DNA of 64,000 nucleotides from Isosphaeraceae bacterium (GTDB lineage Bacteria > Planctomycetota > Planctomycetia > Isosphaerales > Isosphaeraceae). Of this stretch, positions 1-64,000 are shown one piece after another. The number at the start of each line of letters is the position of its first letter. Positions within the stretch are counted from its first letter, which is position 1. The notes beneath the pieces are model-generated. The model searched no databases, was not told the origin of the DNA, and saw nothing but the letters and a program-made list of their open reading frames with translations. The stretch lies in assembly GCA_965279195.1 (NCBI GenBank), contig CBDIHP010000042.1:172317-236316 (forward strand). Reading direction: 5' to 3'. Made by a program: the position numbers and the translations under genes.

Positions 1-457
1 TCACGTTCCGCCGGACGAGCTGGACCTTGTCGCCGGCCCGGTGGAACATGACCACCAGCTCGTCGCCGAAGCCGATCGGGGTGCCGGCCGAGCCGAGGCC
101 GCGCGCGATCATCATCGGCACGAGCAGCGGCTGGTCGAACTGCATCGGCTTGATCTCGGCGTAGAGATGTTCATCCTTCTGGTGGAGGGTGAACAGCCCT
201 TCGGTCTTCACGGCGTCCTTGGTGACGTCGTTGAAGTCGCGATACCGCTTGGGATCGTTGGAGGAGGGGGAGCCGCCCCCGCCACCGCCGCCGCCCGAGC
301 GGGCGCGGAGGATCGTCTCGAGGTCGATGTTGGACTGGCCGCCCTGAGCGGGCGGATTCGCCTGCGCGGCGGGCTTGTCTTCGGCCTTCGCGGTCAAGCC
401 GCAGGCGAAGCCGAACGCGACCAGGGCGTTCAGGCTCGTGGCGAACCTGAGTCTCAT
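1..457 (-). CDS. Hypothetical secreted protein, partial (C-terminus lies beyond the window start). It has an N-terminal signal peptide and an unusual run of nine glycines (G9).
   Basis: Reverse-strand translation starting at the ATG whose complement is 455-457 reads MRLRFATSLNALVAFGFACGLTAKAEDKPAAQANPPAQGGQSNIDLETILRARSGGGGGGGGGSPSSNDPKRYRDFNDVTKDAVKTEGLFTLHQKDEHLYAEIKPMQFDQPLLVPMMIARGLGSAGTPIGFGDELVVMFHRAGDKVQLVRRNV. It has a hydrophobic signal-like N-terminus and runs open to position 1. The listed + ORF 41..529 is its antisense shadow. Confidence 0.5.
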   Translation of the reverse strand, partial: MRLRFATSLNALVAFGFACGLTAKAEDKPAAQANPPAQGGQSNIDLETILRARSGGGGGGGGSPSSNDPKRYRDFNDVTKDAVKTEGLFTLHQKDEHLYAEIKPMQFDQPLLVPMMIARGLGSAGTPIGFGDELVVMFHRAGDKVQLVRRNV

Positions 458-678
458 GGAGTCACTCCGGGGTGCGGGTTCTGGGGGCGGTCGCGTGGGA
501 AATCGGGACGTGGCGACGAGGGGCCCTAGGGATTGCTACGCCGCGTCGCGTCAGAGGGTTTGACCTGGCTCTCCGTCTACCCGTTATCGTGAACGATCGA
601 TGTAGGACTGGCAAGGGGAGTCGATTGCGGAATCCTTGCCAGTCGTGGCGATTTTGACGGGCAGATCGGCTGGGGAGG

Positions 679-1709
679 TCAGGTCGCCTTTCTGGATGGG
701 TCGTCATACCAGCGGACCGATCTCTCGATGCTCTCCGCGTATCCGTAGGCCGGCGTCCAGCCGAGTTTCGTCTCCGCCTTCTCCGTCGAGTACGACAGGA
801 ACCGGCCCATCAGCCAGGTGGCGTAGCGGGTGATCAGGGGCGGCCTCGGCTGGCGAGTGAGCCGAGCGGCGGCCTCGATGAGCACGCTCGCGCCGAAGAC
901 CAGCCTGTAGGGGAGTCTCTTTTTGATCGCCGGTGCGCCGGTGGCGGCGATCCAGAGGTTGAGGTAGTCCTGCTGGGTGATGAACCCTTGATGGGTGATG
1001 TTGTACGCCTCGCCCCGGGACCCTCGTGCCCCGCCGCAAGGATGGCCGCGTCGGCGACGTTGGGGGCGTAGATCGCGCTGATGGGGTTGGTCGCCGGGCC
1101 GATCCAGGGGACGGTCCCGGCGCGGAGTTTCGCGATCAGCCGCGCCATCGTGATCCGGTCGCGTTCGCCGTAGAGCCAGCTCGGGCGGATGATCGTGAGC
1201 GGCAGGCCGCGCGTCTCGGCCAGGTCCCAGAGGAGCCGCTCGGATTCGACCTTGCTGATCGTGTAGTAGTCCCAGAACCGCCAGAGGTTCTGGCCGAGCG
1301 GGGCCGTCTCGTCGATCGGCGGGCCGCCCTCCTTCGGGTGGCCGTAGGCGCTCGTGGAGCTGATCTGGACGAACCGCTTCGCTCCGCCGGCGAGGGCGGC
1401 CTCGGCGATGTTCCGGGTGGCGTCGAGGCAGCCGACCTGGAACTCGCCCCAGGTCCCCCAGTCGCCCACCTTGGCGGCGGAGTGGTAGACGAAATCGGCC
1501 CCCTCGGCGGCCCCGCGGCAGGCGGCGGGATCGCTCAGGTCGCCACGGAAGACCTCGACGCCGATCGCGTCGAGGAAGGTCGTCGGGGTGCCGGGCCGGA
1601 CGAGGGCCCGGACGCGATCGCCCCGGGCACGGAGCTTCTCGGCGATGTGGCTGCCCAGCAATCCGGTCGCGCCGGTGACGAGCGAGAGGCCGGGCGGATT
1701 CGCGGTCAT
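679..1709 (-). CDS. NAD-dependent epimerase/dehydratase (SDR family, extended). The reading frame is interrupted by an apparent frameshift near 1020-1035, so this may be a pseudogene or a sequencing error.
   Basis: The N-terminal part (frame of ORF 834..1709) reads MTANPPGLSLVTGATGLLGSHIAEKLRARGDRVRALVRP... with the GxxGxxG Rossmann motif and a YxxxK-like segment (YYTISK). The C-terminal part continues in the frame of ORF 679..1995 (...RGEAYNITHQGFITQQDYLNLW...WYDDPSRKAT). The two frames meet around GGGGCACGAGGGTCCCGGGGCGAGG, a G/C homopolymer context. Confidence 0.6.
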
Positions 1710-1979
1710 GGGATTCGAGGCTCTCGATCAAACATGAGTCGGGGGAAGGAGATCGGTCCGGCCCGGTGCAAGTGTTGCCCGCGATTTGGCGGGTGTCTTG
1801 AAAAATTGTCAAGGAAGGTCGTCGGGGTGTGGGTCCCGTTGCAAGGGAGCGGTCCGTGCGATGCGCGGGCGGCTCGGCGGAGGGTCGTCGGGAACCGGCC
1901 CGATCGCCCGGTCCCCGAACGGTCAACGCGACTCCCTCGGTTCCCAACGGTCGCCGGCCCCCAACCCGACGAGACCACC

Positions 1980-4046
1980 ATGGCGGAAGAAACACTCGAT
2001 CCCGGTCTGCTCGAGCAGACGAAGAATCAGATCCGTAAGCTGGTGGCCGAGATCGCCGAGCTGGCCGAGTCGGACATCCAGCCGGCGGACTTCTACGTCG
2101 AGTTCCTGAACCGCTCGGTCGCGGCCGTGGCGGCGTCGGGCGGCGCGCTCTGGCTCATGGACGGTCGGGGCGGGCTCAAGCTCCAGCATCACCTGGAGTT
2201 CCAGCTCACCGGCCTGATGAACGGCCAGATCCGCACCGCGCCCCACGACGCCCTGCTGGGCTGCATGATCCAGGCCTCGCAGGCGACGATCATCCCGCCG
2301 GGCGCCACGGTCGAGGGGGTCCCCAACGCCGGCAACCCGACCCCGTTCACGCTCATCATCGCCCCCCTGACCGTCGACAAGCAAGTCGTCGGCCTGGTCG
2401 AGATCCTGATGGATCCGAACCGCCGGGCGGCCACGCAGAAGAGCACGCTCCGGTTCGTGAGCGACCTCTGCGACCTCGCCGGTTCGTACCTCAAGAACCG
2501 CCAGATGCGGCAGATGATGTCGCAGCAGCGGCTCTGGAACCAGCTCGAAGGGTTCACGCACTCGATCCACGGCTCCTTGCACCTCAAGGACACCTGCTTC
2601 GCGGTCGTCAACGACGGCAAGCGCCTGGTCGCCTGCGATCGGTTCAGCGTCGCCTTGAAGATCGGCGGCCGGACGATGGTCGAGGCCGTCAGCGGCCAGG
2701 AAGTCGTCGAGCAGCGGGCGAACCTGATCCGCGAGCTGACCAAGCTCTCCAAGGCGGTCATCCGCTCGGGCGAGGACCTGGTCTACACCGGCAACACCGA
2801 GGGCTTCGCCCCCGACATCCGCGACTCCCTCGAAGCGTACGTCGACGAGTCGGGCTCCAAGGCCGTCATCATGACGATCTTGCACAAGCCCGAGCCCGAT
2901 CAGAGCAAGGAGAAGGTGCCGTTCGGCGTGGTCATCGCCGAGCAGATCGGCGACGAACTCGCCCCGACCGACGCCCATGCCCGCTGCGAGGTCGTCGCGA
3001 GGCACGCCTCGACCGCCCTCTGGAACGCCTCCGAGCACGACAAGACGTTCCTGCCGATCCTCAAGATGATCGGCTCCCCCTGGCGGTTCTTCCGGGGCCG
3101 GACCCTGGCGAAGATCCTCGCCGTGGTCGCCCTGCTCGTCGGCGTGATCCTGATCCTCACCTTCGTGCCCTGGGAACTCCGGATCGAAGGCAGGGGCTCG
3201 CTGCTGCCCGAGCAGCGCCGGATGACCTACGCCCCGCTCGCGGGCAAGGTCATCGAGGTGCCCGTCGATCACGGCGACATCGTCCAGGCGGGCCAGGTCC
3301 TCGCGGTGATCAAGAGCGAGGAGCTGGAGAAGGAATACCTCCGGCTCACCGAGGCCCGCAACGAGGCGAACAGCAAGAAGACCTACCTCCACATCCAGGC
3401 CGAGGCGGCCCGCAAGCGCTCCAGCGAGGAGTACAACACGATCTCCGGCCAGGAGCGCGAGGCCGACATCCAGGAGAAGGGGGCGATCGAGCAGCTCAAG
3501 ATCATCGACGAGCAGCTCAAGCAGCTCGAGATCCGCGCCCCACACAAGGGCAAGATCACGACCTGGGAGCCCAGGAAGAACCTGATCGGCCGCCCGGTGG
3601 AGATCGGCCAGGAGCTGCTCCAGATCGCCGAACTCGAAGGCGAGTGGGTGATGGAGGTCGACGTCCCCGACGACGACATGGGCCCGGTCCTCGAAGCCCG
3701 CCGCAGGCTGGACGAGGACATCAAGGCCGGCAAGAAGCCGCCCGGCTCGGCCCTGAGCGCCTACTTCGTCACGGCCACCGACCCCGAGCACCGCTACACG
3801 GGCTATGTCCGCCGGATCTCCTCGAAGGCCGAGACCGTCGAGGGCAAGCACGTGGTGAAGGTGACGGTCGGGTTCTCGGAGGACATCCGCAAGGACTTCA
3901 TGACCCGGAATCAGGCCCTCCGCCCGGGTGCGGGCGTCTCGGCCCGGATCGACTGCGGCCAGGCCCGGCTCGCCTACGTCCTCTTCCGCGACGTGATCCA
4001 CGTCTTCTACGAGAGCGTCCTCTTCCGCTGGCCGTTCCTCCGTTGA
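1980..4046 (+). CDS. Membrane fusion protein (HlyD family) with N-terminal cytoplasmic tandem GAF-like domains, a single TM helix and a periplasmic biotin-lipoyl-like/coiled-coil/beta-barrel adaptor domain.
   Basis: The ATG at 1980 is in frame with ORF 1026..4046; the upstream part of that ORF is antisense to the epimerase gene and I treat it as non-coding. The protein is MAEETLDPGLLEQTKNQIRKLVAEIAELAE...; two GAF-like blocks lie before residue ~380. The TM helix is ILAVVALLVGVILILTFV. The lipoyl-like hairpin is LAGKVIEVPVDHGDIVQAGQVLAVIKSEEL, followed by a long coiled coil (EKEYLRLTEARNEA...QLKQLEIRAPHKGKI), typical of HlyD/EmrA adaptors. Confidence 0.75.
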   Translation: MAEETLDPGLLEQTKNQIRKLVAEIAELAESDIQPADFYVEFLNRSVAAVAASGGALWLMDGRGGLKLQHHLEFQLTGLMNGQIRTAPHDALLGCMIQASQATIIPPGATVEGVPNAGNPTPFTLIIAPLTVDKQVVGLVEILMDPNRRAATQKSTLRFVSDLCDLAGSYLKNRQMRQMMSQQRLWNQLEGFTHSIHGSLHLKDTCFAVVNDGKRLVACDRFSVALKIGGRTMVEAVSGQEVVEQRANLIRELTKLSKAVIRSGEDLVYTGNTEGFAPDIRDSLEAYVDESGSKAVIMTILHKPEPDQSKEKVPFGVVIAEQIGDELAPTDAHARCEVVARHASTALWNASEHDKTFLPILKMIGSPWRFFRGRTLAKILAVVALLVGVILILTFVPWELRIEGRGSLLPEQRRMTYAPLAGKVIEVPVDHGDIVQAGQVLAVIKSEELEKEYLRLTEARNEANSKKTYLHIQAEAARKRSSEEYNTISGQEREADIQEKGAIEQLKIIDEQLKQLEIRAPHKGKITTWEPRKNLIGRPVEIGQELLQIAELEGEWVMEVDVPDDDMGPVLEARRRLDEDIKAGKKPPGSALSAYFVTATDPEHRYTGYVRRISSKAETVEGKHVVKVTVGFSEDIRKDFMTRNQALRPGAGVSARIDCGQARLAYVLFRDVIHVFYESVLFRWPFLR

Positions 4047-4180
4047 TCGGCCAGCGGTCCTCCCTGTCCGAATCCCACCGGTCCCCGCGCGGGCGGGGCC
4101 CGGATGATCCCCTACACTCTCTTCCGATCGGGTCGAACGGTCACCGCCGACGTACACCCCCACGATCCTGGAGTCCGGTC

Positions 4181-5194
4181 ATGAGCACGTCCTTCTCCAA
4201 GAAAACCGGCGCGATCGCCCTGGGCCTCTCCGCCATGCTGGGCGCGGCCACGCTCGCGCAAGACCCGGCCGGCCGCCCGGCTGCCCCCGCCCGCGCCGCC
4301 AACGATCAGAACATCCTGACGGTCGACGACGGCAAGGTGGACTGGATCTACAAGTCCGACGTCTCCGCCCTCCGCGAGGGCGTGCTCGACAAGATGGAGA
4401 TCACGATCGGCAAGGAGGTCCGACGGGGCGGGTCGATCGGCCAGTTGCACAAGACGCTGGCCGAGCTGGCCGTCGCCAAGGCGAAGGTCGCGGCCGACGG
4501 CAAGGCGGCCAAGGCCAAGGCCGAGGCCCAGCAGGAGCTGGCGTTCGCCGTCGTCGCCCGCAACGAACGACTCAGGAAGAAGGATCCCAACCTCGTCTCC
4601 GCCGAGGAGATGAACAAGGCTGAGGCCGAGTTGAAGGTTGCCGTGGCCCTGATCATTGAGGCCCAGGAGAACCAGGCCCTCGCCCGCGCGGAGCTGGCCA
4701 TCGCCCAGCAGTCGCTCGACGAGCACTTCATCAAGGCCCCGTTCGACGGCGTGGTGATCGAGGAACTCAAGCGGCCGGGCGAGAGCGTCCGAGCCAATGA
4801 GCCGGTCGTCCGCGTGGGGAACCTGGACAAGCTCCGCGTCTTCGCCTTCATCCCGCTCGATTACGTCAGCCGGATCGGCGAGGAGACGACCGTCGAGTTC
4901 CAGCCCCGCGTGACCGGCGTTCGCGGCGGGACGATGGAGATCGAGCAGAAGCGGTTCGTGGGCAAGATCACGTTCGTGGACCCGCAGATCCAGCCGATCA
5001 GCGAGACGGCCATCCGCATCTACGCCGACTTCGAGAACCCGACCAAGGAATTGAAGCCGGGCATGCAGGGCTCGCTGACGATCCGGCTGAACCCGGCGAA
5101 GCCGGCCGCCGCGGGCCTGGTCCAGCCGCAGCCCGCCCCGGGCGTCGGCCCCGCCGCCGCCGCCTCGGCCGAGCTGCCGCCGCTGCCCCGCTGA
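4181..5194 (+). CDS. HlyD/efflux-adaptor family periplasmic protein (membrane fusion protein paralog) with a signal peptide.
   Basis: The ATG at 4181 is in frame with ORF 3644..5194. MSTSFSKKTGAIALGLSAMLGAATLAQDPA is a signal peptide. The lipoyl-like motif FIKAPFDGVVIEELKRPGESVRANEPVVRVGNLDKLRVFAFIP and the coiled coil AELKVAVALIIEAQENQALARAELAIAQQSL are characteristic of membrane fusion proteins. Confidence 0.7.
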   Translation: MSTSFSKKTGAIALGLSAMLGAATLAQDPAGRPAAPARAANDQNILTVDDGKVDWIYKSDVSALREGVLDKMEITIGKEVRRGGSIGQLHKTLAELAVAKAKVAADGKAAKAKAEAQQELAFAVVARNERLRKKDPNLVSAEEMNKAEAELKVAVALIIEAQENQALARAELAIAQQSLDEHFIKAPFDGVVIEELKRPGESVRANEPVVRVGNLDKLRVFAFIPLDYVSRIGEETTVEFQPRVTGVRGGTMEIEQKRFVGKITFVDPQIQPISETAIRIYADFENPTKELKPGMQGSLTIRLNPAKPAAAGLVQPQPAPGVGPAAAASAELPPLPR

Positions 5195-5301
5195 GAAGCT
5201 CGCCGCAGCCCGCCGTCTTGGCCCTTGCCGTCTAGCTGGAATCGACTGAACGACGCCCCGTCCACGCACCCTACCGGGACGCAAGCCAGGAGCGACTCCG
5301 C

Positions 5302-7497
5302 ATGAGCGCCGCCCCGACGATGGCCCCCTCGGCGCCGGCCGGACAGGCCGCCGAGCACCTCTGCGTGCGGCTGCGGCCGGACCTGATCGTCCAGCCGCAG
5401 TTCTACGAGGGGATGACCCACTACGTCATCAAGGACCCGATCGCGCTCAAGTACTTCCGCTTCAAGGTGGAAGAGTACTTCCTGCTCCAGCAGTTCGACG
5501 GCAAGAACAACCTCCAGGACGTCAAGCGGGCCTTCGAGAAGAAGTACCGCCCGCAGACCATCTCGGTCGACGACCTCATCCGCTTCGCCGCCCAGCTCCA
5601 CGAGGCGGGCATCGCCCTGGTCGACACCCCCGACCAGGGGCAGGCGCTCATCCGGCGCCGCAAGAAGAACCAGTGGAAGAAGGTCTGGCAGTTCTTCGCC
5701 AACATCCTGTACATCAAGATCCCGATCATCGATCCGGAACGCTTGCTGAGCTGGATGTACCCCTACTTCCGCTGGATCTACTCCTCCTGGTTCATGACCT
5801 TCAGCGTCGGGCTCATGGTCTCGGCCCTGATGCTGGTCATCAGCCAGTGGGCGACCTTCAGCAGCCGATTGCCCGACTTCCAGAGCTTCTTCAACTGGCA
5901 CACCATCTTCTACTTCTGGTGTAGCCTGGCGGTCGTGAAGGTGATCCACGAGTTCGGGCACGGGCTCACCGCCAAGCACTTCGGCGGCGAGGTCCACGAG
6001 ATGGGGGCGCTGCTGCTCGTCCTCACGCCCGCGCTCTATTGCGACGTCACCGACAGCTGGCTCCTGCCCAACAAATGGAAACGCATCTGGATCTCGGCGG
6101 CCGGCATCTATGTCGAATGCTTGCTGGCGTCGATCGCGACCTTCGTCTGGTGGAACACCGAGCAAGGGCTGCTCAATAGCTTGTGCCTGGCGACCATGTT
6201 CATCTGCTCGGTGAACACGATCCTCTTCAACGCAAACCCCCTGCTCCGCTACGACGGCTATTACGTCATGTCGGACTTCCTGGAGGTTCCGAACCTCCGG
6301 ATCAAGAGCACCCAGTTCTTCACCTACCTGTTCCAGGAGAAGGTGCTCGGGCTGGAGTTGCCGGTCCAGAGCTACATGCCCCGCTCGCGCCGGTTGCTGT
6401 TCGTGACGTACGCCGTCGCCAGCTACCTTTACCGCTGGATCGTGTCCTTCAGCATCATCTGGTTCCTTTATCAGTTCCTCAAGCCGTACAAGCTCGGGTC
6501 GCTGAGCGCGATCCTGGCGGTCGGCTCGCTCGTGCCGCTGATCGTGATGCCCGTCTATCAGATGATCAAGTTCGTCCGCACTCCTGGGAGGATGCGCAAA
6601 GTGAAGAAGCTTCGCACGGCCGCCTTCTTTGCGGTCTTGATCACCGCCGCGACGGCCATCCTGCTGATCCCGACCCCGCTCCGCGTGCAGGGGACGCTAG
6701 TGCTCACGGCGGAGAGGCCCGCCACCGTCTACGCCGAGGTCCCGGGCCTCCTGGAGACCATGGACGTCCGCGACGGCGACGTCGTCAAGGAAGGCCAGAT
6801 CCTCGCGACCCTGAGCAATCCCGAGAAGATCCGCGAGCGGATCCAGCGCACCGACGAGCAGGCGGCGAACTTCGCCAAGGCCAGCTACTTCGCGCAGAAT
6901 TCCGACCTCAACAGCCGCGCCCAGTACAAGGTCCACCTGAAGATCCAGGAGGAGCTTGAAGAGGTCATCAAGAAGGTCGTCGAGCAGATCGGCAAGCTGA
7001 CGCTGGTCGCCCCGCGCGACGGCGTGGTGATGGGGGTCCCCCAGCGCGAGACGCTGGGTCAGCACCTCAAGCCGGGCAAGGTCTTCTGCGAGGTCGCCGA
7101 CCCGACCAGGCTCGAAGCCCACATGATCCTCGACCAGTCGGACATCGACCTCGTCCGCTCGAAGAAGGACCAGCGGGCGACGGCCTGGATCAAGGTCTAC
7201 GGCACCTCCGAGACGACTTGGAAGAGCTACGTCTCCGAGATCGCGCTCCGCAACCGCGAGGAGATCCCGCCCGAGCTGTCGCACATGGCCGGCGGCGAGA
7301 TCGCGACCAAGCAGGACCAGAAGACCGGCCAGGTCAAGCCGCTGACCCCGATGTACGAGGTCATCATCCCTGTGGACAACTCCGAGCTGCGGCTCCAGCC
7401 GAGTCTGCGCGGGTTCGCCAAGATCGACTGCGGTCACTGCACCCTCGCCTGGTGGCTCTGGCGGCTCGTGGCCAAGACCTTCCACTTCTCGCTCTGA
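5302..7497 (+). CDS. Peptidase M50 (site-2 protease-like intramembrane zinc metalloprotease) fused to a C-terminal HlyD/membrane-fusion-protein-like periplasmic domain.
   Basis: The HExxH zinc motif HEFGHGL sits in a TM segment, followed by the M50 signature NANPLLRYDGYYV (N-x2-P-x4-DG). Multiple TM helices are present. After a further TM helix (AAFFAVLITAATAILLIP) come a lipoyl-like hairpin TAERPATVYAEVPGLLETMDVRDGDVVKEGQILATLSNPE, a coiled coil and LVAPRDGVVMGVP, as in HlyD adaptors. An AGGAG-like RBS lies about 9 nt upstream of the ATG at 5302. Confidence 0.8.
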   Translation: MSAAPTMAPSAPAGQAAEHLCVRLRPDLIVQPQFYEGMTHYVIKDPIALKYFRFKVEEYFLLQQFDGKNNLQDVKRAFEKKYRPQTISVDDLIRFAAQLHEAGIALVDTPDQGQALIRRRKKNQWKKVWQFFANILYIKIPIIDPERLLSWMYPYFRWIYSSWFMTFSVGLMVSALMLVISQWATFSSRLPDFQSFFNWHTIFYFWCSLAVVKVIHEFGHGLTAKHFGGEVHEMGALLLVLTPALYCDVTDSWLLPNKWKRIWISAAGIYVECLLASIATFVWWNTEQGLLNSLCLATMFICSVNTILFNANPLLRYDGYYVMSDFLEVPNLRIKSTQFFTYLFQEKVLGLELPVQSYMPRSRRLLFVTYAVASYLYRWIVSFSIIWFLYQFLKPYKLGSLSAILAVGSLVPLIVMPVYQMIKFVRTPGRMRKVKKLRTAAFFAVLITAATAILLIPTPLRVQGTLVLTAERPATVYAEVPGLLETMDVRDGDVVKEGQILATLSNPEKIRERIQRTDEQAANFAKASYFAQNSDLNSRAQYKVHLKIQEELEEVIKKVVEQIGKLTLVAPRDGVVMGVPQRETLGQHLKPGKVFCEVADPTRLEAHMILDQSDIDLVRSKKDQRATAWIKVYGTSETTWKSYVSEIALRNREEIPPELSHMAGGEIATKQDQKTGQVKPLTPMYEVIIPVDNSELRLQPSLRGFAKIDCGHCTLAWWLWRLVAKTFHFSL

Positions 7498-7529
7498 CCC
7501 GTCCGAGCTTCCTCGAACCTGGAAATCGC

Positions 7530-7575
7530 GACCGGCCGGCCTCGGGGCAACCCAGGGCCGGCCGGTTTCGTTTGG
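7530..7575 (+). terminator. Rho-independent terminator-like hairpin downstream of the M50-HlyD gene.
   Basis: ACCGGCCGGCC-tcggggcaacccag-GGCCGGCCGGT followed by TTCGTTT. Confidence 0.5.
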
Positions 7576-8208
7576 AGGGCGCCCGGGCTCTGCCTCGCCG
7601 GTTCATCTGATCCGCCAGCCCCGCGGTGCGCGAGCCTCCACCCATGATGCGGGAGCGAGAGCCGAAGGGACGCCCGACCGGATCGGAGGCGCTGGGCGAG
7701 CAACTCCCGATGCCGCCCTTGCCCTCGCCCCGCTGACCGACCGAACCAGATCTCCCGATCCGTCGACACGGGACGAATGACGTCGGACCGGGAGATCCGG
7801 TTTCGCGGCCTGTCGCGTCATCCGGTGGAGCGGCATCGGGAGATCCCCGCCCAGCGCACGCGACCGGATCTCGGCGTTTGGCAGGCCATTCGGGAGGTCG
7901 GCATCGGGAGAGGCGTCCCTGCGGTGTCGTCAAGGTGCCCGCGGGTTTCCGTCCTCGGAAACCCGGTCCAGCTGCGTCGCGGAAGAACCGGCCTGGGTGG
8001 ATCTCCCGGAATTTCGAGGCCGAATCCCTCGGGCAGCTCTGGGGCATTGGGCCGGAAACCGGCAGCTTCGCACCCGCACTACGAAGTGGGCTTCGAAAGT
8101 AAACCGGCCGCGACGGCCCTCGAAAGGACCGCCGCGGCCGGCAGGCTAGGAGACTCGGGACGGGGGCGGCCGGTTCGGGGCCGCCCAGGGTTCGCTCGAC
8201 GGGGAGAC

Positions 8209-11200
8209 TCAGCCGTTGCTGGTCTTCTTGGCCGAATTCTGGCTCGCCAGCGACTTCAGGGAGTCCACGATGGACTGCGCGGTGTTGCCGTCGCCGGTCG
8301 TCGTCGTGCTCGCCGTGGTCGTGGTCGTCGGCGTGGTGGTCGTCGGGGTGACGATCACCGGGGTGGTCTTCTTGGCGACCGTGGTCTTCTTCGCGGTCTT
8401 CGTCGCCTTGACCGGGGCGCTGAAGAGCGAGTAGACCGGGCCGTTGGTCGTGTTGGGCTGGAGGCCCTTGTTCACGCCGAAGGAGGCCGGCGTCCGCTTG
8501 GCGTAACCCTGGACCTTGCTCTTCGGCACGAACATGTAGGTCGGCTTCAGATACTTGAGGTCGTTGAAGTTACGCTTGGTGTCGGGTGCCAGGAGGTACC
8601 CGTTCGCGCTGGCCCGCTGGCGGTCGACCACGACGTACTGGTCGGGTTGCGGGAGCAGCTTGGTGGAGAGCATCTTCAGGGAGTCGATCGAGACCGCCCC
8701 GTTGAGGTCGCCGTCGGCCGCGTAGTCGAAGTAGTTGAACCGGCGCTGGAGGGCGTCGGGCTGCTCGGGCGTGTCGCCGGTCAGGCCGGTCGAGGTGAAC
8801 CCGTTCTGGTCGTTGGTCGCCGCCCGGGCGGTGCCGCCCAGGAGCCTCGCCATCGCACCGTCCTCGGGCAGGCCGAGGCGGGCCGAGTCGTCCACGAAGG
8901 TCTGGATCTCCTGCGCGGTGATCAGGCCGTTGTGGTTCGTGTCGATGATGTCGAAGGCGTTGTGGGCGAACAGGTACTGCAGGGCGACGGTGCCCTCGAT
9001 CGACGCGACGGCGTTGCCGACGTCGACCCGGGCGTAGCTGCGGAACTGGGTGCTGTCCCCCTTGAGCCGGAACGGCCCGGACTGGCTCTGGCCGTCGTTG
9101 ACGTCGGTCGCGGCGACCGCGGTGTACGCCAGGATCCCGTTGATGCCGTCCGGGGTGTTGTACGGCGTCAGGTTGGCGAAGGCGTTGGTGCCGAAGTTCA
9201 GCGTCTTGACGCCGACCGGCTGGGTCAGGTACGCGTCGGCCGTGCTCGCCGTGGTCAGCTGGTTGGTCCAGTATTGCAGGGCGGACGACACGACGGCGTA
9301 GGAGCCGGTGACGATGCCGGCCGAGAGCGAGGTACCGCCCGCGGTGTAGGTCATCGTGAGGCTGGCGTCGCCGACGAATCGGCGTCGGAAGGTCGGCACG
9401 TCGAGGGCCGGGGCCGCGAAGTCGGTCGTGACCGAGCGGTTGGCCGCGCCCAGGACGCGGTCGCTGTAGAAGACGCCGGCCCCGGTGTTGGCGCTCGCAC
9501 CGCCGTTATTGCCGTTGCCACCGCCGTTGCCGCCGCCGGTGGTGGTCCCGCCGCCTTCGGCCGCCGTGAGGGTGCCGAGGGAGTTGGGCTGGACCGAGGC
9601 GTTGGTGGTGCCGGTGTTGCCCGTGGTCGTGGTGGTGCCGCCCGGCGAGCTGGTGCCGCCGAAGACGAGGACCGGGCCCTGGACCCGCGGGATGAGCGTG
9701 TTCGCCGGGTCGGTCGGGATCGAATCCGGCTGCCCGAGGTACGGGAACGGATAGACGCCGGTGACCGAGATCACCTCGTTGAGGATCGCCGGCAGCGACA
9801 TGCCGTTGACGTCGCCGACGTTGGCGCTCTGGTTGCTGTTGGTGAAGCCGGTGTTGCTCGTCCCGGTGCCACCGCCGTTGCCGCCGTTGCCGCCGTTGCC
9901 GCCGCCGCCGGTGTTGAGCGGGGCGCCGAACTGGCCGGCCGCGGCGATCGGGGCGATGCCCAGGTCGCGGAACTTCTTGAACTGGTTCTTGAAGGCGATC
10001 ACGATCTGCGGGTAGCGGCGGAACGCGGTCCCTTCGGAGTCGAAGGTCTCGCTGGTGCCGAACCCGATCGTGGCGGCGATGACGCGGTCGGTCTGGCCCG
10101 GGCGGACCGGGTCGGCGACATACGGATGCGCGGCGGTGTAGGCGAAGCCGTTGTAGACGGCGTTGGTGCTGGTCAGGGTGTTGGTGACGATCGTCGTCGT
10201 GCCGCCGCCGTTCCCGTTCCCGCCGCCGCCGCCGGTCGTGCCGCCAGTGTTGCCCGCGTTGAACGGGTTGAAGGCCGAGACCGGATTCAGGGTGGCCTGC
10301 GGGACGAACTGCGAGACGACGCCGGCGACCAGCGTGCCGTGGCCATCGGCCGTGGTCGGGATCGACGCGCCGCCGGTGGTGCCGTTGTTGCCGTTGTTGC
10401 CGTTGCCGGTCGCGGCCGTGGTGGCGAGGCCGGCGGCGTAGTCGTCGTTGCCTGTGCCGTTGGTCAGGACGTTCTTGCCCGGCGCCACGCGGCCGCGGAA
10501 GCCGGGGGACGTGGCGTCCACGCCGGTGTCGAGGATCGTGACGGCGCTGTTCTGGCCCTCATACGGGACGCCGAGGGTCCGCAGGTCGTTGAGGCCGACG
10601 AGCGAGCCGCTGGTCGAGCCGGCGAGGCTGGCCTGCGTCTTGAACTGCCAGATGCCGTCGTTGTCGGCGGCGTACAGGGTCGTGCCGTCGGCCGAGAAGG
10701 TGATGCTCAGGCTCGACGACGTGAACGAGCTCGAGTCGAACGCGTTCGAGGTGTTGAATCCGGTCGCGAACGGGGTCACGACGCCGGTCGGGCTGATCCG
10801 GACGATACGCCCGCCGAGCGACCCGCTCGAGGCCGAGATGATCTGGTTGCCGGCCGAGTCGAGGGTCGCGCCCGCACCGCCGGGGCCCTGGACCGGGATG
10901 ACCGTCACCTGACCGGTGGTGGTGCCCGGGGTCGGGACGGTGGTCGCCAGGCCGCTCGCCAGGTCGCTCACGAACAGGCTGCCGACATACTGCACCGCAC
11001 CATACGTGAAGTTGGTGGTGGTGCCGGTGGTGCCGGTGGTCGTCGTGCTGGCCGAGGTCACGACCACGCCGTTCGAGAAGTAGCCGTACTTGTCGAACGC
11101 GGTGTCCTGGAAGCGGCGCAGGTTGGTGTCGGCGACCGTGAAGCCATCGACGCTGCCGCCGGTCCCGAGCGTGAAACCCGTCGGCTGGGTGCCGGTGCTG

Positions 11201-12297
11201 GCGACCGTCGAGGTGGTGCCGGTGCCGATCAGGAGGCCGCCGCCGAGGCCCTGGACCCCGGAGAACCCGGCCGTCTGCGGGAACGGGTTGCCGGAATCGG
11301 GCGGGAAGGCCGGGACGCCGAAGTCGGTGAAGGCCGAGTAGACCTGCGACACGTAGTCGGTGTTCGTGCTGGTCGAGGCCAGGCCGACCTGGGGTCCGAG
11401 CGTCAGCGCGGTGTTCTTGACGCCCGGGGGGAGCGTCGGCGTGCTGATGTTCTGGCCGGGCTTGTACTGGTTGGCGTCGAAGAACAGGGCGGCGAACTGG
11501 GTGTTCGACGTCGTGTTCTGGACGGTGCTCGAACCCGTGCCCGTGCCCGAGATCAGCCCGCGGAGGAACGACTGCTGCTCGGCCGGCGGCACGAGGATCG
11601 CCGACGGATTGATCGAAAGCCGGGTCCCCTTCAGGCTGCTGTCGCTGTAGGTGACGAACGCCCCCAGGAAGGAGCCGTCGGGGCCGATCCGGTAGATCGC
11701 GTTCTTGGTCGGGTCGGTCGAGTCGACCGTCGAGACGAACATCGACGACCGGCCGTCGAAGTAACCTTCGGGGTCGAACGTGACGTCATACCAGTTCACG
11801 AGCCCCGTGCCGGTGCCGGCCGAGTTGGCGGCGCTGGTGGCGCTGGGGTTCAGCTGGGGGATGACGGTGTTGAGGTCGAAGAACACTGACGCCTTGCCGG
11901 TGGCCGGGTCCACGCGGTAGATCACGCCGGGGCGGTTGATGGCCCCGGTGTTGGAGCCCGCACCGCGCGAGACGGCGTAGATGCCCTTGCCGAAGTCGCC
12001 GCCGGGGCCGGCCTCGATCCGGACGATGTCGCCGCCGAACTGGTTGATCGGCGTGAGCTGAGACACCGAGGTGAACGGGGCGGCCGACGCGAACGTCGAG
12101 GTCCCCGTCGTCTGCGTCGTGATGGTGACGTTGCCCACGGAGGGCGTCCCCGCGTTCGCCGTGAATGTGGCGGACGTCGGGAAGGTCGCCAGGACCGGGG
12201 TCAGCACCTCACGGATTTCCAGGTGCTGGACTTCCAGCCGGACTTCGCGCTTCTGCCGCGAGGGGCCTCGCGCCTTGGGTCGGGATGGGTGAGACAT
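8209..12297 (-). CDS. Subtilisin-like serine peptidase (S8 family), 1362 aa. It has long Gly/Thr/Asn-rich low-complexity inserts, C-terminal dockerin/EF-hand-like Ca-binding repeats and a Lys/Thr-rich tail.
   Basis: Catalytic triad motifs: ILDTGVD (Asp), HGTLVAGVVS (His), GGTSLSAGIVTG (Ser). Dockerin-like repeats: DTNHNGLITAQEIQTFVDD and DYAADGDLNGAVSIDSLKML. C-terminal tail: KTAKKTTVAKKTTPVIVTPTTTTPTTTTTASTTTTG. Confidence 0.8.
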   Translation of the reverse strand: MSHPSRPKARGPSRQKREVRLEVQHLEIREVLTPVLATFPTSATFTANAGTPSVGNVTITTQTTGTSTFASAAPFTSVSQLTPINQFGGDIVRIEAGPGGDFGKGIYAVSRGAGSNTGAINRPGVIYRVDPATGKASVFFDLNTVIPQLNPSATSAANSAGTGTGLVNWYDVTFDPEGYFDGRSSMFVSTVDSTDPTKNAIYRIGPDGSFLGAFVTYSDSSLKGTRLSINPSAILVPPAEQQSFLRGLISGTGTGSSTVQNTTSNTQFAALFFDANQYKPGQNISTPTLPPGVKNTALTLGPQVGLASTSTNTDYVSQVYSAFTDFGVPAFPPDSGNPFPQTAGFSGVQGLGGGLLIGTGTTSTVASTGTQPTGFTLGTGGSVDGFTVADTNLRRFQDTAFDKYGYFSNGVVVTSASTTTTGTTGTTTNFTYGAVQYVGSLFVSDLASGLATTVPTPGTTTGQVTVIPVQGPGGAGATLDSAGNQIISASSGSLGGRIVRISPTGVVTPFATGFNTSNAFDSSSFTSSSLSITFSADGTTLYAADNDGIWQFKTQASLAGSTSGSLVGLNDLRTLGVPYEGQNSAVTILDTGVDATSPGFRGRVAPGKNVLTNGTGNDDYAAGLATTAATGNGNNGNNGTTGGASIPTTADGHGTLVAGVVSQFVPQATLNPVSAFNPFNAGNTGGTTGGGGGNGNGGGTTTIVTNTLTSTNAVYNGFAYTAAHPYVADPVRPGQTDRVIAATIGFGTSETFDSEGTAFRRYPQIVIAFKNQFKKFRDLGIAPIAAAGQFGAPLNTGGGGNGGNGGNGGGTGTSNTGFTNSNQSANVGDVNGMSLPAILNEVISVTGVYPFPYLGQPDSIPTDPANTLIPRVQGPVLVFGGTSSPGGTTTTTGNTGTTNASVQPNSLGTLTAAEGGGTTTGGGNGGGNGNNGGASANTGAGVFYSDRVLGAANRSVTTDFAAPALDVPTFRRRFVGDASLTMTYTAGGTSLSAGIVTGSYAVVSSALQYWTNQLTTASTADAYLTQPVGVKTLNFGTNAFANLTPYNTPDGINGILAYTAVAATDVNDGQSQSGPFRLKGDSTQFRSYARVDVGNAVASIEGTVALQYLFAHNAFDIIDTNHNGLITAQEIQTFVDDSARLGLPEDGAMARLLGGTARAATNDQNGFTSTGLTGDTPEQPDALQRRFNYFDYAADGDLNGAVSIDSLKMLSTKLLPQPDQYVVVDRQRASANGYLLAPDTKRNFNDLKYLKPTYMFVPKSKVQGYAKRTPASFGVNKGLQPNTTNGPVYSLFSAPVKATKTAKKTTVAKKTTPVIVTPTTTTPTTTTTASTTTTGDGNTAQSIVDSLKSLASQNSAKKTSNG

Positions 12298-12707
12298 TCC
12301 ATTCTCTCCTTAGCCTGAACTCGTCCGTCCTGAACCGAGGCCGAGGTGCGTGCCCGGCATACCCAGGTATCGGCGCGACCGGCGCTCGCATATGAGTCGA
12401 ACCGTGTTCCAACCCGCACGACCGCTACCGATCGCACGACGCGGGAACCATCTCTTCTGGTTTCATCGGCACAATTGGCACGGAAAGATGATCGAAAGGT
12501 ACGGAAAGTGTGGTCGTGCGGGAGGGATGCATCTTGACGAAGGCAACGGGGCTGCCGATTCGTCCCCGCCCGCCCGAGCGGAATCCCTGCAGGGACACGA
12601 CTTGCGGAACCCCTGCGCCGCCGTCAAACTAGGGAACCATGCCCCGGCGCCCGTGACCGCCGGCCGCCCCAGTCCACAACGACGACGCCAACCGCAGGCT
12701 GAACACG

Positions 12708-12986
12708 ATGGAAATCCCTCAGATCCGCCCGGGCCTGGTCAAGGACGTCCCCTCCACCCGCCGCGTCGTCGCCTTCTTCTATAACTCCGCGCAGGGCAAC
12801 GCGATGATCCAGCTCCTCACCGCGCTGGGCGTGCCCAACAACGAACTCGGCGTCACCCCGCCCGAGCGGATCGAGGGCGGACAGGGCATGATCCTCTCGA
12901 TCCCCTGCCCGACCGACTCCCTGGTCGCCCAGGTCGAGAAGCTCTGCCGCGCCCAGGGCGCGGAAGTCCATCGCCAGAAGGCCTGA
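12708..12986 (+). CDS. Small hypothetical protein (92 aa).
   Basis: ORF with genome-typical GC3-rich codon usage: MEIPQIRPGLVKDVPSTRRVVAFFYNSAQGNAMIQLLTALGVPNNELGVTPPERIEGGQGMILSIPCPTDSLVAQVEKLCRAQGAEVHRQKA. I recognise no family. Confidence 0.45.
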   Translation: MEIPQIRPGLVKDVPSTRRVVAFFYNSAQGNAMIQLLTALGVPNNELGVTPPERIEGGQGMILSIPCPTDSLVAQVEKLCRAQGAEVHRQKA

Positions 12987-13125
12987 GCCCCGCCGACCGA
13001 CTGGGCCCTGGCCCCGCCGACGCCTGCCCGATACGATTCAACCCTTGTTGAACCGCCGGGCGTCGCGCGATCTCGCCGCCGCCCGACTCGCCGGATCCGG
13101 ACCCCAATCGCCTGGGAAATCGCCG

Positions 13126-13977
13126 ATGCCCACCCGCCGCTCGTTCTGGAAGATCGCCGCGTTGCCGGTCGCAACCCTCGCCATCGTCGCCGGCTCGGCC
13201 GTCTTCGCCGCCGACGACGAGGGGATCCCGTCCTGGGCGAAGGACATCCCCAGGTTCAAGTCCGGCGAGCCCATCCTCGAGTTCAACGGCAAGGACCTCA
13301 CCGGGTTCTACACCTACACCAAGACGAACAAGTACGCCGACCCCCAGAAGGTCTTCACCGTCCAGGACGGCATGATCCGGATCTCCGGCCAGGACTGGGG
13401 GGCGGTCACCACCTGCGGCAATTATTCCAACTACCACCTCGTCACCGAGTGGAAGTGGGGCGAGAAGACCTGGGCCCCCCGGGCCAAGGCCACCCGCGAC
13501 TCCGGAATCCTGCTGCACTGCGTCGGGCCCGACGGGGCGGCCGGCGGCCAGTGGATGCAGTCGCAGGAGTGCCAGATCATCGAAGGCGGCTGCGGCGACC
13601 TGCTCATGGTCGGCAGCACCCCCACCCGCAAGTCGGTCCTGACCTGCGAGACCCGAATCGGGCCCGACAAGCAGTTCTACTTCGAGAAGGGCGGCACGCC
13701 CGTCACCCGCGACGGCGGTCGTTTCAACTGGTGGGGCCGCGATTACACCTGGAAGGACACCATCGGGTTCCGCGGCAAGCGCGACGTCGAGAAGCCTCTC
13801 GGCGAGTGGAACCGGATGGAGGTGATCTGCGACGGCGACACCATCATCAACATCGTGAACGGCTACGTCGTGAACATCGGTACCAAATCCAGCCTGACCG
13901 AGGGTAAGATCCAGTTCCAGTCGGAGGGCGCGGAGATCTTCGTCCGAAAGTTCGAGGTCCGCCCGCTGGTCAAATAA
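13126..13977 (+). CDS. DUF1080 (3-keto-disaccharide hydrolase-like, concanavalin-type) domain protein, secreted.
   Basis: The internal ATG at 13126 yields the signal peptide MPTRRSFWKIAALPVATLAIVAGSAVFAADDE. The C-terminal motif GKIQFQSEGAEIFVRKFEVRPL matches the DUF1080 ending pattern (G.I.LQ...V.FRNI.I..L), and ILEFNGKDLTGFY matches its N-terminal pattern. Confidence 0.65.
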   Translation: MPTRRSFWKIAALPVATLAIVAGSAVFAADDEGIPSWAKDIPRFKSGEPILEFNGKDLTGFYTYTKTNKYADPQKVFTVQDGMIRISGQDWGAVTTCGNYSNYHLVTEWKWGEKTWAPRAKATRDSGILLHCVGPDGAAGGQWMQSQECQIIEGGCGDLLMVGSTPTRKSVLTCETRIGPDKQFYFEKGGTPVTRDGGRFNWWGRDYTWKDTIGFRGKRDVEKPLGEWNRMEVICDGDTIINIVNGYVVNIGTKSSLTEGKIQFQSEGAEIFVRKFEVRPLVK

Positions 13978-14100
13978 CCGCCGTCGCGGCGGGATTCCGG
14001 ATCCTCCGGGGGACACGGCTGTCCCCCGGGACGCCCTCCTCGTGTAGAATGGATGCGTCCTTGCATGCGTCCGATCCGCGACGGGGGAGCCGAACCGCCC

Positions 14101-15720
14101 ATGCGTCCGACCCTCTCCGGCCGTTTCCGGCGACTCGCCGGCCTGACGTTCCTTGTCCTCGCCTCCCTGGCGAGCCTCGCACCGCGAGCCGCCCTCGGCC
14201 AGGCGGATGCCGCGATCAGCCGGGGGCTTGGCTATCTGCGGTCCCAGGCCGGTTCGGCAGGCGCCGGCGAGTGTGCCCTGATCGTCCTGGCGATGGCCAA
14301 GGCCGAGGCCCCGCTCAATGATCCCGGCCTGGTGACGGCGCTCGACCGCCTCAAGAAGCGGTTCAACGGGACCGCCTACACGCCCGAGCGGGGCGGCGGG
14401 CCGGACATCTACGAGGCGTCGGTGACCATCATGGCGCTGGCGAACCTCGACCCGGATGGCAACAAGGGGTTCATCCAGGCCGCGGCCTCGCACATCGCCT
14501 CCAAGCAGAACGCCAACGGCTCGTGGGACTACGCCCACCGGTCGGCCGGCGACACCTCGATCTCCCAGTACGCCATCCTCGGGCTCTGGGAGGCCAGCAC
14601 CGCCGGGGTGAATGTCTCACCCTCGGTCTGGGACCGCGCGGCCGGGTGGTGCCTCAAGAACCAGGCGGCCGGCGGCAGCTGGGACTACCACCGCGACGAG
14701 GGCTCGCCCGAGACCCTCTCCATGACCGCCGCCGGCATCGGCACCGTCCTGATCTGCCAGCGCCAGCTCGCCGACTACAAGCGGGCCCTCGCCGCCGAGA
14801 ACCCCTACCTGATTCCGCTCAACACCGAGCGAGCCCGGACGCGCTACACGGCCGACACCCCGGCCACCCGCATGACCGAGTCCGCCCGCGCGGGGCTCAA
14901 CTGGATCGCACGCAACTTCAGCCTGACCAACATGCCGATCGTCGGCCAGACCCCCTTCTACTACCTCTATGGCGTCGAGCGCATCGGGGCCCTGGCCGAG
15001 AAGGATACGATGGGCAACGTCGACTGGTTCGACGTCGGCCGCCAGTTCATCCTCAGCAAGCAGAACGCCGACGGCTCGTGGAACTCCGAGCACGGCACGG
15101 TCCCCAACACCACCTGGGCGATCCTCTTCCTGACCAAGTCCACCGCCAAGACGGTCGAGAAGATCCGGATCCGACGCCTCGGCGCGGGCACGCTCGTCGG
15201 CGGCCGCGGGCTGCCGAAGGACCTTTCGAGCATCTCGGTCGCGGGGGGCCGGGTCGTGGCCAAGCCGATGGTCGGGGCGGTCGAGGGCATGCTCGCGGTG
15301 CTCGAAGACCCCCGGGCCGAGAACGCCGACTCCGCCCTCGCCGGCTTGATCTCCCGGTATCAGACCGAAGGGCCCAAGGCCCTGACCCCCTACAAGGACC
15401 GGTTCCGCAAGCTCCTGACCGACAGCGACCCCGGCGTCAGGCGCGTCGCGGCCTGGGCGATCGGGCGGATGGCCGAGCTCAGCATGGTCCCCGTCCTCCT
15501 CCCCGCCCTGCGCGACCCGGATGAGGGAGTGGTCAGGGAGGCCCAGGGGGGCCTAAAATTGTTGAGCCGGAAGATCGAAGGCTACGGGCCGCCGCCGAAT
15601 CCCACCGCCGAGCAGCGCGAGCAGGCTATCGCCCGCTGGTCGGCCTGGTACGAATCGGCCCGACCGATCGCCAACGACGCGAGGTCCGGCTCGCCCGACG
15701 TCCCCCGGAGGTCGCCATGA
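14101..15720 (+). CDS. Secreted prenyltransferase/squalene-oxidase-like repeat (alpha-alpha toroid) protein with C-terminal HEAT (PBS-lyase-type) repeats.
   Basis: Signal peptide: MRPTLSGRFRRLAGLTFLVLASLASLAPRAALG. Repeats with NGSWDY / GGSWDYH / DGSWNSEHG resemble the terpene-cyclase/prenyltransferase beta-subunit fold. C-terminal DPGVRRVAAWAIGRM...LRDPDEGVVREA is HEAT-like. Its stop overlaps the next start (ATGA at 15717-15720). Confidence 0.6.
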   Translation: MRPTLSGRFRRLAGLTFLVLASLASLAPRAALGQADAAISRGLGYLRSQAGSAGAGECALIVLAMAKAEAPLNDPGLVTALDRLKKRFNGTAYTPERGGGPDIYEASVTIMALANLDPDGNKGFIQAAASHIASKQNANGSWDYAHRSAGDTSISQYAILGLWEASTAGVNVSPSVWDRAAGWCLKNQAAGGSWDYHRDEGSPETLSMTAAGIGTVLICQRQLADYKRALAAENPYLIPLNTERARTRYTADTPATRMTESARAGLNWIARNFSLTNMPIVGQTPFYYLYGVERIGALAEKDTMGNVDWFDVGRQFILSKQNADGSWNSEHGTVPNTTWAILFLTKSTAKTVEKIRIRRLGAGTLVGGRGLPKDLSSISVAGGRVVAKPMVGAVEGMLAVLEDPRAENADSALAGLISRYQTEGPKALTPYKDRFRKLLTDSDPGVRRVAAWAIGRMAELSMVPVLLPALRDPDEGVVREAQGGLKLLSRKIEGYGPPPNPTAEQREQAIARWSAWYESARPIANDARSGSPDVPRRSP

Positions 15721-16694
15721 CGGTCGCCCGCCGAGCCCAGGAACCCAGCCCGCCCCAGCCGGCGAGCCAGCCCGAGCCGCCGCCCCCCGCCCCGCGCGTC
15801 CGAGGCGAGTCGCGTCACGACCGCGTCACGTCCATGCTCATGTCCGTGATCGTGGGCGCGATGATCGTCTTCGGCTGGCTGACCATCATCGCCGCGACGA
15901 CCTCGGCCTACGCCAAGAAGGTCACCGCGCCCATCGAGGTGATCGAGGTCGAAGGGGGCGGCGGCGGCAGCCCCGACGGCACCGTCGGCGGGATCGAGAC
16001 GGTCGACGTCGCCGGCGCGGCGGCCACCGACCAGAACCGGGCCTCGAACAACACCGAGGAGGCCGGCGACTTCGAGGAGCCCTCCGTGGAGGCCTCGCCC
16101 GCCGCCATGCTCGACAGCGTGGCCGAGGCCGGCCAGGGGCTCGCGGAGGTCGACATCGGCTCGGTCATGCCCACCGGCGGGAAGATCGCCACCGGACGCC
16201 GACAGTCGAAGATCGGCAACGGCCAGGCCGGGTTCGGCTACGGGCCCGGCGACGGCGGCGTCCGGCGGGAAGACCGCTGGAGCATCGTCTACAAGGAAGG
16301 CCAGACCGCCGACGAGTACGCCCGGCAGCTGGACGCCCTCGGCGTGGAACTCGCCATCGTCTCCGGCAACCAGCTCATCTACCTCTCGAACTTCTCCAAC
16401 AGCACCCCGACCCGACGCGTCGGCACGGGCGCCGAGGACAAGCGGCTCTACTTCGTCTGGCGCGGCCAGGGCCGCAAGGCGTCCGACATCACCCTGATCC
16501 AGAAGGCCGGCCTGGAGGTCGGCGAGGGGGTGATCTTCCAGTTCTATCCCCCCGCCGTGGAGCAGGTGCTCTCGCAGCTCGAAGTCCGCTACAAGGGCCG
16601 CCAGCCGGGCGAGATCCGCAACACCCGGTTCAGCGTCGTCCCGACCGGAAACGGCTACGGCTTCGAGGTCCTCTCGCAAGAGCCGCTCCGCTAG
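15717..16694 (+). CDS. Hypothetical membrane-anchored protein, translationally coupled to the upstream gene.
   Basis: A GGAGG RBS lies 6 nt upstream. There is a Pro-rich N-terminus, then one TM helix (MLMSVIVGAMIVFGWLTIIAATTSAYA), a Gly-rich linker and a conserved-looking C-terminal domain (WSIVYKEGQTADEYARQLDALGVELAIVSGNQLIYLSN...). Confidence 0.6.
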   Translation: MTVARRAQEPSPPQPASQPEPPPPAPRVRGESRHDRVTSMLMSVIVGAMIVFGWLTIIAATTSAYAKKVTAPIEVIEVEGGGGGSPDGTVGGIETVDVAGAAATDQNRASNNTEEAGDFEEPSVEASPAAMLDSVAEAGQGLAEVDIGSVMPTGGKIATGRRQSKIGNGQAGFGYGPGDGGVRREDRWSIVYKEGQTADEYARQLDALGVELAIVSGNQLIYLSNFSNSTPTRRVGTGAEDKRLYFVWRGQGRKASDITLIQKAGLEVGEGVIFQFYPPAVEQVLSQLEVRYKGRQPGEIRNTRFSVVPTGNGYGFEVLSQEPLR

Positions 16695-16738
16695 AAGGCA
16701 TCCGGTCCCACTCATCCCAGGCGAGGCACGTTGCCCTC

Positions 16739-19700
16739 ATGGCGATCCTCGAAGTCCACGACGGTTACGGTCGCGTCGAGCGGAAGATCATCACCCAGGA
16801 CCGCCCCATCCTGTTCGGGTCGAGCCCCAAGTGCGAGATCGTCCTGACCGCGATGGGCGTCGAGCCCTTCCACGGGCGGATCCGCTGGAAGGGCGACCGC
16901 TACAAGCTGGACGCCTACCCCGAGGTCGAGTCCCTCTCGCTCAACGGCCAGCGGATCAAGTCCGCCTCCCTGCGCCAGGGAGACGAGATCGCCTTCGGCC
17001 CCTGCCGGATCTTCATGATCCAGGACGACGACGGCGACGACCAGGTCGTCGACGACCGTACCCGCGAGGCCCCGCCGCCCGCCTACGCCCAGCCGGCCCC
17101 GACCTCCTCGCCCCCGCGCGCCTCCGCCGCGACCCCGTGGCTCGCCTCGCCCATGGCCCCGCCGTCGGTCGAGGGCTCCGCGCCCCGGGCCCAGACGCCC
17201 CTGCCCCGGTCCCGGCACGCGTCCAAGCGAGAGCAGATCGAAGGGCTGAACGCCGATCAATCCCGCGAGGCCGAGCCCCCCGGCCGCGCGAAGGCAAAGG
17301 GACGCAAGCTCAGCGACCTCTTCACCTTCAAGCCGCAATCCCCCGACGACGACCAGGCCGTCGTCTCGCCCATGGTCGTCAGCCTCGGCGTCGCCCTGGC
17401 GATCATCGTCGTGCTGAGCTGGTCGCTCTGGACCGTCATCCAGAAGAACAACGCCCAGCGCCTCTACGCCAAGGCGGTGGATGAGCTGGACACCGGCGAC
17501 TTCCGCAACTCGGTCCGGCAGTTCGACCAGTTCCTCGAAGGCTTCCCGAAGCACACCGAGGCCGAGAAGGCCCGTGTCCTCCGCGAGATGGCCAACGTCC
17601 GCCAGTACACCAGCGGCGGCGCGCCCTCCTGGAACAACGCACTCGAAGCCGCCGAGGAGATGACCCAGAAGGTCGGCGACAACGAGTTCTACGTCGACTC
17701 CCGGCCCGACCTGGCCGAGCAGGTCCTCAAGATCGCCGAAGGGCTCGCCGACCGGGCCCGGGAACTCGCCGACGCCGAGCTCGTCGCCAAGGCCGAGGCC
17801 GCCCTGGCGCTCCACGGCCGGATCTCGGGCGAGTCGGCCAAGGCCCTGGTCCAGAAGTCGCAAGCCCCGAACAAGATCGCCCAGGCGAAGGCGACCATCC
17901 AGCGGATCCAGACGCGCACCAGGGCCCTCGCCTCGATGGACGCCGCCGCCAAGGCGGGCAAGGCCGCCGAGGTCTACGCCGCCCGCGACCAACTCCTGAC
18001 CGAGTACGCCGACCTCTCCGGCGACAAGGACGTCATCTCCCGGCTCACGGCCGCGAACGACCTGATCCGCAAGGCGGTCAACTTCGACGAGTCCGCCCGA
18101 CCCGGCGAGACCGAGCCGCGCCCGGAGATCCTCGGCCCGCCCATCAGCCTCGTGCTCCGCGACGCCATCCGCCCCGCCGCCCCGAAGTCCGACCTCGTCT
18201 ATGCCCTGGTCGACGGCCTGGTCTTCGGGATCGACGGTTCGAGCGGGACGCCCCTCTGGCAGAAGCCCGTCGGGCTCGCCTCGCCGTTCCCGCCGGTCGC
18301 CGTGCCCGGGCCTGACCCGAGCATCCTCGTCGTCGACTCCCGCTACAACGAACTCGTCCGGATCAACGGCCGCAGCGGCAAGCTGATCTGGCGGCAGGAA
18401 CTCGGCGAGGTCGTCAGCGACCCGCCGCTGATCCTCGGCAATCAGGCTGTGCAGCCCCTGCCGTCGGGCAAGCTGCTGCTGGTGGACATCAACTCTGGCG
18501 GCACCCGAGGGTCTGTCACTCTGGGCAAGCGGATCGCCAGGTCCCCGGTCACCGACGAGAACGGCCAGCTCCTCTACGTCCTGGCCGAGGAGGACGTCCT
18601 CTTCGTCCTGACCCGCGACACCTATTCCTGCGTCGCGGTCGAGTACGTCGGCCACCAGAAAGGCTCGATCGGCGCGCCGCCGGCCCGCGTCGGCCGCTAC
18701 CTGGTCGTGGTCGAGAATAAAGGCATTGACACCGGTCGATGGCTGGTCTACCTCCTCAGCGAGGACGGCACGAAGCTCAAGCAGGTCCAGGACATCCCCA
18801 TCGGCGGCTGGACGTGGTCGACGCCCGCGTCGGCCGGGTCGGTGATCTGGTCGATGTCCGACCGCGGCGAGGTCGCGGCCTATTCGGTCGGCCTCTACGA
18901 CGCCAAGGTGCCGTTCACCCTGATCTCGAAGACCGTCCCCGAGGACCGCCCGGTTGGCCCGTCGTACGGAACGGCCCGGTCGGATCGGGAGTTCTGGATC
19001 TCCTCATCCCGCTCGGGCCGGTACAACCTCAACACCGAGCAGGGGCGGCTCGTGCCGGCCTGGACCGTCGGCGAGGCGGGGCCCTCCCGGGGGCCGATCC
19101 AGGTCGCCGGCAAGCTGATGGTCCTGACCCAGCAGAACGGTACCGACCCCGGCGTCGCGCTCTGGGGCATCGACCCCAATCGCGGCTCGACCGTCTGGAA
19201 GACGACCCTGGGCGCACCCTGGCCCGTCCTGCCGTCCTCGGCCGGGGCCGACCGGCCGCTCGAAGCCTTCGGGCCCGACGGCGCGGTGCTGCCGATCTCC
19301 AGCGAGGTCGTGAAGGGGGGCGGGTTCCTCCAGGCCACCCTCGCCAGGCCGGCCCAGTTCCGGCTCCCGACTGGGAAGCTCCAGCGCGTGGACATCGGCG
19401 CGAGCACCCTGGTCGTCCAGCCGGGCGAGAACCGCATGCTCGTCCGCGAGGACAAGGCCGCCTTCCAGCCCATCGAACTCCCGGCCCCGACCGGCGTCAC
19501 CCCGCTCGCCTGGGGGACGAACCTGCTCATCCCCAGCATCGACAGCCGGGTCTACTTGATCGACCCGAGGTCGGGCGCGGCCCAGGCCGACCCGTTCATG
19601 CCGCCGTACGACAAGAAGAAGCCGGTCGTCTGGCTCTCGCCGGTCCTGCTCGACGGCGACGCCGTCGGCCTGGCCGACACCGAGGGCCGGATCCGTCGCC

Positions 19701-20218
19701 TGACCCGGATCGGTAACCCCCGCCCGAGGCTGGAGATCACGACCGACCTCAAGCTCGACGCCCCGCTCGCCGCCGACCCCGCCTCAACCGGCCCGGCCCT
19801 GATCGTCCTGACGACCGACAACAAGGTGCGGTCCCTCTCGGCCCGCGATCTCGGGGCCCAGGGGGCCTGGATGCTCGAAGCCCCCGCGCTCTGGGGCCCG
19901 AAGGCCGTCGGCGGCCGGGTGTTCCTGGGCGACGCCCAGGGTCGGATCCTGGCGTTCGGGCCCGACGGCTCTCGCCAGTGGACCAGCCCGCCGTCGAAGT
20001 CGGTCGCCGAGGCGCCCCCGCTCGTCCGGGACGGCGCGGCCTGGTTCCTCGGGCGTGACGGCAAGCTGTTCGGCCTGTCGCTCGACGACGGCAGCCTCAA
20101 GCGCGACCCGGCCCCGCTCGGCGTCCTGCCGCTCGGCCCGGCGATCACGACCCAGGGCGAGCTGCTCGTCCCCACCGGCTGGAGCAGCCTGCGACGATTC
20201 GACGTCTCCGGTGGTTAA
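16739..20218 (+). CDS. FHA domain protein (1159 aa) with a single TM helix, a long coiled-coil/helical region and a C-terminal PQQ-like beta-propeller.
   Basis: N-terminal FHA signature: ILFGSSPKCEIVLTAMGVEPFHGRIRWKGDRYKLDAYPEVESLSLNGQRIKSASLRQGDEIAFG. TM helix: VVSPMVVSLGVALAIIVVLSWSLWTVI. C-terminal repeats (LVYALVDGLVFGIDGSSGTPLWQKPVG..., GRSGKLIWRQELG...) resemble BamB/PQQ repeats. Confidence 0.7.
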   Translation: MAILEVHDGYGRVERKIITQDRPILFGSSPKCEIVLTAMGVEPFHGRIRWKGDRYKLDAYPEVESLSLNGQRIKSASLRQGDEIAFGPCRIFMIQDDDGDDQVVDDRTREAPPPAYAQPAPTSSPPRASAATPWLASPMAPPSVEGSAPRAQTPLPRSRHASKREQIEGLNADQSREAEPPGRAKAKGRKLSDLFTFKPQSPDDDQAVVSPMVVSLGVALAIIVVLSWSLWTVIQKNNAQRLYAKAVDELDTGDFRNSVRQFDQFLEGFPKHTEAEKARVLREMANVRQYTSGGAPSWNNALEAAEEMTQKVGDNEFYVDSRPDLAEQVLKIAEGLADRARELADAELVAKAEAALALHGRISGESAKALVQKSQAPNKIAQAKATIQRIQTRTRALASMDAAAKAGKAAEVYAARDQLLTEYADLSGDKDVISRLTAANDLIRKAVNFDESARPGETEPRPEILGPPISLVLRDAIRPAAPKSDLVYALVDGLVFGIDGSSGTPLWQKPVGLASPFPPVAVPGPDPSILVVDSRYNELVRINGRSGKLIWRQELGEVVSDPPLILGNQAVQPLPSGKLLLVDINSGGTRGSVTLGKRIARSPVTDENGQLLYVLAEEDVLFVLTRDTYSCVAVEYVGHQKGSIGAPPARVGRYLVVVENKGIDTGRWLVYLLSEDGTKLKQVQDIPIGGWTWSTPASAGSVIWSMSDRGEVAAYSVGLYDAKVPFTLISKTVPEDRPVGPSYGTARSDREFWISSSRSGRYNLNTEQGRLVPAWTVGEAGPSRGPIQVAGKLMVLTQQNGTDPGVALWGIDPNRGSTVWKTTLGAPWPVLPSSAGADRPLEAFGPDGAVLPISSEVVKGGGFLQATLARPAQFRLPTGKLQRVDIGASTLVVQPGENRMLVREDKAAFQPIELPAPTGVTPLAWGTNLLIPSIDSRVYLIDPRSGAAQADPFMPPYDKKKPVVWLSPVLLDGDAVGLADTEGRIRRLTRIGNPRPRLEITTDLKLDAPLAADPASTGPALIVLTTDNKVRSLSARDLGAQGAWMLEAPALWGPKAVGGRVFLGDAQGRILAFGPDGSRQWTSPPSKSVAEAPPLVRDGAAWFLGRDGKLFGLSLDDGSLKRDPAPLGVLPLGPAITTQGELLVPTGWSSLRRFDVSGG

Positions 20219-20273
20219 TCCCTCATGTCTGCCTATGACAATCTGTGAGTCTCCCGGTTCGAGGCCCCTTCTC

Positions 20274-22760
20274 ATGCCCGACCGCTCCGATACGACCGGC
20301 TGGTTCGGCCGGATCCGCGTGCTGCTCTCGGTCGCCTCGGCCGTAATCGGGCTGGCGCTCGCCTGGCCGGGGCTCGGCCTGGGCCAGCAGCCGCCCGTCT
20401 CCGGCGTGGCCCCGCTCCGGAAGAAGCTCGACCTGCTCAAGACCGAGCCGTTCGACCGGATCACCCTGCCCGACAACTCGGTGTGGGAGGTCGAGCCGAT
20501 CGTCCCCCGCCCCCTCCCTCCGATCGACAAGAAGGAGCGGGAACGCAAGGCACGCGAGGAGAACACCATCCCCGCGGGCGGGAACATCGGGCTGCTCGGC
20601 GAGAAGAGCAAGTTCGAAGACCCCGGGCAGAAGGTCAAGGACGCCGAGGAGCGCGACACCCTCGTCATCCACCTGATGGACGCCGAGGTCCGCGACTACC
20701 GGGTGCGGCGGGAACACGTCAAATCGGTCGAGTATTTCGAGGACATGCTGATCGCCGAGGCCGACCGGCTGACCGCCATCAAGGATTTCACCCGGGCCTT
20801 CGAACTCCTGATGATCGTCGAGCGCCGCCAGCCCGACTGGAAGGGGCTGGCCGAGGCCGTCAACCGCCTGCTCTACGCCGAGGGGAGCGAGGCCCTCTCG
20901 AACCTCGACGGCGAGAAGGGCCTGCGGCTCCTGTTCGAGTTGTATGCCAGGGACCCCAAGTTCCCCGGCCTGGCCGACAGCCTGGCGTCGTCGTTCAGCA
21001 AACGCATCGACACCGCCTTCCGGATCGGCAACTACCCCCGCTCGCGGCAGGTCCTGCACGAGTTCCGGTCGATCTTCCCCGAGCACCCCCTGGTCAAGGA
21101 AGCCTCGAACCGGTTCAAGAACCGCGTGAACGGGCTGATCGAGAAAGCCAAGGCCGCCCCGTCGAGCGAGAAGGTCGACCTCCTGATCGACGCCGCCCGC
21201 ACCTGGCCGACCTACGACGGGATCGAGGCGTCCTTTCGCGAAGGCTTCCAGGCCGAGCCCGTCCTCGACGTCGCCGTGACCGACGTCGCCAACCCCATCG
21301 GTCCCTGGCCCGGAACCCCGGCCCTCAACCGGATTTCGCGGCTGCTCTACATCCCGCTGCTGGCCGGCGAGGATGAATCCGCGCTGAAGGGGACGCGGAC
21401 CGATCAGCTCCTGAGCGGCCTGGAGACGGGCGAGCTGGGGCGGTCCTTGAAGATCTCGGTCAGGGACGGGATCAAGTGGTCCGACGGCTCGCGGAACGTG
21501 TCGGCAATCGACGTCGCCCGGGCCCTGGCCGACCGGGCCCAGCCGAGTTCTCCCGCCTACAACGCCCGCTGGGCCGACCTGCTCGACACGATCCGGCCGG
21601 TCGACGAGACCCAGGTCGAGATCCTGCTCTCGCGCCCCGTGATGAAGCCCGAGGCCTGGCTCCTGACCCCGATCGGCCCGGCCCACGCCAGCGCCGACGG
21701 CTGGGTGGCCGTCGGGACCCGCGAGCGGAAGCCCGTCGGCGACGCCTCGTTCCGTTGGATCGCCGGGGATTCGTCGGCGACGCAGTTCCTCAACCTGGCC
21801 GCCCCGGCCGGCCCGGGGAACCGGGTCAAGCGGCTCCGCGAGCGCCGGTTCGAGACCCCCGAGCTGGCCCAGGCGGCCTTCGTCGCGGGCGACGTCAGCA
21901 TGCTCGAACACGTCCCGACCGACCAGGTCGAGGAGTACCGCAAGCGGCCCGACGTCAAGGTCGGGACGTATGCCGATCCCTTGCTCCATTTCCTGGCGGT
22001 CGACGGCCGTAGCGCGGTGCTCCGCAACCGCTCGCTCCGCCGGGCCCTGTCGCTCTCGATCGACCGCAAGACGCTCCTCGAAGAGACGGTCCTGAGGCGC
22101 AAGCCGGACGAGAAGAACCTGGTCAACGACGGGCCGTTCCCCAAGGGGAGCTACACCGACGCCCCGGACGTCCCCGCCTACGACTACGACCCCCTCCTGG
22201 GCAAGATGCTCATCGCGGCGGCCCGGAAGGAGCTGGGCGGCGGGACCTGGGACCGGATCAAGCTGGAATATCCCAACACCCCCGAGGCCCGCGCGGTCTG
22301 CCCGAAGATCATCGAGGCGTTGACCCTCGTCGGCCTCGAAGTGCTCGGCGTCGAGCGGAACGAGTCGGAGCTGGAGTCGGAACTTCGGGCCGGGCGGCGG
22401 TTCGACCTGGCGTATCGGTCGATCCGGTTCAACGAGCCGACTCTCCACGCCGGCCCTCTGATCTGCCCGGCCTATGACGCCCCGCCGCAGGTCGAAGGCC
22501 TGGATTCGATCACCAGCCCCCGGATCCTCCAGCTCCTCCTCCAGGCCGACCGGACACCCGAGGTCACGACCTCGCGGAACCTCCTGATCCAGATCGACCG
22601 CGAGTCGCGCGACGAACTGCCGGTCATCCCGCTCTGGCAGCTCGAGGATCATTACGCCTGGCGCGGCCGGCTCAAGGGGCCGACCGAGGCTCAGAACGGC
22701 CTGTATGACGGGATCCACACCTGGGAGATCGAGCCATGGTTCGCCCGCGATCCCTGGTGA
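20274..22760 (+). CDS. Secreted protein with a solute-binding-protein family 5-like (peptide/nickel-binding-like) region. Putative; the N-terminal ~250 aa are of unknown function.
   Basis: Signal peptide MPDRSDTTGWFGRIRVLLSVASAVIGLALAWPGLGLG. ELGRSLKISVRDGIKWSDGSRNVSAIDVARAL resembles the SBP_bac_5 core motif. An alternative in-frame start is at 20235. Confidence 0.5.
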   Translation: MPDRSDTTGWFGRIRVLLSVASAVIGLALAWPGLGLGQQPPVSGVAPLRKKLDLLKTEPFDRITLPDNSVWEVEPIVPRPLPPIDKKERERKAREENTIPAGGNIGLLGEKSKFEDPGQKVKDAEERDTLVIHLMDAEVRDYRVRREHVKSVEYFEDMLIAEADRLTAIKDFTRAFELLMIVERRQPDWKGLAEAVNRLLYAEGSEALSNLDGEKGLRLLFELYARDPKFPGLADSLASSFSKRIDTAFRIGNYPRSRQVLHEFRSIFPEHPLVKEASNRFKNRVNGLIEKAKAAPSSEKVDLLIDAARTWPTYDGIEASFREGFQAEPVLDVAVTDVANPIGPWPGTPALNRISRLLYIPLLAGEDESALKGTRTDQLLSGLETGELGRSLKISVRDGIKWSDGSRNVSAIDVARALADRAQPSSPAYNARWADLLDTIRPVDETQVEILLSRPVMKPEAWLLTPIGPAHASADGWVAVGTRERKPVGDASFRWIAGDSSATQFLNLAAPAGPGNRVKRLRERRFETPELAQAAFVAGDVSMLEHVPTDQVEEYRKRPDVKVGTYADPLLHFLAVDGRSAVLRNRSLRRALSLSIDRKTLLEETVLRRKPDEKNLVNDGPFPKGSYTDAPDVPAYDYDPLLGKMLIAAARKELGGGTWDRIKLEYPNTPEARAVCPKIIEALTLVGLEVLGVERNESELESELRAGRRFDLAYRSIRFNEPTLHAGPLICPAYDAPPQVEGLDSITSPRILQLLLQADRTPEVTTSRNLLIQIDRESRDELPVIPLWQLEDHYAWRGRLKGPTEAQNGLYDGIHTWEIEPWFARDPW

Positions 22761-24415
22761 GCCTCGCGACGGCCCTGGCCGTCCTCGGCCTGGCGACCGC
22801 CCTCGGGCAGGAGCCGAAGGACGCCGCCGCCCCCGCGAAGAAGGCGTCCGCCCCGCCCCCGAAGCCGGCACCCGCCCCCGCGAAGAAGCCGGCGGCGAAG
22901 GACGTCCCCGTCGACCACCAGCCGTACCGGATCAAGGTGAGTTTAACATTTGAAGAATCCACGCGTGTGGATTCTTCGCTCCAGGCGGTGTACGTCGCCG
23001 AGTGGCTGCGGCAGGTCGACCGGTTCGTGGGGACCCCCTGGAAGCTGGAGCTGATCCAGGATGACCCCCTGCTCGCCCACTCCGAGCTGGACAGCCTCTC
23101 CGCCGCGTCGTTCCGGGCCGCCGCCGCCGGCACGCCCGAGGCCCCCGTCGACAAGGTCTGGGCGATCCGGGTCGCCCCGATGGGGGCGGGGTATGTGCTG
23201 CTCGGCCGCGAGTTCGACCGCCCCTCGGGGTTCGTCGGCAACACCCAGCGCGACGTGGTGGCGTTCCCCGGCGACACCCCGCGCGGGCTGCTGCGGCTGG
23301 CCCTGGCCCTGTTCGCCCCGACGGCCGAGATCGGCAACTCGAAGAACGGCGGCGTGCTGCTGACCGTCCGGGGCGCCTCCTTGCCGGCGGCCAGCCCGCT
23401 CGGCAAGGTCGTCACCAACGGCACGACCTTCCGGGCCCTCCGGCTCTTCACCGCCAAGGACGGACGGGTCACCGACATCCAGCCGATCCGCTACACGTAT
23501 TTTCGCGTGGATAAGCTCGAAGGGGCCGTGGCCGAGTGCGCGATCATCAGCGGGCTCCGCGACCCGCTCACCAAGCGGATCGCCCGGCCGCACCGGATCG
23601 TCGCGCTGGGGATCAAACCGGCGGGCTATCCGACGCGGCTGCGGTTCGTGTTCGACCCGAACGCCCAGCCCGCCGCCGGATACGTCCTGACCGCCCGGCC
23701 CTTGCCCCAGGGGAGCCCGCGCGAGGTGGGCATGACCGACCGCGAGGGGCGGATCGTCGTGCCGGCGGATTTCACGTCCGGGCTGGTCGTCCTGAAGCTC
23801 TACGCGGGTCGGGCCGAGCCGATGGCCGAGATGCCGATCATGCCGGGCGAGACGCCGGAGGAACTCACGGTCAAGGTCGAGCCGAAGCCGTTGACGCTCA
23901 CCCTCGAAGCCCAGCTCGACGCCCTCAAGGACCAGATCGTCGACCTCGTCGCCGTCCGGGGCCGCCTGGAAAAGCGGATGCAAGCCCGGGTCGACGGCGA
24001 GGACTGGGACGGCCTCGACGCCGCGCTCAAGGAGTATTACAAGCTCCCCAACAAGCCGGTGTTCGAGAAGAAGCTGACCGCCTTGCGGGGCGATGCCGAG
24101 GACAAGGAGAAGGCCAGCAAGGCCCTCGTCCTGACCCGCAACGCCCGCGCCCAGCTCGACGAGGCCAAGGCCCTGATCGACCGCTACCTCGACGACGAGC
24201 TCTTCAACGCCTTCGCCGACGCCCTGGAACAATCCAAGGCCCAGAAGGCCGTCGCCGCCAAGCAGGCCCAGGCCAAGGCACTGGCGAAGGCCCAGGCGAG
24301 GAAGGCCATCGCCCCGGCCCCCGCACCCGTGGCCGTGCCCACCCCCGCGCCGGCCGCCCCGAAGACCGAACCCAAGGCCGCCCCGAAGACCAAGGACGGC
24401 TCCGTTCCGTTCTGA
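22736..24415 (+). CDS. Hypothetical secreted protein with an Ala/Lys/Pro-rich C-terminal tail.
   Basis: Signal peptide MVRPRSLVSLATALAVLGLATALGQEP. It overlaps the upstream gene by 25 nt. It contains a low-GC patch with a palindrome at 22952-22977 (see findings). Confidence 0.55.
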   Translation: MVRPRSLVSLATALAVLGLATALGQEPKDAAAPAKKASAPPPKPAPAPAKKPAAKDVPVDHQPYRIKVSLTFEESTRVDSSLQAVYVAEWLRQVDRFVGTPWKLELIQDDPLLAHSELDSLSAASFRAAAAGTPEAPVDKVWAIRVAPMGAGYVLLGREFDRPSGFVGNTQRDVVAFPGDTPRGLLRLALALFAPTAEIGNSKNGGVLLTVRGASLPAASPLGKVVTNGTTFRALRLFTAKDGRVTDIQPIRYTYFRVDKLEGAVAECAIISGLRDPLTKRIARPHRIVALGIKPAGYPTRLRFVFDPNAQPAAGYVLTARPLPQGSPREVGMTDREGRIVVPADFTSGLVVLKLYAGRAEPMAEMPIMPGETPEELTVKVEPKPLTLTLEAQLDALKDQIVDLVAVRGRLEKRMQARVDGEDWDGLDAALKEYYKLPNKPVFEKKLTALRGDAEDKEKASKALVLTRNARAQLDEAKALIDRYLDDELFNAFADALEQSKAQKAVAAKQAQAKALAKAQARKAIAPAPAPVAVPTPAPAAPKTEPKAAPKTKDGSVPF

Positions 24416-24615
24416 CCCCGGAGTGCGGAAGCTTGCTTCCGCTCTGGCCCGGCGGGAGCTCGCTCCCGAGAGTCCGCATTGACTCGACAGGCTGGAGCTT
24501 CGTCAGGGCACGCGGAGCAAGCTCCGCGAGAACCGAGCGGAAGCGAGCTTCCGCACTTCATGCCTCCGGAACTGCTTGACCAAACGAACCCACCTGCCAG
24601 ATTGGCAGGCCGGGA

Positions 24616-25149
24616 TCAGACCGCCGGCCGCAGGGCCCCTTCGATCGTCAAAGCCAGCTCCTCTGGGCGCTGACTGCCGATGAGGATGCGGGATCCGTCG
24701 ATCAGATGCAGGCGGACGCCCCGGGTGCCCCGGGCGGTGTAGACCCGCTCCCCGTCGGGGCGGGTGAGGATGTTGCAGAGGCGGTGGTCCTTCCAGGGGT
24801 GGAACTGGACCGCTTCGACCCGCTGGACGGCGGCCAGCAGGATCGCGCGGCGGTAGCTGGGGATCCAGCCGAACCAGATCCGGACCTGGGTGGCGCTGAC
24901 CTCCGTCGTCATCCGCACGACGAACACGAACAGCAGGACCGGCAGGGTCAGGCCGAGCCCGATGTAGATGGGGATCTGGAGCACCCCGGTGAGGGCGGCG
25001 GCCTCGGCGCCGGCCTCGGGCCGGGCGCGGTAGAGGAACAACCACCACGCGCCGAAGAACGTGAAGGCGAGCAGGGCGTAGACCCACCAGCCGAACCGCT
25101 GTTCCTCCCGGAAAATCGCGACTGGAGGTTGGATCGCCGCGATCGACAC
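24616..25149 (-). CDS. Membrane protein with a PH-like (bPH/DUF304-like) C-terminal domain. GTG start.
   Basis: MSIAAIQPPVAIFREEQRFGWWVYALLAFTFFGAWWLFLYRARP... has two TM helices. It sits immediately after the stop of the upstream isomerase gene (25150), consistent with an operon. Confidence 0.55.
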   Translation of the reverse strand: MSIAAIQPPVAIFREEQRFGWWVYALLAFTFFGAWWLFLYRARPEAGAEAAALTGVLQIPIYIGLGLTLPVLLFVFVVRMTTEVSATQVRIWFGWIPSYRRAILLAAVQRVEAVQFHPWKDHRLCNILTRPDGERVYTARGTRGVRLHLIDGSRILIGSQRPEELALTIEGALRPAV

Positions 25150-25959
25150 TCAGGCATCTCCCCAGGCAGGGACCGAGTTCCGCGCGCCGAGGGTCCGGAC
25201 CATGGCCTGATAGCCCATGTCCGCGACGCGGTCGGCGGGGATGCTCCAGAGGCTGGGATTGAGCACTTCGAGGGAAACATACCCCTCGTATCCGATGCCG
25301 GCAAAGTGGTCGAGGATCGGATCGAGCTGAAAATCTCCCTCGCCCGGGAAAATCCGGTCCGCGTCCCCCGCCAGCTCGCGCGGGACGCTGCTGAGGTCGG
25401 AGAGCTGCACCCACCCGAGGTTCTCGGGCGAGAGGTACGCCAGGTCCTCGAACTTGCTCGGGCCGGTGTAATAGTGGAAGGCGTCGAAGTTGATGGCCAG
25501 GTGCGGCGACCCGACCTGGGCCACCAGGGCGGCGGCCGTGTCCAGGCTGGCGCAGAAGGTCGCGCCCTTCTGGAACTCCAGGCAGACCTTGATCCCCGCC
25601 TGGCCCGCCAGGTCGGCGACCTCGCCGAGCGCCTGCGTGATCCCGGCGAAATCCTCAGGCGCGAGCGTCCGGAAGAAGTCGGCCACGACGATCAGGTTGG
25701 GGACGCCCAGCCCCTGGAGGATCTCCAGGCGGCGCCGGAAGTGATCGCGGTGGGTCGCCTTCTCCTCGCCCCTGGCCAGCAGGTGCCCCCCCTGCCCGGC
25801 GGCGGCGGCGGGGGTGATCCCTTCGGATTCGAGGAAGGATCGGACCTCGGCGACGGTCCGGCCTTCGAGGTGGGTTTCGAGCTTGGTCAGCCAGAGTTCC
25901 ACGGCCTTCCAGCCGCCCCGGACGTAGGCCCGGATGTCGGCCTCGAACGGGGAACTCAT
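25150..25959 (-). CDS. Sugar phosphate isomerase/epimerase (xylose isomerase-like TIM barrel) family protein.
   Basis: Start at MSSPFEADIRAYVRGGWKAVELWL... Segments LAINFDAFHYYTGP and GYEGYVSLEVLNP are typical of AP-endonuclease 2/xylose-isomerase-like TIM barrels. Confidence 0.65.
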   Translation of the reverse strand: MSSPFEADIRAYVRGGWKAVELWLTKLETHLEGRTVAEVRSFLESEGITPAAAAGQGGHLLARGEEKATHRDHFRRRLEILQGLGVPNLIVVADFFRTLAPEDFAGITQALGEVADLAGQAGIKVCLEFQKGATFCASLDTAAALVAQVGSPHLAINFDAFHYYTGPSKFEDLAYLSPENLGWVQLSDLSSVPRELAGDADRIFPGEGDFQLDPILDHFAGIGYEGYVSLEVLNPSLWSIPADRVADMGYQAMVRTLGARNSVPAWGDA

Positions 25960-26101
25960 CGTGGTGGCCTGACTGATGCACGGCTTCAAGGGCAAGGCTC
26001 CTCGGCGGATCGGCGGGCGCAAAGGCTCGCCGGGGACCCCGTCGGGTCGGGCTCTAGCCCGGCCCGCGCGGCCCCCGGCACCATTCTACCGTGCCGACGT
26101 C

Positions 26102-27622
26102 TCACTCGCCCGAGGGTTTCGCCTCGGAAGGCGTATCGGCCGGGATCGCCCCGCCCTGGAGCAGGTCGGTGAGGATCGCCCCGATGTTGGCCGAGGGCAC
26201 CCGCCACTGGCGGCAGGTGTCGCGGTCGCGGATCGTGACCGAGCCGTCGGTCAGGGTCTGGCTGTCGACCGTGATCCCGAACGGCGTCCCCGCCTCGTCC
26301 TGCCGGCGGTAGCGGCGGCCGATGGCCCCCTTCTCGTCGAAGAAGACGTTGTAGGTCTTCTTGAGGTCCCTGTAGATCTTTTCCGCCAGCTCCGGCATGC
26401 CGTCGCGCTTGACCAGCGGGAAGACGGCGGCCTTGATCGGGGCGAGCCTCGGGTGGAACTTCAGGACCGTCCGGGTCTCGCCCGCGACCTCGTCCTCCTG
26501 GTAGGCCTCGCAGAGGAACGCCAGGGTGCCGCGGTCCGCGCCGGCGGAGGGCTCGATGACGTGGGGGATGAACCTCTCCTTCTTCTCCTCGTCGAAGTAG
26601 GAGAGATCCTTGCCGCTGAACGTCTGGTGCTGGGTGAGGTCGTAGTTGCCGCGGTGGGCGATGCCCTCCAGCTCGCTGACGCCGAACGGGAACTCGTACT
26701 CGATGTCGGCCGTGGCGGTCGAGTAGAACGCCAGCTCATCGGGGTCGTGGTCGCGGAGCCGGAGCTTCGAGCTGGCGAGGCCGAGGTTCGTGTACCACTT
26801 GAACCGGGCGTCCCGCCAGTAGGCGTACCACTCCTTCGCTTCATCGGGCCGGCAGAAGAACTCGATCTCCATCTGCTCGAACTCGCGGGAGCGGAAGATG
26901 AAGTTCCTCGGCGTGATCTCGTTGCGGAAGCTCTTGCCGATCTGTGCGATCCCGAATGGGACCTTGACGCGGCCGGTGTCCACCACGTTCTTGAAGTTGG
27001 CGAAGATCCCCTGCGCCGTCTCGGGCCGGAGGTAGGCCACGCTGGACGCCTCTTCCAGCGCCCCGACGTTCGTCTTGAACATCAGGTTGAACTGGCGGGG
27101 CTCGGTCAGGCTGCCGACCTCGTTGCAGGCCGGGCATTCGAACTTGGCGCGGGCCTCGGGCGAGAGGGCGTTGAACGAGGTGAACCGCTCGGTCAGCGGG
27201 GCCGCCAGCACGCTGCGGGTCTTGTCGAGCTTCTTCTTGTGTTTTTCGCTGATCTCTTCGAGGCTGCCGACGCCGGAAAACGTGGCGACCTTGCCGTCGG
27301 AGCTTGCGACCTCCAGCAGGTTGAGCTGGTCGGCTCGGAAACGAGATTTGCAGTTCTTGCAGTCGACCATCGGGTCGGAGAACCCGCCGACGTGGCCGGA
27401 GGCCTCCCAGACGCGCGGGTGCATGATGATCGAGCAGTCGAGGCCGACTACGTCATCGCGGGAGCGGACGATGTCGTTCCACCAGGCGTCCTTGATGTTC
27501 CGCTTGAGTTCGACGCCGAGGGGACCGTAGTCCCAGAAGCCGTTGATGCCGCCGTAGATCTCGCTCGAAGGGAAGATGATTCCGCGACGCTTGCACAACG
27601 AGACCAGCTTGTCCATGTCCAT
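26102..27622 (-). CDS. glyQS: Glycine--tRNA ligase (class II, alpha2 dimeric type).
   Basis: MDMDKLVSLCKRRGIIFPSSEIYGGINGFWDYGPLGVELKRNIKDAWW... and FRNEITPRNFIFRSREFEQMEIEFF match glycyl-tRNA synthetase along the full length (506 aa). Confidence 0.9.
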   Translation of the reverse strand: MDMDKLVSLCKRRGIIFPSSEIYGGINGFWDYGPLGVELKRNIKDAWWNDIVRSRDDVVGLDCSIIMHPRVWEASGHVGGFSDPMVDCKNCKSRFRADQLNLLEVASSDGKVATFSGVGSLEEISEKHKKKLDKTRSVLAAPLTERFTSFNALSPEARAKFECPACNEVGSLTEPRQFNLMFKTNVGALEEASSVAYLRPETAQGIFANFKNVVDTGRVKVPFGIAQIGKSFRNEITPRNFIFRSREFEQMEIEFFCRPDEAKEWYAYWRDARFKWYTNLGLASSKLRLRDHDPDELAFYSTATADIEYEFPFGVSELEGIAHRGNYDLTQHQTFSGKDLSYFDEEKKERFIPHVIEPSAGADRGTLAFLCEAYQEDEVAGETRTVLKFHPRLAPIKAAVFPLVKRDGMPELAEKIYRDLKKTYNVFFDEKGAIGRRYRRQDEAGTPFGITVDSQTLTDGSVTIRDRDTCRQWRVPSANIGAILTDLLQGGAIPADTPSEAKPSGE

Positions 27623-27721
27623 CGAACGAGTCCTTGCGATGTTTGGGCATGACCTTGGCAGGGCCCACCCGGGGAAGCAACGGGGCGAAAAGTGAGTCAG
27701 AGTGGATGAGTGGGAAGGCGA

Positions 27722-28501
27722 TCAGCCGCGTCCGGCGACCACCAGACGCAGGGGGTCGCGGCGGAGTTCGACGGCGATCGGGAAACGGTCCTCGACCCGG
27801 CAGTCCTTGATGTCTTCGAGGAAGCCGAGCTCGACGAGGTTCCAGCCCCCCTGCCCCTCGGCGAGGACCAGGGTCGCTCCATTGGACGCGAGTTCCCGGG
27901 CCATGGCGGCGGTCTGGACGTCGTCGGCGATCCGCGCGGCGTCGTTCATGGGGGCGTCGGGGTGCTGGGTGCGGATCAGGTCGACGATCCGGCCTGCGAC
28001 GAGGGTGTCCTCGAAGCTGACCTCGCCGTCGGTCCCGGCGCAGACGATGTGCACCACCCGCTTCGGGGCCTTATTGAGGAGGTCGGCGATCCGCTTCACG
28101 GTCGCGGTCAGGTTGACGAATCCGGCGACCAGGACGTGGCTTGCGCCGACGGCCGCTATGAGGGCCCGGGTGCCGTTGGTGGTGGTGATGATCAGCGCCT
28201 TGCCCTGGCACTTCGCCGGGGTGCAGGATCGGGGCGAATTGCCGAGGTCGAACCCCTCGATCGGCACGCCCTTCCGTTCGCCGGCGAGCAAGGCCGTGCC
28301 CTCGGGCAGCGACGCGGCCAGGGACCGGGCGTCGTCGATCTCCAGGCAGGGGAAGACCTCGCGGCAGCCGGCGGCGAGGGCGTGGGTCATCATCGTCGTC
28401 GCGCGGAGGACGTCGATGACGACGGCGACGCCGCCGTCGAGGGCCCCGGCGGGGATCAGGGCGGGGAGCAGGTGCACGCAGATCGACGGGGCGTCGGGCA
28501 T
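27722..28501 (-). CDS. comB: 2-phosphosulfolactate phosphatase (ComB) family protein.
   Basis: VVIDVLRATTMMTHALAAG... and overall length/composition match PF04029. The symbol is by family only. Confidence 0.6.
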   Translation of the reverse strand: MPDAPSICVHLLPALIPAGALDGGVAVVIDVLRATTMMTHALAAGCREVFPCLEIDDARSLAASLPEGTALLAGERKGVPIEGFDLGNSPRSCTPAKCQGKALIITTTNGTRALIAAVGASHVLVAGFVNLTATVKRIADLLNKAPKRVVHIVCAGTDGEVSFEDTLVAGRIVDLIRTQHPDAPMNDAARIADDVQTAAMARELASNGATLVLAEGQGGWNLVELGFLEDIKDCRVEDRFPIAVELRRDPLRLVVAGRG

Positions 28502-28781
28502 GGAAATTCGGGGTCCCGGGGACGGCTGGCCGGGTCGTCCCCGGTTCGGTTCGAAGGCGAGATTATGTCAAAAGATCGGCGATTTGAGGAGTCCCCAGGC
28601 GAGGCACCGTCGGGTCGCAATTGCGAAGACCCCCCGGTACGGAATTGTTGCGATTCCTCTTCCACAACCCGGGGGTTCGTAGTAACGTCCCCCCCAGCAC
28701 CCCGGATTGGCACCTGGAGCGGACGGGCCTGCATGGATGCGAGCCGGTCCCGGATGTCGTGTGCGATTGGGGAGGCTGAGG

Positions 28782-29627
28782 ATGGCTGAGCCGAAGGGGG
28801 TCACGATCCCGATCTCGGTACCGAGACGGCTCATTATCGACCTGCTCCATTTTTCGAGGCAAATCCCGACCCTGCCGCTCTGTCGGCGGATCAACGTCGG
28901 GGCGCTCGAAGACTACCGCAAGGCCCACCCCTCCCGACCGTCGTGGTCCTTGCTGTTCATGAAGGCCTACGCGCTCGTGATGCTGGAGAACCCGCCGCTG
29001 CGGCGCTCCTGGCTCGCCTGCCCCTGGCCCCGGCTGTACGAGCACCCCCGCAGCCACTGTGCCCTGGCCATCGAGCGCAGCATCGCCGGGGAGGACGGCG
29101 TCTTCTTCGGCCTCTTCCGGGCGCCCGAGTCGCAATCGATCTCGGAACTCCAGAAGGCGCTCAACCGGTTCAAGAGCCAGCCGCTCGACGAGGTCGGGTT
29201 TTTCCGGCGGGCCCTGCGGATCAGCCGCCTGCCGCTGACGATCCGCCGCTTCCTCTGGTGGACCAGCCTGAACCTCAGCGGCCCCGCGCGGGCGAAGCGG
29301 TTCGGGACCTTCGGCCTGACCGCCCTCGGCGGCCTCGGCGCCGAGTCGATCCACCCGCTCTCCCCGCTGACGACCACCTTGACCTTCGGCCCGATCGACG
29401 CCGAGGGGTGGGTCAACGTCAAGCTCGTCTACGACCATCGCATCCTGGACGGGGCCTACATCGCTCGCCGCCTGGCCGACCTCGAAGCCAGGCTGAACAC
29501 CGTCATCCTCGACGAACTCAAGCTCGCCCAGGGGCTCCGGGTCGATGAGCCCGGCAAGGAAACCGGGCCCCACCTGGGGACGGCCCGACCCGGCGGGGTC
29601 GAGGTTCCCGAATCCGGCCGGGCCTGA
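28782..29627 (+). CDS. 2-oxoacid dehydrogenase acyltransferase catalytic-domain-like (CAT-like) protein.
   Basis: VYDHRILDGAYIARRLADLE carries the DHRxxDG catalytic motif of E2/CAT-fold acyltransferases. A GGAGG RBS lies 6 nt upstream of the ATG at 28782. Confidence 0.5.
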   Translation: MAEPKGVTIPISVPRRLIIDLLHFSRQIPTLPLCRRINVGALEDYRKAHPSRPSWSLLFMKAYALVMLENPPLRRSWLACPWPRLYEHPRSHCALAIERSIAGEDGVFFGLFRAPESQSISELQKALNRFKSQPLDEVGFFRRALRISRLPLTIRRFLWWTSLNLSGPARAKRFGTFGLTALGGLGAESIHPLSPLTTTLTFGPIDAEGWVNVKLVYDHRILDGAYIARRLADLEARLNTVILDELKLAQGLRVDEPGKETGPHLGTARPGGVEVPESGRA

Positions 29628-29661
29628 TCCGAGAACGAGGGAACGAAGCCAAACCCCGGAA

Positions 29662-29705
29662 ACACGCCGGCCACGGTCGGGATCGTTCGATCCCGACCGT
29701 GGCCG
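29662..29705. terminator. Perfect 19-bp stem hairpin between convergent genes; likely a bidirectional terminator.
   Basis: CCGGCCACGGTCGGGATCG-tt-CGATCCCGACCGTGGCCGG. Confidence 0.5.
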
Positions 29706-29737
29706 GTTGACTTCCACCCGCGATGGAGCGGCCTGGA

Positions 29738-30502
29738 TCAATTCTCGCCGACTTCCTGGTCGGTCGTGACCCGGACTTCCAGCCGGCTCATCATCTTCTT
29801 GAGCGCCTCTTCCTTGGTGTTGATCTGCAGGACGTTGTCCAGCACGATTGCCTGGCGCTCGTCGGTGACGTGGAGGACGAGCCGGCCGGCTCCGAGCAGG
29901 AAGTGCTCGAAGATGTCCGGGATCTCCTTGTCGAACTTCAGGTTCATGGTCGGGAACCGCTCGAGGTCGCTCCACGGGCCGTGGTGGTGGAGGATCTCGT
30001 TGGGCATGATCTCCCAGTAGTCGAGATACCGGGTCACGTAGATCACCCCGTATGTCACGACCAGGATAAATGTGAACAGCAAGTAGAATGAGGCCGTCGC
30101 CTCGGCATTCAGGGATGCGAAGAATTTGGCCAGGAACGACAACGGGTTGAACCCGAAGAATGCCGCCATCCACGCCAGGAGGAAGACGATCGTCGTCCCG
30201 AAGAGGACGCCCGCGACGACCGTGAAGCGCGGGAAGTCGATCGCCAGGATCAGCAGGTTGAAGAAGAAGACGCCGAGGAACAGGACGCCGAGGATGTTCG
30301 CCCTGGCGTGCGCGGTCGCGTATTCCGGGGTGCCGGCGGTTTTGGAGTCGACACCGATGAAATACATCCCGAACGCCGCGACGATCGCCATGACGAAGCT
30401 CGGGAAGAGGAAGATGATCTTCGGGTACATGAAGATCCGCACCCCCTTTTCACGATGCGCAGCGGGGGACGCACTCGCTGACAACTTCGGATCGGTAGCC
30501 AT
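29738..30502 (-). CDS. Hypothetical polytopic membrane protein.
   Basis: From the internal start MATDPKLSASASPAAHREKGVRIFMYPKIIFLFPSFVMAIVAAFGMYFIGV... there are four predicted TM helices and a soluble C-terminal domain. The region upstream of this start in ORF 29738..30892 looks non-coding. Confidence 0.5.
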   Translation of the reverse strand: MATDPKLSASASPAAHREKGVRIFMYPKIIFLFPSFVMAIVAAFGMYFIGVDSKTAGTPEYATAHARANILGVLFLGVFFFNLLILAIDFPRFTVVAGVLFGTTIVFLLAWMAAFFGFNPLSFLAKFFASLNAEATASFYLLFTFILVVTYGVIYVTRYLDYWEIMPNEILHHHGPWSDLERFPTMNLKFDKEIPDIFEHFLLGAGRLVLHVTDERQAIVLDNVLQINTKEEALKKMMSRLEVRVTTDQEVGEN

Positions 30503-30986
30503 GCAGGCCGACTCCTCGACGGAAGGGGGCTCAGGTTCGATCGGCGAGATCCAGACGTGTCCGCCGGCGGCGGCCGGATCTCGGTCGGACCCAACCACAT
30601 TTCCAGTGGTTGAATGGGCAAAATCGTAACGAGACGCCGAAGCGGGGTAAAGTCCCCAGACCAGAGGAGATGGGGGATGCGCCCCGGCACGGGAAGGTGT
30701 TCGAACGCCGGGCCTCGCCATTGCGTAAAATGCCGTACCCGCGCGAACTTCCCGGCGCCTCGGCGGGTCTCCCCATGCACAGAACGCGAGGAGACGCCAA
30801 CCGCTCCTCCAGCTGGCGTGCCGCGGGTGAGCACCCGGCGACTTCAAGCCGGGTCGGAGGGCGACGGCCCCCGGGCATGGTTTCTCAAGCAAGCGTCCGG
30901 AGCCGTCGGGCCCGCGGCGCGGCGGCCTCGCTCGTCGATCGGCCCGCCGTGTCCCGTGCAGGGATTGAAGACCGGGGCGGCTCCGG

Positions 30987-31060
30987 TTCGTGGTAGCTCA
31001 ATCGGATAGAGCATCGGATGTAGAGTCCGAGAGTAGCAGGTTCGAATCCTGCCCACGTTA
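30987..31060 (+). ncRNA. tRNA-like sequence, 74 nt, with non-canonical features (a possible pseudo-tRNA or degenerate tRNA).
   Basis: It folds to tRNA geometry: 8-9 TA, D-arm GCTC-aatcggata-GAGC, anticodon stem TCGGA/TCCGA, canonical T-arm GCAGG-TTCGAAT-CCTGC, acceptor 3' strand CCACGTT. Position 33 is G, not U (loop TGTAGAG). Acceptor pairs 1-72 and 2-71 are T-T mismatches. Confidence 0.4.
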
Positions 31061-31387
31061 CACGCGTCGGCTGTCAACCGACACGGGGGTGTCTCACACA
31101 CACTCCACCATCTTCAGGCCCGAGAGGGATGTCCCGCGAATCGCCACACCGTGCCAGGAATCTCGATTCCCGGCCCGGGAAACCAGACAACGAGGCCCTG
31201 TAGTCGGTCGCGAACGGTCAACAACGCCCGGGAATCCCGAGGCGGACGCCGATGCCATCCCCCCTGGCCCGGCCGACGCCTCCCGGTGAACCGGGCCGGT
31301 TCGTCCGCTCAACCCGGCTCCGCGCTCGAAAACTGGGGCGGCACGCGGTGACGTCCCTCGAAGGTCTTTCTCTTTTGATGTGTCCTC

Positions 31388-32554
31388 TTGTTTCGATCTG
31401 TCCCGATAGAGCCCGACGGGGCCTCGCCCCGGGCGGGAGGTGTGACCGTGTCCCTGCTCAAGCGTATCCAGATCCGATCTTACGAGGTCGGCCTCCAGTT
31501 CCAGGATGGCGAGTTTCTCGGCCTGCTCGGGCCCGGCACCCACTGGGTGTTCGACCCGTTTCGCCGGAAGTCCGTGGACGTCGTCTCGCGGCGCGCACCG
31601 CGATTGCTCCACGAGAAGCTCGACCTGATCGCAGCGTCCGGCGTTCTCAAGTCCGAGGCGACCGTGGTCGACCTCAAGGACGACCGCCGCGCCCTGGTCT
31701 GGATCGACGGCCGGTTCGCGACCGTGCTGGGGCCGGGCCTGCACGCCTTCTGGAACGGGTCCAAGGAGGTCCGCGTCGAGCTGGTGAACGCCGGCAAGGT
31801 GCGGTTCGAGCACGAGGATCTCAAGGTCATCGCCCGCGCGTCCGGCTCGAACATGCTCCTCGACGTCTGCAACGTCAAGCGCGACGGCGCGGGCGTGGTC
31901 TACATCGACGGCCGCTACGTCGAGACCGTCGGGCCGGGCCTGCACGCCTTCTGGCGGGGTGCGTCGGACGCGACCGTCGTCGAGGTGGACCTCCGTGAGA
32001 CGACCCTGGAAGTCGGCGGGCAGGACATCATGACGGCGGACAAGGTCACGCTGCGCGTCAACGCGCTCGTCACCTACCGCGTCATCGACCCCCGCCGGGC
32101 CGTCTCGACGACCGAGGACCTCAAGCAGTCGCTCTACCGCGAGGCCCAGCTCGCCATCCGCGCGGTGGTCGGGGCCCGGGAGCTGGACGTCCTGCTCAAC
32201 GAGAAGGACACCATCGCCTCCGAGGTCGCCGAGATCCTCCGGCGCCGGCAGGAGGAGCTGGGCGTCGAGATCCTCACGACCGGCCTGCGGGACGTGATCC
32301 TGCCCGGCGACATGAAGGAGCTGATGAACAAGGTCATCGAGGCCCGCAAGGCCGCCGAGGCCAACCTCGTCACCCGCCGCGAGGAGACCGCCGCCCTGCG
32401 GAGCCAGGCGAACACCGCGAAGCTCCTTGCCGACAACCCCGTCCTCATGCGGCTCCGCGAGCTGGAAGTCCTGGAGAAGGTCGCCGGAGGCGGCAAACTC
32501 AACGTCGTCCTCGGCGAGAAGGGCCTCGCCGATCGCATCGTGAACCTGATCTAG
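31388..32554 (+). CDS. SPFH/band-7 (stomatin/flotillin-like) domain protein.
   Basis: SPFH-like core: DKVTLRVNALVTYRVIDPRRAVSTTEDLKQSLYREAQLAIRAVVGARELDVLLNEKDTIASEV. C-terminal coiled coil: ARKAAEANLVTRREETAALRSQANTAKLLA. The exact start is uncertain; it may be a GTG near 31445. Confidence 0.7.
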   Translation: MFRSVPIEPDGASPRAGGVTVSLLKRIQIRSYEVGLQFQDGEFLGLLGPGTHWVFDPFRRKSVDVVSRRAPRLLHEKLDLIAASGVLKSEATVVDLKDDRRALVWIDGRFATVLGPGLHAFWNGSKEVRVELVNAGKVRFEHEDLKVIARASGSNMLLDVCNVKRDGAGVVYIDGRYVETVGPGLHAFWRGASDATVVEVDLRETTLEVGGQDIMTADKVTLRVNALVTYRVIDPRRAVSTTEDLKQSLYREAQLAIRAVVGARELDVLLNEKDTIASEVAEILRRRQEELGVEILTTGLRDVILPGDMKELMNKVIEARKAAEANLVTRREETAALRSQANTAKLLADNPVLMRLRELEVLEKVAGGGKLNVVLGEKGLADRIVNLI

Positions 32555-32557
32555 TCG

Positions 32558-32681
32558 GGTGGGCACCGCCCACCGCAACAGACGCCCGCATGAACATGCC
32601 AAGGAGCATGTTCATGCGGGCGTGTTGCTTGGGTTTGATGCGTCACGGAACGGCCGATGTTGCGGTGGGCCGTGCCCAACC
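32558..32681. terminator. Nested palindromic structure between convergent genes: an inner 15-bp-stem hairpin flanked by ~21-bp imperfect outer inverted repeats.
   Basis: Inner: CCCGCATGAACATGC-caaggag-GCATGTTCATGCGGG (32585-32620). Outer: GTGGGCACCGCCCACCGCAAC ... GTTGCGGTGGGCCGTGCCCAAC. Confidence 0.5.
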
Positions 32682-33910
32682 TACCGGGGCCCAATGACCA
32701 TGATGCCGTGGATGCCGGGCTTGTCCTTCTGGGCGTCGTAGTCGAATTGGGGGCGGATCGGGACGTAAAGGCGTTTGCCGTCGGTGATCGGGGCCTCGAC
32801 CTGCTCGCCATCGTTCCGGGGGCGGTATCGCCACCGGAGGCGGCCGTCGCTGCGGTTGAGGGCGTAGAGGTAGCCGTCATCGGAGCCGAAGTAAACGGCC
32901 GTCGCGTCGACGATCGGGGCTCCGCTGAGGAAATAATGCTTGTTGTCGGGGCGGCGTGGGGTCTCGTATTCCCAGATTTGCTTGCCTGTTTTCGCGTCGA
33001 TCCGGTAGCAGAAACCGTCGCTAGCCGCGCCGAAGATCGAGCCGTCTATGTAGGCGAGGTCGCCGTCGGCCCGCCAGCGGGTCTTGAAGCTCCAGGCGGG
33101 TTTGCCCGTGGCGACGTCGATGGCGTGGATCGAGCGATCCTGGCTGCCGACGAAGACCTTCCCGTCGGCCACGGTCGTCCCCGAACCGATCCACCCTTTC
33201 GTCTGGTAAGACCAGACCGTCTTGCCGGTCGCGAGGTCGAGGGCGATGACCCGGCACTGGTCGAAGATCGGCAGGTAGGCTCGCGTGCCGTCGCTGGAGG
33301 CCGAGCCCGGCCTGGCGCGGTTCTGTCCGATCCGGGCCTTGGCGCCGTCGAAGCCTTTCGGGTCGGGAGGCGCGTCCTTGACGATGTCGACCTTCCAGAG
33401 TTCCTTCCCCGACTTCGCATCCAACGCATAGGCGAATCCGTCGTCGCCCCCGACGATCAGCTTGCCCGCAACCACGAGGGGCGTGCCCCCGGCCCCTCCG
33501 TCGATCGTGAAACTCCAGGCATCCTTGCCGTCCTCGGCGCGACAGGCGGTCACGCCTCGATTGGAGGCAAGGTAAACCAGCCCGTCGACGACCGTCGGGG
33601 CCATGTAAACATCCCAGTCCGGGACCTCCTTGATCCAGATCTCCACGCCGTCACTGAGTCGGAAGGCCGCGACCGCCCCCTGGCGATTCCCCGCGATCAG
33701 GCGGTCTCCGGCGATGACGGCTTGCCCTGCACTCTTCTTGAGGTCGAGCCCCCACTCGGTGATCGGGGCGTCGGGGAGTTTCGCGTCGGGATAGGCACCG
33801 GCCCGCGCGGGCCCGCCCCGGGCGTGGCCGTCGTCGGCCGGTGAGGGCGACGGCCACGCGATCGCGAGTGCAGCCACGATGTAGATCTTCAGGGGGGGAT
33901 GAAGAGGCAT
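32681..33910 (-). CDS. Secreted PQQ-like beta-propeller repeat protein (BamB-like fold).
   Basis: Internal start MPLHPPLKIYIVAALAIAWPSPSPADDG is a signal peptide. Repeats: GKELWKVDI, GKTVWSYQTKGWIGSGTTVADGKVFVGSQDRSIHAIDVATGKPAWSF, GKQIWEYE, DGRLRWRY. Confidence 0.7.
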   Translation of the reverse strand: MPLHPPLKIYIVAALAIAWPSPSPADDGHARGGPARAGAYPDAKLPDAPITEWGLDLKKSAGQAVIAGDRLIAGNRQGAVAAFRLSDGVEIWIKEVPDWDVYMAPTVVDGLVYLASNRGVTACRAEDGKDAWSFTIDGGAGGTPLVVAGKLIVGGDDGFAYALDAKSGKELWKVDIVKDAPPDPKGFDGAKARIGQNRARPGSASSDGTRAYLPIFDQCRVIALDLATGKTVWSYQTKGWIGSGTTVADGKVFVGSQDRSIHAIDVATGKPAWSFKTRWRADGDLAYIDGSIFGAASDGFCYRIDAKTGKQIWEYETPRRPDNKHYFLSGAPIVDATAVYFGSDDGYLYALNRSDGRLRWRYRPRNDGEQVEAPITDGKRLYVPIRPQFDYDAQKDKPGIHGIMVIGPR

Positions 33911-33989
33911 CTCGTCCTCCGTAGGGTCCGCTATTGCAGGCCAAATTTGCATTGGTTCACATGAGCGAATCGGTCCGAAGTAGCGGACC

Positions 33990-35270
33990 CTACCTGGCCA
34001 ATCCGACGACGGCACTGGTCATGGCGCGGATGCCGTTGCGGATGCTGGGCTCGGCGTCGGGGTAGTAGAAGGGGGAGTGGAGCGAGGGCATGCCCTCGCC
34101 GGCGGCCTTGGCCTTGTCGAGGCGTTCCGGGGCGATGGTGCCGAGGCGGAACATGAAGATCGGGACGCCCCCCTGCTCGAACAGGCCGAAGTCCTCGGCC
34201 CCCATCGTGGGCTCGACCTCGACGAGATTCGCTTCGCCGAGAGCCTTCTTGAGGATCGGGACGACCTTCGCGACCAGGCCCGGGTTGTTGATCGTCGGCG
34301 GGGTGCCGTCGCTGATCGTGATCGTCGGCGCGGGGGCCTTGTGGGCGACGGCCAGGGCCTTCGCCCGGCGCTCGATGCCTTCCAGGAGCTGCGCCCGCAC
34401 GGGTTCCGAGAACGATCGCAGTGTGAGCTGCAACTGGACCCTGTCGGAGATGATGTTGTGCTTGGTCCCGCCGTGGATCGAGCCGACGGTCACCACCGCC
34501 GGGTGGATCGGGTTGACCTCGCGGGCGACGATGGTCTGGAGGTCGAGCACCAGGAGCGACGACAGCACGATCGGGTCGACCGTGTTGTGCGGCATCGCGC
34601 CGTGGCCCCCCTTGCCCCGGACGATCACGTCCACCGACGTCGAACTGGCCATCGCCGGGCCGGAGGTGTAGGCGATCTTGCCGACTTCCAGGTCGTGCGA
34701 GACGTGGAGCGCCAGGGCGTAATCCGGCCTGGGGAACCGGGTGTACAGCCCGTCGGCCAGCATCTCCTTGGCGCCGCCGATCTTCTCCTCGGCCGGCTGG
34801 CCGATCAGGACGACGGTCCCTTTCCACTGATCCTTGTGGGCCGAGAGCCAGCGGGCGACGCCGACGAGGCAGGTCATGTGGATGTCGTGCCCGCAGGCGT
34901 GCATCACGCCGACGGTCTTGCCCTCGTCGTCGACCGTCTGCACCTTGCTGGCGAAGGGCAACGGCGTGGCCTCGGTGACCGGCAACGCATCCAGATCCGA
35001 GCGGACGAGGATCGTCGGACCCTTGCCGTTCTTGATGACCCCGACCACCCCGAGCCTCCCGACCCCCGTCGTCACCTCCGCCCCGGCCTTCCTCAGCTCC
35101 TCGGCGATCGTCTTCGACGTCTCCTTCTCCTTGAATGATAGCTCCGGGTGCGTGTGCAGGTGCTTGTAGAGCCCGAGCAGCTCGGGCACCTGCGCATCGT
35201 ACCAGTCGTCGGCGAGGGAGACGCTGGGGACGAGAGCGATCGCGACAGCGAGGATCAACCGGCGGGTCAT
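33990..35270 (-). CDS. M20 family amidohydrolase/peptidase (hippurate-hydrolase-like M20D).
   Basis: Start MTRRLILAVAIALVPSVSLA is a signal peptide. Metal-binding motif VMHACGHDIHM, plus GGHGAMPHNTVDPI. Confidence 0.75.
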   Translation of the reverse strand: MTRRLILAVAIALVPSVSLADDWYDAQVPELLGLYKHLHTHPELSFKEKETSKTIAEELRKAGAEVTTGVGRLGVVGVIKNGKGPTILVRSDLDALPVTEATPLPFASKVQTVDDEGKTVGVMHACGHDIHMTCLVGVARWLSAHKDQWKGTVVLIGQPAEEKIGGAKEMLADGLYTRFPRPDYALALHVSHDLEVGKIAYTSGPAMASSTSVDVIVRGKGGHGAMPHNTVDPIVLSSLLVLDLQTIVAREVNPIHPAVVTVGSIHGGTKHNIISDRVQLQLTLRSFSEPVRAQLLEGIERRAKALAVAHKAPAPTITISDGTPPTINNPGLVAKVVPILKKALGEANLVEVEPTMGAEDFGLFEQGGVPIFMFRLGTIAPERLDKAKAAGEGMPSLHSPFYYPDAEPSIRNGIRAMTSAVVGLAR

Positions 35271-35330
35271 TCGGATACCTTCCCTTGTTCGAGCGATGAT
35301 GCGATTCTCACGCCGGGCGGGTCGGTCGAA

Positions 35331-35499
35331 TGCGCTGGGCGCGGGTCTCCAGACCCCGCCCCAACCGTCGATGCGCCGAACCAGCGAACCCGGTCTCCAG
35401 ACCGGTACCTTTTGCCTGGGAAGAAACGGGTCTGGGGACCCGGTTCGGTGGACTGCTTCGACGGATGCCAGAGCGGGGTCTGGAGACCCTCGCCCAGCG
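35331..35499. repeat. Large imperfect inverted repeat (~170 bp) with a recurring GGTCTCCAGACC / GGTCTGGAGACC core, in a divergent promoter region.
   Basis: Left arm GCGCTGGGCGCGGGTCTCCAGACCCCGCCCC...; right arm ...GGGGTCTGGAGACCCTCGCCCAGCGC is its near-exact reverse complement. Inner arms contain further CGGTCTCCAGACCGG / GGGTCTGGGGACCC copies. Mirrored peptides appear in antisense ORFs 35267..35545 and 35296... Confidence 0.6.
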
Positions 35500-35541
35500 C
35501 TCGCGATCGGCACTCAACACAGGTGCCGAGGTCGAGGCTCG

Positions 35542-35940
35542 TCAATCCAGCCCGTGCTGCTTGTTGAAGGCGATGGCCTTGGCCTGCTCGGCCTCGGGGA
35601 TCTTGCCGCAGCGCTGGTAGATCACGGACAGGGCGGTGTAGCTGAAGGTGTCGTCGGGTTCGAGCTCGACGACCTTCTTGGCGTGGAGGATCGCCTTGTC
35701 GACCTCGGCGAGGTCGGCGTAGAGCTTGGCGAGCATGCCGTGGGCGATGGCGAGGTTCTCGTCGACGACGAGCGACTCTTCGAGCTTGGCGATGGCGGCC
35801 GGCTTGTTGCCCGCGTCGCGGAGGTCCGTGGCCTGGTCGTACAACTCGATCGCGGTGGGCATCGGGGCAGACTCGTTCGGGGAGTTGAGGGAGCTTTCGT
35901 GCGGCAGGTCACGGTTGTCGCCGCGTCGGGAAGACGTCAT
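35542..35940 (-). CDS. Small TPR-repeat protein.
   Basis: C-terminal 106 aa: MPTAIELYDQATDLRDAGNKPAAIAKLEESLVVDENLAIAHGMLAKLYADLAEVDKAILHAKKVVELEPDDTFSYTALSVIYQRCGKIPEAEQAKAIAFNKQHGLD, which is TPR-like. The start could be 35940 (MTSSRRGDN...) or 35862 (MPTAIE...). Confidence 0.55.
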   Translation of the reverse strand: MTSSRRGDNRDLPHESSLNSPNESAPMPTAIELYDQATDLRDAGNKPAAIAKLEESLVVDENLAIAHGMLAKLYADLAEVDKAILHAKKVVELEPDDTFSYTALSVIYQRCGKIPEAEQAKAIAFNKQHGLD

Positions 35941-36006
35941 TGTAGTCCGTCGGCGACGGGGCCTGCCAGACCCGAGGCCTCGCCCGGAACCCACCCAGGA
36001 TCGACG

Positions 36007-37026
36007 ATGCGGTACAACAAACTCGGCCCCAGCGGCCTGCTCGTCAGCGAACTCTGCCTCGGCACCATGACCTTCGGCGAGGGCTGGGGATTCGGCGGGA
36101 TCGACGAACCCCAGGCCGATGCGATCCTCGGCGCGGCGCTCGACGCCGGCATCAACTTCGTCGACACGGCCGACGTCTACAGCGAGGGCAACAGCGAGAC
36201 CCTCCTCGGCAAGGCGCTGCACGGCGGGCGCCGGGACAGGGTCGTCCTCGCCACCAAGGCGTTCGGCAAGATGGGCACCGGCCCGAACGACTGCGGCCTC
36301 AGCCGCTACCACCTCGTCCGCGCCTGCGAGGACTCCCTCCGCCGCCTCGGCACCGACCGCATCGACCTCTATCAGATCCACGGCTTCGACCGGCTGACAC
36401 CGATCGAGGAAGTCCTGCGGGCGCTCGACCACCTCGTGCAGTCGGGCAAGGTGCTCTACGTCGGCATGTGCAACCTCGCGGCCTGGCAGCTCGCGACCAT
36501 GCTGGGCGTGTCCTCCCGGTTCGGCCTGAGCCGGTTCGTCAGCGCCCAGATGTATTACAGCCTCGTCGGCCGCGACATCGAGCACGAGGTCGTGCCCCTC
36601 TGCCAGCACGAGGGGCTGGGCATCCTCCCCTGGAGCCCCCTGGCCGGCGGGTTCCTGACCGGCAAGTATCGCCGCGAGCAGGAGGCGTTTCCCGAGGGCA
36701 GCCGCTACGCCACCAGCCGGTTCGGCGCCTTCCCGCCCGTCGATCGCGAGAACGGCTTCGACGCCGTGGATACCATCGTCGAGATCGCCGGGAAGCTCGG
36801 CACCGAGCCGACCACCGTCGCGATCAAGTGGTTGCTGACCCGCCCGGCGGTCACCTCGGTGATCATCGGGATCAAGCGCCTGGAACAGATGGCCGCGAAC
36901 GTCGCGTCGACCACGATGGAGATCCCCGCCGAGGATCTCGACCGGCTCAACAGCCTGACCGCCCCGCCCTCGCTCTACCCCAACTGGATGATCCAGCGCC
37001 AGGCGAACACGTCGGGCCGCAAGTGA
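36007..37026 (+). CDS. Aldo/keto reductase family oxidoreductase.
   Basis: MRYNKLGPSGLLVSELCLGTMTFGEGWG...INFVDTADVYSEGNSETLLGKAL...IDLYQIHGFD; canonical AKR motifs. Confidence 0.85.
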   Translation: MRYNKLGPSGLLVSELCLGTMTFGEGWGFGGIDEPQADAILGAALDAGINFVDTADVYSEGNSETLLGKALHGGRRDRVVLATKAFGKMGTGPNDCGLSRYHLVRACEDSLRRLGTDRIDLYQIHGFDRLTPIEEVLRALDHLVQSGKVLYVGMCNLAAWQLATMLGVSSRFGLSRFVSAQMYYSLVGRDIEHEVVPLCQHEGLGILPWSPLAGGFLTGKYRREQEAFPEGSRYATSRFGAFPPVDRENGFDAVDTIVEIAGKLGTEPTTVAIKWLLTRPAVTSVIIGIKRLEQMAANVASTTMEIPAEDLDRLNSLTAPPSLYPNWMIQRQANTSGRK

Positions 37027-37128
37027 TCCGGGACAAATTCTCCGGGGACCTGTCCCGGAACTCGCCCGGTTGGGTCATCTGTCCTTAACCACCCGCGACG
37101 TCACGGGTGGATCCCTCCTGGAGGTCCG

Positions 37129-37728
37129 ATGACAGAGGCCGGCACCGGGTCGAGTTCCGGCATCGACTTCGACCGCCACGCCGATCGGCTGAGGCGGACG
37201 ATCCGCCTGCGCCTCGACCGGCGTCTCGTCGGGGTGATCGATTCGGCGTACGTGCTCGATCGCGTCCGCGCGGAGGCGACGCGGCGGGAACCCGAGCGGG
37301 CGGGATCCGACCAGAACGGCCCGTTCCTCTGGCTCCGGCGGCTCACGGGGGAGGTGCTCCGCGAGATCCACCTGGAGGAGCTGGGCGAGGTCGGCCGGGG
37401 GGACGTCACCCTCCTGCGCGGGGCCTTGCCCGAGGCGAGTTCGGCCTCGCTGGCGACCCAGTTGCTCGGCAAGGGGGCCGGCGCCGCCGGGGACCACGAG
37501 GCGGCCCGGGCGAACCTCAAGTTGCAGCTCCAGGAGCTGCTCAATGCCATGGACCCGATGGACCGCGAGGCCCTGACCCTGAGGCACTGCGAGCAGCTCT
37601 CCAGCGACGAGGCGGCGGCCGTCCTGGGGATCTCCATCCCCCAGGCGAGCGAGGCCTACATCCGCGCTTTGAGGCGGATCGGCGCGATCCTGACCCCACA
37701 ATCGATCAAGCGGGGCGGTCGCCCCTGA
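37129..37728 (+). CDS. ECF-type RNA polymerase sigma factor (sigma-70 region 2/4).
   Basis: Region-4 HTH: DREALTLRHCEQLSSDEAAAVLGISIPQASEAYIRALRRI. A GGAGG RBS is present. It lies immediately upstream of a Ser/Thr kinase, a pairing common in Planctomycetota. Confidence 0.7.
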   Translation: MTEAGTGSSSGIDFDRHADRLRRTIRLRLDRRLVGVIDSAYVLDRVRAEATRREPERAGSDQNGPFLWLRRLTGEVLREIHLEELGEVGRGDVTLLRGALPEASSASLATQLLGKGAGAAGDHEAARANLKLQLQELLNAMDPMDREALTLRHCEQLSSDEAAAVLGISIPQASEAYIRALRRIGAILTPQSIKRGGRP

Positions 37729-37749
37729 CCCGCCCCGACGAGGCCCCCC

Positions 37750-40700
37750 ATGTCCACCTCCCCCAGCGACCGGATCCCCATCGACGACCTCGCCGAGGCC
37801 TTCCTCGCCAGGCGACGCGCGGGCGAGCCGGTCACGCCCGAGGAGTTCGCCGCCTCGAACCCCGACCTCGCCGAGGAGATCCTCGCCCTCTTCCCCGCGC
37901 TCGTGATGATGGAGGAACTCGGCAACGACTCGGGCGACCGCACGGCGACGGTCGCGGGGTCGTCGGGGAGCCTGCCGGCGGGCTTGCCGGTTCAGCGGCT
38001 GGGGGAATACCGCCTGCTGCGCGAGGTCGGACGCGGCGGGATGGGGATCGTCTACGAGGCCGAGCAGGAGAGCCTCGGGCGGCGCGTGGCGCTCAAGGTC
38101 TTGCCCGCCGGCGCCCTGGCCGACCCCAAGCAGGTCCGGCGGTTCACCCGCGAGGCGCGATCCGCCGCCAAGCTGCACCACACCAACATTGTCCCCGTGT
38201 TCGGCGTCGGCGAGTGCGACGGCACCCATTTTTATGTGATGCAATTCATCCAGGGCCAGGGGCTCGATTCGGTCCTCGACGAGCTGAAGCGGCTCCGCGG
38301 CCTGCGGGGCAACGGCGCCCGGACCCAGACCCGGCGCGAGGCCGGCGAGATCGCGCTCTCGCTCGCGTCCGGGCGGTTCGTCGATGCCGAGGCCCCCACC
38401 GTCCCCTCGGGCGGGCTCTCGGCGATCCGGTCGGGCAACATGTCGGGCTCGGCCACGGACGTCTCGACGCTCACCGAGACCGACCGCCGTTTCGCCCAGG
38501 GGGTCGCGAAGCTCGGCGTCCAGGTGGCCGACGCCCTGGCCCACGCCCACGGGCAGGGGATCCTGCACCGCGATATCAAGCCCTCGAACCTCCTGCTCGA
38601 TCGCGAGGGGAACGTCTGGGTCGCCGACTTCGGCCTGGCGAAGGCCGTCGGGGCGGACGACCTGACGCACACCGGCGACATCATCGGCACCGTCCGCTAC
38701 ATGGCCCCCGAGCGGTTCCGGGGCGAGGCCGATGCCCGTTCGGATGTCTATGCCCTCGGGCTCACTCTCTATGAGCTCCTGGCCCTCCGCCCGGCGTTCG
38801 ACGAGGGCGACCGCGCCAGCCTGATCCGTCAGGTCACCCAGGAGACGCCGCCGAGGCTCCGACGCATCAATCGCGCGGTGCCGCTCGACCTCGAGACCAT
38901 CATCCACAAGGCGATGGCCCGCGAGCCCGAGGGGCGTTACCGCTCGTCGCAGGACCTCGCCGAGGACCTCAAGCGGTTCCTCGACGGGCGGCCGATTCTT
39001 GCGCGCCGGGTGTCGACCGGGGAGCGGCTCTACCGCTGGAGTCGTCGCAACCCCGCGTTGGCCGCCGCGATGGGGGCGGTCGCCCTGCTCCTGGTCGCCA
39101 CGACCATCGCCGCCGTGATCGGCATGGGATTTTACCGGCACCAGGCCGAGATGGCGGACCTGGCCCGCCGCGAGTCGGACCTGCTGCGCGGCGAGGCCGA
39201 GCGTTCCCGCCGCGAGGCCGATACCCGCCGCGTCGAAGCCGAGGCCGAGCGGCAGCGGGCCGAGTCGAACCTGGCGGAGTCTCGCGAGAACCTCGCCCTG
39301 GCCCGCAAGGCGGTGGACGACTCGTTCACGAAGATCAGCGAGAGCAGCCTGCTCAACGTCCCTGGCCTGCGGCCGCTCCGGAAGGAACTCCTCGAATCGT
39401 CGCTGGGGTTCTATGAAGAGTTCTCCAAGCGTGCTCGGGGGACCGACCCGACCGTCGTCGCCGACCTCGCCGGCGCGCGGTACCGCGTCGGACGAATCCA
39501 GTCGGAGTTGGGGGTCCTGATCGAAGCCAGGGCCAATTATCAGGAATCTCTGGCCCTTTTCGAGCGGGCCCTCGGGGCGAAGGCCGCCGCGCCGTCAGCT
39601 CTCCGCGAACTCGGCGAGGTCTGGCACCGGCTCGGGGACCTGGACGCGTTGAATGGCCGCACCGGCCCGGCCCTCCCGGCGTACCTTCACGCCGTCTCGA
39701 TCCGCGAACGCCTGGCCCGGTCCGGCCCCCGATCGTCGCGGGATCGCCTCGACCTGTCCAGGTCGCTCAACGGGGTCGCGATCTCGACGGCCGACCGCGA
39801 ACAGCAACGCGATGCCTATCGGAGGTCTCTCGCTCTCCGCCTGGAGACGGCGAAAGATCTCACCGACGACCCCGATCTGCTCCACGGCCTGAGCGAGTCG
39901 TTCCTCAATTGCAGTGTGATCATCCGGGACGCAGGCTATGGCGAGGAGGCGCTGGAACTCGCCAGGCGGGGTCTGGACTACGGCCACGCCGGCCTCGCCC
40001 GACGGCCGCACGACATCGAATTCACGATGGACCTCGGGGGGCTCTACGGCCAGATCGCCGGCTACTGCTGGAACCTCGGGCGGGAGCGCGAGGCGCTCGA
40101 GCTCTCGGCGGAAGGGATCGGATTCGAGGTCGACGCGGTGGCGAAGAATCCGGAAGTCCCCGGATTCCGGTCGTACCTGGCGGATGTCCTGATCAAACGC
40201 CTGAATTTCCTCCGACCCCGGAGGCAGGCGGCGCCCGAGGCGGATCCGACCCGCCGGGCGGATCTCCTCGCGATCTTCGAGACGATCGTCTGGCTCCATG
40301 AGTCCGCGCCCCAGCCCACGAAGGACGGCCTGGCGCTGGCGGCGGCGGCGCACCTCCACCGGGCGGTCCTGCTCGCCGGAGTCGGGGCGCCTGCCTCGCC
40401 CGATGCCTGGTCGACGGAAGCGAAGGAGGAGAGGGTTCTCGGCTTCGTGGACCTGGATCGGGCCAAATCCAGGGGCATGTCGGAGGCCGAATTCGCCAGG
40501 GCGTATCCCGAACTCCGGGACCTCCTGGAGGGCACCCGACCCGAGAAAAAACGGTCGGGCGGTCGCGTGCCCGGGCCACCCACGTCGTGGCCGGTGCCCA
40601 GGAAAAGCGGCACCTCGCCCCTGGCGATTCCCGGCCGATTCGAGGAGGACCGCTCCTGCGCCGAACTCGTGATCGCGATCCTGCACCGCCTCGGCCGGGA

Positions 40701-43700
40701 CGGGGAGGAGGCCGATCGACGGATCCAGGCGCTCCTGGACGTGTGCGACGGGGCCGCGACTCAGCCACGATCGTCCTTCACGGAATGGCTCGCAATCCGC
40801 TGCCGGCTCCGGCTGGGCGGCCTGGCCTTCGAGCGCGGCGATCTCGCGACGGCGGCTGGGCACTGGGAGGCCATCCGGGCCACCTTCGACCGTTCGGATC
40901 GATACCGTCCCCAGCCGGCGGCATTGCGATGGAACCTCGGCACGGCCGCCGTCGTGGTCCGGAATGCGTACCTCTCGGTCGGCCTCTGGGAGGATGCCGC
41001 CGAATTCGACCGCATCGCCCTGGTGACCGGCGCGGCCGCATCGGGGTGGAACCTCCGCGAGTCCCCCGTGGTCGAGGCCCTTTGCGGAAACCTCGACGCG
41101 TCCCGCGATGCGATCTTCAAGGCGCTCCACGGTCTGGACGAGGATCACCCCAACGTGATCGACCTGCTCCGGGCAGGATCCATGCTGCATGAGACCTCGG
41201 ACCTGAAACGTCTCCTGGGCCTCGCGGGCCGGGTCCGATCCGCGAAGCCGTCCGACTGGAACGCCCGGATGGCCCTGGCCGAGTTGAGGCTCGCCGCGGG
41301 GAAGTACGACGACCTCCGGAGCATCCTGGGCGAGCAGACTCGCTACGAGAACGGTGCCGCCATCATGGCCCTCGCCGCCGCGCGACAAGGGCTCCGAGCC
41401 GAGGCGTTCCGCCGGCTCCGCCAGCTCGATGACGAGATGGCGACCGTCGCCCGGCAAAGCGTGCAGGCCCTGGGCGCGATCCGGCTGCCGCGTTCGACCA
41501 CCTCCGACCATTTCCTGGCCGAATGGCAGCGTCGGGAGGCCTACCGGCTCCTCGGCGAGAGACCGCCCGTGATTCGCCCCCTCGCGCTGTTGCGGGCGTC
41601 GTCGTTCTGGCGGCTCGGGCGTCGGGACGAGGCCGAGAAGGAATTCGAGAGATCGCTCCTCGACGCGGACGATCGCATCGCCGCCCTGACGGAACGGGCG
41701 AGGACATTCGCCTCGATCGGCCGGATGGACCGCGCGGTCGCCGACCTCGACGCCGCGAGGAGCCTCGACTCCAACGACGCCCGGCCCTGGATCCAGGAGG
41801 GGCGGCTCGCCTTCGAACGGGGAGACGTTCGGGCCGGCGAGCGGGCCTACGCCCGCGCCGGCGGGCTGCTCAAGGGCCGGATCGACCCGTTCTTCGACGC
41901 CGGCTGGTGGGCCGTCGGGCCGTTCCCGACGACGATGGACCTGCCCGAGGAGCCCGACCGATCCGCCGACCCCTCGCGGCCGGTCCGCTCCGGCAACCTG
42001 CGGCTGAACTGGAACGCCTTGCCGGTCCAACCGGACCACTTCGTGAACCTCCGGGCGATGCTGGTCCGGGACGGTTCGGCCTACCTGCTGACCCACGTCT
42101 ATTCCGAGGTCGAGCGAGCCGAGATGCTCGCCTTCGACGGCGGCGAGAACTTCCAGCTCTCGGTGAACGGCCTGCGGATCCTATCCGAGAACGAATCCGC
42201 ACCGCCGCTGGCGAACTTTCGGCATGTTTTCCACATCAGGCTTGTCCCGGGCCTGAACACGATCCTCGTGCGCGTCTCCCACAAGGCCGATGTCCCCTGG
42301 TTCCGCATGACGGCCGTCGACTCGCCCGCGGTCGTGGGGATGCTCCAGGCCGAGTTTGCCCGCTTCCCCGAGGCGGCGAACTCGCTCCTTCGGGCCGAGC
42401 GGGAAGGGCGTCTCCCGGGCGCGTGGTATCGGTTGTTCGTCTGCGACCTGCTCGAGTTCGCCGGCCGTCGGGACGAGCGCGAGAGGATCCTGGCCCGGCT
42501 CGTCGATCCGGACAGTCAAGCGGGGGCCGATCCCAGAGACCTTTCGCTCTCGCTCGCCTACCAGCCCCAGAACGTCGTCCCGCCGGACAGGGTGCTCGCG
42601 CTTGCGGAGAAGGTGGTCGCCTCGGAGCCCGACAACTTCTGGCTCAAGTTCCCCCTCGGTTATGCGTTGTATCGCGCCGGTCGCTATGACGACGCCATTC
42701 GGCATTTCCGGGCGAACTGGCCCCAGGGGGATGCCTACGAGAGGCCCGTCCGAGCGATGGCGCTGGCGAAGCTCGGCCGCAAGGATGAGGCAAAGGCGCT
42801 GCTCCGTGAGGTCGACGCCGACTTCGATGCCTGGTGCCGCGAGCGGGCCGGCGGCAAGGGGACGGCCTGGACCAACTGGTGGTTCGACGGCATCCGCCGG
42901 CTCAACCTCCGCCGCGAGGCGCACCGGGAGATCCTCGGCCGCCCGCCCGACGACTCCCCGGCACTCGATCGCATCCGGACTCAGATGGGCACGCTCCTCG
43001 ATCGGACCGACTCCCCGACCTGGAGCCTGGATGTGGCCCGGACGATCGACCCCAGGTCCCGCGCCGCAATGTTCGGCCTGGCCCAGCGGTTGATGAGACT
43101 CGGGCGCTACGACGAGGTCGCCCCTTTGATCGAGGAGGCCGTCGCTCGTGTGGGCCTGAGCCCGTCCGACTGGTCGCAAGGGAGTCTGCTGTACTCCTAT
43201 GCCGGACAGTTCGACCGCGCGGCCGATCTCTTCCTCAAGGCGTACGACCTCTACCCGACGGACAGCAGCTATTTCTCGGATCGAGGGTTCCTGATCTCCC
43301 AGTTCTTCTCCGAGTCCGAGGTCATGGAGCGCGTCCTGCTCCGACGGCCCGACGACCCATTCCTCCATTTCGTCCGGGGGATGGAGCGGTTGATTCGCCG
43401 CGACCTCGCCGGGGCGATCGCCGACTTCGAGCGAGGCGGCCCGAAGCCGCCCTCCGAACTGGCCTACATCCACGCCGCCGCCCTGCTACTGGCCGGTGAC
43501 GAGCCGGGGTATCGCCGGCTCGTGCAGAATCACGCGGCGCAGTTCGGCGACTCGAAGGATCGGGAGACATGCTACGTCCTGGCGAGGATGGCCGTTCTGG
43601 GGCGGACGCCCCCGGTCCCGGTCGGGCGGATCATCGGGTGGGCGAGGCTTGCGACCGAGGAGGGGAAGAATGGCTGGTCGGCCCACGTCTGGGCCCTTGC

Positions 43701-44010
43701 CTGCCTGAGGGCCGGTGACCTGTACGGTGCCCGCAAGGCCCTCTTCGACAGCCAGGCCTATGGCTGGGGCACCGGGATCGGCCTCAACCTGGTCGCCGAG
43801 GCGATGATCCTCCACGCACAGGGCCAGCCGGCCGACGCCCTCCGGGTGCTGGACGCGATCCCCGACCTCTACAGGAGTCCCCCTGCGACGCTCCGCTCCA
43901 CCCCCAATTCGCTCCATGCGGAGGACTGGATGGAATACGAGGTCCTCACGAAGCAGCTCCGCCCGGGCCTCTACGACGCGGTCTTCCCCGCCGATCCGTT
44001 CTCCCCCTGA
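37750..44010 (+). CDS. Serine/threonine protein kinase, 2086 aa, with a TM segment and a very long C-terminal TPR/helical-repeat region.
   Basis: Kinase subdomains: GRGGMGIVYEA, VALKVL, HRDIKPSNLLLD, DFGLAK, YMAPERFRGE. TM segment: ALAAAMGAVALLLVATTIAAVIGMGFY. More than 1500 aa of helical repeats follow. Confidence 0.85.
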   Translation: MSTSPSDRIPIDDLAEAFLARRRAGEPVTPEEFAASNPDLAEEILALFPALVMMEELGNDSGDRTATVAGSSGSLPAGLPVQRLGEYRLLREVGRGGMGIVYEAEQESLGRRVALKVLPAGALADPKQVRRFTREARSAAKLHHTNIVPVFGVGECDGTHFYVMQFIQGQGLDSVLDELKRLRGLRGNGARTQTRREAGEIALSLASGRFVDAEAPTVPSGGLSAIRSGNMSGSATDVSTLTETDRRFAQGVAKLGVQVADALAHAHGQGILHRDIKPSNLLLDREGNVWVADFGLAKAVGADDLTHTGDIIGTVRYMAPERFRGEADARSDVYALGLTLYELLALRPAFDEGDRASLIRQVTQETPPRLRRINRAVPLDLETIIHKAMAREPEGRYRSSQDLAEDLKRFLDGRPILARRVSTGERLYRWSRRNPALAAAMGAVALLLVATTIAAVIGMGFYRHQAEMADLARRESDLLRGEAERSRREADTRRVEAEAERQRAESNLAESRENLALARKAVDDSFTKISESSLLNVPGLRPLRKELLESSLGFYEEFSKRARGTDPTVVADLAGARYRVGRIQSELGVLIEARANYQESLALFERALGAKAAAPSALRELGEVWHRLGDLDALNGRTGPALPAYLHAVSIRERLARSGPRSSRDRLDLSRSLNGVAISTADREQQRDAYRRSLALRLETAKDLTDDPDLLHGLSESFLNCSVIIRDAGYGEEALELARRGLDYGHAGLARRPHDIEFTMDLGGLYGQIAGYCWNLGREREALELSAEGIGFEVDAVAKNPEVPGFRSYLADVLIKRLNFLRPRRQAAPEADPTRRADLLAIFETIVWLHESAPQPTKDGLALAAAAHLHRAVLLAGVGAPASPDAWSTEAKEERVLGFVDLDRAKSRGMSEAEFARAYPELRDLLEGTRPEKKRSGGRVPGPPTSWPVPRKSGTSPLAIPGRFEEDRSCAELVIAILHRLGRDGEEADRRIQALLDVCDGAATQPRSSFTEWLAIRCRLRLGGLAFERGDLATAAGHWEAIRATFDRSDRYRPQPAALRWNLGTAAVVVRNAYLSVGLWEDAAEFDRIALVTGAAASGWNLRESPVVEALCGNLDASRDAIFKALHGLDEDHPNVIDLLRAGSMLHETSDLKRLLGLAGRVRSAKPSDWNARMALAELRLAAGKYDDLRSILGEQTRYENGAAIMALAAARQGLRAEAFRRLRQLDDEMATVARQSVQALGAIRLPRSTTSDHFLAEWQRREAYRLLGERPPVIRPLALLRASSFWRLGRRDEAEKEFERSLLDADDRIAALTERARTFASIGRMDRAVADLDAARSLDSNDARPWIQEGRLAFERGDVRAGERAYARAGGLLKGRIDPFFDAGWWAVGPFPTTMDLPEEPDRSADPSRPVRSGNLRLNWNALPVQPDHFVNLRAMLVRDGSAYLLTHVYSEVERAEMLAFDGGENFQLSVNGLRILSENESAPPLANFRHVFHIRLVPGLNTILVRVSHKADVPWFRMTAVDSPAVVGMLQAEFARFPEAANSLLRAEREGRLPGAWYRLFVCDLLEFAGRRDERERILARLVDPDSQAGADPRDLSLSLAYQPQNVVPPDRVLALAEKVVASEPDNFWLKFPLGYALYRAGRYDDAIRHFRANWPQGDAYERPVRAMALAKLGRKDEAKALLREVDADFDAWCRERAGGKGTAWTNWWFDGIRRLNLRREAHREILGRPPDDSPALDRIRTQMGTLLDRTDSPTWSLDVARTIDPRSRAAMFGLAQRLMRLGRYDEVAPLIEEAVARVGLSPSDWSQGSLLYSYAGQFDRAADLFLKAYDLYPTDSSYFSDRGFLISQFFSESEVMERVLLRRPDDPFLHFVRGMERLIRRDLAGAIADFERGGPKPPSELAYIHAAALLLAGDEPGYRRLVQNHAAQFGDSKDRETCYVLARMAVLGRTPPVPVGRIIGWARLATEEGKNGWSAHVWALACLRAGDLYGARKALFDSQAYGWGTGIGLNLVAEAMILHAQGQPADALRVLDAIPDLYRSPPATLRSTPNSLHAEDWMEYEVLTKQLRPGLYDAVFPADPFSP

Positions 44011-44189
44011 TCCCGGATGAGACATCACCGGCATTGGCACGCGTCTCGCCGGGTCGGATGTCGGGATGAGGTTGGTAAACTCAACCCGGATTGACCGGTT
44101 TCGGTAAACACGCTAGATTCCCGCGCCGGCTCGGCGTCCCGCGGTCGGGGCGGGCCGGAGATGGATACGCAGTGGGCAGGAGGCCCGGC

Positions 44190-45119
44190 ATGAAACGGAA
44201 CCGCTTGGGGTTCGCACTGGCGATCGCGATGGGGGTCGCGGGGCCGGCTTGGGGCGCGGAGCCGGGGACCATCGAGTACCGGGTCCGCTTCCTGGATGTC
44301 GACGGCCTCACCTGGCGCGAGAGCCTCGCCAGCCAGTTCCACCGCGTGAAGACCGAGGGCCCCGCCACGGTCTGGACCGCCCCGAAGCACGTGGGAGAGT
44401 CGCTCGCCAAGGCCAGCGTCAAGGTGCTCGCTGCGCCCGCCTGCCTGGTCGAGGAGAACAAGAAGGCCGAGATCCGCTGGAGCGCTACAGAGGCCAAGGG
44501 CGAGGCCGCTCAGAGCCGCATCGCCATGTCCGGCCGCCGGCTCGACCAGGGGATCCTGACCCACATCGTCGTCGAGGACGGATCGATCGCCGAGAAGAAG
44601 TCCGAGGGGGCCCGGACCCTCGACGTGGCGCGCGGCAAGGTCGAGGGCGAGTGGCTGGTCCCGAGCGACCAGGTCCTCGTCCTGAGCCTGGGCATCCAGT
44701 CGGTCGCCGGCGGCGAGGGCAACGCGGTCCGCGAGCGACTGGCGATCATCGAGCCGAGTCTGAAGGCCGCCGAGATCAAGACCGCCGCGACCGTCGGCCC
44801 CGCCCGGATGCCGAGCCGCTCGTCCCCCACGGCGGTCCACCCGGACGGCCGCGTCGCCGAACCCTCCTCGCCCGCGCCGGCCGACCCCGAGGTCTCGACC
44901 ACCTCGGGCGAGACCGTCCGCCCCAGCCCTCAGACCACCGGCACCCCCCAGGCCCGCGTCGAGAAAGTCGACGGCGCCCTGGCGCGGACCGCGTACGAGA
45001 GTGACGATGTCTCCTCCGAGCCCGGCGAGTCGGTCATCCGGCTCCCGATCCAGGGGGGCAAGGTCCTCGAAATCCGCACCCGGGTCCTGAACGCCAAGGA
45101 TCGCCCGGCGAAGCCCTGA
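44190..45119 (+). CDS. Hypothetical secreted protein.
   Basis: Internal ATG with GGAGG upstream. Signal peptide MKRNRLGFALAIAMGVAGPAWGAEP. Pro/Ser/Thr-rich C-terminal half. Confidence 0.5.
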   Translation: MKRNRLGFALAIAMGVAGPAWGAEPGTIEYRVRFLDVDGLTWRESLASQFHRVKTEGPATVWTAPKHVGESLAKASVKVLAAPACLVEENKKAEIRWSATEAKGEAAQSRIAMSGRRLDQGILTHIVVEDGSIAEKKSEGARTLDVARGKVEGEWLVPSDQVLVLSLGIQSVAGGEGNAVRERLAIIEPSLKAAEIKTAATVGPARMPSRSSPTAVHPDGRVAEPSSPAPADPEVSTTSGETVRPSPQTTGTPQARVEKVDGALARTAYESDDVSSEPGESVIRLPIQGGKVLEIRTRVLNAKDRPAKP

Positions 45120-45307
45120 TCCACCAGGGCCGCCTGGAACCGGACGGGCCGCGACGGTGTCTCTCCCAAGGGAAGGCCCCGCCCGCGGCCCTCGGCGTTT
45201 GTCGGTTTGACCGGGGGCGGCTCCGGGTATACCGTTAATCCAGAGGGGTGCTCGTCCGGCCACGATGGGCGGACACTCCCCGCATCGTCGCGAGGATCGG
45301 GTCGAGC

Positions 45308-47371
45308 ATGAAGGTCCCCCACCAGGCGCACATCGCCGCCGCGTCGTTGAACCAGACCGTCGGCGACTGGTCCGGCAACGAGCGCCGGGTCCGCGAGGCC
45401 GTCGACGCCGCCAGGGCCGCCGGGGCGAAGTTGCTGCTCCTCCCCGAGATGTGCCTCTCGGGCTACAGCCTCTGCGACCGCCTCCTGCGAACCGGGACCG
45501 TCGAGCGGAGCTGGGACCGCCTGATCCGACTGGCGGACGCCTCGAAGGGCGTCGCCTTCGCCGTCGGCCTGCCGATCCTCCACGAGGGGGTCCTCTACAA
45601 CGCGATGGGCCTGCTCGCCGACGGCAAGCTCGTGGGGCTCGCCGCCAAGGAGAACCTCGCGACCGGCGACGTCCAGTACGAGAACCGCTACTTCCAGCCC
45701 TGGTTCCACGGCCGTGTCGTCGAATACCGGGGGCCCGACGGGACGACCGTCCCCCTCGGCACCCAGATGTTCGAACTCCCCGGCCTGGGCACGGTCGCCT
45801 TCGAGGTCTGCGAAGACGCCTGGAAAGGCATCCGGCCGGGATCGGCCTACGCGCTGGCGGGTGCCGAGATCCTGCTCAACCCGTCGGCGTCGTGGTTCAC
45901 CGTGGGCAAGCACCGGACGCGCCGCCGGCTGGTCTCGCAGATCAGCCAGGAAGACCACTGTGTTTATCTTTATACGTCGCTACTCGGCTGCGACGCCACC
46001 CGGCTGATCTTCGACGGCAGCCTCTTCATCGCCGTCGACGGCCGCATCGAGGCCGAGGGGCGCCGGTTCGTGTTCACGAGAGAATTCGAGCTGATCCACT
46101 CGGTCGTGGATCTCCGCGAGATCCGCCAGGCACGCATGGAAGAGGGCTCCTGGCGCGAGCAGAACCTCCGGGCCGACTGGGGGGCCTACGGCGTCGTGCC
46201 GCCGACCGTGCGGGTCGAAGGGGACTACTCCTGCGAGGAATCCGCCCCGCCCCCTGCCCCGTACTGGATCCCACCCGAGCCGCAGCACCCGGATCCCTCA
46301 CTGAAGTACCTCGAAGACGAGGTCTTCGGCGGCCGGCCGATCACCGAGCGCGACCTCAGCCACCTGGAGCTGGAACTCGGCCTCAGCCTCGCCCTCCGCG
46401 ACTACACCCGCAAGACGGGCGTCAAGACATGCTGCCTCGCCCTCTCCGGCGGGCGGGATTCCGCGATGGTGGCCTTGCTGGTCGAGCGGATGTACCGCTA
46501 CACCTTCCCGGACTTGTCGCGTGAAGAGTTGAAGAAGTACGTCGGCGAGCGATTCCTCTGCGCCTACCTGGCGACCGAGAACTCGGGCTCGAAGACCCAC
46601 GACGCCGCCGAGGCCGTGGCGCGCGAGGTCGGGGCGACGTTCTTCGATGGGAAGATCCAGGACGCCCTGAACGCCGCACAGGCGACCGTCGAGAGCATGA
46701 CCGGCGAGCCGCTGTCTTGGTCGAACCCCGCCCACGACCTGACGCTCCAGAACATCCAGGCCCGCCTGCGCGGGATGCTCATCTGGACGATCGCCAACCT
46801 GCACAGTGCCCTGCTGCTCGTCACCAGCAACAAGAGCGAAGCAGCGGTCGGCTACACGACGATGGACGGCGACTCCTCCGGCGGCCTGGCGCCGATCGCG
46901 GACGTCCCCAAGAGCCTGATCAAGCTCTTCCTCGATTGGGCGGCCGACTTCCACGGCTATTCATCGCTGGTGAAGATCAAGGCCATGGACGCCAGCGCCG
47001 AGCTTCGCCCCCCGGGACGAGAGCAGACCGACGAGGCCGACCTGATGCCTTTCCCGGTCCTCGACCAGCTCATGCACGCCTTCGTGCAACTCGGGCTCGA
47101 CCCCTTGGACATGCTCCGGCGCCTCTGGCCTGCGATGACCCCCTACTACGGCGACGACCTCCCCCGATTCGCCGCCGACATCCGCAAATTTGTTCGCATG
47201 TTCTGCATCGCCCAGTGGAAACGCGAACGCTTCGCCATCAGCTTCCGCGTCACCGCCTTCGACCTCGACCCCAAGACCGGCTTCCGCTTCCCCCCGGTGC
47301 AGGCCCCGTTCACCGAAGAGTTGGAGGAGATGGACCGCTACGTCGCATCCCTGACACCCGGTCCTCACTAA
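45308..47371 (+). CDS. nadE: Glutamine-dependent NAD+ synthetase (N-terminal CN-hydrolase domain plus C-terminal NAD synthase domain).
   Basis: Nitrilase-like N-terminus: LLLLPEMCLSGYSLCDRLL...FEVCEDAW. PP-loop ATP pyrophosphatase CLALSGGRDSAMVALLV and C-terminal NAD synthase segments. Confidence 0.85.
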   Translation: MKVPHQAHIAAASLNQTVGDWSGNERRVREAVDAARAAGAKLLLLPEMCLSGYSLCDRLLRTGTVERSWDRLIRLADASKGVAFAVGLPILHEGVLYNAMGLLADGKLVGLAAKENLATGDVQYENRYFQPWFHGRVVEYRGPDGTTVPLGTQMFELPGLGTVAFEVCEDAWKGIRPGSAYALAGAEILLNPSASWFTVGKHRTRRRLVSQISQEDHCVYLYTSLLGCDATRLIFDGSLFIAVDGRIEAEGRRFVFTREFELIHSVVDLREIRQARMEEGSWREQNLRADWGAYGVVPPTVRVEGDYSCEESAPPPAPYWIPPEPQHPDPSLKYLEDEVFGGRPITERDLSHLELELGLSLALRDYTRKTGVKTCCLALSGGRDSAMVALLVERMYRYTFPDLSREELKKYVGERFLCAYLATENSGSKTHDAAEAVAREVGATFFDGKIQDALNAAQATVESMTGEPLSWSNPAHDLTLQNIQARLRGMLIWTIANLHSALLLVTSNKSEAAVGYTTMDGDSSGGLAPIADVPKSLIKLFLDWAADFHGYSSLVKIKAMDASAELRPPGREQTDEADLMPFPVLDQLMHAFVQLGLDPLDMLRRLWPAMTPYYGDDLPRFAADIRKFVRMFCIAQWKRERFAISFRVTAFDLDPKTGFRFPPVQAPFTEELEEMDRYVASLTPGPH

Positions 47372-47644
47372 TATTTGTCGTTTTCGATGCGTCCAATCGT
47401 CTCCGAACGATCTCTCCGCCTCGAACCACCGCCACCGGCTTGAAGTCCCCAAACCAAAACGATCGCGCCTCCGACAATCCGTCGTCACCTTCTCCCCAGA
47501 GCTCACCGTCCGCCCGAATTTCGGCCCATGCACATAGAAAAGGCCGCCCACCTTCCACCACCGCGCCTCCTCGATTGGCCCATCCCGATCCGGCAGTTGA
47601 CAACGCAACGCCCGAACGGCACAATCATTCCAACTGATCGCATC

Positions 47645-47716
<72 letters not shown>

Positions 47717-47753
47717 CTCGACAACTCCTGATTTCCCCAGTAGATACGAAAAG

Positions 47754-47788
47754 AGCCGCCGGGTCGCACCGGCGGCTTTCTTCATTTT
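47754..47788. terminator. Rho-independent terminator hairpin between the tRNA-Gly and integrase 3' ends.
   Basis: GCCGCCGGGTCGCACCGGCGGC followed by TTTCTTCATTTT. Confidence 0.6.
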
Positions 47789-47809
47789 GTCCGCATTTTT
47801 GTCCGCCGT

Positions 47810-49003
47810 TTACGAGAGGGGCCTCTCGCCCGAGGGCGGGTCGGGGGGCAGGGAGAGGGCGGGGATGTCAGGCTTCGTACCTGCGTCGGCCCTGGGCCGC
47901 GAGTCCAGCCCCGTGATACGGTCGAACTCGGTACCGACGACCTTGACGTAGTATGTCATCGTCGTCTTGATGTCCGAGTGGCCGGCCCACTGCTGCAGGA
48001 CCGCGGGCATGACAACCGTCGCCCAGTCGGTGAGGCAGGACTTCCGGAGGGTATGCACCGGCTTCTCGTAAGGGGCCACGCCCGCCCTCTTGCAGAGGGT
48101 CTTGAAGTCTCGGCCGAGGTTGGTGACGCAGACCTCGCCCGGCGGGATCACCATCTCCGCATGGAGAGAACGGTAGGCCGCCAGAAGGGCATGCAGTCTC
48201 TTGCTCATCGGGACCATCCTGAGAGCCTTGTCCTTCGGCTGCCACTCCCCGTGCACGTCTGAGTGGGCGACGATGCAGATCGTCTGGTTTTCCATGTCGA
48301 CCTGCTTCCAGGTCAACCGGATCGTCTCTTCGCGACGCAGCCCCGCCCACCTGGCGAGCCCGAACATCAGCTTCCAGCCGGGTTTCGCCACCTCGATCAG
48401 CTTCTGAATCTTCGAGTCGTCCACGTAATTCCAATCACGCTGGTCCGACGTCTGGGACTTGATCTTCTCGAATGGATTGACGTCGAGTAGCCCGTCGTCG
48501 ATCGCCCGATTGAAAATCGTCTTGGCCTCGCGGATGTGCCGATCCACGGTCTTGAGGGAAGGGGCCGATTTCGTCGCCCGTTTGTTGTGCTTGGCCATTC
48601 CACCGGCTGCGAGGGTCGTCCTGAAGTCCCTCGCATCCGCCGGAGTGATGGCGTCGAGCCGGCGGCCCTCCCCGAAACGGCCGATGAGGTACCTGCATGT
48701 GTGCTGATGGAGTTCGAGAGTCCCCGAGACGACTTCGGTCTCCCGAGACTCAAGGTAACGCTTGAGGTACTCGCCGAGCTTGGGGGGCTCGGTGCGATTC
48801 GGGCCGAACGGGTCGTCGTTCAGCTTCATCTCCTTCTGGAAGCGGAGTTCTTCCGCCTTGTTCCTCTTCATGCGGCTCGCGAGGCCGAGGTTCTCCGTGA
48901 CCTCCTTGCCCGAGACCGGATCCCGCCAGTGGAGGCGAAAGTAGTCGTACTTGGCCCCGTTCGACGTGGTCGTCTTCACTCGCAGCGACACCTTAACGTG
49001 CAC
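47810..49003 (-). CDS. int: Site-specific tyrosine recombinase (phage integrase family).
   Basis: C-terminal catalytic region: HTLRKSCLTDWATVVMPAVLQQWAGHSDIKTTMTYY (R..H-x-x-R...Y). GTG start. Adjacent to a tRNA gene. Confidence 0.85.
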   Translation of the reverse strand: MHVKVSLRVKTTTSNGAKYDYFRLHWRDPVSGKEVTENLGLASRMKRNKAEELRFQKEMKLNDDPFGPNRTEPPKLGEYLKRYLESRETEVVSGTLELHQHTCRYLIGRFGEGRRLDAITPADARDFRTTLAAGGMAKHNKRATKSAPSLKTVDRHIREAKTIFNRAIDDGLLDVNPFEKIKSQTSDQRDWNYVDDSKIQKLIEVAKPGWKLMFGLARWAGLRREETIRLTWKQVDMENQTICIVAHSDVHGEWQPKDKALRMVPMSKRLHALLAAYRSLHAEMVIPPGEVCVTNLGRDFKTLCKRAGVAPYEKPVHTLRKSCLTDWATVVMPAVLQQWAGHSDIKTTMTYYVKVVGTEFDRITGLDSRPRADAGTKPDIPALSLPPDPPSGERPLS

Positions 49004-49358
49004 GACGGCGTCCTCCCTTGCTGTTTCGACGCGATGGCGGCTTCTGTCGACCGTTCCGGCTGAGGTCGAGGAGCAGTGCGTCCAGGTCCGGCTTGAGGTA
49101 GTAGATCTCGCGGCTCACCGCCACGGATCTCAGCTGGCCGTTCTTCCGGTAGCCGTCCAGGACGGCCTTGGGGTTGGCGATCTTCTGCTCGTCGAGCCGG
49201 AGGTAGCGGGCGGCGTCCGCCGGGTTGAGCAAATCGCGGCACGGCTCCCCCGGCCGGAACGATCCCTCATTGGCCGGGAGGGTTTCGACCGTCTGGGCGA
49301 ACGCCCCACCCATGAACGCGGCGTAGTTCTCGATCCGTGAACTGATGCAGGCAGTCAT
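48993..49358 (-). CDS. Excisionase-family helix-turn-helix DNA-binding protein (putative Xis/regulator).
   Basis: LLNPADAARYLRLDEQKIANPKAVLDGYRKNGQLRSVAVSREIYYLKPDLDALL is HTH_17/excisionase-like. It overlaps the integrase start by 11 nt. Confidence 0.55.
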   Translation of the reverse strand: MTACISSRIENYAAFMGGAFAQTVETLPANEGSFRPGEPCRDLLNPADAARYLRLDEQKIANPKAVLDGYRKNGQLRSVAVSREIYYLKPDLDALLLDLSRNGRQKPPSRRNSKGGRRRAR

Positions 49359-49797
49359 CTTCTAGCAACCATTGATCTCAGGCATCGCGTCGGAATCAAG
49401 CCCAGGACGCGGCCAGGCGGCGACCATCCTCCGGTCGCCGGACACTACATAGGTTCCGCTTTTCGGCGGATTGGCCGATTCTGGGCCTTTTTCCGTGAAG
49501 ATCCCATGAAGATTCTCAGGCTTGAGTCTTCGCTGATTTGTGTAGCTCTCGCAGATCCTCCAATGTCGCAAACCCGGGCTGGACAAGAGGCTCCGCCGCA
49601 ACGGCCCGCGGCCCGCCCCTCATGGACAATACGCGGGCCTCAGGCCCCCGATCCGGGCCGGATCCGATGGGGGCAGGGGGAATCGCAGGGGGTCCGCGAC
49701 ACGCCGACGCCGCACCCGCCCCATAACGACCCGCCGTGACGGGGTATTAACGAGGTACATCCCCCGCACCCTCTTCAAGCCCCGGAGCACTGCCCCT

Positions 49798-50001
49798 ATG
49801 CCACGACTCAAGACCGACGACGCCCCCCTGGGCACCACCCGGGCCGCCGCCTACCTCGGCGTCCACCGGTCCACCCTGAAGGCCTGGAGGGTCCGCGGCG
49901 TCGTCCCGGCCTCGGCCGCCGACACGCCACGCGGCGTCGTCTACCTCTTCGAGACGGACGACCTCGACCGCCTCCGGGCGAGAATCGACTACGGCCGCTG
50001 A
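49798..50001 (+). CDS. AlpA/MerR-like phage transcriptional regulator (HTH).
   Basis: MPRLKTDDAPLGTTRAAAYLGVHRSTLKAWRVRGVVPASAADTPRGVVYLFETDDLDRLRARIDYGR; 67 aa, AlpA-type HTH. Confidence 0.6.
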   Translation: MPRLKTDDAPLGTTRAAAYLGVHRSTLKAWRVRGVVPASAADTPRGVVYLFETDDLDRLRARIDYGR

Positions 50002-50058
50002 TCGCGGAACCTATGAGGAGGGGGTGCACTCTCGCAACTCCTTCAGGACACCCCGCCG

Positions 50059-51396
50059 ATGCCCAGCGACCTCCGCCCCTACGACCCCGGATCCACCGTT
50101 CTCCACGACGCCCTCGGCCTCGCCGGCCAGGGATTCCGCGTCGTGCCCCTGAAGCCGGGCGAGAAGACGCCCCTGATCAGGCAATGGCAAGACAGGGCCA
50201 CGACCGACCCGGCGGAGATCCGAAAGTGGTTCGGCCGGAGGTCCCACGCCAACCTGGCCATCCTCACAGGGGGAGGCGTCGTGGCCCTCGACATCGACCC
50301 CCGCAACGGGGGCAACGGGTCCCTCAGGCGGCTCCTCGGGAGACGCCACCTCCCCGAGACCGCGTTCGCGAAGACGGGCAACGAGGGCCTCCACTACCTG
50401 TTCCGGGTGGGGGAGGGCGAGACTCACCGCTGCTCCAACGGCATCCTCCCCGGGATCGACCTGAAGGGCGACGGCGGCTATCTCGTCGTCGAGCCCAGCG
50501 TCCATCCGGAGACGGGGCGGGAGTATCGGTGGGAGCGGACGCCGAGACAGGGCATCGCAGCCATGCCCGACTGGCTCAGGGAGGCCGTGCTTCCGGGCCC
50601 TCGGCCCACCTCCCTGCCCCGATCCAGTGCGGCCCCGACGGGCGACCGCGTGGGGGCGTCCGACGTCCTGCTGGCGGAGTCCATCGCGAGGTTCCCCATC
50701 GCCCGTGTGGGGACACGCCACGGCCAGATGAACCGCCTGATCGGCAGCCTGGTCGGGCGGGGCTACGCCGACGACGTGATCGAGGAGGTGGTGGCCGCCT
50801 GGTGGGCCCACTTCCACCGCATGGGACGGACCAGGACGCCGCTCAGGCAGGCCCCGTCGTCGATCCGGGCCAGCCTCCGCACCACGAGGGCCAACACGGC
50901 GTTCCGCAGGGCTGTGGGAGTCGACCACATCGCGAAGGCCCTCGAACTGCGGTTCGACGCCTGGGGCGTGCTGGGGGACCTGCTGGGACGGCGAGAGGGG
51001 GATCAGGGCCGGGTCAACGTCCCAGACGACACCGGCGACTCCCCAATACTATGTAATAGAGTCACATCAGGACGCTTTGTCGGCCATGCACCGAGGGAGC
51101 GTGCGTTCGTGGACGCCTGGGCCTGTTACTCGGCCTACAAGCTCGGCCTGGGCGAGGCCCCGATGAAGATGACGCGTCAGCAGGTCTCGGCGATCATGTC
51201 GGGGCTGGGCGTCCCAGAGACGCAACCCCAGCAGTACGAGAGGCTGCTGCGGAAGTACGTCACGCGGGCAAAGAAGCCCGCCGAGAGGTTCGAGCTGGCG
51301 ATCCAGACGCGGAAGGGCCGGCAGGGCGTGCCCTCGGAGTTCCAGCCCACCGGGGTCCTCGAACTCTTGTCAGCAGTCGCGGGGCTGGCGGCGTGA
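50059..51396 (+). CDS. Bifunctional DNA primase/polymerase (Prim-Pol N-terminal domain) protein, mobile-element associated.
   Basis: DALGLAGQGFRVVPLKPGEKTPLIRQWQDRATTDPAEIRKWFGRRSHANLAILTGGGVVALDIDPRNGG and LKGDGGYLVVEPSVHPETGREYRW match the PF09250 pattern. Confidence 0.75.
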   Translation: MPSDLRPYDPGSTVLHDALGLAGQGFRVVPLKPGEKTPLIRQWQDRATTDPAEIRKWFGRRSHANLAILTGGGVVALDIDPRNGGNGSLRRLLGRRHLPETAFAKTGNEGLHYLFRVGEGETHRCSNGILPGIDLKGDGGYLVVEPSVHPETGREYRWERTPRQGIAAMPDWLREAVLPGPRPTSLPRSSAAPTGDRVGASDVLLAESIARFPIARVGTRHGQMNRLIGSLVGRGYADDVIEEVVAAWWAHFHRMGRTRTPLRQAPSSIRASLRTTRANTAFRRAVGVDHIAKALELRFDAWGVLGDLLGRREGDQGRVNVPDDTGDSPILCNRVTSGRFVGHAPRERAFVDAWACYSAYKLGLGEAPMKMTRQQVSAIMSGLGVPETQPQQYERLLRKYVTRAKKPAERFELAIQTRKGRQGVPSEFQPTGVLELLSAVAGLAA

Positions 51397-51525
51397 CCAC
51401 TTTGGGCCGACCCGGGGTAGGGAGGGCCCAGCCCACCCCCTGCTCCCCTTCTCGGCAACCAGGCCGTTGGGATTCGCCCCCGAGAAAAGCTGCGGTCGGG
51501 CCCACGCTGAAGACTAGCCCCAGCG

Positions 51526-54500
51526 TCAACGCCCATAAACAGCGTCATTCCGCTCCCGAGTCCTCGCCTCGTCCCGCCGGGCAATCGCGAGGCCTACGCC
51601 GAATCGGCCGATCGACCTGAGGATCAAATCGGGGTCGGAAGCCAGGGCATCGAAGCCACGGACACACTCCGCCCACATTTCCGATTCCTCACCCCACCAG
51701 GACTTGGGGCTGTCCAAGAGGGCTGCGACAACCCGGTCGACCGCATAGCCAGACAGGACCGCTTCCCTCGCCTTACGGATCCACCCAGGCGTGAGCCATG
51801 AACCTTCACCCGTCCGGCCGCCGACCCTGGATCCGCCGAGCGGGACGAGATGCTCCCGAGCCCAGCGTGGGTCCCGGAGAAGTCGGCGAAAGGCCTGCTC
51901 ATCGTCCCCGATCAAGATCGCGATCAGGTCGCTCGACACGGCCTGTCCGGCCAATTGCTCAAGGAGTGCCAGTCGCTCCTCGGTTTCAAGGTGGTTGGCG
52001 GCGAGGGCGATAACGTCACGTGATCTCTTCCACGCTGCCGGATACCGTAGGAGCTGCGACTCCAGCCAGCGGCGGCGAAGCCCCGGGTGGGATGAGAAGG
52101 CGGGACCGATCCAGTACGAGTCCCCCGATCCCGGAGTATCGTCGACAATCGCGAGCCCCCATACCTCAAGTATGGTCACGTCCACGACGCCCTTCGGCTC
52201 CGCGAGCCACATGCCCTTCGCGGCCGCGAAAGCCACCCGGCGATCGGCATGGCCAAGGAGGAGAAGGAGGGTGGGGGGCGGAAGTTGCTTCCGGATGATG
52301 AGCGTAAAGACCAAGGCTGCATTCGACTCATCGAGGCGACCGACAGCCATTTCGAGGACGCGGTGCGGCACAGTCGGTTCAGAGAGGGCAAGCCCGAGGC
52401 ACTCGGCAGCGTACTCCGGATCGCCGAGCAGGGCCTCCACCTCCGCCCACGCCGTGTCGTCCATCCTTACGAGTCGCGATAGGAATGGTCGCAGGTGGAC
52501 GCCGGAGAGCCCGGCGTCGCGGACAGCCCTCACCCAATTCAAGGGGTCGTCGATCAGCTCGGCGATCCTCTCGCACGCCAAGTTGGAGTACCTGGGCCAG
52601 CCCTTCGAAGCCGACTCGGCTTCCCTCAACAGTCTGGCGAGTTTTCGGACGACCTTCTCCGGGGTGTCCGTCGCCCATCGGACGGCAAGCCTCCGAACGT
52701 CTTCGATGCAGGCGGCTTCGCACTCCGACCAGTCGGCCTGCCCATCGGAAGGGGGGAAGAGGGTCTCATATTCGCCATCAATGCATACGATCAGGTCGAG
52801 GCCGATGACCGTCGCGAATTCGAGCAATCGTTGCTGAATGCCGGGTCGATCTGCGAATCGCGGGGCGAGGTCCGCCAGCATCCGCCCCGCGATCCTCCGC
52901 CGAGCCTGAGCGATGTCGGGCGGGACTTGGCCCGCGACTGGACCGTCGTTGACGTAAACCCAGCCGCGAAGCAGTTCCGAGAGCGGATGCCACCGCATCG
53001 CCGAGTCGGGCAAGTTCTCCTCGATCCACCCATCCCAGAGCCGTTCGAGTTGTTCGAGTTCCAGTACGCCGAGGAGGCCCGAGGAGATCGTCACCGTCCG
53101 TCCAATACCGGGGTCGGTTTCGGTCCAGTTCGCCGTGGGGCTGAACGCGAGTGCGGCGGCGAGGTATCCGATCTCGGTCCAGCCCGTCTTCGCCATCCAG
53201 CTCGTCACACCCACCAGGAGTAGGCGGCGACGCTCGATGGCCTCGAAGCTGCCCGGCCGTGCACTCGCGACCCAGTAGCGAAGCCACCGCATCGCCTCTC
53301 CTTCATGCCACTCCGTCCCACGATCGAAAGCCTGCCCGTGATCGAGGAGCCTCTGTATGGCTGCCTCGGGGATCCAATCCAGGGCGGCTTGTGCCAGCTC
53401 CGAGGAAAGACAAGTGGCACGCGAGAGGACCTCGGCCGCTTCCTGGGGCCCCAGCCAGGCGTAACGGGCCCAGAGGAACTCGGAGTCGACCTCGTCGAGC
53501 AGCTTGAGTAGCAATCCCGCGGGTACGTCCCCACCGACCGCCTTCGCCCCGATCAACGTGTCCACGACGTAATCGAGTTTCACGGCGGCGTCGAGGAGGG
53601 GCGTGAAATCCAACTGCCCTGGGCCCGAGAAGAACACGTCTCGGACCAAGGCGTGCCGCAGCCGCTCTGGCCACATAGAGATCGCACCGCCGCCTGCATC
53701 GGAGACGATGCCCGCCAACGCAAGCGATGCGACGATCTGCCGCAGCTCGATGAGAGAGTATGCGTACGCCCTCGCCACCCCGTCCAGCGGCATGCCCGCG
53801 TTCCCGCCGAATGCGAAGGAGGCGAGGATTTCGAGTGGAGCATCATGGTCCAGCTTGCGGAGGAAGACGGCTAGGTCCCGGGTGAGGGCGGTCCCGAGGG
53901 CGACCTCTCCTGCCCCCTGATTGAAGCACAGTTTCGCGAGGGTCACGGCCAGCCCGGGCCGGCCGTGGGCCTGATCCACGATCTCACGGATCAAGCCCGT
54001 CGGGCCGGCGATTCCGGCCGATCGGACTACCTCGGCGATCTGGTCGCGGTCAAGAGGAGCCAGCTCGCGGACGTCGGACGGCCCGAGGCAGAGGCGGGTG
54101 ACCATCTCATCCCGAGCACCGGGCCAGACGCTGGCCACGATGGAGAACCCGGCCGAGATCTCCCGGCGGAGTTGGGCGAGCCGGAGGACGACCTCCGGGG
54201 CCACGTGTGCATCGTCCACCGCGATAAACCGTGGTTTCTTCGCCCGGACCTCCGGTGCGACGCGGGCGATGTCCGCGGTGACGAGGAACAGTCCCCACCC
54301 TTCCAGCACCAGCTTCCGGAGCAGGGAGGTCTTCCCCGAGCCCGGCTCGCCGACGAGTAGACGGTCGCCCGTCGCCGCACTCAGCCAGACCAGGTCATCC
54401 TCACGCCCCGTCAACTCCTGATCCGTCAGGGGACGACTCGTGACCGGCTCGACCGAGAGGGAGGGGGCTTCCCCGTTGAGGTTGAGCAGTTCGAGGCACC

Positions 54501-54948
54501 ACGCGGGATTCTCGTGGAGCCGATTTGCGAAATCGGCCCCATCGTGGATCTGGATCAGCTCGAACCCCTTCTCCTTGGCCCGGCCCAAGAGGTTCTGCCG
54601 CCGTGTAGGCGTGAGGAATTGTGATGTCGCCACCACGACCTTCCTGCGGGAGCCGCCGTGATCCAGATAGGAAGCCAGGCTGCGGGCCAGGTTACCGATC
54701 ACGTTCTTCCCCGTGGTGCACACGAGGGGAAAGGCCGGCCCTTCGCCGTCCGCAATCGCCCCGTCCATCCCCGAGTCGCCGCCGCCCCGGATCGGAACCA
54801 ACGCCGGGTAGTCGGCTCGAAGGAGGGCACTGGCACAGCGTTCGAAGACCTCCGGGTCAAGTTCCCTCCGGAGACCGTCCTCGATCTGCTGGTGGAAGGT
54901 ATTTCGCTTCAAGCGAGAGCCCTCGTGGCATCCGGACCCGAGCATCAT
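51526..54948 (-). CDS. Large P-loop NTPase (1140 aa) with STAND-like architecture: a nuclease-like N-terminal domain (tentatively Mrr/PD-(D/E)xK-like), a central Walker A/B NTPase and a long C-terminal alpha-helical repeat region. Candidate Avs-like antiviral defense protein.
   Basis: Walker A: VGEPGSGKTSLLRKL. Walker B: PRFIAVDDAH. N-terminal 150 aa: GGGDSGMDGAIADGEGPAFPLVCTTGK ... VVVATSQF. C-terminal ~800 aa are Leu/Ala/Arg-rich helical repeats. It is encoded inside the tRNA-Gly-integrated element. Confidence 0.6.
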   Translation of the reverse strand: MMLGSGCHEGSRLKRNTFHQQIEDGLRRELDPEVFERCASALLRADYPALVPIRGGGDSGMDGAIADGEGPAFPLVCTTGKNVIGNLARSLASYLDHGGSRRKVVVATSQFLTPTRRQNLLGRAKEKGFELIQIHDGADFANRLHENPAWCLELLNLNGEAPSLSVEPVTSRPLTDQELTGREDDLVWLSAATGDRLLVGEPGSGKTSLLRKLVLEGWGLFLVTADIARVAPEVRAKKPRFIAVDDAHVAPEVVLRLAQLRREISAGFSIVASVWPGARDEMVTRLCLGPSDVRELAPLDRDQIAEVVRSAGIAGPTGLIREIVDQAHGRPGLAVTLAKLCFNQGAGEVALGTALTRDLAVFLRKLDHDAPLEILASFAFGGNAGMPLDGVARAYAYSLIELRQIVASLALAGIVSDAGGGAISMWPERLRHALVRDVFFSGPGQLDFTPLLDAAVKLDYVVDTLIGAKAVGGDVPAGLLLKLLDEVDSEFLWARYAWLGPQEAAEVLSRATCLSSELAQAALDWIPEAAIQRLLDHGQAFDRGTEWHEGEAMRWLRYWVASARPGSFEAIERRRLLLVGVTSWMAKTGWTEIGYLAAALAFSPTANWTETDPGIGRTVTISSGLLGVLELEQLERLWDGWIEENLPDSAMRWHPLSELLRGWVYVNDGPVAGQVPPDIAQARRRIAGRMLADLAPRFADRPGIQQRLLEFATVIGLDLIVCIDGEYETLFPPSDGQADWSECEAACIEDVRRLAVRWATDTPEKVVRKLARLLREAESASKGWPRYSNLACERIAELIDDPLNWVRAVRDAGLSGVHLRPFLSRLVRMDDTAWAEVEALLGDPEYAAECLGLALSEPTVPHRVLEMAVGRLDESNAALVFTLIIRKQLPPPTLLLLLGHADRRVAFAAAKGMWLAEPKGVVDVTILEVWGLAIVDDTPGSGDSYWIGPAFSSHPGLRRRWLESQLLRYPAAWKRSRDVIALAANHLETEERLALLEQLAGQAVSSDLIAILIGDDEQAFRRLLRDPRWAREHLVPLGGSRVGGRTGEGSWLTPGWIRKAREAVLSGYAVDRVVAALLDSPKSWWGEESEMWAECVRGFDALASDPDLILRSIGRFGVGLAIARRDEARTRERNDAVYGR

Positions 54949-55062
54949 GGCGATTCGTACAGTATAGCATCTGGCCTCAATGTGAGCCCAGATCGCTCGT
55001 GAGGCGTTTCATCGACCGACCATGAGTCGCCAAGTGAAGCCGTCGACCCGCAGACCAACCCA

Positions 55063-55488
55063 TTGTGGAACATCCCCGAGATGGACGACCCCCTCCTCGG
55101 CATCGCCCTCCTGATCATGCTCCCGTTCTTCGGCGTCGCCTCGGCCGTCGCCGCACACGCCCGAGGCCATCACCCCGCATTGGGTTTCCTGTTCGGAATG
55201 TTCCTCGGACCAATCGGATTCCTCGTCGCCATCACGTTGCCCCGCGACATGCCAGCCACGCCTCCCCTGCGGCCCGCAACCGAGGAGGGCCTCGCCAGGG
55301 AACGGGACTTGATCATCCAACGTCGGCGGAAATCCCGGCGGATCCGGCGAGAAGCACTGGAGTCGGAGGCCCACCGCAGGAGGCACGCCATCATCATGTT
55401 CGCGACCGCCCATTGGTGGGTGTGGCAATTGCTGGTCGCCCTAGGGATGATCGTTGCGGCAATCTCCCTGCTCCGGCGAAGCCCCTGA
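55063..55488 (+). CDS. Small hypothetical membrane protein (141 aa).
   Basis: Two TM helices (LLGIALLIMLPFFGVASAVAA; ALGFLFGMFLGPIGFLVAITL), a basic linker, and a C-terminal TM helix. Confidence 0.45.
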   Translation: MWNIPEMDDPLLGIALLIMLPFFGVASAVAAHARGHHPALGFLFGMFLGPIGFLVAITLPRDMPATPPLRPATEEGLARERDLIIQRRRKSRRIRREALESEAHRRRHAIIMFATAHWWVWQLLVALGMIVAAISLLRRSP

Positions 55489-55934
55489 ATTCTGCGGGCC
55501 ATCAACCCCACGTAGCCGTGATCGCTAGGAATGATGCGAGCGACTGCGTCGAGGTCGACGACGAACCGAACCTACGACCTGGAGGAAGACGCCGTGACGC
55601 GAGACCCCGCCCCCAGCCCTGGGGATATCGAGTCGTCCCGATACCTGAGCCGCAAGCCCTGGATGACGCCGCGTCCGCCTGCCGATCTGCGACCCGGAGG
55701 ATTCGGGCCAGGAGGAGACCGCTGCTGGAGGAGACCGGGTACGGCGGACGCACAGCTTCCCGGCGGCCGGCGTGCACCTGGCCTTGCGGAGGGAGTAGGG
55801 TCGGCACTTCGAGATCAGGATGCCCCAGCTCTCCGGGTTGCCGGGATACCGAGCCGAGCTGCACTCCGACGCCAGTTCGTCTCGGCCCAGGGGCACAGCG
55901 GCGAGCATGAGGCGGGAAGGTATCGTCGTCCGCG

Positions 55935-57161
55935 TCATTCGCCGGTGACCAACTCCTCTATCCCCTCCGCTTCGAGCTGACCGGTCGGCGTCGGGGCCGG
56001 CGGGAACAGGATCCTCAGGAGCGGCGGGGCGAGGAAGGTCGTCACCAGGACCATGAGCGTGACGGCACCGAAGAGCTTCGCGTCGAACACGCCGCTCGAC
56101 AGGCCTATCTGGGCGAAGATCAGGCCCACCTCCCCTCGCGGGATCATGCCCACGCCGATGACCCCCTTCCTGCCCCCGAACCAGGGCACCGCGTATCCCG
56201 CCGCGAACTTGCCCGCAACCGCCGCGACGATGAGCAGGCCGCCGACGAGGAGCGTCGTGCGGTTCGCCGGGTCCGCGGGGTTGAAGACGCGGAGGTCGAC
56301 CGCCGCCCCCACGGAAGCGAAGAAGATCGGCACGAAGAGGTTCCCAAGCTCCGTGACCCCGTGCTCGATCTCGCGGGCCCTCGGCGTCTTCGCCAGCAGC
56401 ACCCCCGCGACGAACGCACCGATGATGACCGCCGACCCCGCCCGATCCGCCAGCCAGGCGAGTCCGAGGGCGAGCATCAGGGCCAGGATCGTCGGCGTGG
56501 CCGGCATCTTGACACGTCCCCCGAGCCGCATGAGGTGAGGGAGCAGGAGGCGGCCCAGGAGGAGCGACCCCACCAGGAAGCCGAACGCCGAGCCCGCGAT
56601 CCGGGCGACCCCCCAGGCCGTGACCTGCTCCCCGCGGGCGAGGCCCGAGACCACGGTGAGGATGATCAGGCCGACGATGTCGTCGATGACCGCCGCACCG
56701 AGGATGATCCGGCTCTCGGGCTCGTCCATCCGCCCGAGGTCCGAGAGCACGCGGGCCGTGATGCCGACGCTGGTCGCCGTGAGCGAGGCCCCGACGACGA
56801 CGCCCACCAGGCCGCCGAGGCCGAGGAGGTGGCAGACGCCGTAGCCGAGGGCGAACGGCAACACCACGCCGACCGCCGCCACGGCGGCGGAACTCCCGCC
56901 CACCTGCATCAGCTTCGCGAGGTCGGTCTCCAGGCCGATGGCGAACAGCAGGAGGATCACCCCCAGCTCGGCCAGGAGGTGGATCACCTCGGAATGGGGG
57001 TCGAGGATACCCAGGACCGAGCCGCCGAGGACGACGCCGGCCAGGAGTTCGCCGAGCACCGTCGGCTGGCCGACCGCCCTGGCGATGCCCCCGAGGAGTT
57101 TCGCGACGGCGAGGGTGAGGACGAGGACGCCCAGGAATTGGGGGACGCTCATGTGTTCCAT
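55935..57161 (-). CDS. Cation:proton antiporter (Na+/H+ exchanger family, CPA-type).
   Basis: A polytopic membrane protein of 408 aa. Segments LAELGVILLLFAIGLETDL and VGMIPRGEVGLIFAQIGL are typical of PF00999. Confidence 0.8.
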   Translation of the reverse strand: MEHMSVPQFLGVLVLTLAVAKLLGGIARAVGQPTVLGELLAGVVLGGSVLGILDPHSEVIHLLAELGVILLLFAIGLETDLAKLMQVGGSSAAVAAVGVVLPFALGYGVCHLLGLGGLVGVVVGASLTATSVGITARVLSDLGRMDEPESRIILGAAVIDDIVGLIILTVVSGLARGEQVTAWGVARIAGSAFGFLVGSLLLGRLLLPHLMRLGGRVKMPATPTILALMLALGLAWLADRAGSAVIIGAFVAGVLLAKTPRAREIEHGVTELGNLFVPIFFASVGAAVDLRVFNPADPANRTTLLVGGLLIVAAVAGKFAAGYAVPWFGGRKGVIGVGMIPRGEVGLIFAQIGLSSGVFDAKLFGAVTLMVLVTTFLAPPLLRILFPPAPTPTGQLEAEGIEELVTGE

Positions 57162-57304
57162 AAGGGATCCGGGTTGGGATGTGCAGGCAGGGGCGAACGG
57201 GGACCAGCCGGCCGGGGAGGCGGTGGTCGACGAAAGACGTGGAGGGAACCGCGTCCCGGATCGAGACGGGCACGGCGATCATGCGAAATGGAAGAGGGGC
57301 CGAC

Positions 57305-57721
57305 CTACCAACCGCCGCCGTTGGTGATGAAGAGCTTGAGGTAAAGCTCGTTCTCGGTGGTGGGAGGGGTGGCCTTCGCCTGCATGGGACCGCCGGGTGG
57401 GTTCGTGGGGATCGTCCGCCCGATTGTAGAATCTCGGACGGCGTGCGACCAGCGGGCACGCGACAGGCAGACGCCTCGGGCCGGTTCGTCCCGAGTTCTC
57501 AGGCTCGCCGAGGGACCCTGCCCTGGCTGCGTCACGACGAGGCCTGGCCACCGGATCCCGTGTACGCCCGCGTCGATCCATGGCGGAGGCGGGCTCGCCC
57601 GCCCGAAAGTCGTAGGGACATACGAGTCGGCCGACTCGGAGATCTCGGCCACTCCCTGCCCCTTCTCTTCCGAGAGACGGATCAACGACCAGGGCTGATC
57701 CTCCGCGACGACGAGGTTCAT
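57305..57721 (-). CDS. Hypothetical protein (138 aa), weakly supported.
   Basis: Open frame with GC3-rich codons: MNLVVAEDQPWSLIRLSEEKGQG...ENELYLKLFITNGGGW. No family recognised. Confidence 0.25.
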   Translation of the reverse strand: MNLVVAEDQPWSLIRLSEEKGQGVAEISESADSYVPTTFGRASPPPPWIDAGVHGIRWPGLVVTQPGQGPSASLRTRDEPARGVCLSRARWSHAVRDSTIGRTIPTNPPGGPMQAKATPPTTENELYLKLFITNGGGW

Positions 57722-58281
57722 TCGGCGTTGAGCCGGGGGAGATAGGCCAGAAGGGCGTCGGGCGAGGCGAAGCCGGCGGGGGCGTCGGGCGGGGCGTAGG
57801 CGTCCCGCTGGGCGGCGAGACGGCGGAGGTCGCCGTCGAGCAGGTGCGAGGCGATGTCATTGACGCACCGGGCCGAGCAGGCCGTGGGGCGGTGCCAGTC
57901 CTCGGGCGTGAGCGGGCCGAGGAGTTCGAGCAGGTGGGCGTGGAGCGGCAGGAACAGGTGGGCGGCAGGACGAAATCCAGACTCGGGCACGCAATCCTCC
58001 GCGGCGGTGGGACCCCGGAAGGACGACAGGTCCTTTGAGTTCAGGTTCGGGAGCAGGGAGGGTTCCCATCGATGCACCGGGGTTGATCGGTCGAGGCGAT
58101 GGGGATCGGCCCCGGGACCTCGGCGAACGGTCACCCGCTCGACACGCCGGGGATCCGGTCTGACGTGGTGGGGTGGCTCACGTCGGCGAGCCGGCGGGGT
58201 GTCGCATCGCGGACGACGCCCCGGCCCTATATCATCCCGGAGGATGCATGGGACACCGGGCGGTGTGCGGGTAGGAGGCAC
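57718..58281 (-). pseudogene. Fragment resembling the N-terminal domain of DinB/mycothiol-dependent maleylpyruvate-isomerase-like proteins; apparently truncated.
   Basis: AAHLFLPLHAHLLELLGPLTPEDWHRPTACSARCVNDIASHLLDGDLRRLAAQRD resembles the TIGR03083-type N-terminal helix bundle. There is no plausible ATG, and the protein ends after ~95 aa of the domain. Confidence 0.3.
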
Positions 58282-58284
58282 GGT

Positions 58285-58842
58285 ATGAACTCGGGTGACG
58301 GTTCCGGGGGCGAGTCAGTGGCCAGCATGAGGGGCCTCGACCCGGCCTGGGAGCGGCTGGAAGTCGAAGTCGCGACGCTCATGGTGAGGGCGAGCTGCGA
58401 GGACGTGGTGGATGCACTGAAGGGCCGCAAGGGCGTGGCCAAGGGGGCCGTCTACCTCCGAATCGAGGCCACCGACCTCGGCGACGACGACCCGGGGGAC
58501 GCCGTCTTCGTCTTCCAACTCGCCGGCCACGACTGGACGTAGGTCTCGGGACCTTTCTGGTGGCTCGGCCATACTGACCTGGCCGCTTCCCTGTCGAAGC
58601 GACTGCGATGCACCGTCGTCCACAACGTCGCCGAGGGCCTCTACTACGGGTTCAACACCCACCTGCTGTTTGAGAAGGGGAAGCAGGTCGAGGACGGCCG
58701 CGAGCCCGAAGAGGCGGCGGCCGATCTCGGGATGTTCATCGCGTACGAGGTCTGGGGGACCGACTGCGGGCGGGTCATCTGCGAGAAGGGATGGGAGATG
58801 GCCGCGTTCCGGGGAGCGTATCTCCTCACGGTGGAGCCGTAG
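58285..58842 (+). pseudogene. Hypothetical protein gene interrupted by an in-frame TAG stop at 58540-58542.
   Basis: Strong RBS AGGAGG 6 nt upstream of the ATG at 58285. Reading MNSGDGSGGESVASMRGLDPAWERLEVEVATLMVRASCEDVVDALKGRKGVAKGAVYLRIEATDLGDDDPGDAVFVFQLAGHDWT*VSGPFWWLGHTDLAASLSKRLRCTVVHNVAEGLYYGFNTHLLFEKGKQVEDGREPEEAAADLGMFIAYEVWGTDCGRVICEKGWEMAAFRGAYLLTVEP continues in the same frame after the TAG with protein-like sequence. Confidence 0.5.
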
Positions 58843-59046
58843 TTCCGGCCCGCCTCGGGCGGCGACTCGATCACCCGGCATGTGGCGTTCAAGCCGTCCT
58901 CGGCCTCGACCCGCCGGCGGATCGGCCCGGCACGGCATAGACCGGGTCGGCGAGCAACGCATCCAGTTCCGAGGCAAGCCGGCGGGCGGTGACCTGGCGG
59001 AGCGGCAGCACCCGGGGGCGGGAGCACGTGCGGCGATGTCCGGGCA

Positions 59047-59406
59047 TCAAACCGGCGAGGGGTAGGAGCCGATGCACCCCAGGAGCGTTTCCAGGTCGAG
59101 CGGCTTGGTCAGGGCCCGGTCGGCCCCCGCCTCCAGGGCCCGATCGCACCCGCCCGCCACGGCGGTCATGGCTACGATCGGGAGCGTCGCCCCGCCAAGC
59201 GTCGCCCGGATGCGTCGGATCAGCTCGACGCCGTCGACGCGGGGCATCATCAGGTCGGTGAGCACGAGGTCGGGCGTGAGGCCCGCGAGCACCTCCATCG
59301 CCTCCTGCCCGTCCGACGCCTCGCACACCTCGAAGCCGCTCACGGTCAGGAGCCGGGCGAACATGCGACGCAGGGGGTTGGAGTCCTCGACGATCAGGAT
59401 TCGCAT
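59047..59406 (-). CDS. Single-domain response regulator (CheY-like receiver).
   Basis: MRILIVEDSNPLRRMFARLLTVSGFEVCEASDGQEAMEVLAGLTPDLVLTDLMMPRVDGVELIRRIR...LPIVAMTA carries the receiver D-D-T-K pattern, with the phospho-accepting Asp in LVLTDLMMP. Confidence 0.8.
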   Translation of the reverse strand: MRILIVEDSNPLRRMFARLLTVSGFEVCEASDGQEAMEVLAGLTPDLVLTDLMMPRVDGVELIRRIRATLGGATLPIVAMTAVAGGCDRALEAGADRALTKPLDLETLLGCIGSYPSPV

Positions 59407-60076
59407 GTGCGACACCAAAAGGGTCGGCGGGGCGAATAGATCATCGTTTGAATAAATGATTCTGCTAACAATCTTGGGTCGATCGTCCCAGGGTACCACT
59501 ACGCCGCCTCCCCCACAACGGAGGGACGCAGGGCGTCCCGGAGGGCCAGGTAAGGCCGGGGGTCGCGATGATCCGGTCGAGAGAGCGTAACGCCGGCGGG
59601 CGAGGCGATGGGCCCGATGATCATCCGGCGGACCATTGCGTGTGTGGGGGGCAGGGGGTAGGCGATGGCACCGGCGAGATGCCCTACAACGGCCCGAACG
59701 CTCGGCCGCGGTCGATTCGGGCCGTTTCGGTGGGAGACCATCCTTACCTCCCCCTGCCCCAATATTCCTGCGTGGAGGTCAGGACAGTGTGGGAGGGCTT
59801 TCGTATGGCCCGCCTGGGCCATTTTCGGGCTCGGTGAGCGACTTGAGCAAGGCGACTTCGGACATCCCGTGATGAGGGAAAAGTTTGAATTGAAAAACAG
59901 GATTCGTATGCGGACGCTCACCCGCCTTGCTGCGATGACGACGATGAATTACGTGGATTCGAAGCCGGGCGAGACTCGGGCGAAGTCACTGCACGAGGGG
60001 CGACCGACCCAGCACGTGCGTCCTTGGTGGCGAAGAAGCAGCCATCGCGGGCACAATGTCTTGTGAGGAAAGTCCC

Positions 60077-60295
60077 ATGCGACATCAGCGGATCCGCCGG
60101 GCCCTGGAGCGTCGGGCATTCCAGCCGTTCGAGGCCCGCACCTCGTGGGGGGAGCGGTATCGGATACCGCACCCCGATGCGGCCTGGGTCACGCCAGGCG
60201 GTAACTATCTCATCGTGGCCATGGAGGACGACTCCGCGACCTTGGTGGACATGGAATTCGTCGTGGAATTGACATCTGGAGGAGGGCGAGACTGA
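60077..60295 (+). CDS. Small hypothetical protein (72 aa).
   Basis: GAGGAAAG RBS upstream. MRHQRIRRALERRAFQPFEARTSWGERYRIPHPDAAWVTPGGNYLIVAMEDDSATLVDMEFVVELTSGGGRD. Confidence 0.35.
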   Translation: MRHQRIRRALERRAFQPFEARTSWGERYRIPHPDAAWVTPGGNYLIVAMEDDSATLVDMEFVVELTSGGGRD

Positions 60296-60654
60296 TCGAC
60301 GAACCGAATCGCCTGGCTGACTCATGGGGTTCTGAGGGTCCACCCGAGTCTACGCCTCCACTTTGACTAGATCGCCCAGGATCCGGGCCTGGGATTTGAG
60401 GCAGGAAGATGTCGTGTTTCCTGGCCTCCGGGCGGTCCTGGATTGAAGCTGACGTTCGGGCGAGTAGATTGCCTGACAACACTCCCCACCGCAGTGCCCC
60501 CGGCCTGCACGACCCGTCGTAGTCACGCGTGGCCGGCTGCACTTGGCCAGCGAGCCCAAGCCGATCGGGCACGAGTGTCGTCAAATCCCGAGACGGGTCT
60601 GCTGGCACGAAAGCACCGCCATACGCCTCACAAATCCCCGAGTGTGGTGGAACT

Positions 60655-61176
60655 TCAAAGGGCCGCCCCGACTACCGCTCCCCCGAGTAGAATCAGGGCC
60701 GGATGGACGTCCGTGCGGAGCGAGAGGAGGAGGCACGCGATGGCCACCAACAGGAGTGGCCAGCTCGTGATGTTGTGCCGGGCCAGGTCGAAGGCGGTCA
60801 CGACCTGGAGCCCGATCACGGCCGCACCGGCACCGGCACCGAACGCTCGGAGCCGGGGACGTTCCATGTAGGGCCGCAGGGCCCAAGCGGCCGAGCTGGC
60901 GAGCAGCCAAGGCATGAGGAACACGCCGAACGTCGCGGCGAGGGCCCCGGCGAGCCCGTCGACTCGGTAACCGACGAAGGTTGCCATCATCAGGATCGGG
61001 CCGGGCATCACGTACGTGCTCCCGAGGGCCGAAGCGAACTCGCTCTCGGATAGCCAGCCCGTCTCCTTGACCGTCATCCGTTCGACCAGCGGCAATGCCG
61101 ACCCGCTCCCGCCGAAGGCGGTGAGGCTCACCAGCAGAAACCGCCCGAAGAGTTCGATGCACACCCACAGATGCAC
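60655..61176 (-). CDS. chrA: Chromate transporter ChrA family protein, short single-domain form (one of a tandem pair).
   Basis: LVSLTAFGGSGSALPLVERMTVKETGWLSESEFASALGSTYVMPGPILMMATFVGY is the CHR signature. GTG start inferred at 61176. Confidence 0.7.
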   Translation of the reverse strand: MHLWVCIELFGRFLLVSLTAFGGSGSALPLVERMTVKETGWLSESEFASALGSTYVMPGPILMMATFVGYRVDGLAGALAATFGVFLMPWLLASSAAWALRPYMERPRLRAFGAGAGAAVIGLQVVTAFDLARHNITSWPLLLVAIACLLLSLRTDVHPALILLGGAVVGAAL

Positions 61177-61192
61177 TCGATCAACCCCTGGA

Positions 61193-61804
61193 CTAAGGAC
61201 CGGAGGCGTCGGGCGGCATGAGGGCGACAAGCCCGACGAGCCCACCGACCGCCACGATGAGGGCACTGTTCACGTGGAACCGGACTGCCACGACACATGA
61301 CACCGCGGCGATAAGCGGCGAGACCACGCCCCGGACTCTGCCCTTGGCCAAATTGAAGGCGGTGGCGAGTAGGAGGCCGACCACCGCGGCGAGGAGCCCC
61401 GCGAGCACCGAGGGGAAACGCGGCAACTCGTGCACCAGGTCGTAAAGCACGGCCATCCCGACCATGCCGACCATAGGGGGTGAGACGAACGCCACGGCGG
61501 CGACCGCCGAGCCCGGCCAGCCTCCGAGTTGAAAGCCGAGGTAGCAGACGACTTGGAACGCCGTCGCCCCCGGCAAGGGCTTCGGGAAGGTGAGTGCCTC
61601 AGTCACCTGGCGGGTGGTGATGAGCCCCCGCCGCTCGACCAGTTCCATCTGAATCACGGCCAGCGTGGCCCCCAGTCCGCCGAACGAGGTCAGGCCGATG
61701 CGGAGGAAGAAGCCGCAAAGGCGGAGCCGCGAGATCTCGGGTCGTGGGGTGATCGCGTCCACGGACTTTCCATAGCGGATGCTCACATCAGGCGGAGGCA
61801 GCAT
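61193..61804 (-). CDS. chrA: Chromate transporter ChrA family protein, short single-domain form (the other member of the tandem pair).
   Basis: Internal ATG at 61804 gives [91 protein letters not shown]... with the CHR signature. Confidence 0.7.
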
Positions 61805-62360
61805 CTGCCTCCACTGGCCCGACCTCAAGAATGTAACGCCGCTGGAGGTAGAACGCGACGTTGACCAGCCCGATGAGAACCGGCACCTCGACCAGGGGAC
61901 CGAAGGCCGCCGCGAACGCCGCACCCGAGTTGATGCCGAAGACGGCGGCGGGGATCGCCTGCTTGAAATCGTTCGACGCTGATGTGAAGGCCGGCGTGGC
62001 CAACTTCGAGTATCGGCCCCGAACCTCCGACAAATCAAGAAGTATACAAGTAACATCACGACGAAGTCTAGCAAGAACGGTATGGCGTTCCGCTGCACAT
62101 CGAGCGGCGGTGCCACGATGTTCCGCCCATGGAGCGAGAACATCATCGCGATGGTGAAGAGGAGCGAGACTGGCGTGATTGGGCTGATCGCCGGGACGCA
62201 ACGCTTCTGATGCCACCACGAAGATCCTCTCATAGACCGGGTAGAACAGCACCTGGAAGCCCGAGTTGAGGGTGAGCAGGCCCGCCGTGCAAGCAGGATC
62301 TCCCCTCGCGAGGTCGTGCCCGGCGATGACCATTCCAATGCACCGGGCGAACCCGATCAT
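61788..62360 (-). pseudogene. acr3: Degraded remnant of an ACR3-family arsenite efflux transporter gene.
   Basis: N-terminal piece [39 protein letters not shown] and C-terminal piece [45 protein letters not shown] match ACR3 conserved blocks. The middle segment is unrelated, suggesting frameshifts. The fragment is N-terminally truncated relative to ~350-aa ACR3. Confidence 0.55.
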
Positions 62361-63073
62361 GATGGGCCCGATGGCGTATTCGGGCCTGTCTGGGTCGTCA
62401 TCAACTCGACGGCACGCGACAACGCGGCGAGCATGAGCCGCCCGATGTCGTCACGCCGCTCGGCGTATCTCTCGGCTTCGTCCGGCCGGCCGTCGGAGAC
62501 TTTGGGGTCGTCGAACGGCATCGGGATGCGGACGCCGGCCCCGCCCACGATCGGGCAGCCTGCGTCGGCCTCGCCGCAGACCATGAGGGCCGCGAAGCCA
62601 GAACCCGGGTCGCTCGGGTCGTGGTAACGCTTCGAGAACTCGAGCATCTCCAGGCCGTCTCCCCACACAACCAGGGAGACGGGGTTCTCCATGCCCGCCT
62701 CGCCTCGGCGGGCTTCCGTGCCGGTCGGCTCGATCTCGAAGCCGATGGCCTTCAAGGCCTCGGCGGTCCGGACGTTGAACGCCGTCGGGTCGGTCCCACC
62801 GCTGTGGAACCGGACCTCGGGCATCCCGAAGTAACCAGCGGCCAGGTTACCCATCGACGAGCCGAAGATGCTCCTGCGGGAGTTCCCCGTGCAGATGACG
62901 ATGGCGTTGAGCGACTCGCCGGGCCGAGGATTCGCCGCGATCCAGCGTGCCAGAGTCTCGCCTGCCAGGCGATGGTGTTCCGCTATCCGCTCGTAGCCGG
63001 ACGAGAGCTGTTCGGCGTGTTCGCGGAGTCGGGGGAACAGCCTGTCTCGGATGTGACTCGATTGCATGGACAT
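62357..63073 (-). CDS. Low-molecular-weight phosphatase family protein, ArsC-like (thioredoxin-coupled arsenate reductase type), with an N-terminal extension.
   Basis: CX5R P-loop: LNAIVICTGNSRRSIFG. Located between the acr3 remnant and arsA. 238 aa, versus ~140 aa for canonical ArsC. Confidence 0.55.
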   Translation of the reverse strand: MSMQSSHIRDRLFPRLREHAEQLSSGYERIAEHHRLAGETLARWIAANPRPGESLNAIVICTGNSRRSIFGSSMGNLAAGYFGMPEVRFHSGGTDPTAFNVRTAEALKAIGFEIEPTGTEARRGEAGMENPVSLVVWGDGLEMLEFSKRYHDPSDPGSGFAALMVCGEADAGCPIVGGAGVRIPMPFDDPKVSDGRPDEAERYAERRDDIGRLMLAALSRAVELMTTQTGPNTPSGPS

Positions 63074-64000
63074 TCATGCCCTGGTTGTTATTGGGGTCGT
63101 GTCGCGGCGAGGCTCGACTTCGGTCCCACGTGCGGCGGCCGCCTCGGCCCCGTCGGCCTGCCAGGGGATAATGGCCGTGCGGGGGCTCAGGCCTTCGACG
63201 ACCTCCTGGATGAAGCCTCGCTCGTTCCGCTTCCGGGCCACGAGCACCGGATCCGTCACTGTCAGGGGACCGAGGCTCTGATTGATGACCCACGCGAACG
63301 GCGTGATGCCGGCCCGGATCAGGTCCCGCTGGAGCGAGGCCGCCTCGTGGACCGGCGTGGCCTCGGGCAATGTGACGATCAGGACCTTCGTGAACTCCGG
63401 GTCGCGGAGTCGCGGCAGGAGTTCCCGGACGGCCTCGGGCATCTGGCTCGACGTCCGGAGCACGTCGCGATGGTAGGCCTCGGTGGCGTCGAGCAGCAGG
63501 AGAGTGTGCCCGGTTGGGGCCGTGTCGAGGACAACGAAGCTCCCCTTGCCCTCATCGACGGTGCGGGCGAAGGCCCGGAAGACGGCGATCTCCTCGGTGC
63601 ACGGCGAGCGGAGGTCCTCCTCCAGGAGGGCCTTGCCTTGCTCGTCGAGATCCCTGCCCGCGTTCGCGAGCACCTCGGCCGTGTACTCGGCCGTCTCGCT
63701 GGCGGGGTCGATGCGTCCCACGGTGAGATTGGCGACCCGCGAACCGAGCGTGAGGTCGAGATGGGCGGCGGGGTCGGTGGTCGAGAGGTGCACCTCGTGC
63801 CCCAGCCGGGCGAGGGCCACGGCCACCCGGGTGGCGACGACGGTCTTGCCGCACCCACCTTTGCCCATGGTCATGATGACGCCATGCCCCCGGCGGCTCA
63901 GGTCAGCGATGAGCGAATCGAGCGGGAGAGAGAGCGTTTCCTCGACCTGTTCGGCGGCCGGTCCCGGGGCGAGCCCGGCGGCCGCCTCGGGGTCGTTGAG
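63074..64000 (-). CDS. arsA: Arsenical pump-driving ATPase ArsA, partial. Only the C-terminal half plus the linker is in the window; the N-terminal half lies beyond the window end.
   Basis: Second-half P-loop MTMGKGGCGKTVVA, signature DTAPTGHTLLLLD, and an upstream linker ...LIADLSRRGHGVIMT, in a frame that stays open to position 64000. Confidence 0.75.
   Translation of the reverse strand, partial: LNDPEAAAGLAPGPAAEQVEETLSLPLDSLIADLSRRGHGVIMTMGKGGCGKTVVATRVAVALARLGHEVHLSTTDPAAHLDLTLGSRVANLTVGRIDPASETAEYTAEVLANAGRDLDEQGKALLEEDLRSPCTEEIAVFRAFARTVDEGKGSFVVLDTAPTGHTLLLLDATEAYHRDVLRTSSQMPEAVRELLPRLRDPEFTKVLIVTLPEATPVHEAASLQRDLIRAGITPFAWVINQSLGPLTVTDPVLVARKRNERGFIQEVVEGLSPRTAIIPWQADGAEAAAARGTEVEPRRDTTPITTRA

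Follow-up and report, generated by a model that had tools for sequence, protein, structure and literature searches.

The analyzed stretch of DNA, called the window in the following, comprises 64,000 nucleotides and contains three genes on the plus strand that each encode an adaptor of the membrane-fusion-protein (MFP) type. P1 (1980 to 4046, 688 aa) combines two GAF domains and a transmembrane (TM) helix with the adaptor, P2 (4181 to 5194, 337 aa) is a secreted or periplasmic MFP, and P3 (5302 to 7497, 731 aa) consists of a RiPP recognition element (RRE), an M50 intramembrane metalloprotease and an MFP. An earlier interpretation made from the letters alone, referred to here as the sequence-only reading, had proposed the same three ORFs. 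Their coordinates were confirmed and agree with the GC content at the third codon position, which reached 0.9 to 1.0, followed the frames of P1, P2 and P3 exactly and set in near 1950, 4200 and 5250. The ATG of P1 at position 1980 is also in line with the starts of the orthologues in an alignment. The spacing of the genes had been underestimated as tens of bp; the gaps are 134 bp between P1 and P2 and 107 bp between P2 and P3.

The region from 1710 to 1979 on the plus strand, located between a divergent epimerase gene and P1, showed a coding signal in no frame, and a consensus scan found no sigma-70 site within it. Because of its position we presume that it contains the promoter of the operon. 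Directly 3' of the stop codon of P3 we identified a terminator-like GC-rich hairpin followed by a U-rich tail (7530 to 7575, plus strand). The 93-nt fold had a dG of -55.7 kcal/mol (z = -3.69), and none of 200 shuffled sequences was equally stable. The consensus scan had missed this hairpin because it lies outside the stem/loop pattern of the scan. A strong hairpin at this position fits the end of an operon. The window also harbors an integrase element, for which no att-like direct repeat was found. A PADLOC scan of P1, P2, P3 and the neighboring genes for anti-phage defence systems gave no match, and a role in defence was therefore dropped.

The middle gene encodes the simplest of the three proteins. 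P2 matched HlyD_D23 and HlyD_3 in Pfam and passed the cutoff of the TIGR01730 RND_mfp model (115 bits, cutoff 94.9). The MFP spans residues 51 to 304 (nt 4331 to 5092, plus strand). The first 26 residues (nt 4181 to 4258, plus strand) resemble a signal peptide when read by eye, and a hydropathy scan revealed no TM helix past this N-terminus. These data bear out the assignment of P2 as an HlyD-type adaptor, which is probably secreted.

P1 has a more complex architecture, all parts of which are encoded on the plus strand. The first GAF domain (residues 41 to 173, 2100 to 2498), predicted to be cytoplasmic, was detected with the Pfam models GAF_3 and GAF at E values of 5.5e-6 to 3e-5. The N-terminal fragment alone was narrowly above the cutoffs of both models, with 27.2 bits for GAF_3 (cutoff 27) and 24.9 bits for GAF (cutoff 22.4). 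The second, likewise putatively cytoplasmic GAF domain (residues about 202 to 347, 2583 to 3020) gave a weak Pfam GAF match in the window copy, with an E value of 0.087 over profile positions 2 to 133 of 133. Matches to this model were obtained in 17 of 18 orthologues (best E 1.5e-8), and through them the predicted second domain could be confirmed. Residues N211, D220, R221 and S238 of this domain were invariant in the orthologue alignment, and its matches among PDB profiles were GAF domains of phytochromes and cyanobacteriochromes. Similarity between the two GAF domains was undetectable by hhalign. The GAF matches are in general weak in the window copy of P1 itself.

The GAF domains are followed by a single TM helix (residues 379 to 397, 3114 to 3170, Kyte-Doolittle score 3.0) and by an MFP region that would be located in the periplasm (residues 418 to 660, 3231 to 3959). 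The Pfam matches to HlyD_3, HlyD_D23 and Biotin_lipoyl_2 cover residues 418 to 617, and PDB profile matches of this region included the TriA-TriB fusion, MacA, LipC, MexJ and EmrA. A conserved hydrophobic helix 3' of the MFP region (up to 4043) forms the C-terminus, with the conserved motif CG..GY..F...E....VLF. The tandem GAF, TM and HlyD adaptor arrangement of the sequence-only reading was thus recovered by Pfam, orthologue matches and hydropathy.

The third gene, with all features again on the plus strand, begins with a PqqD-like RRE, predicted to be cytoplasmic (residues about 20 to 110, 5359 to 5631), whose modeled fold is that of a winged helix with a three-stranded beta-sheet followed by three helices. 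The M50 membrane domain (residues about 145 to 455, 5734 to 6666) contains about seven TM helices, which are visible both in the AF2 model and in the hydropathy scan, and scored 35.1 bits with Peptidase_M50 (PF02163, cutoff 27.2). It contains the motifs HEFGH (residues 216 to 220, nt 5947 to 5961) and NANPLLRYDG (residues 310 to 319, nt 6229 to 6258), which correspond to HExxH and NxxPxxxxDG. Residues H216, E217, H220, N310, N312, P313, D318 and G319 were invariant in 32 diverse homologues. Judged from these motifs the active site, in which the Asp of the second motif would be the third zinc ligand, is intact.

The C-terminal part of P3, which would face the periplasm, is an MFP (residues 457 to 714, 6670 to 7443) and was assigned with AF2 and Foldseek. 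It is composed of a lipoyl domain, an alpha-hairpin (residues 507 to 564) and a beta-barrel, and is followed by a conserved C-terminal helix (up to 7494). This region also matched HlyD_3 and HlyD_D23 in Pfam; Biotin_lipoyl_2 was matched in P1 and P3 but not in P2. With AF2, P3 was modeled at a pLDDT of 85, with about 85 to 92 in the MFP region, and Foldseek aligned the modeled MFP with AcrA, MexA, MacA, ZneB and EmrA at E values of about 1e-12. Among PDB sequences, 6vej, the TriA-TriB fusion, was the top match for P1 and the second for P3. Predicted models thus display the RRE and MFP folds of P3. All three proteins contain an MFP fold, in P1 and P2 as judged by sequence and in P3 also by the AF2 model. 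The structural matches to AcrA, MexA and MacA indicate that the adaptor regions are true MFP folds, in agreement with the sequence-only reading, and not generic coiled coils, and the fusion of an M50 protease to a C-terminal HlyD adaptor in P3 was corroborated by the Pfam score and the invariant zinc site.

A comparison with curated protease models yielded a closer relationship. Residues 45 to 426 of P3 aligned with the daptide intramembrane metalloprotease NF041824 over profile positions 22 to 377 of 379 (E 1.3e-50), with 172.7 bits against a cutoff of 300. The YydH/LiaK model NF058609 was matched with an E value of 1.3e-13 and 51.2 bits against a cutoff of 225. As these scores are far below both cutoffs, P3 is neither of these two enzymes. 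It is a relative of the daptide protease family outside its membership, and the profile scores place it with RiPP leader peptidases and not with the signalling site-2 proteases. The RRE and this kinship had been overlooked in the sequence-only reading.

The three genes belong together in many genomes. Fusions of M50 and MFP form more than 4,500 clusters at 50% identity in public data, and in thousands of homologues the MFP is without exception fused to a protease with an RRE. Database names of the P3 family are 'HlyD family efflux transporter periplasmic adaptor subunit' and 'putative peptide zinc metalloprotease protein'. In 46 of 54 planctomycete loci the M50-MFP gene was preceded by a P1 orthologue in the same orientation. 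Between P1 and P3 an orthologue of P2 was present in 31 loci and an MFP-WD40 fusion took its place in 11; in Gemmataceae it is the middle MFP that carries the WD40. The module occurs in loci of all planctomycete lineages sampled, and copies of the Isosphaeraceae type share 65-77% identity. The P1-P2-P3 linkage is kept across Planctomycetota while the flanking genes vary, so that the neighborhood analysis upholds the view of one conserved unit.

The search for partner genes was less productive. No ABC, RND, TolC or SecA genes were found among the ORFs scanned across the 64-kb window, which includes about 2 kb upstream of P1, and within this scope the claim that a transporter is missing within 10 kb holds. 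The Singulisphaera locus likewise contained no pump gene and no SecA-like gene. Clustering of the neighbors in 80 loci, not all of them annotated with Pfam, revealed no further recurrent large partner. Of 43 loci with wide flanks, 6 have a short SecA of about 670 aa (SecA_DEAD, PPXD and P-loop; E 8.7e-101) as direct neighbor of the module, and DUF3467 is also adjacent in a subset of loci. This short SecA is itself highly conserved, and a query from Gemmataceae recovered Gemmataceae sequences only. Probes with the short SecA, DUF3467, a small ORF of Gemmataceae and MOSC gave no tblastn match in the whole window, and the DUF3467 profile had no meaningful match among PDB sequences. When conserved short ORFs (25 to 110 aa) were searched within 1.5 kb of the module in more than 80 loci, DUF3467 and its antisense shadow ORFs were the only ones detected, and no candidate for a RiPP precursor was among them. 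Daptide neighbors (a precursor ending in Thr, MpaB/C/D/M) were not seen around P3. Distant representatives of P3 were mostly located on short contigs. On one contig of 26 kb the surroundings included a caspase-like gene and a faint OEP match, but a single case does not allow a generalization.

We tentatively consider a machine for leader-peptide-guided processing and export as the best explanation of the module, with a probability that we place a little short of even. P3 would be a zinc protease of the inner membrane, with its N-terminus inside and its C-terminus outside, and would belong to the M50 branch of the RiPP leader peptidases. Its cytoplasmic RRE would bind a peptide or small protein of ribosomal origin by its leader, and the HExxH/NxxPxxxxDG site would remove this leader at the membrane. 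The MFPs of membrane-anchored P1, of soluble or secreted P2 and of P3 may assemble into a hetero-oligomeric periplasmic sleeve, so that cleavage would be coupled to transport of the processed product off the inner membrane, probably to a TolC-like channel encoded elsewhere. Through the cytoplasmic GAF pair of P1 a small molecule could control whether the machine opens or assembles. The energy would be provided by a partner outside the window, for which the short SecA paralogue adjoining the module in some relatives is the most plausible candidate. The domains and the active site, the modeled MFP of P3 with its structural matches, the match to NF041824, the precedent of EpeP, the gene linkage, the size of the P3 family, the second GAF domain, the subset of loci with adjacent SecA or DUF3467 and a secretion role proposed in 2015 count for this model. 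The failure to find a precursor-like ORF in the short-ORF search and to find ABC, RND, TolC or SecA genes among the scanned ORFs of the window counts against it. The near-universal presence of the module and the 65-77% identity also resemble a housekeeping role in the envelope more than the typically patchy RiPP clusters, the scores with the daptide and YydH/LiaK models are well below the cutoffs, the GAF matches of the window copy are weak, and no M50 protease is known to serve as a translocation pore.

The model that is closest to leader-peptide export and overlaps with it is the type-I-secretion-like protein exporter of Kamneva et al., in which the short SecA is the ATPase, the M50 domain serves mainly as membrane channel, the substrates are unfolded proteins and proteolysis is secondary; the two models differ in the substrate and in the role of M50. 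We regard this exporter as rather unlikely. The proposal is published, the highly conserved short SecA is located directly beside the module in the six loci mentioned, and one distant locus has a gene nearby that faintly matches OEP. Most loci, including the window and the Singulisphaera locus, have no SecA-like gene nearby, and the RRE and the invariant zinc site speak for a central role of specific peptide recognition and cleavage. The sequence-only reading had suggested a signal-controlled proteolysis or export machine. This idea is compatible with all findings, but the RRE and the kinship with leader peptidases shift the likely mechanism from regulated intramembrane proteolysis towards the maturation and export of a peptide. 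Regulated proteolysis would mean that P3 cuts a regulator anchored in the membrane, for example an anti-sigma factor, that the trigger is perceived by the GAF protein and that the MFPs only act as scaffold or sense the periplasm. M50 is the classic site-2 protease family and GAF is a sensor domain, and in Singulisphaera an ECF sigma factor gene is located just upstream of the module. Neither the window nor other families have this neighbor, and the signalling link was rejected because of this lack of conservation. P3 has an RRE instead of PDZ or CBS domains, among curated models it is closest to RiPP leader peptidases and not to RseP or SpoIVFB, and three full MFP folds with alpha-hairpins are awkward as scaffolds, so that we consider this mechanism improbable.

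Two further explanations dispense with a central role of the protease in export. P1 to P3 could be ordinary adaptors of small-molecule efflux that cooperate with TolC and a pump (ABC, RND or MFS) encoded elsewhere, with GAF and M50 as accessories. The RND_mfp score of P2, the drug-efflux adaptors among the best structural matches, the NCBI family name and known pumps with two MFPs (TriA-TriB fusion, 6vej) speak for efflux, but neither the scanned ORFs of the window nor the Singulisphaera locus contained a pump gene beside the module, the clustering of 80 loci gave no recurrent large partner, and an accessory role does not explain the invariant fusion to a protease that bears an active site and an RRE; we judge the chance of this explanation to be slim. 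Slimmer still is, in our view, the chance of an envelope-organizing or tethering complex, in which an MFP ring joins the inner membrane to the outer membrane or the cell wall, the protease is used for quality control or maturation and nothing is exported. Strong conservation, presence throughout the sampled Planctomycetota, the WD40 interaction platform on the middle MFP of Gemmataceae and the failure to find a dedicated cargo gene within 1.5 kb of the module would suit such a complex. The argument for tethering is purely negative, and a specific peptide substrate is suggested by the RRE and the relationship to leader peptidases.

If leader-guided export operates without an ABC transporter, it would be a new design among bacterial export systems. 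It is possible, but doubtful, that the module represents a distinct ABC-independent system in which an RRE-guided protease is the entry gate at the inner membrane, the three adaptors form the periplasmic duct, the GAF domains control opening, the short SecA provides the force and DUF3467 possibly acts as chaperone. Such a SecA-driven system would constitute a secretion or peptide-release pathway of an experimentally uncharacterized type, spread across Planctomycetota and scattered in other phyla. Planctomycetes have unusual envelopes, and we know of no experimental work on peptide export in these bacteria. The RRE and the relationship to RiPP leader peptidases turn the vague label 'secretion-related' into testable hypotheses.

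The module is real and very common in planctomycetes, and it was already described computationally in 2015. Contrary to the assumption that there is no described equivalent, thousands of copies exist in databases and the gene set, together with a short "secondary SecA", was described in silico by Kamneva, Poudel and Ward (PLoS One 2015, PMC4452313). This was the single computational paper, and no experimental study was found in the literature searched. The authors described the neighborhood as conserved in Planctomycetes as well as in further phyla, suggested that it acts with the secondary SecA_DEAD ATPase in a manner akin to type I secretion, and stated that the function is unknown. Co-located proteins with GAF and HlyD/Biotin_lipoyl, with Peptidase_M50 and HlyD and with HlyD only are common to their module and ours. 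Their module was defined around the short SecA paralogue, which lacks the wing/scaffold domain; neither this window nor the majority of the planctomycete loci examined contain it. An RRE was not reported and M50 was taken as a possible pore, whereas P3 carries an RRE.

This RRE connects P3 with the daptide proteases of the MpaP type, the 'RRE-dependent intramembrane peptidase' of NF041824 that removes the leader at the membrane (Ren et al., Nat Commun 2023, PMC10036551). In both cases an N-terminal RRE is fused to an M50/site-2 protease core. P3 differs by an additional C-terminal MFP domain of 270 aa, and no daptide precursor or modification genes are nearby. The characterized daptide clusters are from Gram-positive bacteria (Microbacterium, Staphylococcus), whereas the phylum that hosts the module is diderm. 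EpeP (YydH) and TglG/TmoG are RiPP-associated M50 proteases of a branch related to P3, as indicated by the NF058609 match, and EpeP is considered to combine cleavage and export of its own peptide (PMC10885120). In the review on these proteases a fusion to an MFP is not described; P3 is fused to an MFP and has no adjacent precursor, radical-SAM or ABC genes.

The adaptors of tripartite efflux systems, AcrA, MexA, MacA and EmrA, have the same fold of lipoyl domain, alpha-hairpin and beta-barrel as the MFP of P3, and TriABC provides a precedent for non-identical MFPs in one assembly. The module differs in its three paralogues, in the GAF and RRE-M50 fusions and in that no pump partner was found. 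Behind the beta-barrel comes a conserved hydrophobic C-terminal helix, and the model of P3 shows no evident membrane-proximal domain beyond it. RseP and SpoIVFB, whose substrates are transmembrane regulators, possess an M50 catalytic core and regulatory domains of the PDZ or CBS type. They share HExxH and NxxPxxxxDG in membrane helices with P3, which contains an RRE and an MFP instead of PDZ or CBS. In the exporters of bacteriocins and colicin V a C39 cysteine protease domain sits on an ABC transporter, which works with an MFP and TolC, and HlyBD-TolC is the corresponding type I secretion system. The logic of these peptidase-containing ABC exporters, a leader-cleaving protease joined to an envelope-spanning export route built with MFPs, is the same as the one proposed here. 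No ABC gene was present among the scanned ORFs of the window, and the protease is a zinc M50 enzyme fused to the MFP itself. Even if a pump is encoded elsewhere, the direct fusion of a processing protease to a periplasmic adaptor would still be unusual.

The three ORFs named by the sequence-only reading were confirmed as the real ones, although the window has a G+C content of about 68% and numerous spurious ORFs. P1 (1980-4046, + strand), P2 (4181-5194, +) and P3 (5302-7497, +) are translated without a stop, and a third-codon-position G+C of 0.9-1.0 tracks their frames exactly (about 1950-4046, 4200-5194 and 5250-7497). The ATG of P1 at 1980 is aligned with the orthologue starts; the open frame runs upstream to 1026. 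The intergenic gaps measure 134 bp between P1 and P2 and 107 bp between P2 and P3, the gene upstream of P1 is divergent, and the P3 stop codon is followed by a GC-rich hairpin plus a U-rich tail (7530-7575; z = -3.7 relative to shuffled sequences); a single transcription unit is therefore plausible.

Analysis of P1 (688 aa) recovered all elements read from its sequence: tandem GAF domains, a single strongly hydrophobic helix (residues 379-397) and an HlyD-type adaptor (418-660). GAF domain 1 (41-173) passed the Pfam GAF and GAF_3 cutoffs just barely when the cytoplasmic part was scanned by itself. GAF domain 2 (about 202-347) was assigned using Pfam GAF matches in 17 of 18 orthologues (best E 1.5e-8) and PDB profile matches, which are phytochrome-type GAFs; the copy in the window gives a Pfam GAF E of 0.087 across the whole profile. 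P2 (337 aa) contains an adaptor above the TIGR01730 cutoff and an N-terminus that by eye resembles a signal peptide.

In P3 (731 aa) the expected Peptidase_M50 domain passes its cutoff, with an intact zinc site, and is accompanied by an adaptor. An alignment of 32 homologues (30-70% identity) revealed that H216, E217, H220, N310, N312, P313, D318 and G319 are invariant, which argues that the zinc site is under selection and the protease very likely active. The AlphaFold2 model (mean pLDDT 85) places a lipoyl domain, an alpha-hairpin (507-564), a beta-barrel and a short helix at the C-terminus after about seven membrane helices. Using Foldseek, the C-terminal third matched AcrA, MexA, MacA, ZneB and EmrA (E ~1e-12); generic coiled coils were rejected as the identity of the adaptor regions, which are genuine membrane-fusion-protein (MFP) folds.

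The sequence-only reading overlooked a predicted RiPP recognition element (RRE) at the N-terminus of P3. Residues ~20-110 have no match in a Pfam scan; they are conserved, with K44 and P46 invariant in the 32-homologue alignment, and show weak but consistent profile matches to PqqD and to the lasso-peptide leader-binding protein TfuB1 (E 0.006-0.019, whole domain). Modelled separately with AlphaFold2 (pLDDT 79) and compared with the PDB by Foldseek, the domain matched leader-bound TfuB1 best, followed by TigE, leader-bound TbiB1, TruD and CteB. As modelled, it has the fold of an RRE, a domain that binds the leader of ribosomally made peptides.

No gene for an ABC, RND or MFS efflux pump, OEP/TolC or SecA was found among about 45 window ORFs scanned with Pfam or NCBIfam, and tblastn probes against the window revealed nothing further. 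The earlier statement that no transporter lies within about 10 kb thus stands for the scanned ORFs; it is checkable on one side only, because the window covers only about 2 kb upstream of P1. Upstream of P1 are a DUF5118 protein and a divergent NAD-dependent epimerase (679-1709, -). A Singulisphaera orthologue of the latter aligns with amino acids 6-209 in frame -3 (1682-1068) and 228-330 in frame -2 (1014-706), which indicates a frameshift, due either to a pseudogene or to an assembly error. The epimerase is a conserved upstream neighbour in Isosphaeraceae-type loci only. Downstream of the module a 1,362-aa ORF (8209-12297, -; third-position G+C 0.96, weak EF-hand match only) is overlapped by a long antisense shadow ORF (7777-11889, +), and a strong hairpin with an 18-bp stem is located at 8103-8142.

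Elsewhere in the window, tRNA-Gly (47645-47717) is directly followed by a phage-type integrase (47810-49003, -), a Prim-Pol primase-polymerase (50059-51396) and a 1,140-aa ORF without a match in the Pfam scan (51526-54948, -). This region looks like an integrated mobile element; a search for an att-like direct repeat found none. Positions 37129-44010 (+) encode a 199-aa sigma-70 region-4 protein and, directly 3' of it, a Ser/Thr protein kinase of 2,086 aa that has numerous TPR repeats. PQQ propellers occur in a 1,159-aa FHA + PQQ/BamB-like protein (16739-20218, +) and in a second protein (32681-34015, -).

The claim that no equivalent had been described was wrong. Kamneva, Poudel and Ward (PLoS One 2015, PMC4452313) took 'secondary SecA_DEAD domain proteins' as their starting point and described in silico the same three protein types as clusters around the secondary SecA (Peptidase_M50+HlyD, HlyD/Biotin_lipoyl, GAF+HlyD/Biotin_lipoyl). 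Their loci are from Planctomycetes, Verrucomicrobia, Proteobacteria (e.g. Methylobacterium extorquens META1p2399-2402), Nitrospirae and Chlorobi. The authors suggested a machine related to type I secretion in which the short SecA would be the ATPase and M50 possibly the pore, noted that components may be encoded apart and gave the biological role as unknown; the sections consulted make no mention of an RRE or a link to RiPP leader peptidases. Full-text literature searches found no experimental follow-up, and as far as they show the module has been described computationally and never tested.

Homologues of P3 are numerous in databases, where they are annotated either as 'HlyD family efflux transporter periplasmic adaptor subunit' or as 'putative peptide zinc metalloprotease protein'. 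More than 5,000 close matches were found among the candidates scored; the best 120 show 71-77% identity, and where a source organism is named, in a few cases, it belongs to the Isosphaeraceae or to other Planctomycetes (Singulisphaera, Tundrisphaera). Searched exhaustively, the 50%-identity representatives yielded 14,161 matches at E<=1e-3, of which 4,542 reach E<=1e-30; among the best 150, the majority have the full M50-MFP length of about 720-760 aa, the remainder being shorter, apparently truncated entries. In species-representative genomes at least 571 loci were confirmed, the best 80 of which are almost all labelled Planctomycetota. Singulisphaera acidiphila has the same trio in unchanged order, with both flanks different from the window.

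Clustering of ORFs in these loci, the neighbourhood check suggested with the sequence-only reading, showed that the linkage of the three genes is tight and phylum-wide. Where at least 4.5 kb of upstream sequence was present (54 loci), the GAF-MFP gene precedes the M50-MFP gene in the same orientation in 46 cases and has the opposite orientation in 2. The gene between them encodes an MFP in 31 loci and, by Pfam, an MFP-WD40 propeller fusion in 11, mainly Gemmataceae. At L012:7530-9668 and in 12 other loci, most of them Gemmataceae, the middle adaptor gives way to a protein of ~700 aa with an N-terminal membrane anchor, a P2-homologous MFP-like region and a C-terminal WD40 beta-propeller. Two M50-MFP loci occur within one metagenome-assembled genome in two cases (L020/L049, L027/L071), so some genomes carry at least two paralogous modules.

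Wide flanks were present at 43 loci: in 6 of them the module is adjoined by a short SecA (SecA_DEAD + PPXD + P-loop, E 8.7e-101) and in 10 by a DUF3467 protein (~110 aa); no further recurrent neighbours were seen in the clustered loci. The conserved unit is the three-gene module, and SecA and DUF3467 are facultative neighbours. The short SecA (L040:4681-6681, L034:12363-14561, L045, L050, L051, L070, L081) comprises about 670 aa with the preprotein cross-linking domain and without wing/scaffold, and is 69-82% conserved within Gemmataceae. DUF3467 (L050:12397-12729, L040:12249-12611 and 19 further loci, many Pirellulales) is encoded directly 3' of the M50-MFP gene or 5' of the GAF-MFP gene. It combines a highly conserved core (YxNFCRV..PEE.I.DFGLN...TAKR...RHE..FG) with a variable Q/A/P/E-rich N-terminus, yielded no relative among PDB sequences and is absent from the window by tblastn; roles as chaperone, adaptor or even substrate are conceivable. 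A conserved ORF of 120-160 aa without Pfam match lies just 5' of the GAF-MFP gene at L012:4744-5112 and 7 further loci, in Gemmataceae only. Near a distant M50-MFP gene (L083, 33% identical) an OEP/TolC-like gene (faint match) and a caspase-family (Peptidase_C14) gene were observed (L083:1-1747 and 2801-4984), the former being the sole hint of an outer-membrane factor beside the module.

The module unites an intact M50 site, an RRE fold at the predicted cytoplasmic N-terminus of P3, three MFP paralogues and two GAF domains on P1. The mechanism we favour, at somewhat less than even confidence, is leader-guided cleavage coupled to release across the envelope and gated by GAF. The K/R-rich N-terminal 158 residues and the odd helix number suggest an N-in/C-out topology of P3. 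A peptide or small protein would dock with its leader on the RRE, and M50 would cleave it at the inner membrane face. Together, the MFP domains of all three proteins would form a periplasmic sleeve whose alpha-hairpins reach a TolC-like channel encoded elsewhere, and cleavage would thereby be coupled to release. The GAF domains may gate the process on a ligand, and a partner encoded outside the window, the short SecA being the most plausible, would supply the energy. The boldest reading, in which an RRE-guided intramembrane protease gates export independently of any ABC transporter, seems unlikely. Counting against the favoured mechanism, no linked precursor, that is, no conserved short precursor-like ORF near the module, was found in the clustered loci, and energy source and outer-membrane factor are absent among the scanned window ORFs. 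To our knowledge, no M50 protease translocates anything. The strong conservation, too, would suit a housekeeping function better than a typical RiPP cluster.

Protein secretion driven by SecA with M50 as the channel overlaps with this mechanism and is likewise improbable. Regulated intramembrane proteolysis for signalling would suit an M50 enzyme; against it, P3 carries an RRE, PDZ and CBS domains are missing, and no sigma or anti-sigma gene is a conserved neighbour, and we regard it as quite improbable. Even less probable are ordinary efflux adaptors serving a distant pump, which would leave the invariant fusion to a predicted active protease unexplained. We give the least credence to an envelope-tethering complex.

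Residues 45-426 of P3 span the entire NCBIfam model 'daptide biosynthesis intramembrane metalloprotease' (E 1.3e-50), in agreement with the RRE fold from Foldseek, and show a weaker match to the YydH/LiaK epipeptide protease model. Taken together, the fold and these matches indicate that P3 is by sequence a relative of RRE-dependent leader peptidases. One M50 protease, EpeP, is thought to cleave and also export its own peptide (review, PMC10885120). Membership of P3 in the daptide or YydH/LiaK family was rejected, the daptide score being 172.7 bits against a cutoff of 300. P3 also carries an extra C-terminal adaptor.

What the first reader, a model, noticed from the sequence alone, without database searches (positions are those of the whole stretch)
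1980..4046. GAF-GAF-TM-HlyD: a membrane fusion protein with cytoplasmic small-molecule sensor domains
MFPs normally have only a short cytoplasmic tail. Here ~370 cytoplasmic residues with GAF-like blocks precede the TM helix ILAVVALLVGVILILTFV. This would allow ligand (for example cyclic nucleotide) control of the periplasmic assembly. The true start is the ATG at 1980; the upstream part of ORF 1026-4046 is antisense shadow of the epimerase gene.
Basis: partly seen in the sequence, partly recalled or inferred. Interest (0 to 1): 0.6.

Follow-up and report, generated by a model that had tools for sequence, protein, structure and literature searches.

The report
Membrane fusion protein with two GAF domains
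The gene is real and does encode a periplasmic "membrane fusion" adaptor with two cytoplasmic GAF sensor-type domains. It belongs to a large family first described in 2015, whose function is still untested, and it sits in an operon with a protease-adaptor fusion, so it is not a new kind of protein.

Summary

A cytoplasmic sensory or regulatory input is plausible. The suggested cyclic-nucleotide ligand is not supported, because the NKFDE motif is absent in 0 of 78 family members. No pump gene is linked either.

The gene is the first of a conserved three-gene operon:
- GAF-GAF-TM-HlyD
- a secreted HlyD-like protein (4181-5194)
- a PqqD-like/M50 intramembrane metalloprotease/TM-HlyD fusion (5302-7497)

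The TM-HlyD-tail module of the third protein is paralogous to that of the GAF protein.

The N-terminal module is widespread (2054 clusters at 50% identity). Kamneva et al. 2015 (PMC4452313) described proteins of this architecture, with the same partners, next to secondary SecA_DEAD genes; no such gene is in this window. Identity with their family is inferred from architecture and partners, not tested by sequence. No experimental study was found.

Best reading: a regulatory subunit of an M50/HlyD envelope complex, possibly for peptide processing and export. Verdict: new member of a known, uncharacterised kind; moderate interest.

The parts
1980..4046 (+). Gene for the 688-aa GAF-GAF-TM-HlyD protein (stop codon included)
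   Evidence: GC3 is 0.95. Homologues are mostly 685-700 aa. M1 is aligned in 99% of 78 family members.
1710..1979 (.). Divergent intergenic region between the epimerase gene (-) and the operon (+). It is not coding, although it lies inside ORF 1026-4046.
   Evidence: flat codon-position GC (0.66/0.64/0.71); no sigma-70 consensus match.
2082..2411 (+). GAF1 core (aa 35-144)
2427..2570 (+). Long connecting helix (aa 150-197) between the two GAF domains, as in tandem-GAF proteins
   Evidence: AF2 H150-197, pLDDT above 95.
2583..3047 (+). GAF2 (aa 202-356), ending in a long C-terminal helix that leads to the membrane
3048..3113 (+). Juxtamembrane linker with the conserved motif FLxPLWRxLG (aa 357-365) and a basic cluster
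   Evidence: Conservation. Lowest confidence in the model, with pLDDT below 50 at 365-372.
3114..3167 (+). Single transmembrane helix (aa 379-396), N-in
   Evidence: Hydropathy peak 3.0 and positive-inside flanks. AF2 H375-395.
3168..3968 (+). Periplasmic adaptor (HlyD/MFP) module: lipoyl, alpha-hairpin (aa 447-514, nt 3318-3521) and beta-barrel
3969..4043 (+). C-terminal amphipathic helix that follows the nearly invariant C659-G660. The same tail is shared with the M50-HlyD protein.
4181..5194 (+). Second gene: 337-aa secreted HlyD/RND_mfp-like protein. It has a signal peptide and no lipobox Cys.
   Evidence: TIGR01730 98.3 bits against cut-off 94.9. Conserved downstream in 28 of 30 loci.
5302..7497 (+). 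Third gene: 731-aa fusion. It has a PqqD-like domain (aa about 35-105), an M50-type intramembrane metalloprotease (HEFGH aa 216-220, nt 5947-5961; NANPLLRYDG aa 310-319, nt 6229-6258), and a TM-HlyD-tail module (aa 431-731, nt 6592-7494).
   Evidence: Peptidase_M50 35.1 bits; daptide_HExxH 172.7 bits, below cut-off 300. (motifs; 25% identity, E 5e-14, end-to-end with aa 371-688 of the GAF protein). (PqqD in 11 of 13 orthologues). Conserved in 27 of 30 loci.

Best explanation
The gene encodes the cytoplasm-facing regulatory subunit of a three-protein envelope complex. The complex is built from HlyD-type periplasmic adaptor domains around an M50 intramembrane zinc protease.

Shown:
- The protein is GAF1, helix, GAF2, TM, adaptor (lipoyl/hairpin/barrel), then an amphipathic tail.
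- It is co-transcribed, judging by order and spacing, with a secreted adaptor-like protein and with a PqqD-like/M50/TM-adaptor fusion.
- The TM-adaptor-tail module of that fusion is a paralogue of its own.
- The trio is conserved from Isosphaeraceae to Pirellulales/Thermoguttaceae, with no linked ABC, RND or MFS pump or TolC.

Inferred:
- The two paralogous TM-adaptor modules and the soluble adaptor co-assemble into a periplasmic ring or tube.
- The M50 subunit binds a peptide through its PqqD-like recognition domain and cleaves it in the membrane plane.
- The adaptor ring conducts or hands over the product.
- The tandem GAF module binds a cytoplasmic small molecule. It probably dimerises along the connecting helix, as in PDE2A and CyaB2. 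The ligand is not a cyclic nucleotide of the NKFDE type.
- The signal passes through the GAF2 C-terminal helix, the conserved FLxPLWRxLG linker and the TM helix, and switches assembly or protease access on or off.
For: - Architecture and topology.
- The GAF module is conserved as strongly as or more strongly than the adaptor part (mean column identity 0.47-0.53 against 0.44). Invariant polar residues are R221 and E321, with D220, S238, G239 and R246 nearly invariant, and E141 at the matching strand of GAF1. This points to a specific function and not a passive spacer.
- Architecture is fixed across 2054 50%-identity clusters. Nearly all full-length members are 660-720 aa, with the module at residues 1-380.
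- Operon conservation: 27-28 of 30 loci carry the same three genes in the same order and no other conserved neighbour. Singulisphaera acidiphila has the same operon.
- Paralogy of the TM-HlyD-tail modules: 25% identity, E 5e-14, end to end.
- Intact protease motifs HExxH and NxxPxxxxDG.
- Near full-length similarity of the M50 part to the RiPP-maturation protease models daptide_HExxH (E 1.3e-50) and YydH/LiaK (E 1.3e-13).
- PqqD-like domain in 11 of 13 orthologues.
- The literature reached the same qualitative view, 'regulatory and sensory role' (PMC4452313).
Against: - No ligand can be named, and no GAF pocket geometry was examined.
- No conserved small ORF (candidate peptide substrate) lies next to the operon in 30 loci.
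- The PqqD match is weak. The best E is 5e-5 among orthologues, the window's own copy does not reach it, and the PDB profile hit to PqqD has E 0.18.
- The M50 part scores below the curated cut-offs of both RiPP protease models.
- No energy source is linked here. Proteins of this architecture in other phyla sit next to a SecA_DEAD ATPase gene, but none is in this window.
- Hetero-oligomerisation is inferred from paralogy and synteny only.
Confidence: 0.55

Rival explanations
1. The GAF pair is not a small-molecule sensor. It is a cytoplasmic scaffold that oligomerises the adaptor and/or docks the substrate or a partner ATPase, an enlarged version of the role of the roughly 60-aa cytoplasmic domain of HlyD in type I secretion.
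For: - Many GAF domains have no known ligand (general knowledge).
- The NKFDE motif is absent.
- Cytoplasmic domains of type I secretion and ABC adaptors are needed for substrate recognition and assembly (PMC8277102).
- The long inter-GAF helix is a typical dimer interface.
- Proteins of this architecture in other phyla are encoded next to a SecA_DEAD ATPase that would need a docking site.
Against: Invariant buried-type polar residues (R221, E321; D220, S238, R246) and a matching invariant Glu in GAF1 suggest a specific binding site more than a simple interface. No SecA_DEAD gene is in this window or in 29 related loci.
Confidence: 0.25
2. The complex is a regulated-intramembrane-proteolysis signalling device and not an exporter. 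The M50 protease cleaves a membrane-anchored regulator such as an anti-sigma factor. The HlyD-like periplasmic domains act as envelope sensors or inhibitors. The GAF pair plays the metabolic-gate role that the CBS domain plays in SpoIVFB.
For: - Intact S2P-type motifs HExxH and NxxPxxxxDG.
- No transporter, ATPase or outer-membrane channel is linked.
- The hairpin tip is variable, with no conserved RLS-type docking motif.
- In Singulisphaera an ECF sigma factor gene and a vWA-domain gene lie immediately upstream.
Against: - The sigma and vWA genes are absent from the window and are not conserved in other loci.
- The M50 part is closest to RiPP-maturation proteases, not to RseP or SpoIVFB, and carries a PqqD-like peptide-recognition domain.
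- Three separate adaptor-type proteins would be an elaborate design for a simple sensor.
Confidence: 0.15
3. One reading: a classical efflux or type I secretion adaptor whose periplasmic assembly with an unlinked ABC/RND/MFS pump is controlled by cAMP or cGMP binding to the GAF domains.
Against: - The NKFDE motif is absent in 0 of 78 members.
- Scores are far below the curated cut-offs of RND_mfp (47.4 against 94.9) and type_I_hlyD (39.9 against 208.65).
- The conserved partners are HlyD2 and M50-HlyD, and no pump gene is conserved nearby.
- Sequence identity to the PDE GAFs is only 9%.
Confidence: 0.05

Closest known systems
GAF/HlyD/biotin-lipoyl proteins of the 'secondary SecA_DEAD' conserved locus (Kamneva, Poudel & Ward 2015, PLoS One, PMC4452313; for example Rhodopirellula baltica RB144, Methylobacterium extorquens META1p2402)
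   Same: Same domain composition (GAF + HlyD + biotin-lipoyl). Same partners: an M50-like protein with HlyD domains and a secreted HlyD protein. Also found in Planctomycetes. Function unknown, with a 'regulatory/sensory role' proposed.
   Different: No SecA_DEAD gene is in this 64-kb window or conserved in 29 related planctomycete loci. Gene order here is GAF, HlyD, M50. The distances to SecA_DEAD listed in the paper's S2 table imply M50, GAF, HlyD, SecA_DEAD in R. baltica and GAF, M50, SecA_DEAD, HlyD in Proteobacteria. Orthology with RB144, as opposed to paralogy, was not tested.
Periplasmic adaptor / membrane fusion proteins with an N-terminal TM anchor (HlyD, EmrA, MacA)
   Different: - The cytoplasmic part is about 378 aa with two GAFs, instead of tens of residues.
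- Scores are below all curated NCBIfam subfamily cut-offs.
- No cognate ABC, MFS or RND gene is present.
- The hairpin tip is not conserved.
- There is an extra conserved C-terminal amphipathic helix after a Cys-Gly motif.
Tandem GAF regulatory modules (PDE2A, PDE5A, PDE6, cyanobacterial CyaB2)
   Same: Two GAF folds joined by a long helix, N-terminal to an effector, with an output helix leaving GAF-B.
   Different: - The effector is a TM helix plus a periplasmic adaptor, not an enzyme.
- No NKFDE motif.
- 7-12% sequence identity.
- The two GAFs are not detectably similar to each other in sequence (hhalign probability 1.2%).
RiPP-maturation intramembrane metalloproteases (NCBIfam NF041824 daptide_HExxH; NF058609 YydH/LiaK). 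These relate to the partner protein.
   Same: The M50-HlyD partner matches the daptide protease model over nearly its whole length (aa 45-426 against model positions 22-377 of 379, E 1.3e-50) and has HExxH.
   Different: The score of 172.7 is below the cut-off of 300. The partner is fused to a TM-HlyD module. No precursor peptide or modification enzymes lie nearby.

Membership tests
GAF domain (Pfam clan; PF01590/PF13492/PF13185) | Sequence-profile match above the curated threshold | tested here: met
   GAF1 (aa 41-173 region) scores 23.3 bits on PF01590 against cut-off 22.4, which is marginal. GAF_3 and GAF_2 are below cut-off. PF01590 is precomputed in most homologues. GAF2 has no Pfam hit, but its family profile finds PDB GAF domains (best E 3.4e-4).
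GAF domain (Pfam clan; PF01590/PF13492/PF13185) | GAF fold: antiparallel beta-sheet backed by helices, with N- and C-terminal helices on one face | tested here: met
cNMP-binding GAF subclass (PDE2/5/6, CyaB1/2) | NKFDE signature motif (N-K...F-x3-D-E) | tested here: not met
   A regular-expression search found the motif in 0 of 78 family members and not in the window protein.
Periplasmic adaptor protein / membrane fusion protein (HlyD superfamily) | Lipoyl, alpha-hairpin and beta-barrel domains | tested here: met
Periplasmic adaptor protein / membrane fusion protein (HlyD superfamily) | Genetic linkage to an inner-membrane ABC, RND or MFS transporter | tested here: not met
   None was found in the 22 ORFs of the window that were scanned. 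None is among the conserved neighbours in 30 loci.
Periplasmic adaptor protein / membrane fusion protein (HlyD superfamily) | Conserved hairpin-tip (RLS-type) motif for docking an outer-membrane factor | tested here: inconclusive
   Hairpin-tip columns 474-487 are variable and gapped, and no residue exceeds about 45%. The motif register was not mapped structurally.
NCBIfam TIGR01730 RND_mfp / TIGR01843 type_I_hlyD | Score above the curated cut-off | tested here: not met
   47.4 against 94.9, and 39.9 against 208.65.
Kamneva et al. 2015 conserved locus (GAF-HlyD, M50, HlyD, SecA_DEAD) | GAF + HlyD/biotin-lipoyl protein next to an M50-like protein and a HlyD protein | tested here: met
   compared.
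Kamneva et al. 2015 conserved locus (GAF-HlyD, M50, HlyD, SecA_DEAD) | Adjacent secondary SecA_DEAD-domain protein | tested here: not met
   No SecA_DEAD hit in any scanned ORF of the 64-kb window. No fourth conserved gene in 30 loci. The paper notes that the components can be unlinked in the genome, and that cannot be checked from one window.
Site-2 protease / peptidase M50 (partner protein 5302-7497) | HExxH and NxxPxxxxDG zinc-binding motifs in membrane helices | tested here: met
   HEFGH at aa 216 and NANPLLRYDG at aa 310. Peptidase_M50 35.1 bits against cut-off 27.2.
PqqD-like RiPP recognition element (partner protein, aa about 35-105) | Match to PF05402 or a PqqD structure | tested here: inconclusive
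   11 of 13 orthologues match PF05402 at E up to 10, with best E 5.1e-5. The window copy itself does not match. The PDB profile hit to PqqD 3g2b has E 0.18.

The most novel reading that the evidence does not exclude
The trio is a previously unrecognised type of trans-envelope peptide maturation and export machine. It consists of GAF-GAF-TM-HlyD, a secreted HlyD, and PqqD-like/M50/TM-HlyD. It works without an ABC, RND or MFS transporter. The intramembrane protease is itself the inner-membrane gate, and a tandem-GAF subunit makes the assembly ligand-gated from the cytoplasm.
Probability: 0.2. Interest if true: 0.75.

Novelty: new member of a known kind. Interest (0 to 1): 0.35.

Why it matters
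Periplasmic adaptors are normally treated as passive or substrate-triggered connectors of pumps. Here a large family (over 2000 sequence clusters at 50% identity) carries a well-conserved double GAF module on the cytoplasmic side, and its constant partner is an intramembrane protease fused to the same adaptor module. No experimental work on the system was found.

If the GAF module senses a metabolite and gates proteolysis or export, this would be a new regulatory logic for envelope-spanning machines. It would also give a handle on a conserved, uncharacterised operon of Planctomycetota. Kamneva et al. report proteins of the same architecture and partner set in several other phyla.

For this scan the practical result is smaller. 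The call is correct, but it rediscovers a family already in the literature and in domain databases.

Tried and rejected
- hhalign of the GAF1 against the GAF2 sub-alignment gave no detectable internal duplication (probability 1.2%). The GAF nature of domain 2 therefore had to be shown by structure.
- The search for related loci with the 78-sequence and 31-sequence alignments failed because no stretch was conserved enough. A 10-sequence alignment worked but returned only Planctomycetota, biased towards its first sequence. Spread to other phyla therefore rests on the 2015 paper.
- The afdb50 fold library was unavailable.
- A Pfam scan of all 78 members exceeded the size limit.
- An exact look-up of the window protein's contig found nothing on record.
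- PADLOC defence models gave no hit for any of the three proteins, so a defence-system reading was dropped.
- phmmer of the GAF-HlyD protein and of the M50-HlyD protein against PDB found no close solved relative. The best hit was E 3.5e-5, to the lipoyl region of an RND adaptor.
- The search for a SecA_DEAD, ABC or TolC gene in the window found none.
- The search for a conserved small ORF (precursor peptide) within 2.5 kb of the operon in 30 loci found none.
- No convincing small gene lies in the 710-bp gap 7498-8208, where GC3 is 0.62-0.83.
- No Rfam family matched in 1-13000.
- Literature searches for experimental work on GAF-HlyD or M50-HlyD systems found only the 2015 bioinformatic paper.
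Full report

Yes. ORF 1026-4046(+) is listed mechanically, but only the part from ATG 1980 is coding.
- Codon-position GC is 0.65/0.40/0.95 for 1980-4046, typical of genes in this roughly 68% GC window.
- The same frame over 1026-1709 has GC1 0.95 and GC3 0.67. That is the mirror image of the minus-strand epimerase gene (Pfam Epimerase 116.8 bits).
- Region 1710-1979 is flat, so it looks non-coding.
- Homologues at 70-76% identity over the full length (one at 94%), from Singulisphaera, Tundrisphaera and Isosphaeraceae MAGs, are mostly 685-700 aa, with a few called longer, up to 749 aa.
- In an alignment of 78 representatives at 28-61% identity, 99% start at the aligned Met.

The quoted helix ILAVVALLVGVILILTFV is at aa 379-396. 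It is the only hydrophobic segment. Its N flank carries +4 charge and its C flank a net 0, so the 378 N-terminal residues are cytoplasmic and the C-terminal 290 are periplasmic.

**2. What are the domains?**

- **GAF1.** Pfam places a GAF domain at aa 41-173, just above threshold (PF01590 23.3 against 22.4 bits).
- **Adaptor part.** HlyD_3, HlyD_D23 and Biotin_lipoyl_2 fall at aa 418-617.
- **Full-length model.** pLDDT is 93.5. It shows GAF1 (35-144), a 48-residue helix (150-197), GAF2 (202-356), a low-confidence linker carrying the conserved motif FLxPLWRxLG, the TM helix (375-395), a lipoyl domain, a 2 x 30-residue alpha-hairpin (447-514), a beta-barrel, and a C-terminal amphipathic helix after a nearly invariant Cys-Gly.

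**3. The cyclic-nucleotide suggestion**

The NKFDE motif that marks cNMP-binding GAFs is absent here and in all 78 members. Identity to the PDE GAFs is 9%.

The conserved polar residues are different. R221 and E321 are invariant. N211, C219, D220, S238, G239 and R246 are nearly invariant in GAF2. W58, H89, P107, N119, P120 and E141 are nearly invariant in GAF1.

The GAF region is at least as conserved as the adaptor region (0.47-0.53 against 0.44 mean column identity). This argues for a specific function, but the ligand cannot be named.

**4. Context**

The gene is the first of three co-directional genes separated by 134 and 107 bp.
- **Gene 2 (4181-5194).** It encodes a 337-aa protein with a signal peptide and an RND_mfp-type adaptor domain (TIGR01730 98.3 bits against cut-off 94.9).
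- **Gene 3 (5302-7497).** It encodes a 731-aa fusion.
  - Residues 45-426 match the NCBIfam daptide intramembrane metalloprotease model almost end to end (E 1.3e-50, but 172.7 bits is below the cut-off of 300). They also match Pfam Peptidase_M50 (35.1 bits).
  - Both zinc-site motifs are present: HEFGH at 216 and NANPLLRYDG at 310.
  - Residues 431-731 are a TM-HlyD-tail module that aligns end to end with aa 371-688 of the GAF protein, including the TM helix and the 'IDCG..LA..L.R.V' tail (25% identity, E 5e-14).
  - The cytoplasmic N-terminal domain (aa about 35-105) matches Pfam PqqD, the RiPP recognition element fold, in 11 of 13 orthologues (best E 5.1e-5). The window copy itself does not match, and the PDB profile hit to PqqD is not significant (E 0.18). 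This point is a lead, not a result.

**5. Conservation**

- The 375-aa N-terminal module finds 2054 clusters at 50% identity (447 with E up to 1e-30) among 1.84 billion representatives. Nearly all full-length hits are 660-720 aa, with the module at residues 1-380, so the fusion is fixed.
- A genome scan returned more than 540 confirmed loci. All 80 loci kept are labelled Planctomycetota apart from one MAG labelled Candidatus Nealsonbacteria.
- In 30 loci with enough flank, the only conserved real genes are GAF-HlyD (30), HlyD2 (28) and M50-HlyD (27), in that order. Every other recurrent ORF cluster is a shadow of these.
- Singulisphaera acidiphila has the same operon.
- No ABC, RND or MFS transporter, OEP/TolC or SecA_DEAD protein was found in the 22 window ORFs scanned.
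- No conserved small ORF lies beside the operon.

**6. What is already known**

[quoted passage not shown] It encodes an M50-like protein, a HlyD protein, a 'GAF domain protein that also contains HlyD and biotin_lipoyl domains', and a secondary SecA_DEAD protein.
- They suggested that the GAF protein has 'a regulatory and sensory role' and stated that the biological role is unknown.
- Their S2 table lists, for example, Rhodopirellula RB142/RB144/RB146 and Methylobacterium META1p2399-2402.
- Further literature searches found no experimental follow-up.
- No solved structure is related beyond single domains.

The window's locus differs in lacking SecA_DEAD and in gene order. Whether it is the orthologue or a paralogue of the SecA-linked loci was not tested. 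That it is the same protein family as the paper's rests on shared architecture and partners.

**7. Mechanism**

The best-supported reading has confidence about 0.55 for the general statement. Confidence is lower for each inferred step.

The GAF-GAF-TM-HlyD protein is the cytoplasm-facing regulatory subunit of a hetero-oligomeric adaptor assembly built with its paralogue M50-HlyD and the soluble HlyD2.
- The M50 subunit provides peptide recognition (the PqqD-like domain) and intramembrane cleavage.
- The adaptor ring conducts or releases the product.
- The tandem GAF module senses a cytoplasmic signal and transmits it through the GAF2 output helix, the conserved juxtamembrane motif and the TM helix.

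Shown: domains, topology, paralogy, synteny and motif integrity. Inferred: co-assembly, peptide substrate, ligand binding and direction of signalling.

Rivals:
- The GAF pair is a scaffold or docking platform without a ligand (0.25).
- The complex is a regulated-intramembrane-proteolysis signalling device (0.15).
- It is a cNMP-gated classical pump adaptor (0.05).

**8. Verdict**

It is unsupported on the ligand and wrong on novelty. This is a new member of a known but experimentally uncharacterised family.

Interest is moderate at 0.35. It rises substantially only if the trio proves to be a transporter-independent, ligand-gated peptide maturation and export machine (probability about 0.2).

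Noticed in passing
window 679-1709 (-): The NAD-dependent epimerase gene upstream appears frameshifted near position 1040. The N-terminal 220 or so residues read in the frame of ORF 834-1709. The genuine C-terminal part (…GEAYNITHQGFITQQDYL…WYDDPSRKAT) reads in the frame of ORF 679-1995. GC3 switches frame accordingly. The Singulisphaera epimerase-family gene near the same operon (not aligned to this one) is an uninterrupted 344 aa. This is either a sequencing or assembly error or a pseudogene.
   Followed up: partly
window 5389-5631 (aa about 30-110 of the M50-HlyD protein): The cytoplasmic N-terminal domain of the M50-HlyD fusion looks like a PqqD-type RiPP recognition element. PF05402 matches in 11 of 13 orthologues, with best E 5e-5. 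The PDB PqqD hit has E 0.18. If real, it points to a peptide substrate for the whole operon.
   Followed up: partly
window 47645-54948: tRNA-Gly(CCC) at 47645-47717 is followed directly by a tyrosine integrase gene (47810-49003, -), a Prim-Pol primase gene (50059-51396, +) and a 1140-aa ORF with no Pfam match (51526-54948, -). This is probably an integrated mobile element at the tRNA gene.
   Followed up: no
window 8209-12297 (-): A 1362-aa Thr/Gly/Asn-rich protein with no Pfam hit at E up to 1e-4, convergent with the operon. An 18-bp GC-rich hairpin at 8103-8142 lies just downstream of its stop and looks like a terminator. The 710-bp gap 7498-8208 has no convincing gene and no Rfam hit.
   Followed up: partly
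protein P0217 (1615 aa, ENA metagenome): One representative hit is 1615 aa and matches the double-GAF module in three separate stretches, the best at residues 386-700. It may be a duplicated or fused variant of the family.
   Followed up: no
L081 4335-7546 (Singulisphaera acidiphila): In Singulisphaera an ECF-type sigma-70 gene (179 aa) and an 886-aa vWA-domain gene are inserted between the epimerase gene and the GAF-HlyD operon, on the opposite strand to the operon. They are absent from the window. This may be relevant to the proteolytic-signalling rival.
   Followed up: no
window 37750-44010 (+): A 2086-aa Ser/Thr protein kinase with long TPR arrays. This is typical of planctomycetes and unrelated to the finding.
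   Followed up: no

What the first reader, a model, noticed from the sequence alone, without database searches (positions are those of the whole stretch)
5302..7497. Site-2-protease (M50) to HlyD fusion protein
Within one ORF the sequence shows the M50 catalytic motifs (HEFGHGL in a TM helix; NANPLLRYDGYYV). After an additional TM helix comes a periplasmic lipoyl-like hairpin (TAERPATVYAEVPGLLETMDVRDGDVVKEGQILATL), a coiled coil and a beta-barrel-like LVAPRDGVVMGVP. This places an intramembrane protease at the base of an adaptor-type periplasmic stalk. That is an unusual architecture and may define a new S2P subfamily.
Basis: seen in the sequence. Interest (0 to 1): 0.7.

Follow-up and report, generated by a model that had tools for sequence, protein, structure and literature searches.

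The report
Protease-adaptor subunit of an uncharacterised secretion system
The gene is a real fusion of a peptide-binding domain, a membrane-embedded zinc protease and a periplasmic stalk; it belongs to a conserved, never-tested gene module that probably exports very large surface proteins carrying an N-terminal "LEPR" tag.

Summary
ORF 5302..7497 is an intact 731-aa gene. Its M50 motifs are invariant across relatives, and its C-terminal half folds like MexA, MacA and HlyD. It is not a frameshift artefact, because thousands of full-length relatives exist.

Residues about 22-107 form a PqqD/RRE-type peptide-binding domain.

The fusion is not new. Kamneva et al. (2015) described this module by comparative genomics: an M50/HlyD protein, an HlyD protein, a GAF/HlyD protein, and often a short second SecA and TolC. 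The window carries the first three genes, A, B and C. This order recurs in 53 of 57 planctomycete loci with enough upstream sequence.

The papers I could search do not name a substrate. In 13 of 14 proteobacterial loci a giant gene (2,100-16,200 aa) lies beside the system. All 10 readable N-termini of those giants carry a basic stretch followed by LE-x-R. Two flavours of this motif track two machinery subtypes. In the window, the only gene with the motif is the 1,362-aa ORF next to gene C.

Best reading: a type-I-like exporter without an ABC transporter, in which this protein recognises and probably cleaves an N-terminal leader. The function is inferred, not shown.

The parts
1980..4046 (+). 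Gene A, 688 aa. Cytoplasmic GAF-containing region, one TM helix, then a periplasmic HlyD-type adaptor domain. First gene of the conserved A-B-C operon.
   Evidence: Pfam: GAF_3/GAF, Biotin_lipoyl_2, HlyD_D23, HlyD_3. GC3 0.95. 73% identical to the Singulisphaera ortholog. Lies upstream of C on the same strand in 53 of 57 planctomycete loci. Homologous to the ~620-aa adaptors of proteobacterial systems.
4181..5194 (+). Gene B, about 337 aa (start codon approximate). Sec-type signal peptide (MSTSFSKKTGAIALGLSAMLGAATLAQ) followed by a periplasmic HlyD-type adaptor.
   Evidence: Pfam HlyD_D23 51.7 bits and HlyD_3 44.9 bits. GC3 0.95. The B family is present in 75 of 82 loci. Homologous to the ~285-aa adaptors of Thalassospira, Methylosinus, E. 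coli and Azospirillum.
5302..7497 (+). Gene C, the finding: 731 aa, RRE-M50-TM-adaptor fusion.
5365..5622 (+). Residues about 22-107 of C: cytoplasmic PqqD/RRE-like peptide-binding domain (three strands plus three helices).
5785..6579 (+). Residues 162-426 of C: M50 membrane core, six TM helices plus a re-entrant beta-hairpin at 233-248.
5947..5961 (+). HEFGH (H216-H220): two zinc ligands and the catalytic glutamate.
   Evidence: Invariant in 41 and 71 aligned relatives and in 10 proteobacterial and planctomycete orthologs.
6229..6258 (+). NANPLLRYDG (N310-G319): contains the third zinc ligand, D318.
   Evidence: N310, N312, P313, D318 and G319 are invariant. D is retained in all orthologs.
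6607..6663 (+). Residues 436-454: seventh TM helix, which carries the chain out to the periplasm.
   Evidence: Hydropathy 2.2. The preceding loop 417-438 has 8 K/R and 0 D/E. AF2 helix 436-454.
6670..7479 (+). Residues 457-726: periplasmic adaptor domain, made of a lipoyl/barrel-sandwich, an alpha-hairpin (507-531 and 536-564) and a beta-barrel.
7530..7574 (+). GC-rich hairpin followed by UUUCGUUU, 32 nt after the stop of C. Likely operon terminator.
   Evidence: MFE -52.2 kcal/mol, z = -3.16 against shuffles. No coding frame in 7498-8208.
8209..12297 (-). Gene D, 1,362 aa, convergent with C. Candidate substrate. Its N-terminus MSHPSRPKARGPSRQKREVRLEVQHLEIREVLTP has a basic stretch then LE..LE.R..L, and no Sec-type hydrophobic core.
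   Evidence: GC3 0.96. N-terminus. It is the only high-GC3 ORF in the 64 kb that matches the motif. Orthologs sit downstream of C in Isosphaeraceae loci L004, L005, L006 and L009. Only weak EF-hand hits, all below the Pfam cut-offs, and no PDB relative by sequence.
12196..12240 (-). Residues about 20-34 of D: the LEVQHLEIREVLTP motif, a putative N-terminal export/leader signal.
   Evidence: Analogous motifs occur at the N-termini of 10 of 10 giant proteins beside proteobacterial systems.
1710..1979 (.). Divergent intergenic region between the epimerase gene (minus strand) and gene A. Presumed operon promoter region.
   Evidence: No sigma-70 consensus match was found, so this is inferred from position only.

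Best explanation
Gene C is the inner-membrane core subunit of a conserved envelope-spanning export module that resembles type I secretion but has no ABC transporter.

The module:
- C, the RRE-M50-adaptor fusion.
- A, a GAF-TM-adaptor protein.
- B, a secreted adaptor protein.
- In many genomes also a short second SecA ATPase, a DUF3467 protein and a TolC-type outer-membrane channel.

Proposed mechanism:
1. The cytoplasmic PqqD/RRE domain of C binds the N-terminal leader of a cargo protein. The leader is a basic stretch followed by an LE-x-R-x-L-L or LE-x-R-x-x-F-D motif, the 'LEPR-XLL' signal.
2. The adjacent M50 active site, which opens to the cytoplasmic face of the membrane, cuts the leader off. 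This parallels the C39 peptidase domain of bacteriocin exporters.
3. The cargo passes through a conduit whose periplasmic wall is built from the adaptor domains of A, B and C.
4. Energy comes from the SecA paralog where one is present.

In the window, the likely cargo is the adjacent 1,362-aa protein D.

Shown: the domain architecture, the intact catalytic site, the topology prediction, the operon conservation and the genomic association with motif-bearing large proteins. Inferred: leader binding, cleavage, translocation and the energy source.
For: Architecture of C:
- Pfam and NCBIfam matches.
- AF2 model, mean pLDDT 79.9.
- Foldseek hits to MexA, AcrA and MacA at E about 1e-12.
- The N-domain profile finds PqqD and TfuB1 as the two best PDB sequences.
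- The catalytic motifs are invariant from Planctomycetota to E. coli.

Module conservation:
- A lies upstream of C in 53 of 57 planctomycete loci.
- The B family is in 75 of 82 loci.
- DUF3467 flanks the operon in 27 loci, and a short SecA lacking the C-terminal scaffold in 7.
- The same parts occur in proteobacterial loci, with pairwise homology to A, B and C.
- No ABC, RND or MFS transporter lies near the operon in the window.
- This matches the module described in PMC4452313.

Substrate link:
- 13 of 14 proteobacterial loci with upstream sequence have a gene of 2,100-16,239 aa beside the system.
- 10 of 10 readable giant N-termini carry the motif.
- Three of them pass the NCBIfam LEPR-8K cut-off, and a fourth is annotated LEPR-XLL by NCBI.
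- The motif flavour co-varies with the machinery subtype, 4 of 4 and 6 of 6 (note 7).
- In Planctomycetota, 6 of 8 motif-bearing large ORFs are the first neighbour of the module. The binomial P is 2.8e-4.
- D is the only motif gene in the window and is adjacent to C.
Against: - There are no experimental data for any member.
- The window has no short SecA, DUF3467 or TolC gene within 64 kb. The energy source and outer-membrane exit for this organism are therefore unknown.
- The planctomycete N-termini, D included, do not score with the NCBIfam LEPR-8K model. They were found with a loose regular expression. One D ortholog (L004) has a degenerate version of the motif.
- The background density of motif genes in planctomycete genomes could not be measured, so the adjacency statistic rests on an assumed 13 neighbouring genes.
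- The Phyllobacterium locus has no motif-bearing neighbour.
- Nothing shows that the leader is cleaved rather than merely bound.
- Nothing shows that an M50 domain can form or gate a protein-conducting channel.
Confidence: 0.6

Rival explanations
1. C matures and exports a small ribosomal peptide natural product (RiPP or bacteriocin). It would cut the leader from a short precursor, like EpeP/YydH or the daptide protease MpaP, and hand the product to an adaptor-lined exit.
For: The RRE plus M50 portion (residues 45-426) matches NCBIfam daptide_HExxH at E=1e-50 and YydH/LiaK at 1e-13. JGI names the family 'putative peptide zinc metalloprotease'. RRE domains are typical of RiPP pathways. EpeP is thought to both cleave and export its peptide (PMC10885120).
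Against: Both NCBIfam scores are far below their cut-offs (172.7 against 300, and 51.2 against 225). No precursor peptide, modifying enzyme or immunity gene is conserved beside the operon in 82 loci. The operon is present throughout Planctomycetota like a housekeeping function. The recurrent neighbours are giant proteins, a SecA paralog and TolC.
Confidence: 0.1
2. C is a signalling site-2 protease. It would carry out regulated intramembrane proteolysis of an anti-sigma factor or another membrane regulator, with the periplasmic adaptor-like domain and the GAF protein acting as sensors.
For: C has the M50 fold and motifs. An ECF sigma factor gene lies divergently upstream of the operon in Singulisphaera. 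Protein A has GAF domains, which suggest regulation.
Against: The sigma factor neighbour is absent from the window and is not conserved. C has no PDZ or CBS domain. No anti-sigma gene is nearby. This rival does not explain three adaptor-type proteins, TolC, the SecA paralog or the giant neighbours.
Confidence: 0.07
3. A, B and C are ordinary efflux adaptors, as the public annotation says. They would serve a small-molecule or metal pump encoded elsewhere, and the protease part would be an accessory.
For: NCBI names the protein 'HlyD family efflux transporter periplasmic adaptor subunit'. The best structural matches are the drug and metal efflux adaptors MexA, MacA, ZneB and CusB.
Against: No RND, ABC or MFS partner lies beside the operon in the window or in the other loci examined. 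The protease motifs are invariant over very long evolutionary distances, which implies selection on catalysis. The scores for the efflux-adaptor NCBIfam models are far below their cut-offs.
Confidence: 0.06
4. The module does not conduct cargo. It is an envelope quality-control or anchoring device: a periplasm-spanning scaffold whose protease clears or releases N-terminally tethered large surface proteins that are exported by Sec.
For: The link to large surface proteins is genomic only. The short SecA might act with SecYEG. M50 proteases are not known to form channels.
Against: The N-termini of the giant proteins and of D lack a Sec-type hydrophobic core. A TolC gene inside many clusters points to passage across the outer membrane.
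Confidence: 0.12

Closest known systems
The 'secondary SecA_DEAD' type-I-secretion-like module of Kamneva, Poudel & Ward 2015 (PLoS One, PMC4452313)
   Same: The same three protein families sit side by side: a Peptidase_M50/HlyD protein, an HlyD protein and a GAF/HlyD protein. They occur in Planctomycetes and Proteobacteria, without an ABC transporter and sometimes with an OEP/TolC gene. The window's genes A, B and C are orthologs of these families.
   Different: The window has no secondary SecA within 64 kb. The paper names no substrate and does not contain the terms PqqD, DUF3467 or giant.
Bacteriocin-type type I secretion (a peptidase-containing ABC transporter with a C39 domain, plus an HlyD adaptor, plus TolC)
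   Same: A leader-cleaving protease is physically coupled to an adaptor/TolC conduit, and the signal on the cargo is N-terminal. This is a likeness in how it works.
   Different: There is no ABC transporter and no C39 domain. The protease is an intramembrane zinc enzyme fused to the adaptor itself. There are three different adaptor-type proteins. The cargo is up to 16,000 aa rather than a peptide.
RiPP intramembrane M50 proteases (EpeP/YydH, daptide MpaP, TglG/TmoG)
   Same: They share the RRE-like N-domain plus M50 core. NCBIfam daptide_HExxH aligns to residues 45-426 at E=1e-50.
   Different: The scores are below the family cut-offs. Those enzymes lack the extra TM helix and the periplasmic adaptor domain, and they sit in biosynthetic clusters with precursor peptides.
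Signalling site-2 proteases (RseP, SpoIVFB, M. jannaschii S2P 3b4r)
   Different: C has no PDZ or CBS domain. It has an RRE domain and a periplasmic adaptor instead, and there is no evidence of a membrane-anchored regulator as substrate.
Periplasmic adaptor proteins (MexA, AcrA, MacA, HlyD, EmrA)
   Same: They share the lipoyl, alpha-hairpin and beta-barrel arrangement behind an N-terminal membrane anchor.
   Different: In C the anchor is a seven-helix protease rather than a single helix or a lipid, and no canonical pump partner is encoded nearby.

Membership tests
Peptidase family M50 (site-2 protease fold) | HExxH motif within a transmembrane helix | tested here: met
   HEFGH at 216-220 lies inside AF2 helix 199-226. 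It is invariant in 41 relatives.
Peptidase family M50 (site-2 protease fold) | Second motif NxxPxxxxDG, which supplies the third zinc ligand | tested here: met
   NANPLLRYDG at 310-319. N310, N312, P313, D318 and G319 are invariant.
Peptidase family M50 (site-2 protease fold) | Profile match above the curated threshold, and fold similarity to a solved S2P | tested here: met
RseP-type or SpoIVFB-type signalling S2P subfamilies | PDZ (RseP) or CBS (SpoIVFB) accessory domain | tested here: not met
   No PDZ or CBS hit at E<=1.
Periplasmic adaptor / membrane fusion protein (HlyD) family | Lipoyl/barrel-sandwich domain interrupted by an alpha-helical hairpin, followed by a beta-barrel | tested here: met
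Periplasmic adaptor / membrane fusion protein (HlyD) family | Partner inner-membrane transporter (ABC, RND or MFS) encoded with it | tested here: not met
   No such gene is in the window near the operon or in the conserved neighbourhood.
PqqD / RiPP recognition element (RRE) | Fold of about 85 aa with three strands and three helices, recognisable by profile | tested here: met
PqqD / RiPP recognition element (RRE) | Binds a leader peptide | not testable with these tools
   Needs binding assays or a complex prediction.
Daptide (NF041824) and YydH/LiaK (NF058609) RiPP M50 proteases | Score above the NCBIfam equivalog cut-off | tested here: not met
   172.7 bits against 300, and 51.2 bits against 225.
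Kamneva 2015 SecA_DEAD-associated type-I-like module | M50/HlyD, HlyD and GAF/HlyD proteins encoded side by side | tested here: met
   Genes A, B and C lie at 1980-7497. The arrangement is conserved in 53 of 57 loci. Compared with the paper's description.
Kamneva 2015 SecA_DEAD-associated type-I-like module | Secondary SecA_DEAD protein in the same neighbourhood | tested here: not met
   tblastn with two short SecA proteins finds nothing in the 64-kb window. One is present beside the operon in 7 other planctomycete loci and in 6 proteobacterial loci (Pseudosulfitobacter, Rhodobacteraceae M382, Rhizobium johnstonii, Methylosinus, Mesorhizobium, Ensifer). It may lie elsewhere in this genome.
LEPR-XLL domain proteins (NCBIfam NF012209), as the proposed cargo class | N-terminal 24-aa LEPR-XLL motif scoring above the cut-off of 17 bits | tested here: inconclusive
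   Above the cut-off for the giant neighbours in Pseudosulfitobacter (34), Cupriavidus (17.9) and Burkholderia (17.6). Below it for Azospirillum (13). No hit for E. coli or for the seven planctomycete N-termini submitted to the model. Gene D itself was not submitted and matches only my regular expression.

The most novel reading that the evidence does not exclude
The A-B-C module, with or without the short SecA, DUF3467 and TolC, is a distinct and widespread two-membrane secretion pathway. It would be dedicated to proteins carrying an N-terminal basic + LE-x-R ('LEPR-XLL') leader, including some of the largest bacterial proteins known (up to 16,239 aa).

In this reading, an RRE domain borrowed from peptide natural-product pathways recognises the leader. 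An intramembrane M50 protease removes it. A SecA paralog, not an ABC transporter, drives export from the N-terminus onward. It would be the main route for large surface proteins in Planctomycetota.
Probability: 0.4. Interest if true: 0.85.

Novelty: new member of a known kind. Interest (0 to 1): 0.6.

Why it matters
The fusion itself is ordinary within its phylum and was noted in 2015. The module it belongs to has never been tested, although it occurs across Planctomycetota and in many Proteobacteria.

If the substrate link found here holds, it explains three things:
- What the LEPR-XLL N-terminal motif is for.
- How giant adhesin-like proteins that lack Sec or C-terminal type-I signals leave the cell.
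- Why a second, truncated SecA exists in Gram-negative bacteria.

It would also show an RRE domain used outside natural-product biosynthesis, and an M50 protease working as the leader peptidase of a secretion machine.

A compact version sits on natural E. coli IncF plasmids, found in 24 of 5,426 complete genomes. It encodes a giant Ig-like protein, TolC and three adaptor-type genes. This makes the idea directly testable by genetics.

Tried and rejected
- **Hydropathy scan.** A Kyte-Doolittle scan called residues 231-255 a TM helix, which gave an even helix count and an impossible topology. The AF2 model shows that segment is the re-entrant beta-hairpin typical of S2P, leaving 7 helices.
- **Exact-sequence contig look-up.** The look-up for the window protein found nothing on record. 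I used the Singulisphaera ortholog instead.
- **Literature searches with no relevant result.**
  - M50 + HlyD + fusion: only false matches in DOIs and residue numbers.
  - 'Site-2 protease' + HlyD: 0 papers.
  - Daptide + M50: 0 papers.
  - DUF3467, LEPR-XLL and DUF4347: incidental mentions only.
  - The 2026 preprint on giant Chlorobium proteins invokes classical type I parts, not this module.
- **First motif scan of the window.** My first regular expression was too strict at the last position and missed gene D. D was found by reading its N-terminus and confirmed with a broader pattern.
- **NCBIfam LEPR-8K on planctomycete N-termini.** The model does not recognise them. The planctomycete link therefore rests on a loose motif plus adjacency.
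- **Family of gene D.** D gave no PDB sequence match and no Pfam family above its cut-off, only weak EF-hand hits. By eye it has subtilase-like strings (DTG, HGTLVAG, GGTS), but this is unverified and I do not rely on it.
- **AlphaFold database fold library.** It was not available.
- **Promoter scan upstream of gene A.** It found no sigma-70-like site. This is uninformative for a planctomycete.
- **Frameshift or missed-stop explanation.** Rejected on GC3 and on thousands of full-length relatives.
Full report
**1. The observation**

ORF 5302..7497 (+) is open from ATG to stop and encodes 731 aa. The window has about 68% GC, so long spurious ORFs are common. I therefore checked third-position GC. 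It is 0.95 in the reading frame of this ORF and of the two ORFs upstream. No frame stands out in 7498-8208.

Pfam gives Peptidase_M50 (35.1 bits, cut-off 27.2), HlyD_3 (45.9, cut-off 22.2) and HlyD_D23 (34.9, cut-off 30). Biotin_lipoyl_2 scores 25.9, just under its cut-off.

A missed stop or a frameshift is excluded. A search of 1.84 billion cluster representatives found 14,161 clusters at E<=1e-3 and 4,542 at E<=1e-30. Nearly all of the best 150 are 700-760 aa and align over the whole length. In an alignment of 41 relatives at 30-70% identity, H216, E217, H220, N310, N312, P313, D318 and G319 are invariant. The protease is therefore under selection as an enzyme.

**2. Anatomy of the protein**

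An AlphaFold2 model built from 71 sequences has a mean pLDDT of 79.9. It shows four parts:
- Residues 22-107: three strands followed by three helices.
- Residues 162-426: six TM helices, with HEFGH inside helix 199-226 and a beta-hairpin at 233-248.
- Residues 436-454: a seventh TM helix.
- Residues 457-726: a domain of lipoyl-like strands, an alpha-hairpin (507-531 and 536-564) and a beta-barrel.

Foldseek gives MexA, AcrA and MacA at E about 1e-12.

The window protein does not reach Pfam PqqD on its own. However, 19 of 41 relatives do, with a best E of 1.4e-7. A profile of the N-domain finds PqqD (E=9.6e-5) and TfuB1 (E=3.8e-4) as the two best of all PDB sequences.

Topology. With seven helices and the very basic loop 417-438 (8 K/R, no D/E), the RRE domain is cytoplasmic and the adaptor domain is periplasmic. 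My first hydropathy count was wrong because it scored the beta-hairpin as a helix.

**3. Surroundings in the window**

The two genes upstream, on the same strand, are also adaptor-type proteins.
- Gene A (1980..4046) has a cytoplasmic GAF region, one TM helix and an HlyD-type domain.
- Gene B (about 4181..5194) has a Sec signal peptide and an HlyD-type domain.

A strong hairpin followed by UUUCGUUU lies 32 nt after the stop of gene C (z = -3.16). No ABC, RND or MFS transporter and no TolC gene was found among the ORFs of the window that I scanned.

**4. Relatives elsewhere**

The closest proteins are from Isosphaeraceae (Singulisphaera, Tundrisphaera) at 72-77% identity. NCBI names them 'HlyD family efflux transporter periplasmic adaptor subunit'. 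JGI names them 'putative peptide zinc metalloprotease protein'.

A scan of one genome per species returned at least 599 loci. The best 80 are all Planctomycetota, from Isosphaeraceae, Gemmataceae, Pirellulales, Planctomycetales and Thermoguttaceae, apart from a few oddly labelled bins.
- A lies upstream of C on the same strand in 53 of 57 loci with enough sequence.
- The B family is present in 75 of 82 loci.

Clustering all ORFs of these loci showed two further recurrent neighbours:
- A DUF3467 protein of 110-130 aa, right after C or before A, in 27 loci.
- A short SecA paralog of 660-750 aa in 7 loci. It has the motor and preprotein-binding domains but lacks the C-terminal scaffold.

Neither is present in the window.

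**5. This module is already in the literature**

[quoted passage not shown] These proteins are encoded beside three protein families: a peptidase with HlyD domains and weak M50 similarity, an HlyD secretion protein, and a GAF/HlyD protein. An OEP (TolC) gene is sometimes present.

They proposed that SecA_DEAD supplies ATPase activity and that the membrane-embedded M50 protein might replace the pore of the missing ABC transporter. They left the biological role open. The terms PqqD, DUF3467, substrate (in the sense of cargo) and giant do not occur in that paper.

**6. What the cargo may be**

A tblastn of gene C against plasmid and chromid records found full-length relatives at 24-30% identity in Alpha-, Beta- and Gammaproteobacteria. 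I inspected 15 such loci. Homology of their parts to A, B and C was confirmed by BLASTP, and their catalytic motifs are intact. In 13 of the 14 loci with upstream sequence, a very large gene lies directly beside the system.

| Organism | Size of the neighbouring protein |
|---|---|
| E. coli | 4,459 aa |
| Pseudosulfitobacter | about 12,700 aa |
| Azospirillum | about 5,100 aa |
| Cupriavidus CH34 | 3,750 aa |
| Burkholderia | 3,523 aa |
| Methylosinus | 8,847 aa |
| Thalassospira | 4,033 aa |
| Mesorhizobium | 10,518 aa |
| Niveispirillum | 7,208 aa |
| Variovorax | 16,239 aa |
| Ensifer | at least 6,011 aa |
| Rhodobacteraceae M382 | at least 3,305 aa |
| Indioceanicola | at least 2,147 aa and about 2,700 aa |

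Sources.

All 10 readable N-termini have a basic stretch followed by LE-x-R within the first 20-60 residues.
- NCBI annotates the Thalassospira protein as 'LEPR-XLL domain-containing protein'.
- The NCBIfam LEPR-8K model passes its cut-off for Pseudosulfitobacter, Cupriavidus and Burkholderia.

The motif has two flavours, and they co-vary with the machinery.
- LEPRxLL(S/N)AD goes with clusters that contain DUF3467, often a short SecA, and a long A protein of about 620 aa (4 of 4).
- LExRxxFD(A/G)A goes with clusters of TolC, B, a short A of 446-484 aa and C, without DUF3467 or SecA (6 of 6) (note 7).

That co-variation is what one expects if the machinery reads the motif.

**7. Back to the window**

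The gene convergent with C, ORF 8209..12297 (-), is real (GC3 0.96). It encodes 1,362 aa beginning MSHPSRPKARGPSRQKREVRLEVQHLEIREVLTP, which is a basic stretch, then LE..LE.R..L, with no Sec-type hydrophobic core.

It is the only high-GC3 ORF in the 64 kb that matches the motif pattern. Its orthologs sit downstream of C in four other Isosphaeraceae loci.

Across the planctomycete loci plus the window, 8 large ORFs have the motif near their N-terminus. Six of them are the first neighbour of the module, including two directly after DUF3467. If motif genes fell at random among about 13 neighbouring genes, six or more of eight would be expected with P = 2.8e-4.

Caveats:
- The planctomycete motif was found with a loose pattern.
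- It is not recognised by the NCBIfam model.
- It is degenerate in one ortholog.
- I could not measure the genome-wide background.

**8. How it most likely works**

Shown: an RRE-type peptide-binding fold and an intact M50 site on the cytoplasmic side; an adaptor fold on the periplasmic side; two further adaptor proteins in the same operon; and recurrent linkage to TolC, a SecA paralog, DUF3467 and motif-bearing giant proteins.

Inferred:
- The RRE binds the N-terminal leader.
- The M50 site removes it, as the C39 domain does in bacteriocin exporters.
- The three adaptor domains line a periplasmic conduit to an outer-membrane channel.
- The SecA paralog, where present, supplies energy.
- DUF3467 may act as a chaperone.

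What forms the inner-membrane passage is unknown. I put 0.6 on this overall reading. The identity and architecture are near certain, and the mechanism is roughly even odds.

**9. Rivals**

- RiPP maturation and export. This is suggested by the sequence kinship to daptide and epipeptide proteases (PMC10885120). However, no precursor or tailoring genes are conserved nearby, and the scores are far below the family cut-offs.
- Signalling by regulated intramembrane proteolysis. This has only a non-conserved ECF sigma neighbour in Singulisphaera in its favour.
- The annotated efflux-adaptor role. This lacks a pump partner and does not explain the conserved catalytic site.
- A non-conducting quality-control or release device. 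This cannot be excluded with these data.

**10. Verdict**

The protein is a new member of a family already described by comparative genomics. I could not find any of these in the searchable literature. The natural E. coli plasmid version makes them directly testable.

Noticed in passing
window 706..1682 (minus strand): A NAD-dependent epimerase/dehydratase gene is split between two reading frames near 1023-1032. Residues 6-221 of the Singulisphaera ortholog align to 1682..1032, and residues 225-330 align to 1023..706. This is an apparent frameshift: a pseudogene or a sequencing error.
   Followed up: partly
window 7498..8208: About 710 bp between the convergent genes C and D has no coding frame by GC3. 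It is bounded by two strong hairpins, at 7530-7566 on the plus strand and 8142..8103 on the minus strand (18-bp stem). That is long for a spacer between convergent genes. No Rfam family matched.
   Followed up: partly
L092 22168-24084 (Methylosinus sp. C49 plasmid); L096 22132-24093 (Mesorhizobium ciceri plasmid): Two genes are annotated 'prepilin peptidase' and 'DEAD/DEAH box helicase'. The Methylosinus gene is a short SecA paralog: Pfam SecA_DEAD E=1e-103, and 46% identity to the planctomycete short SecA. The Mesorhizobium gene is inferred to be one from its size and position only; it was not scanned.
   Followed up: partly
L083 / L088 (E. coli plasmid NZ_CP081687) and 23 other E. coli genomes: A compact version of the system sits on IncF plasmids: a 4,459-aa Ig-like protein with N-terminal FALESRQLFDGAA, then TolC and three adaptor-type genes including M50-HlyD. 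It occurs in 24 of 5,426 complete E. coli genomes (21 places on plasmids, 4 on chromosomes) and is flanked by IS elements.
   Followed up: partly
L094, L092, L084, L096 compared with L083, L087, L091, L093, L098, L099: Two flavours of the N-terminal motif (LEPRxLLSAD and LExRxxFDAA) track two gene-cluster subtypes. One has DUF3467, sometimes a short SecA, and a long A protein. The other has TolC-B-short A-C. The match is 4 of 4 and 6 of 6.
   Followed up: yes
L035, L036, L049, L053, L056, L080 (Pirellulales-type loci), downstream of gene C: A MOSC-domain protein of about 300 aa is encoded downstream of gene C, mostly within a few hundred bp, in six loci. No obvious link to secretion.
   Followed up: no
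L010 15887-16180: A second, isolated match to the last 98 residues of gene C (56% identity) lies 5.7 kb downstream of the full gene. It may be a duplicated fragment.
   Followed up: no
window 37750..44010 (+): A 2,086-aa protein has an N-terminal Ser/Thr kinase domain followed by many TPR repeats. This is typical of planctomycete giant kinases and unrelated to the finding.
   Followed up: no
window 30987..31061 and 47645..47717 (+): Two tRNA genes: tRNA-Leu (anticodon tag) and tRNA-Gly (anticodon ccc). They were the only Rfam hits in the window.
   Followed up: no
L099 (Variovorax paradoxus VAI-C replicon CP063167) 19413-68132: The gene beside the system is 48.7 kb long and encodes a 'tandem-95 repeat protein' of 16,239 aa, among the largest bacterial ORFs. 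A type II secretion gene cluster lies directly downstream of the module.
   Followed up: no
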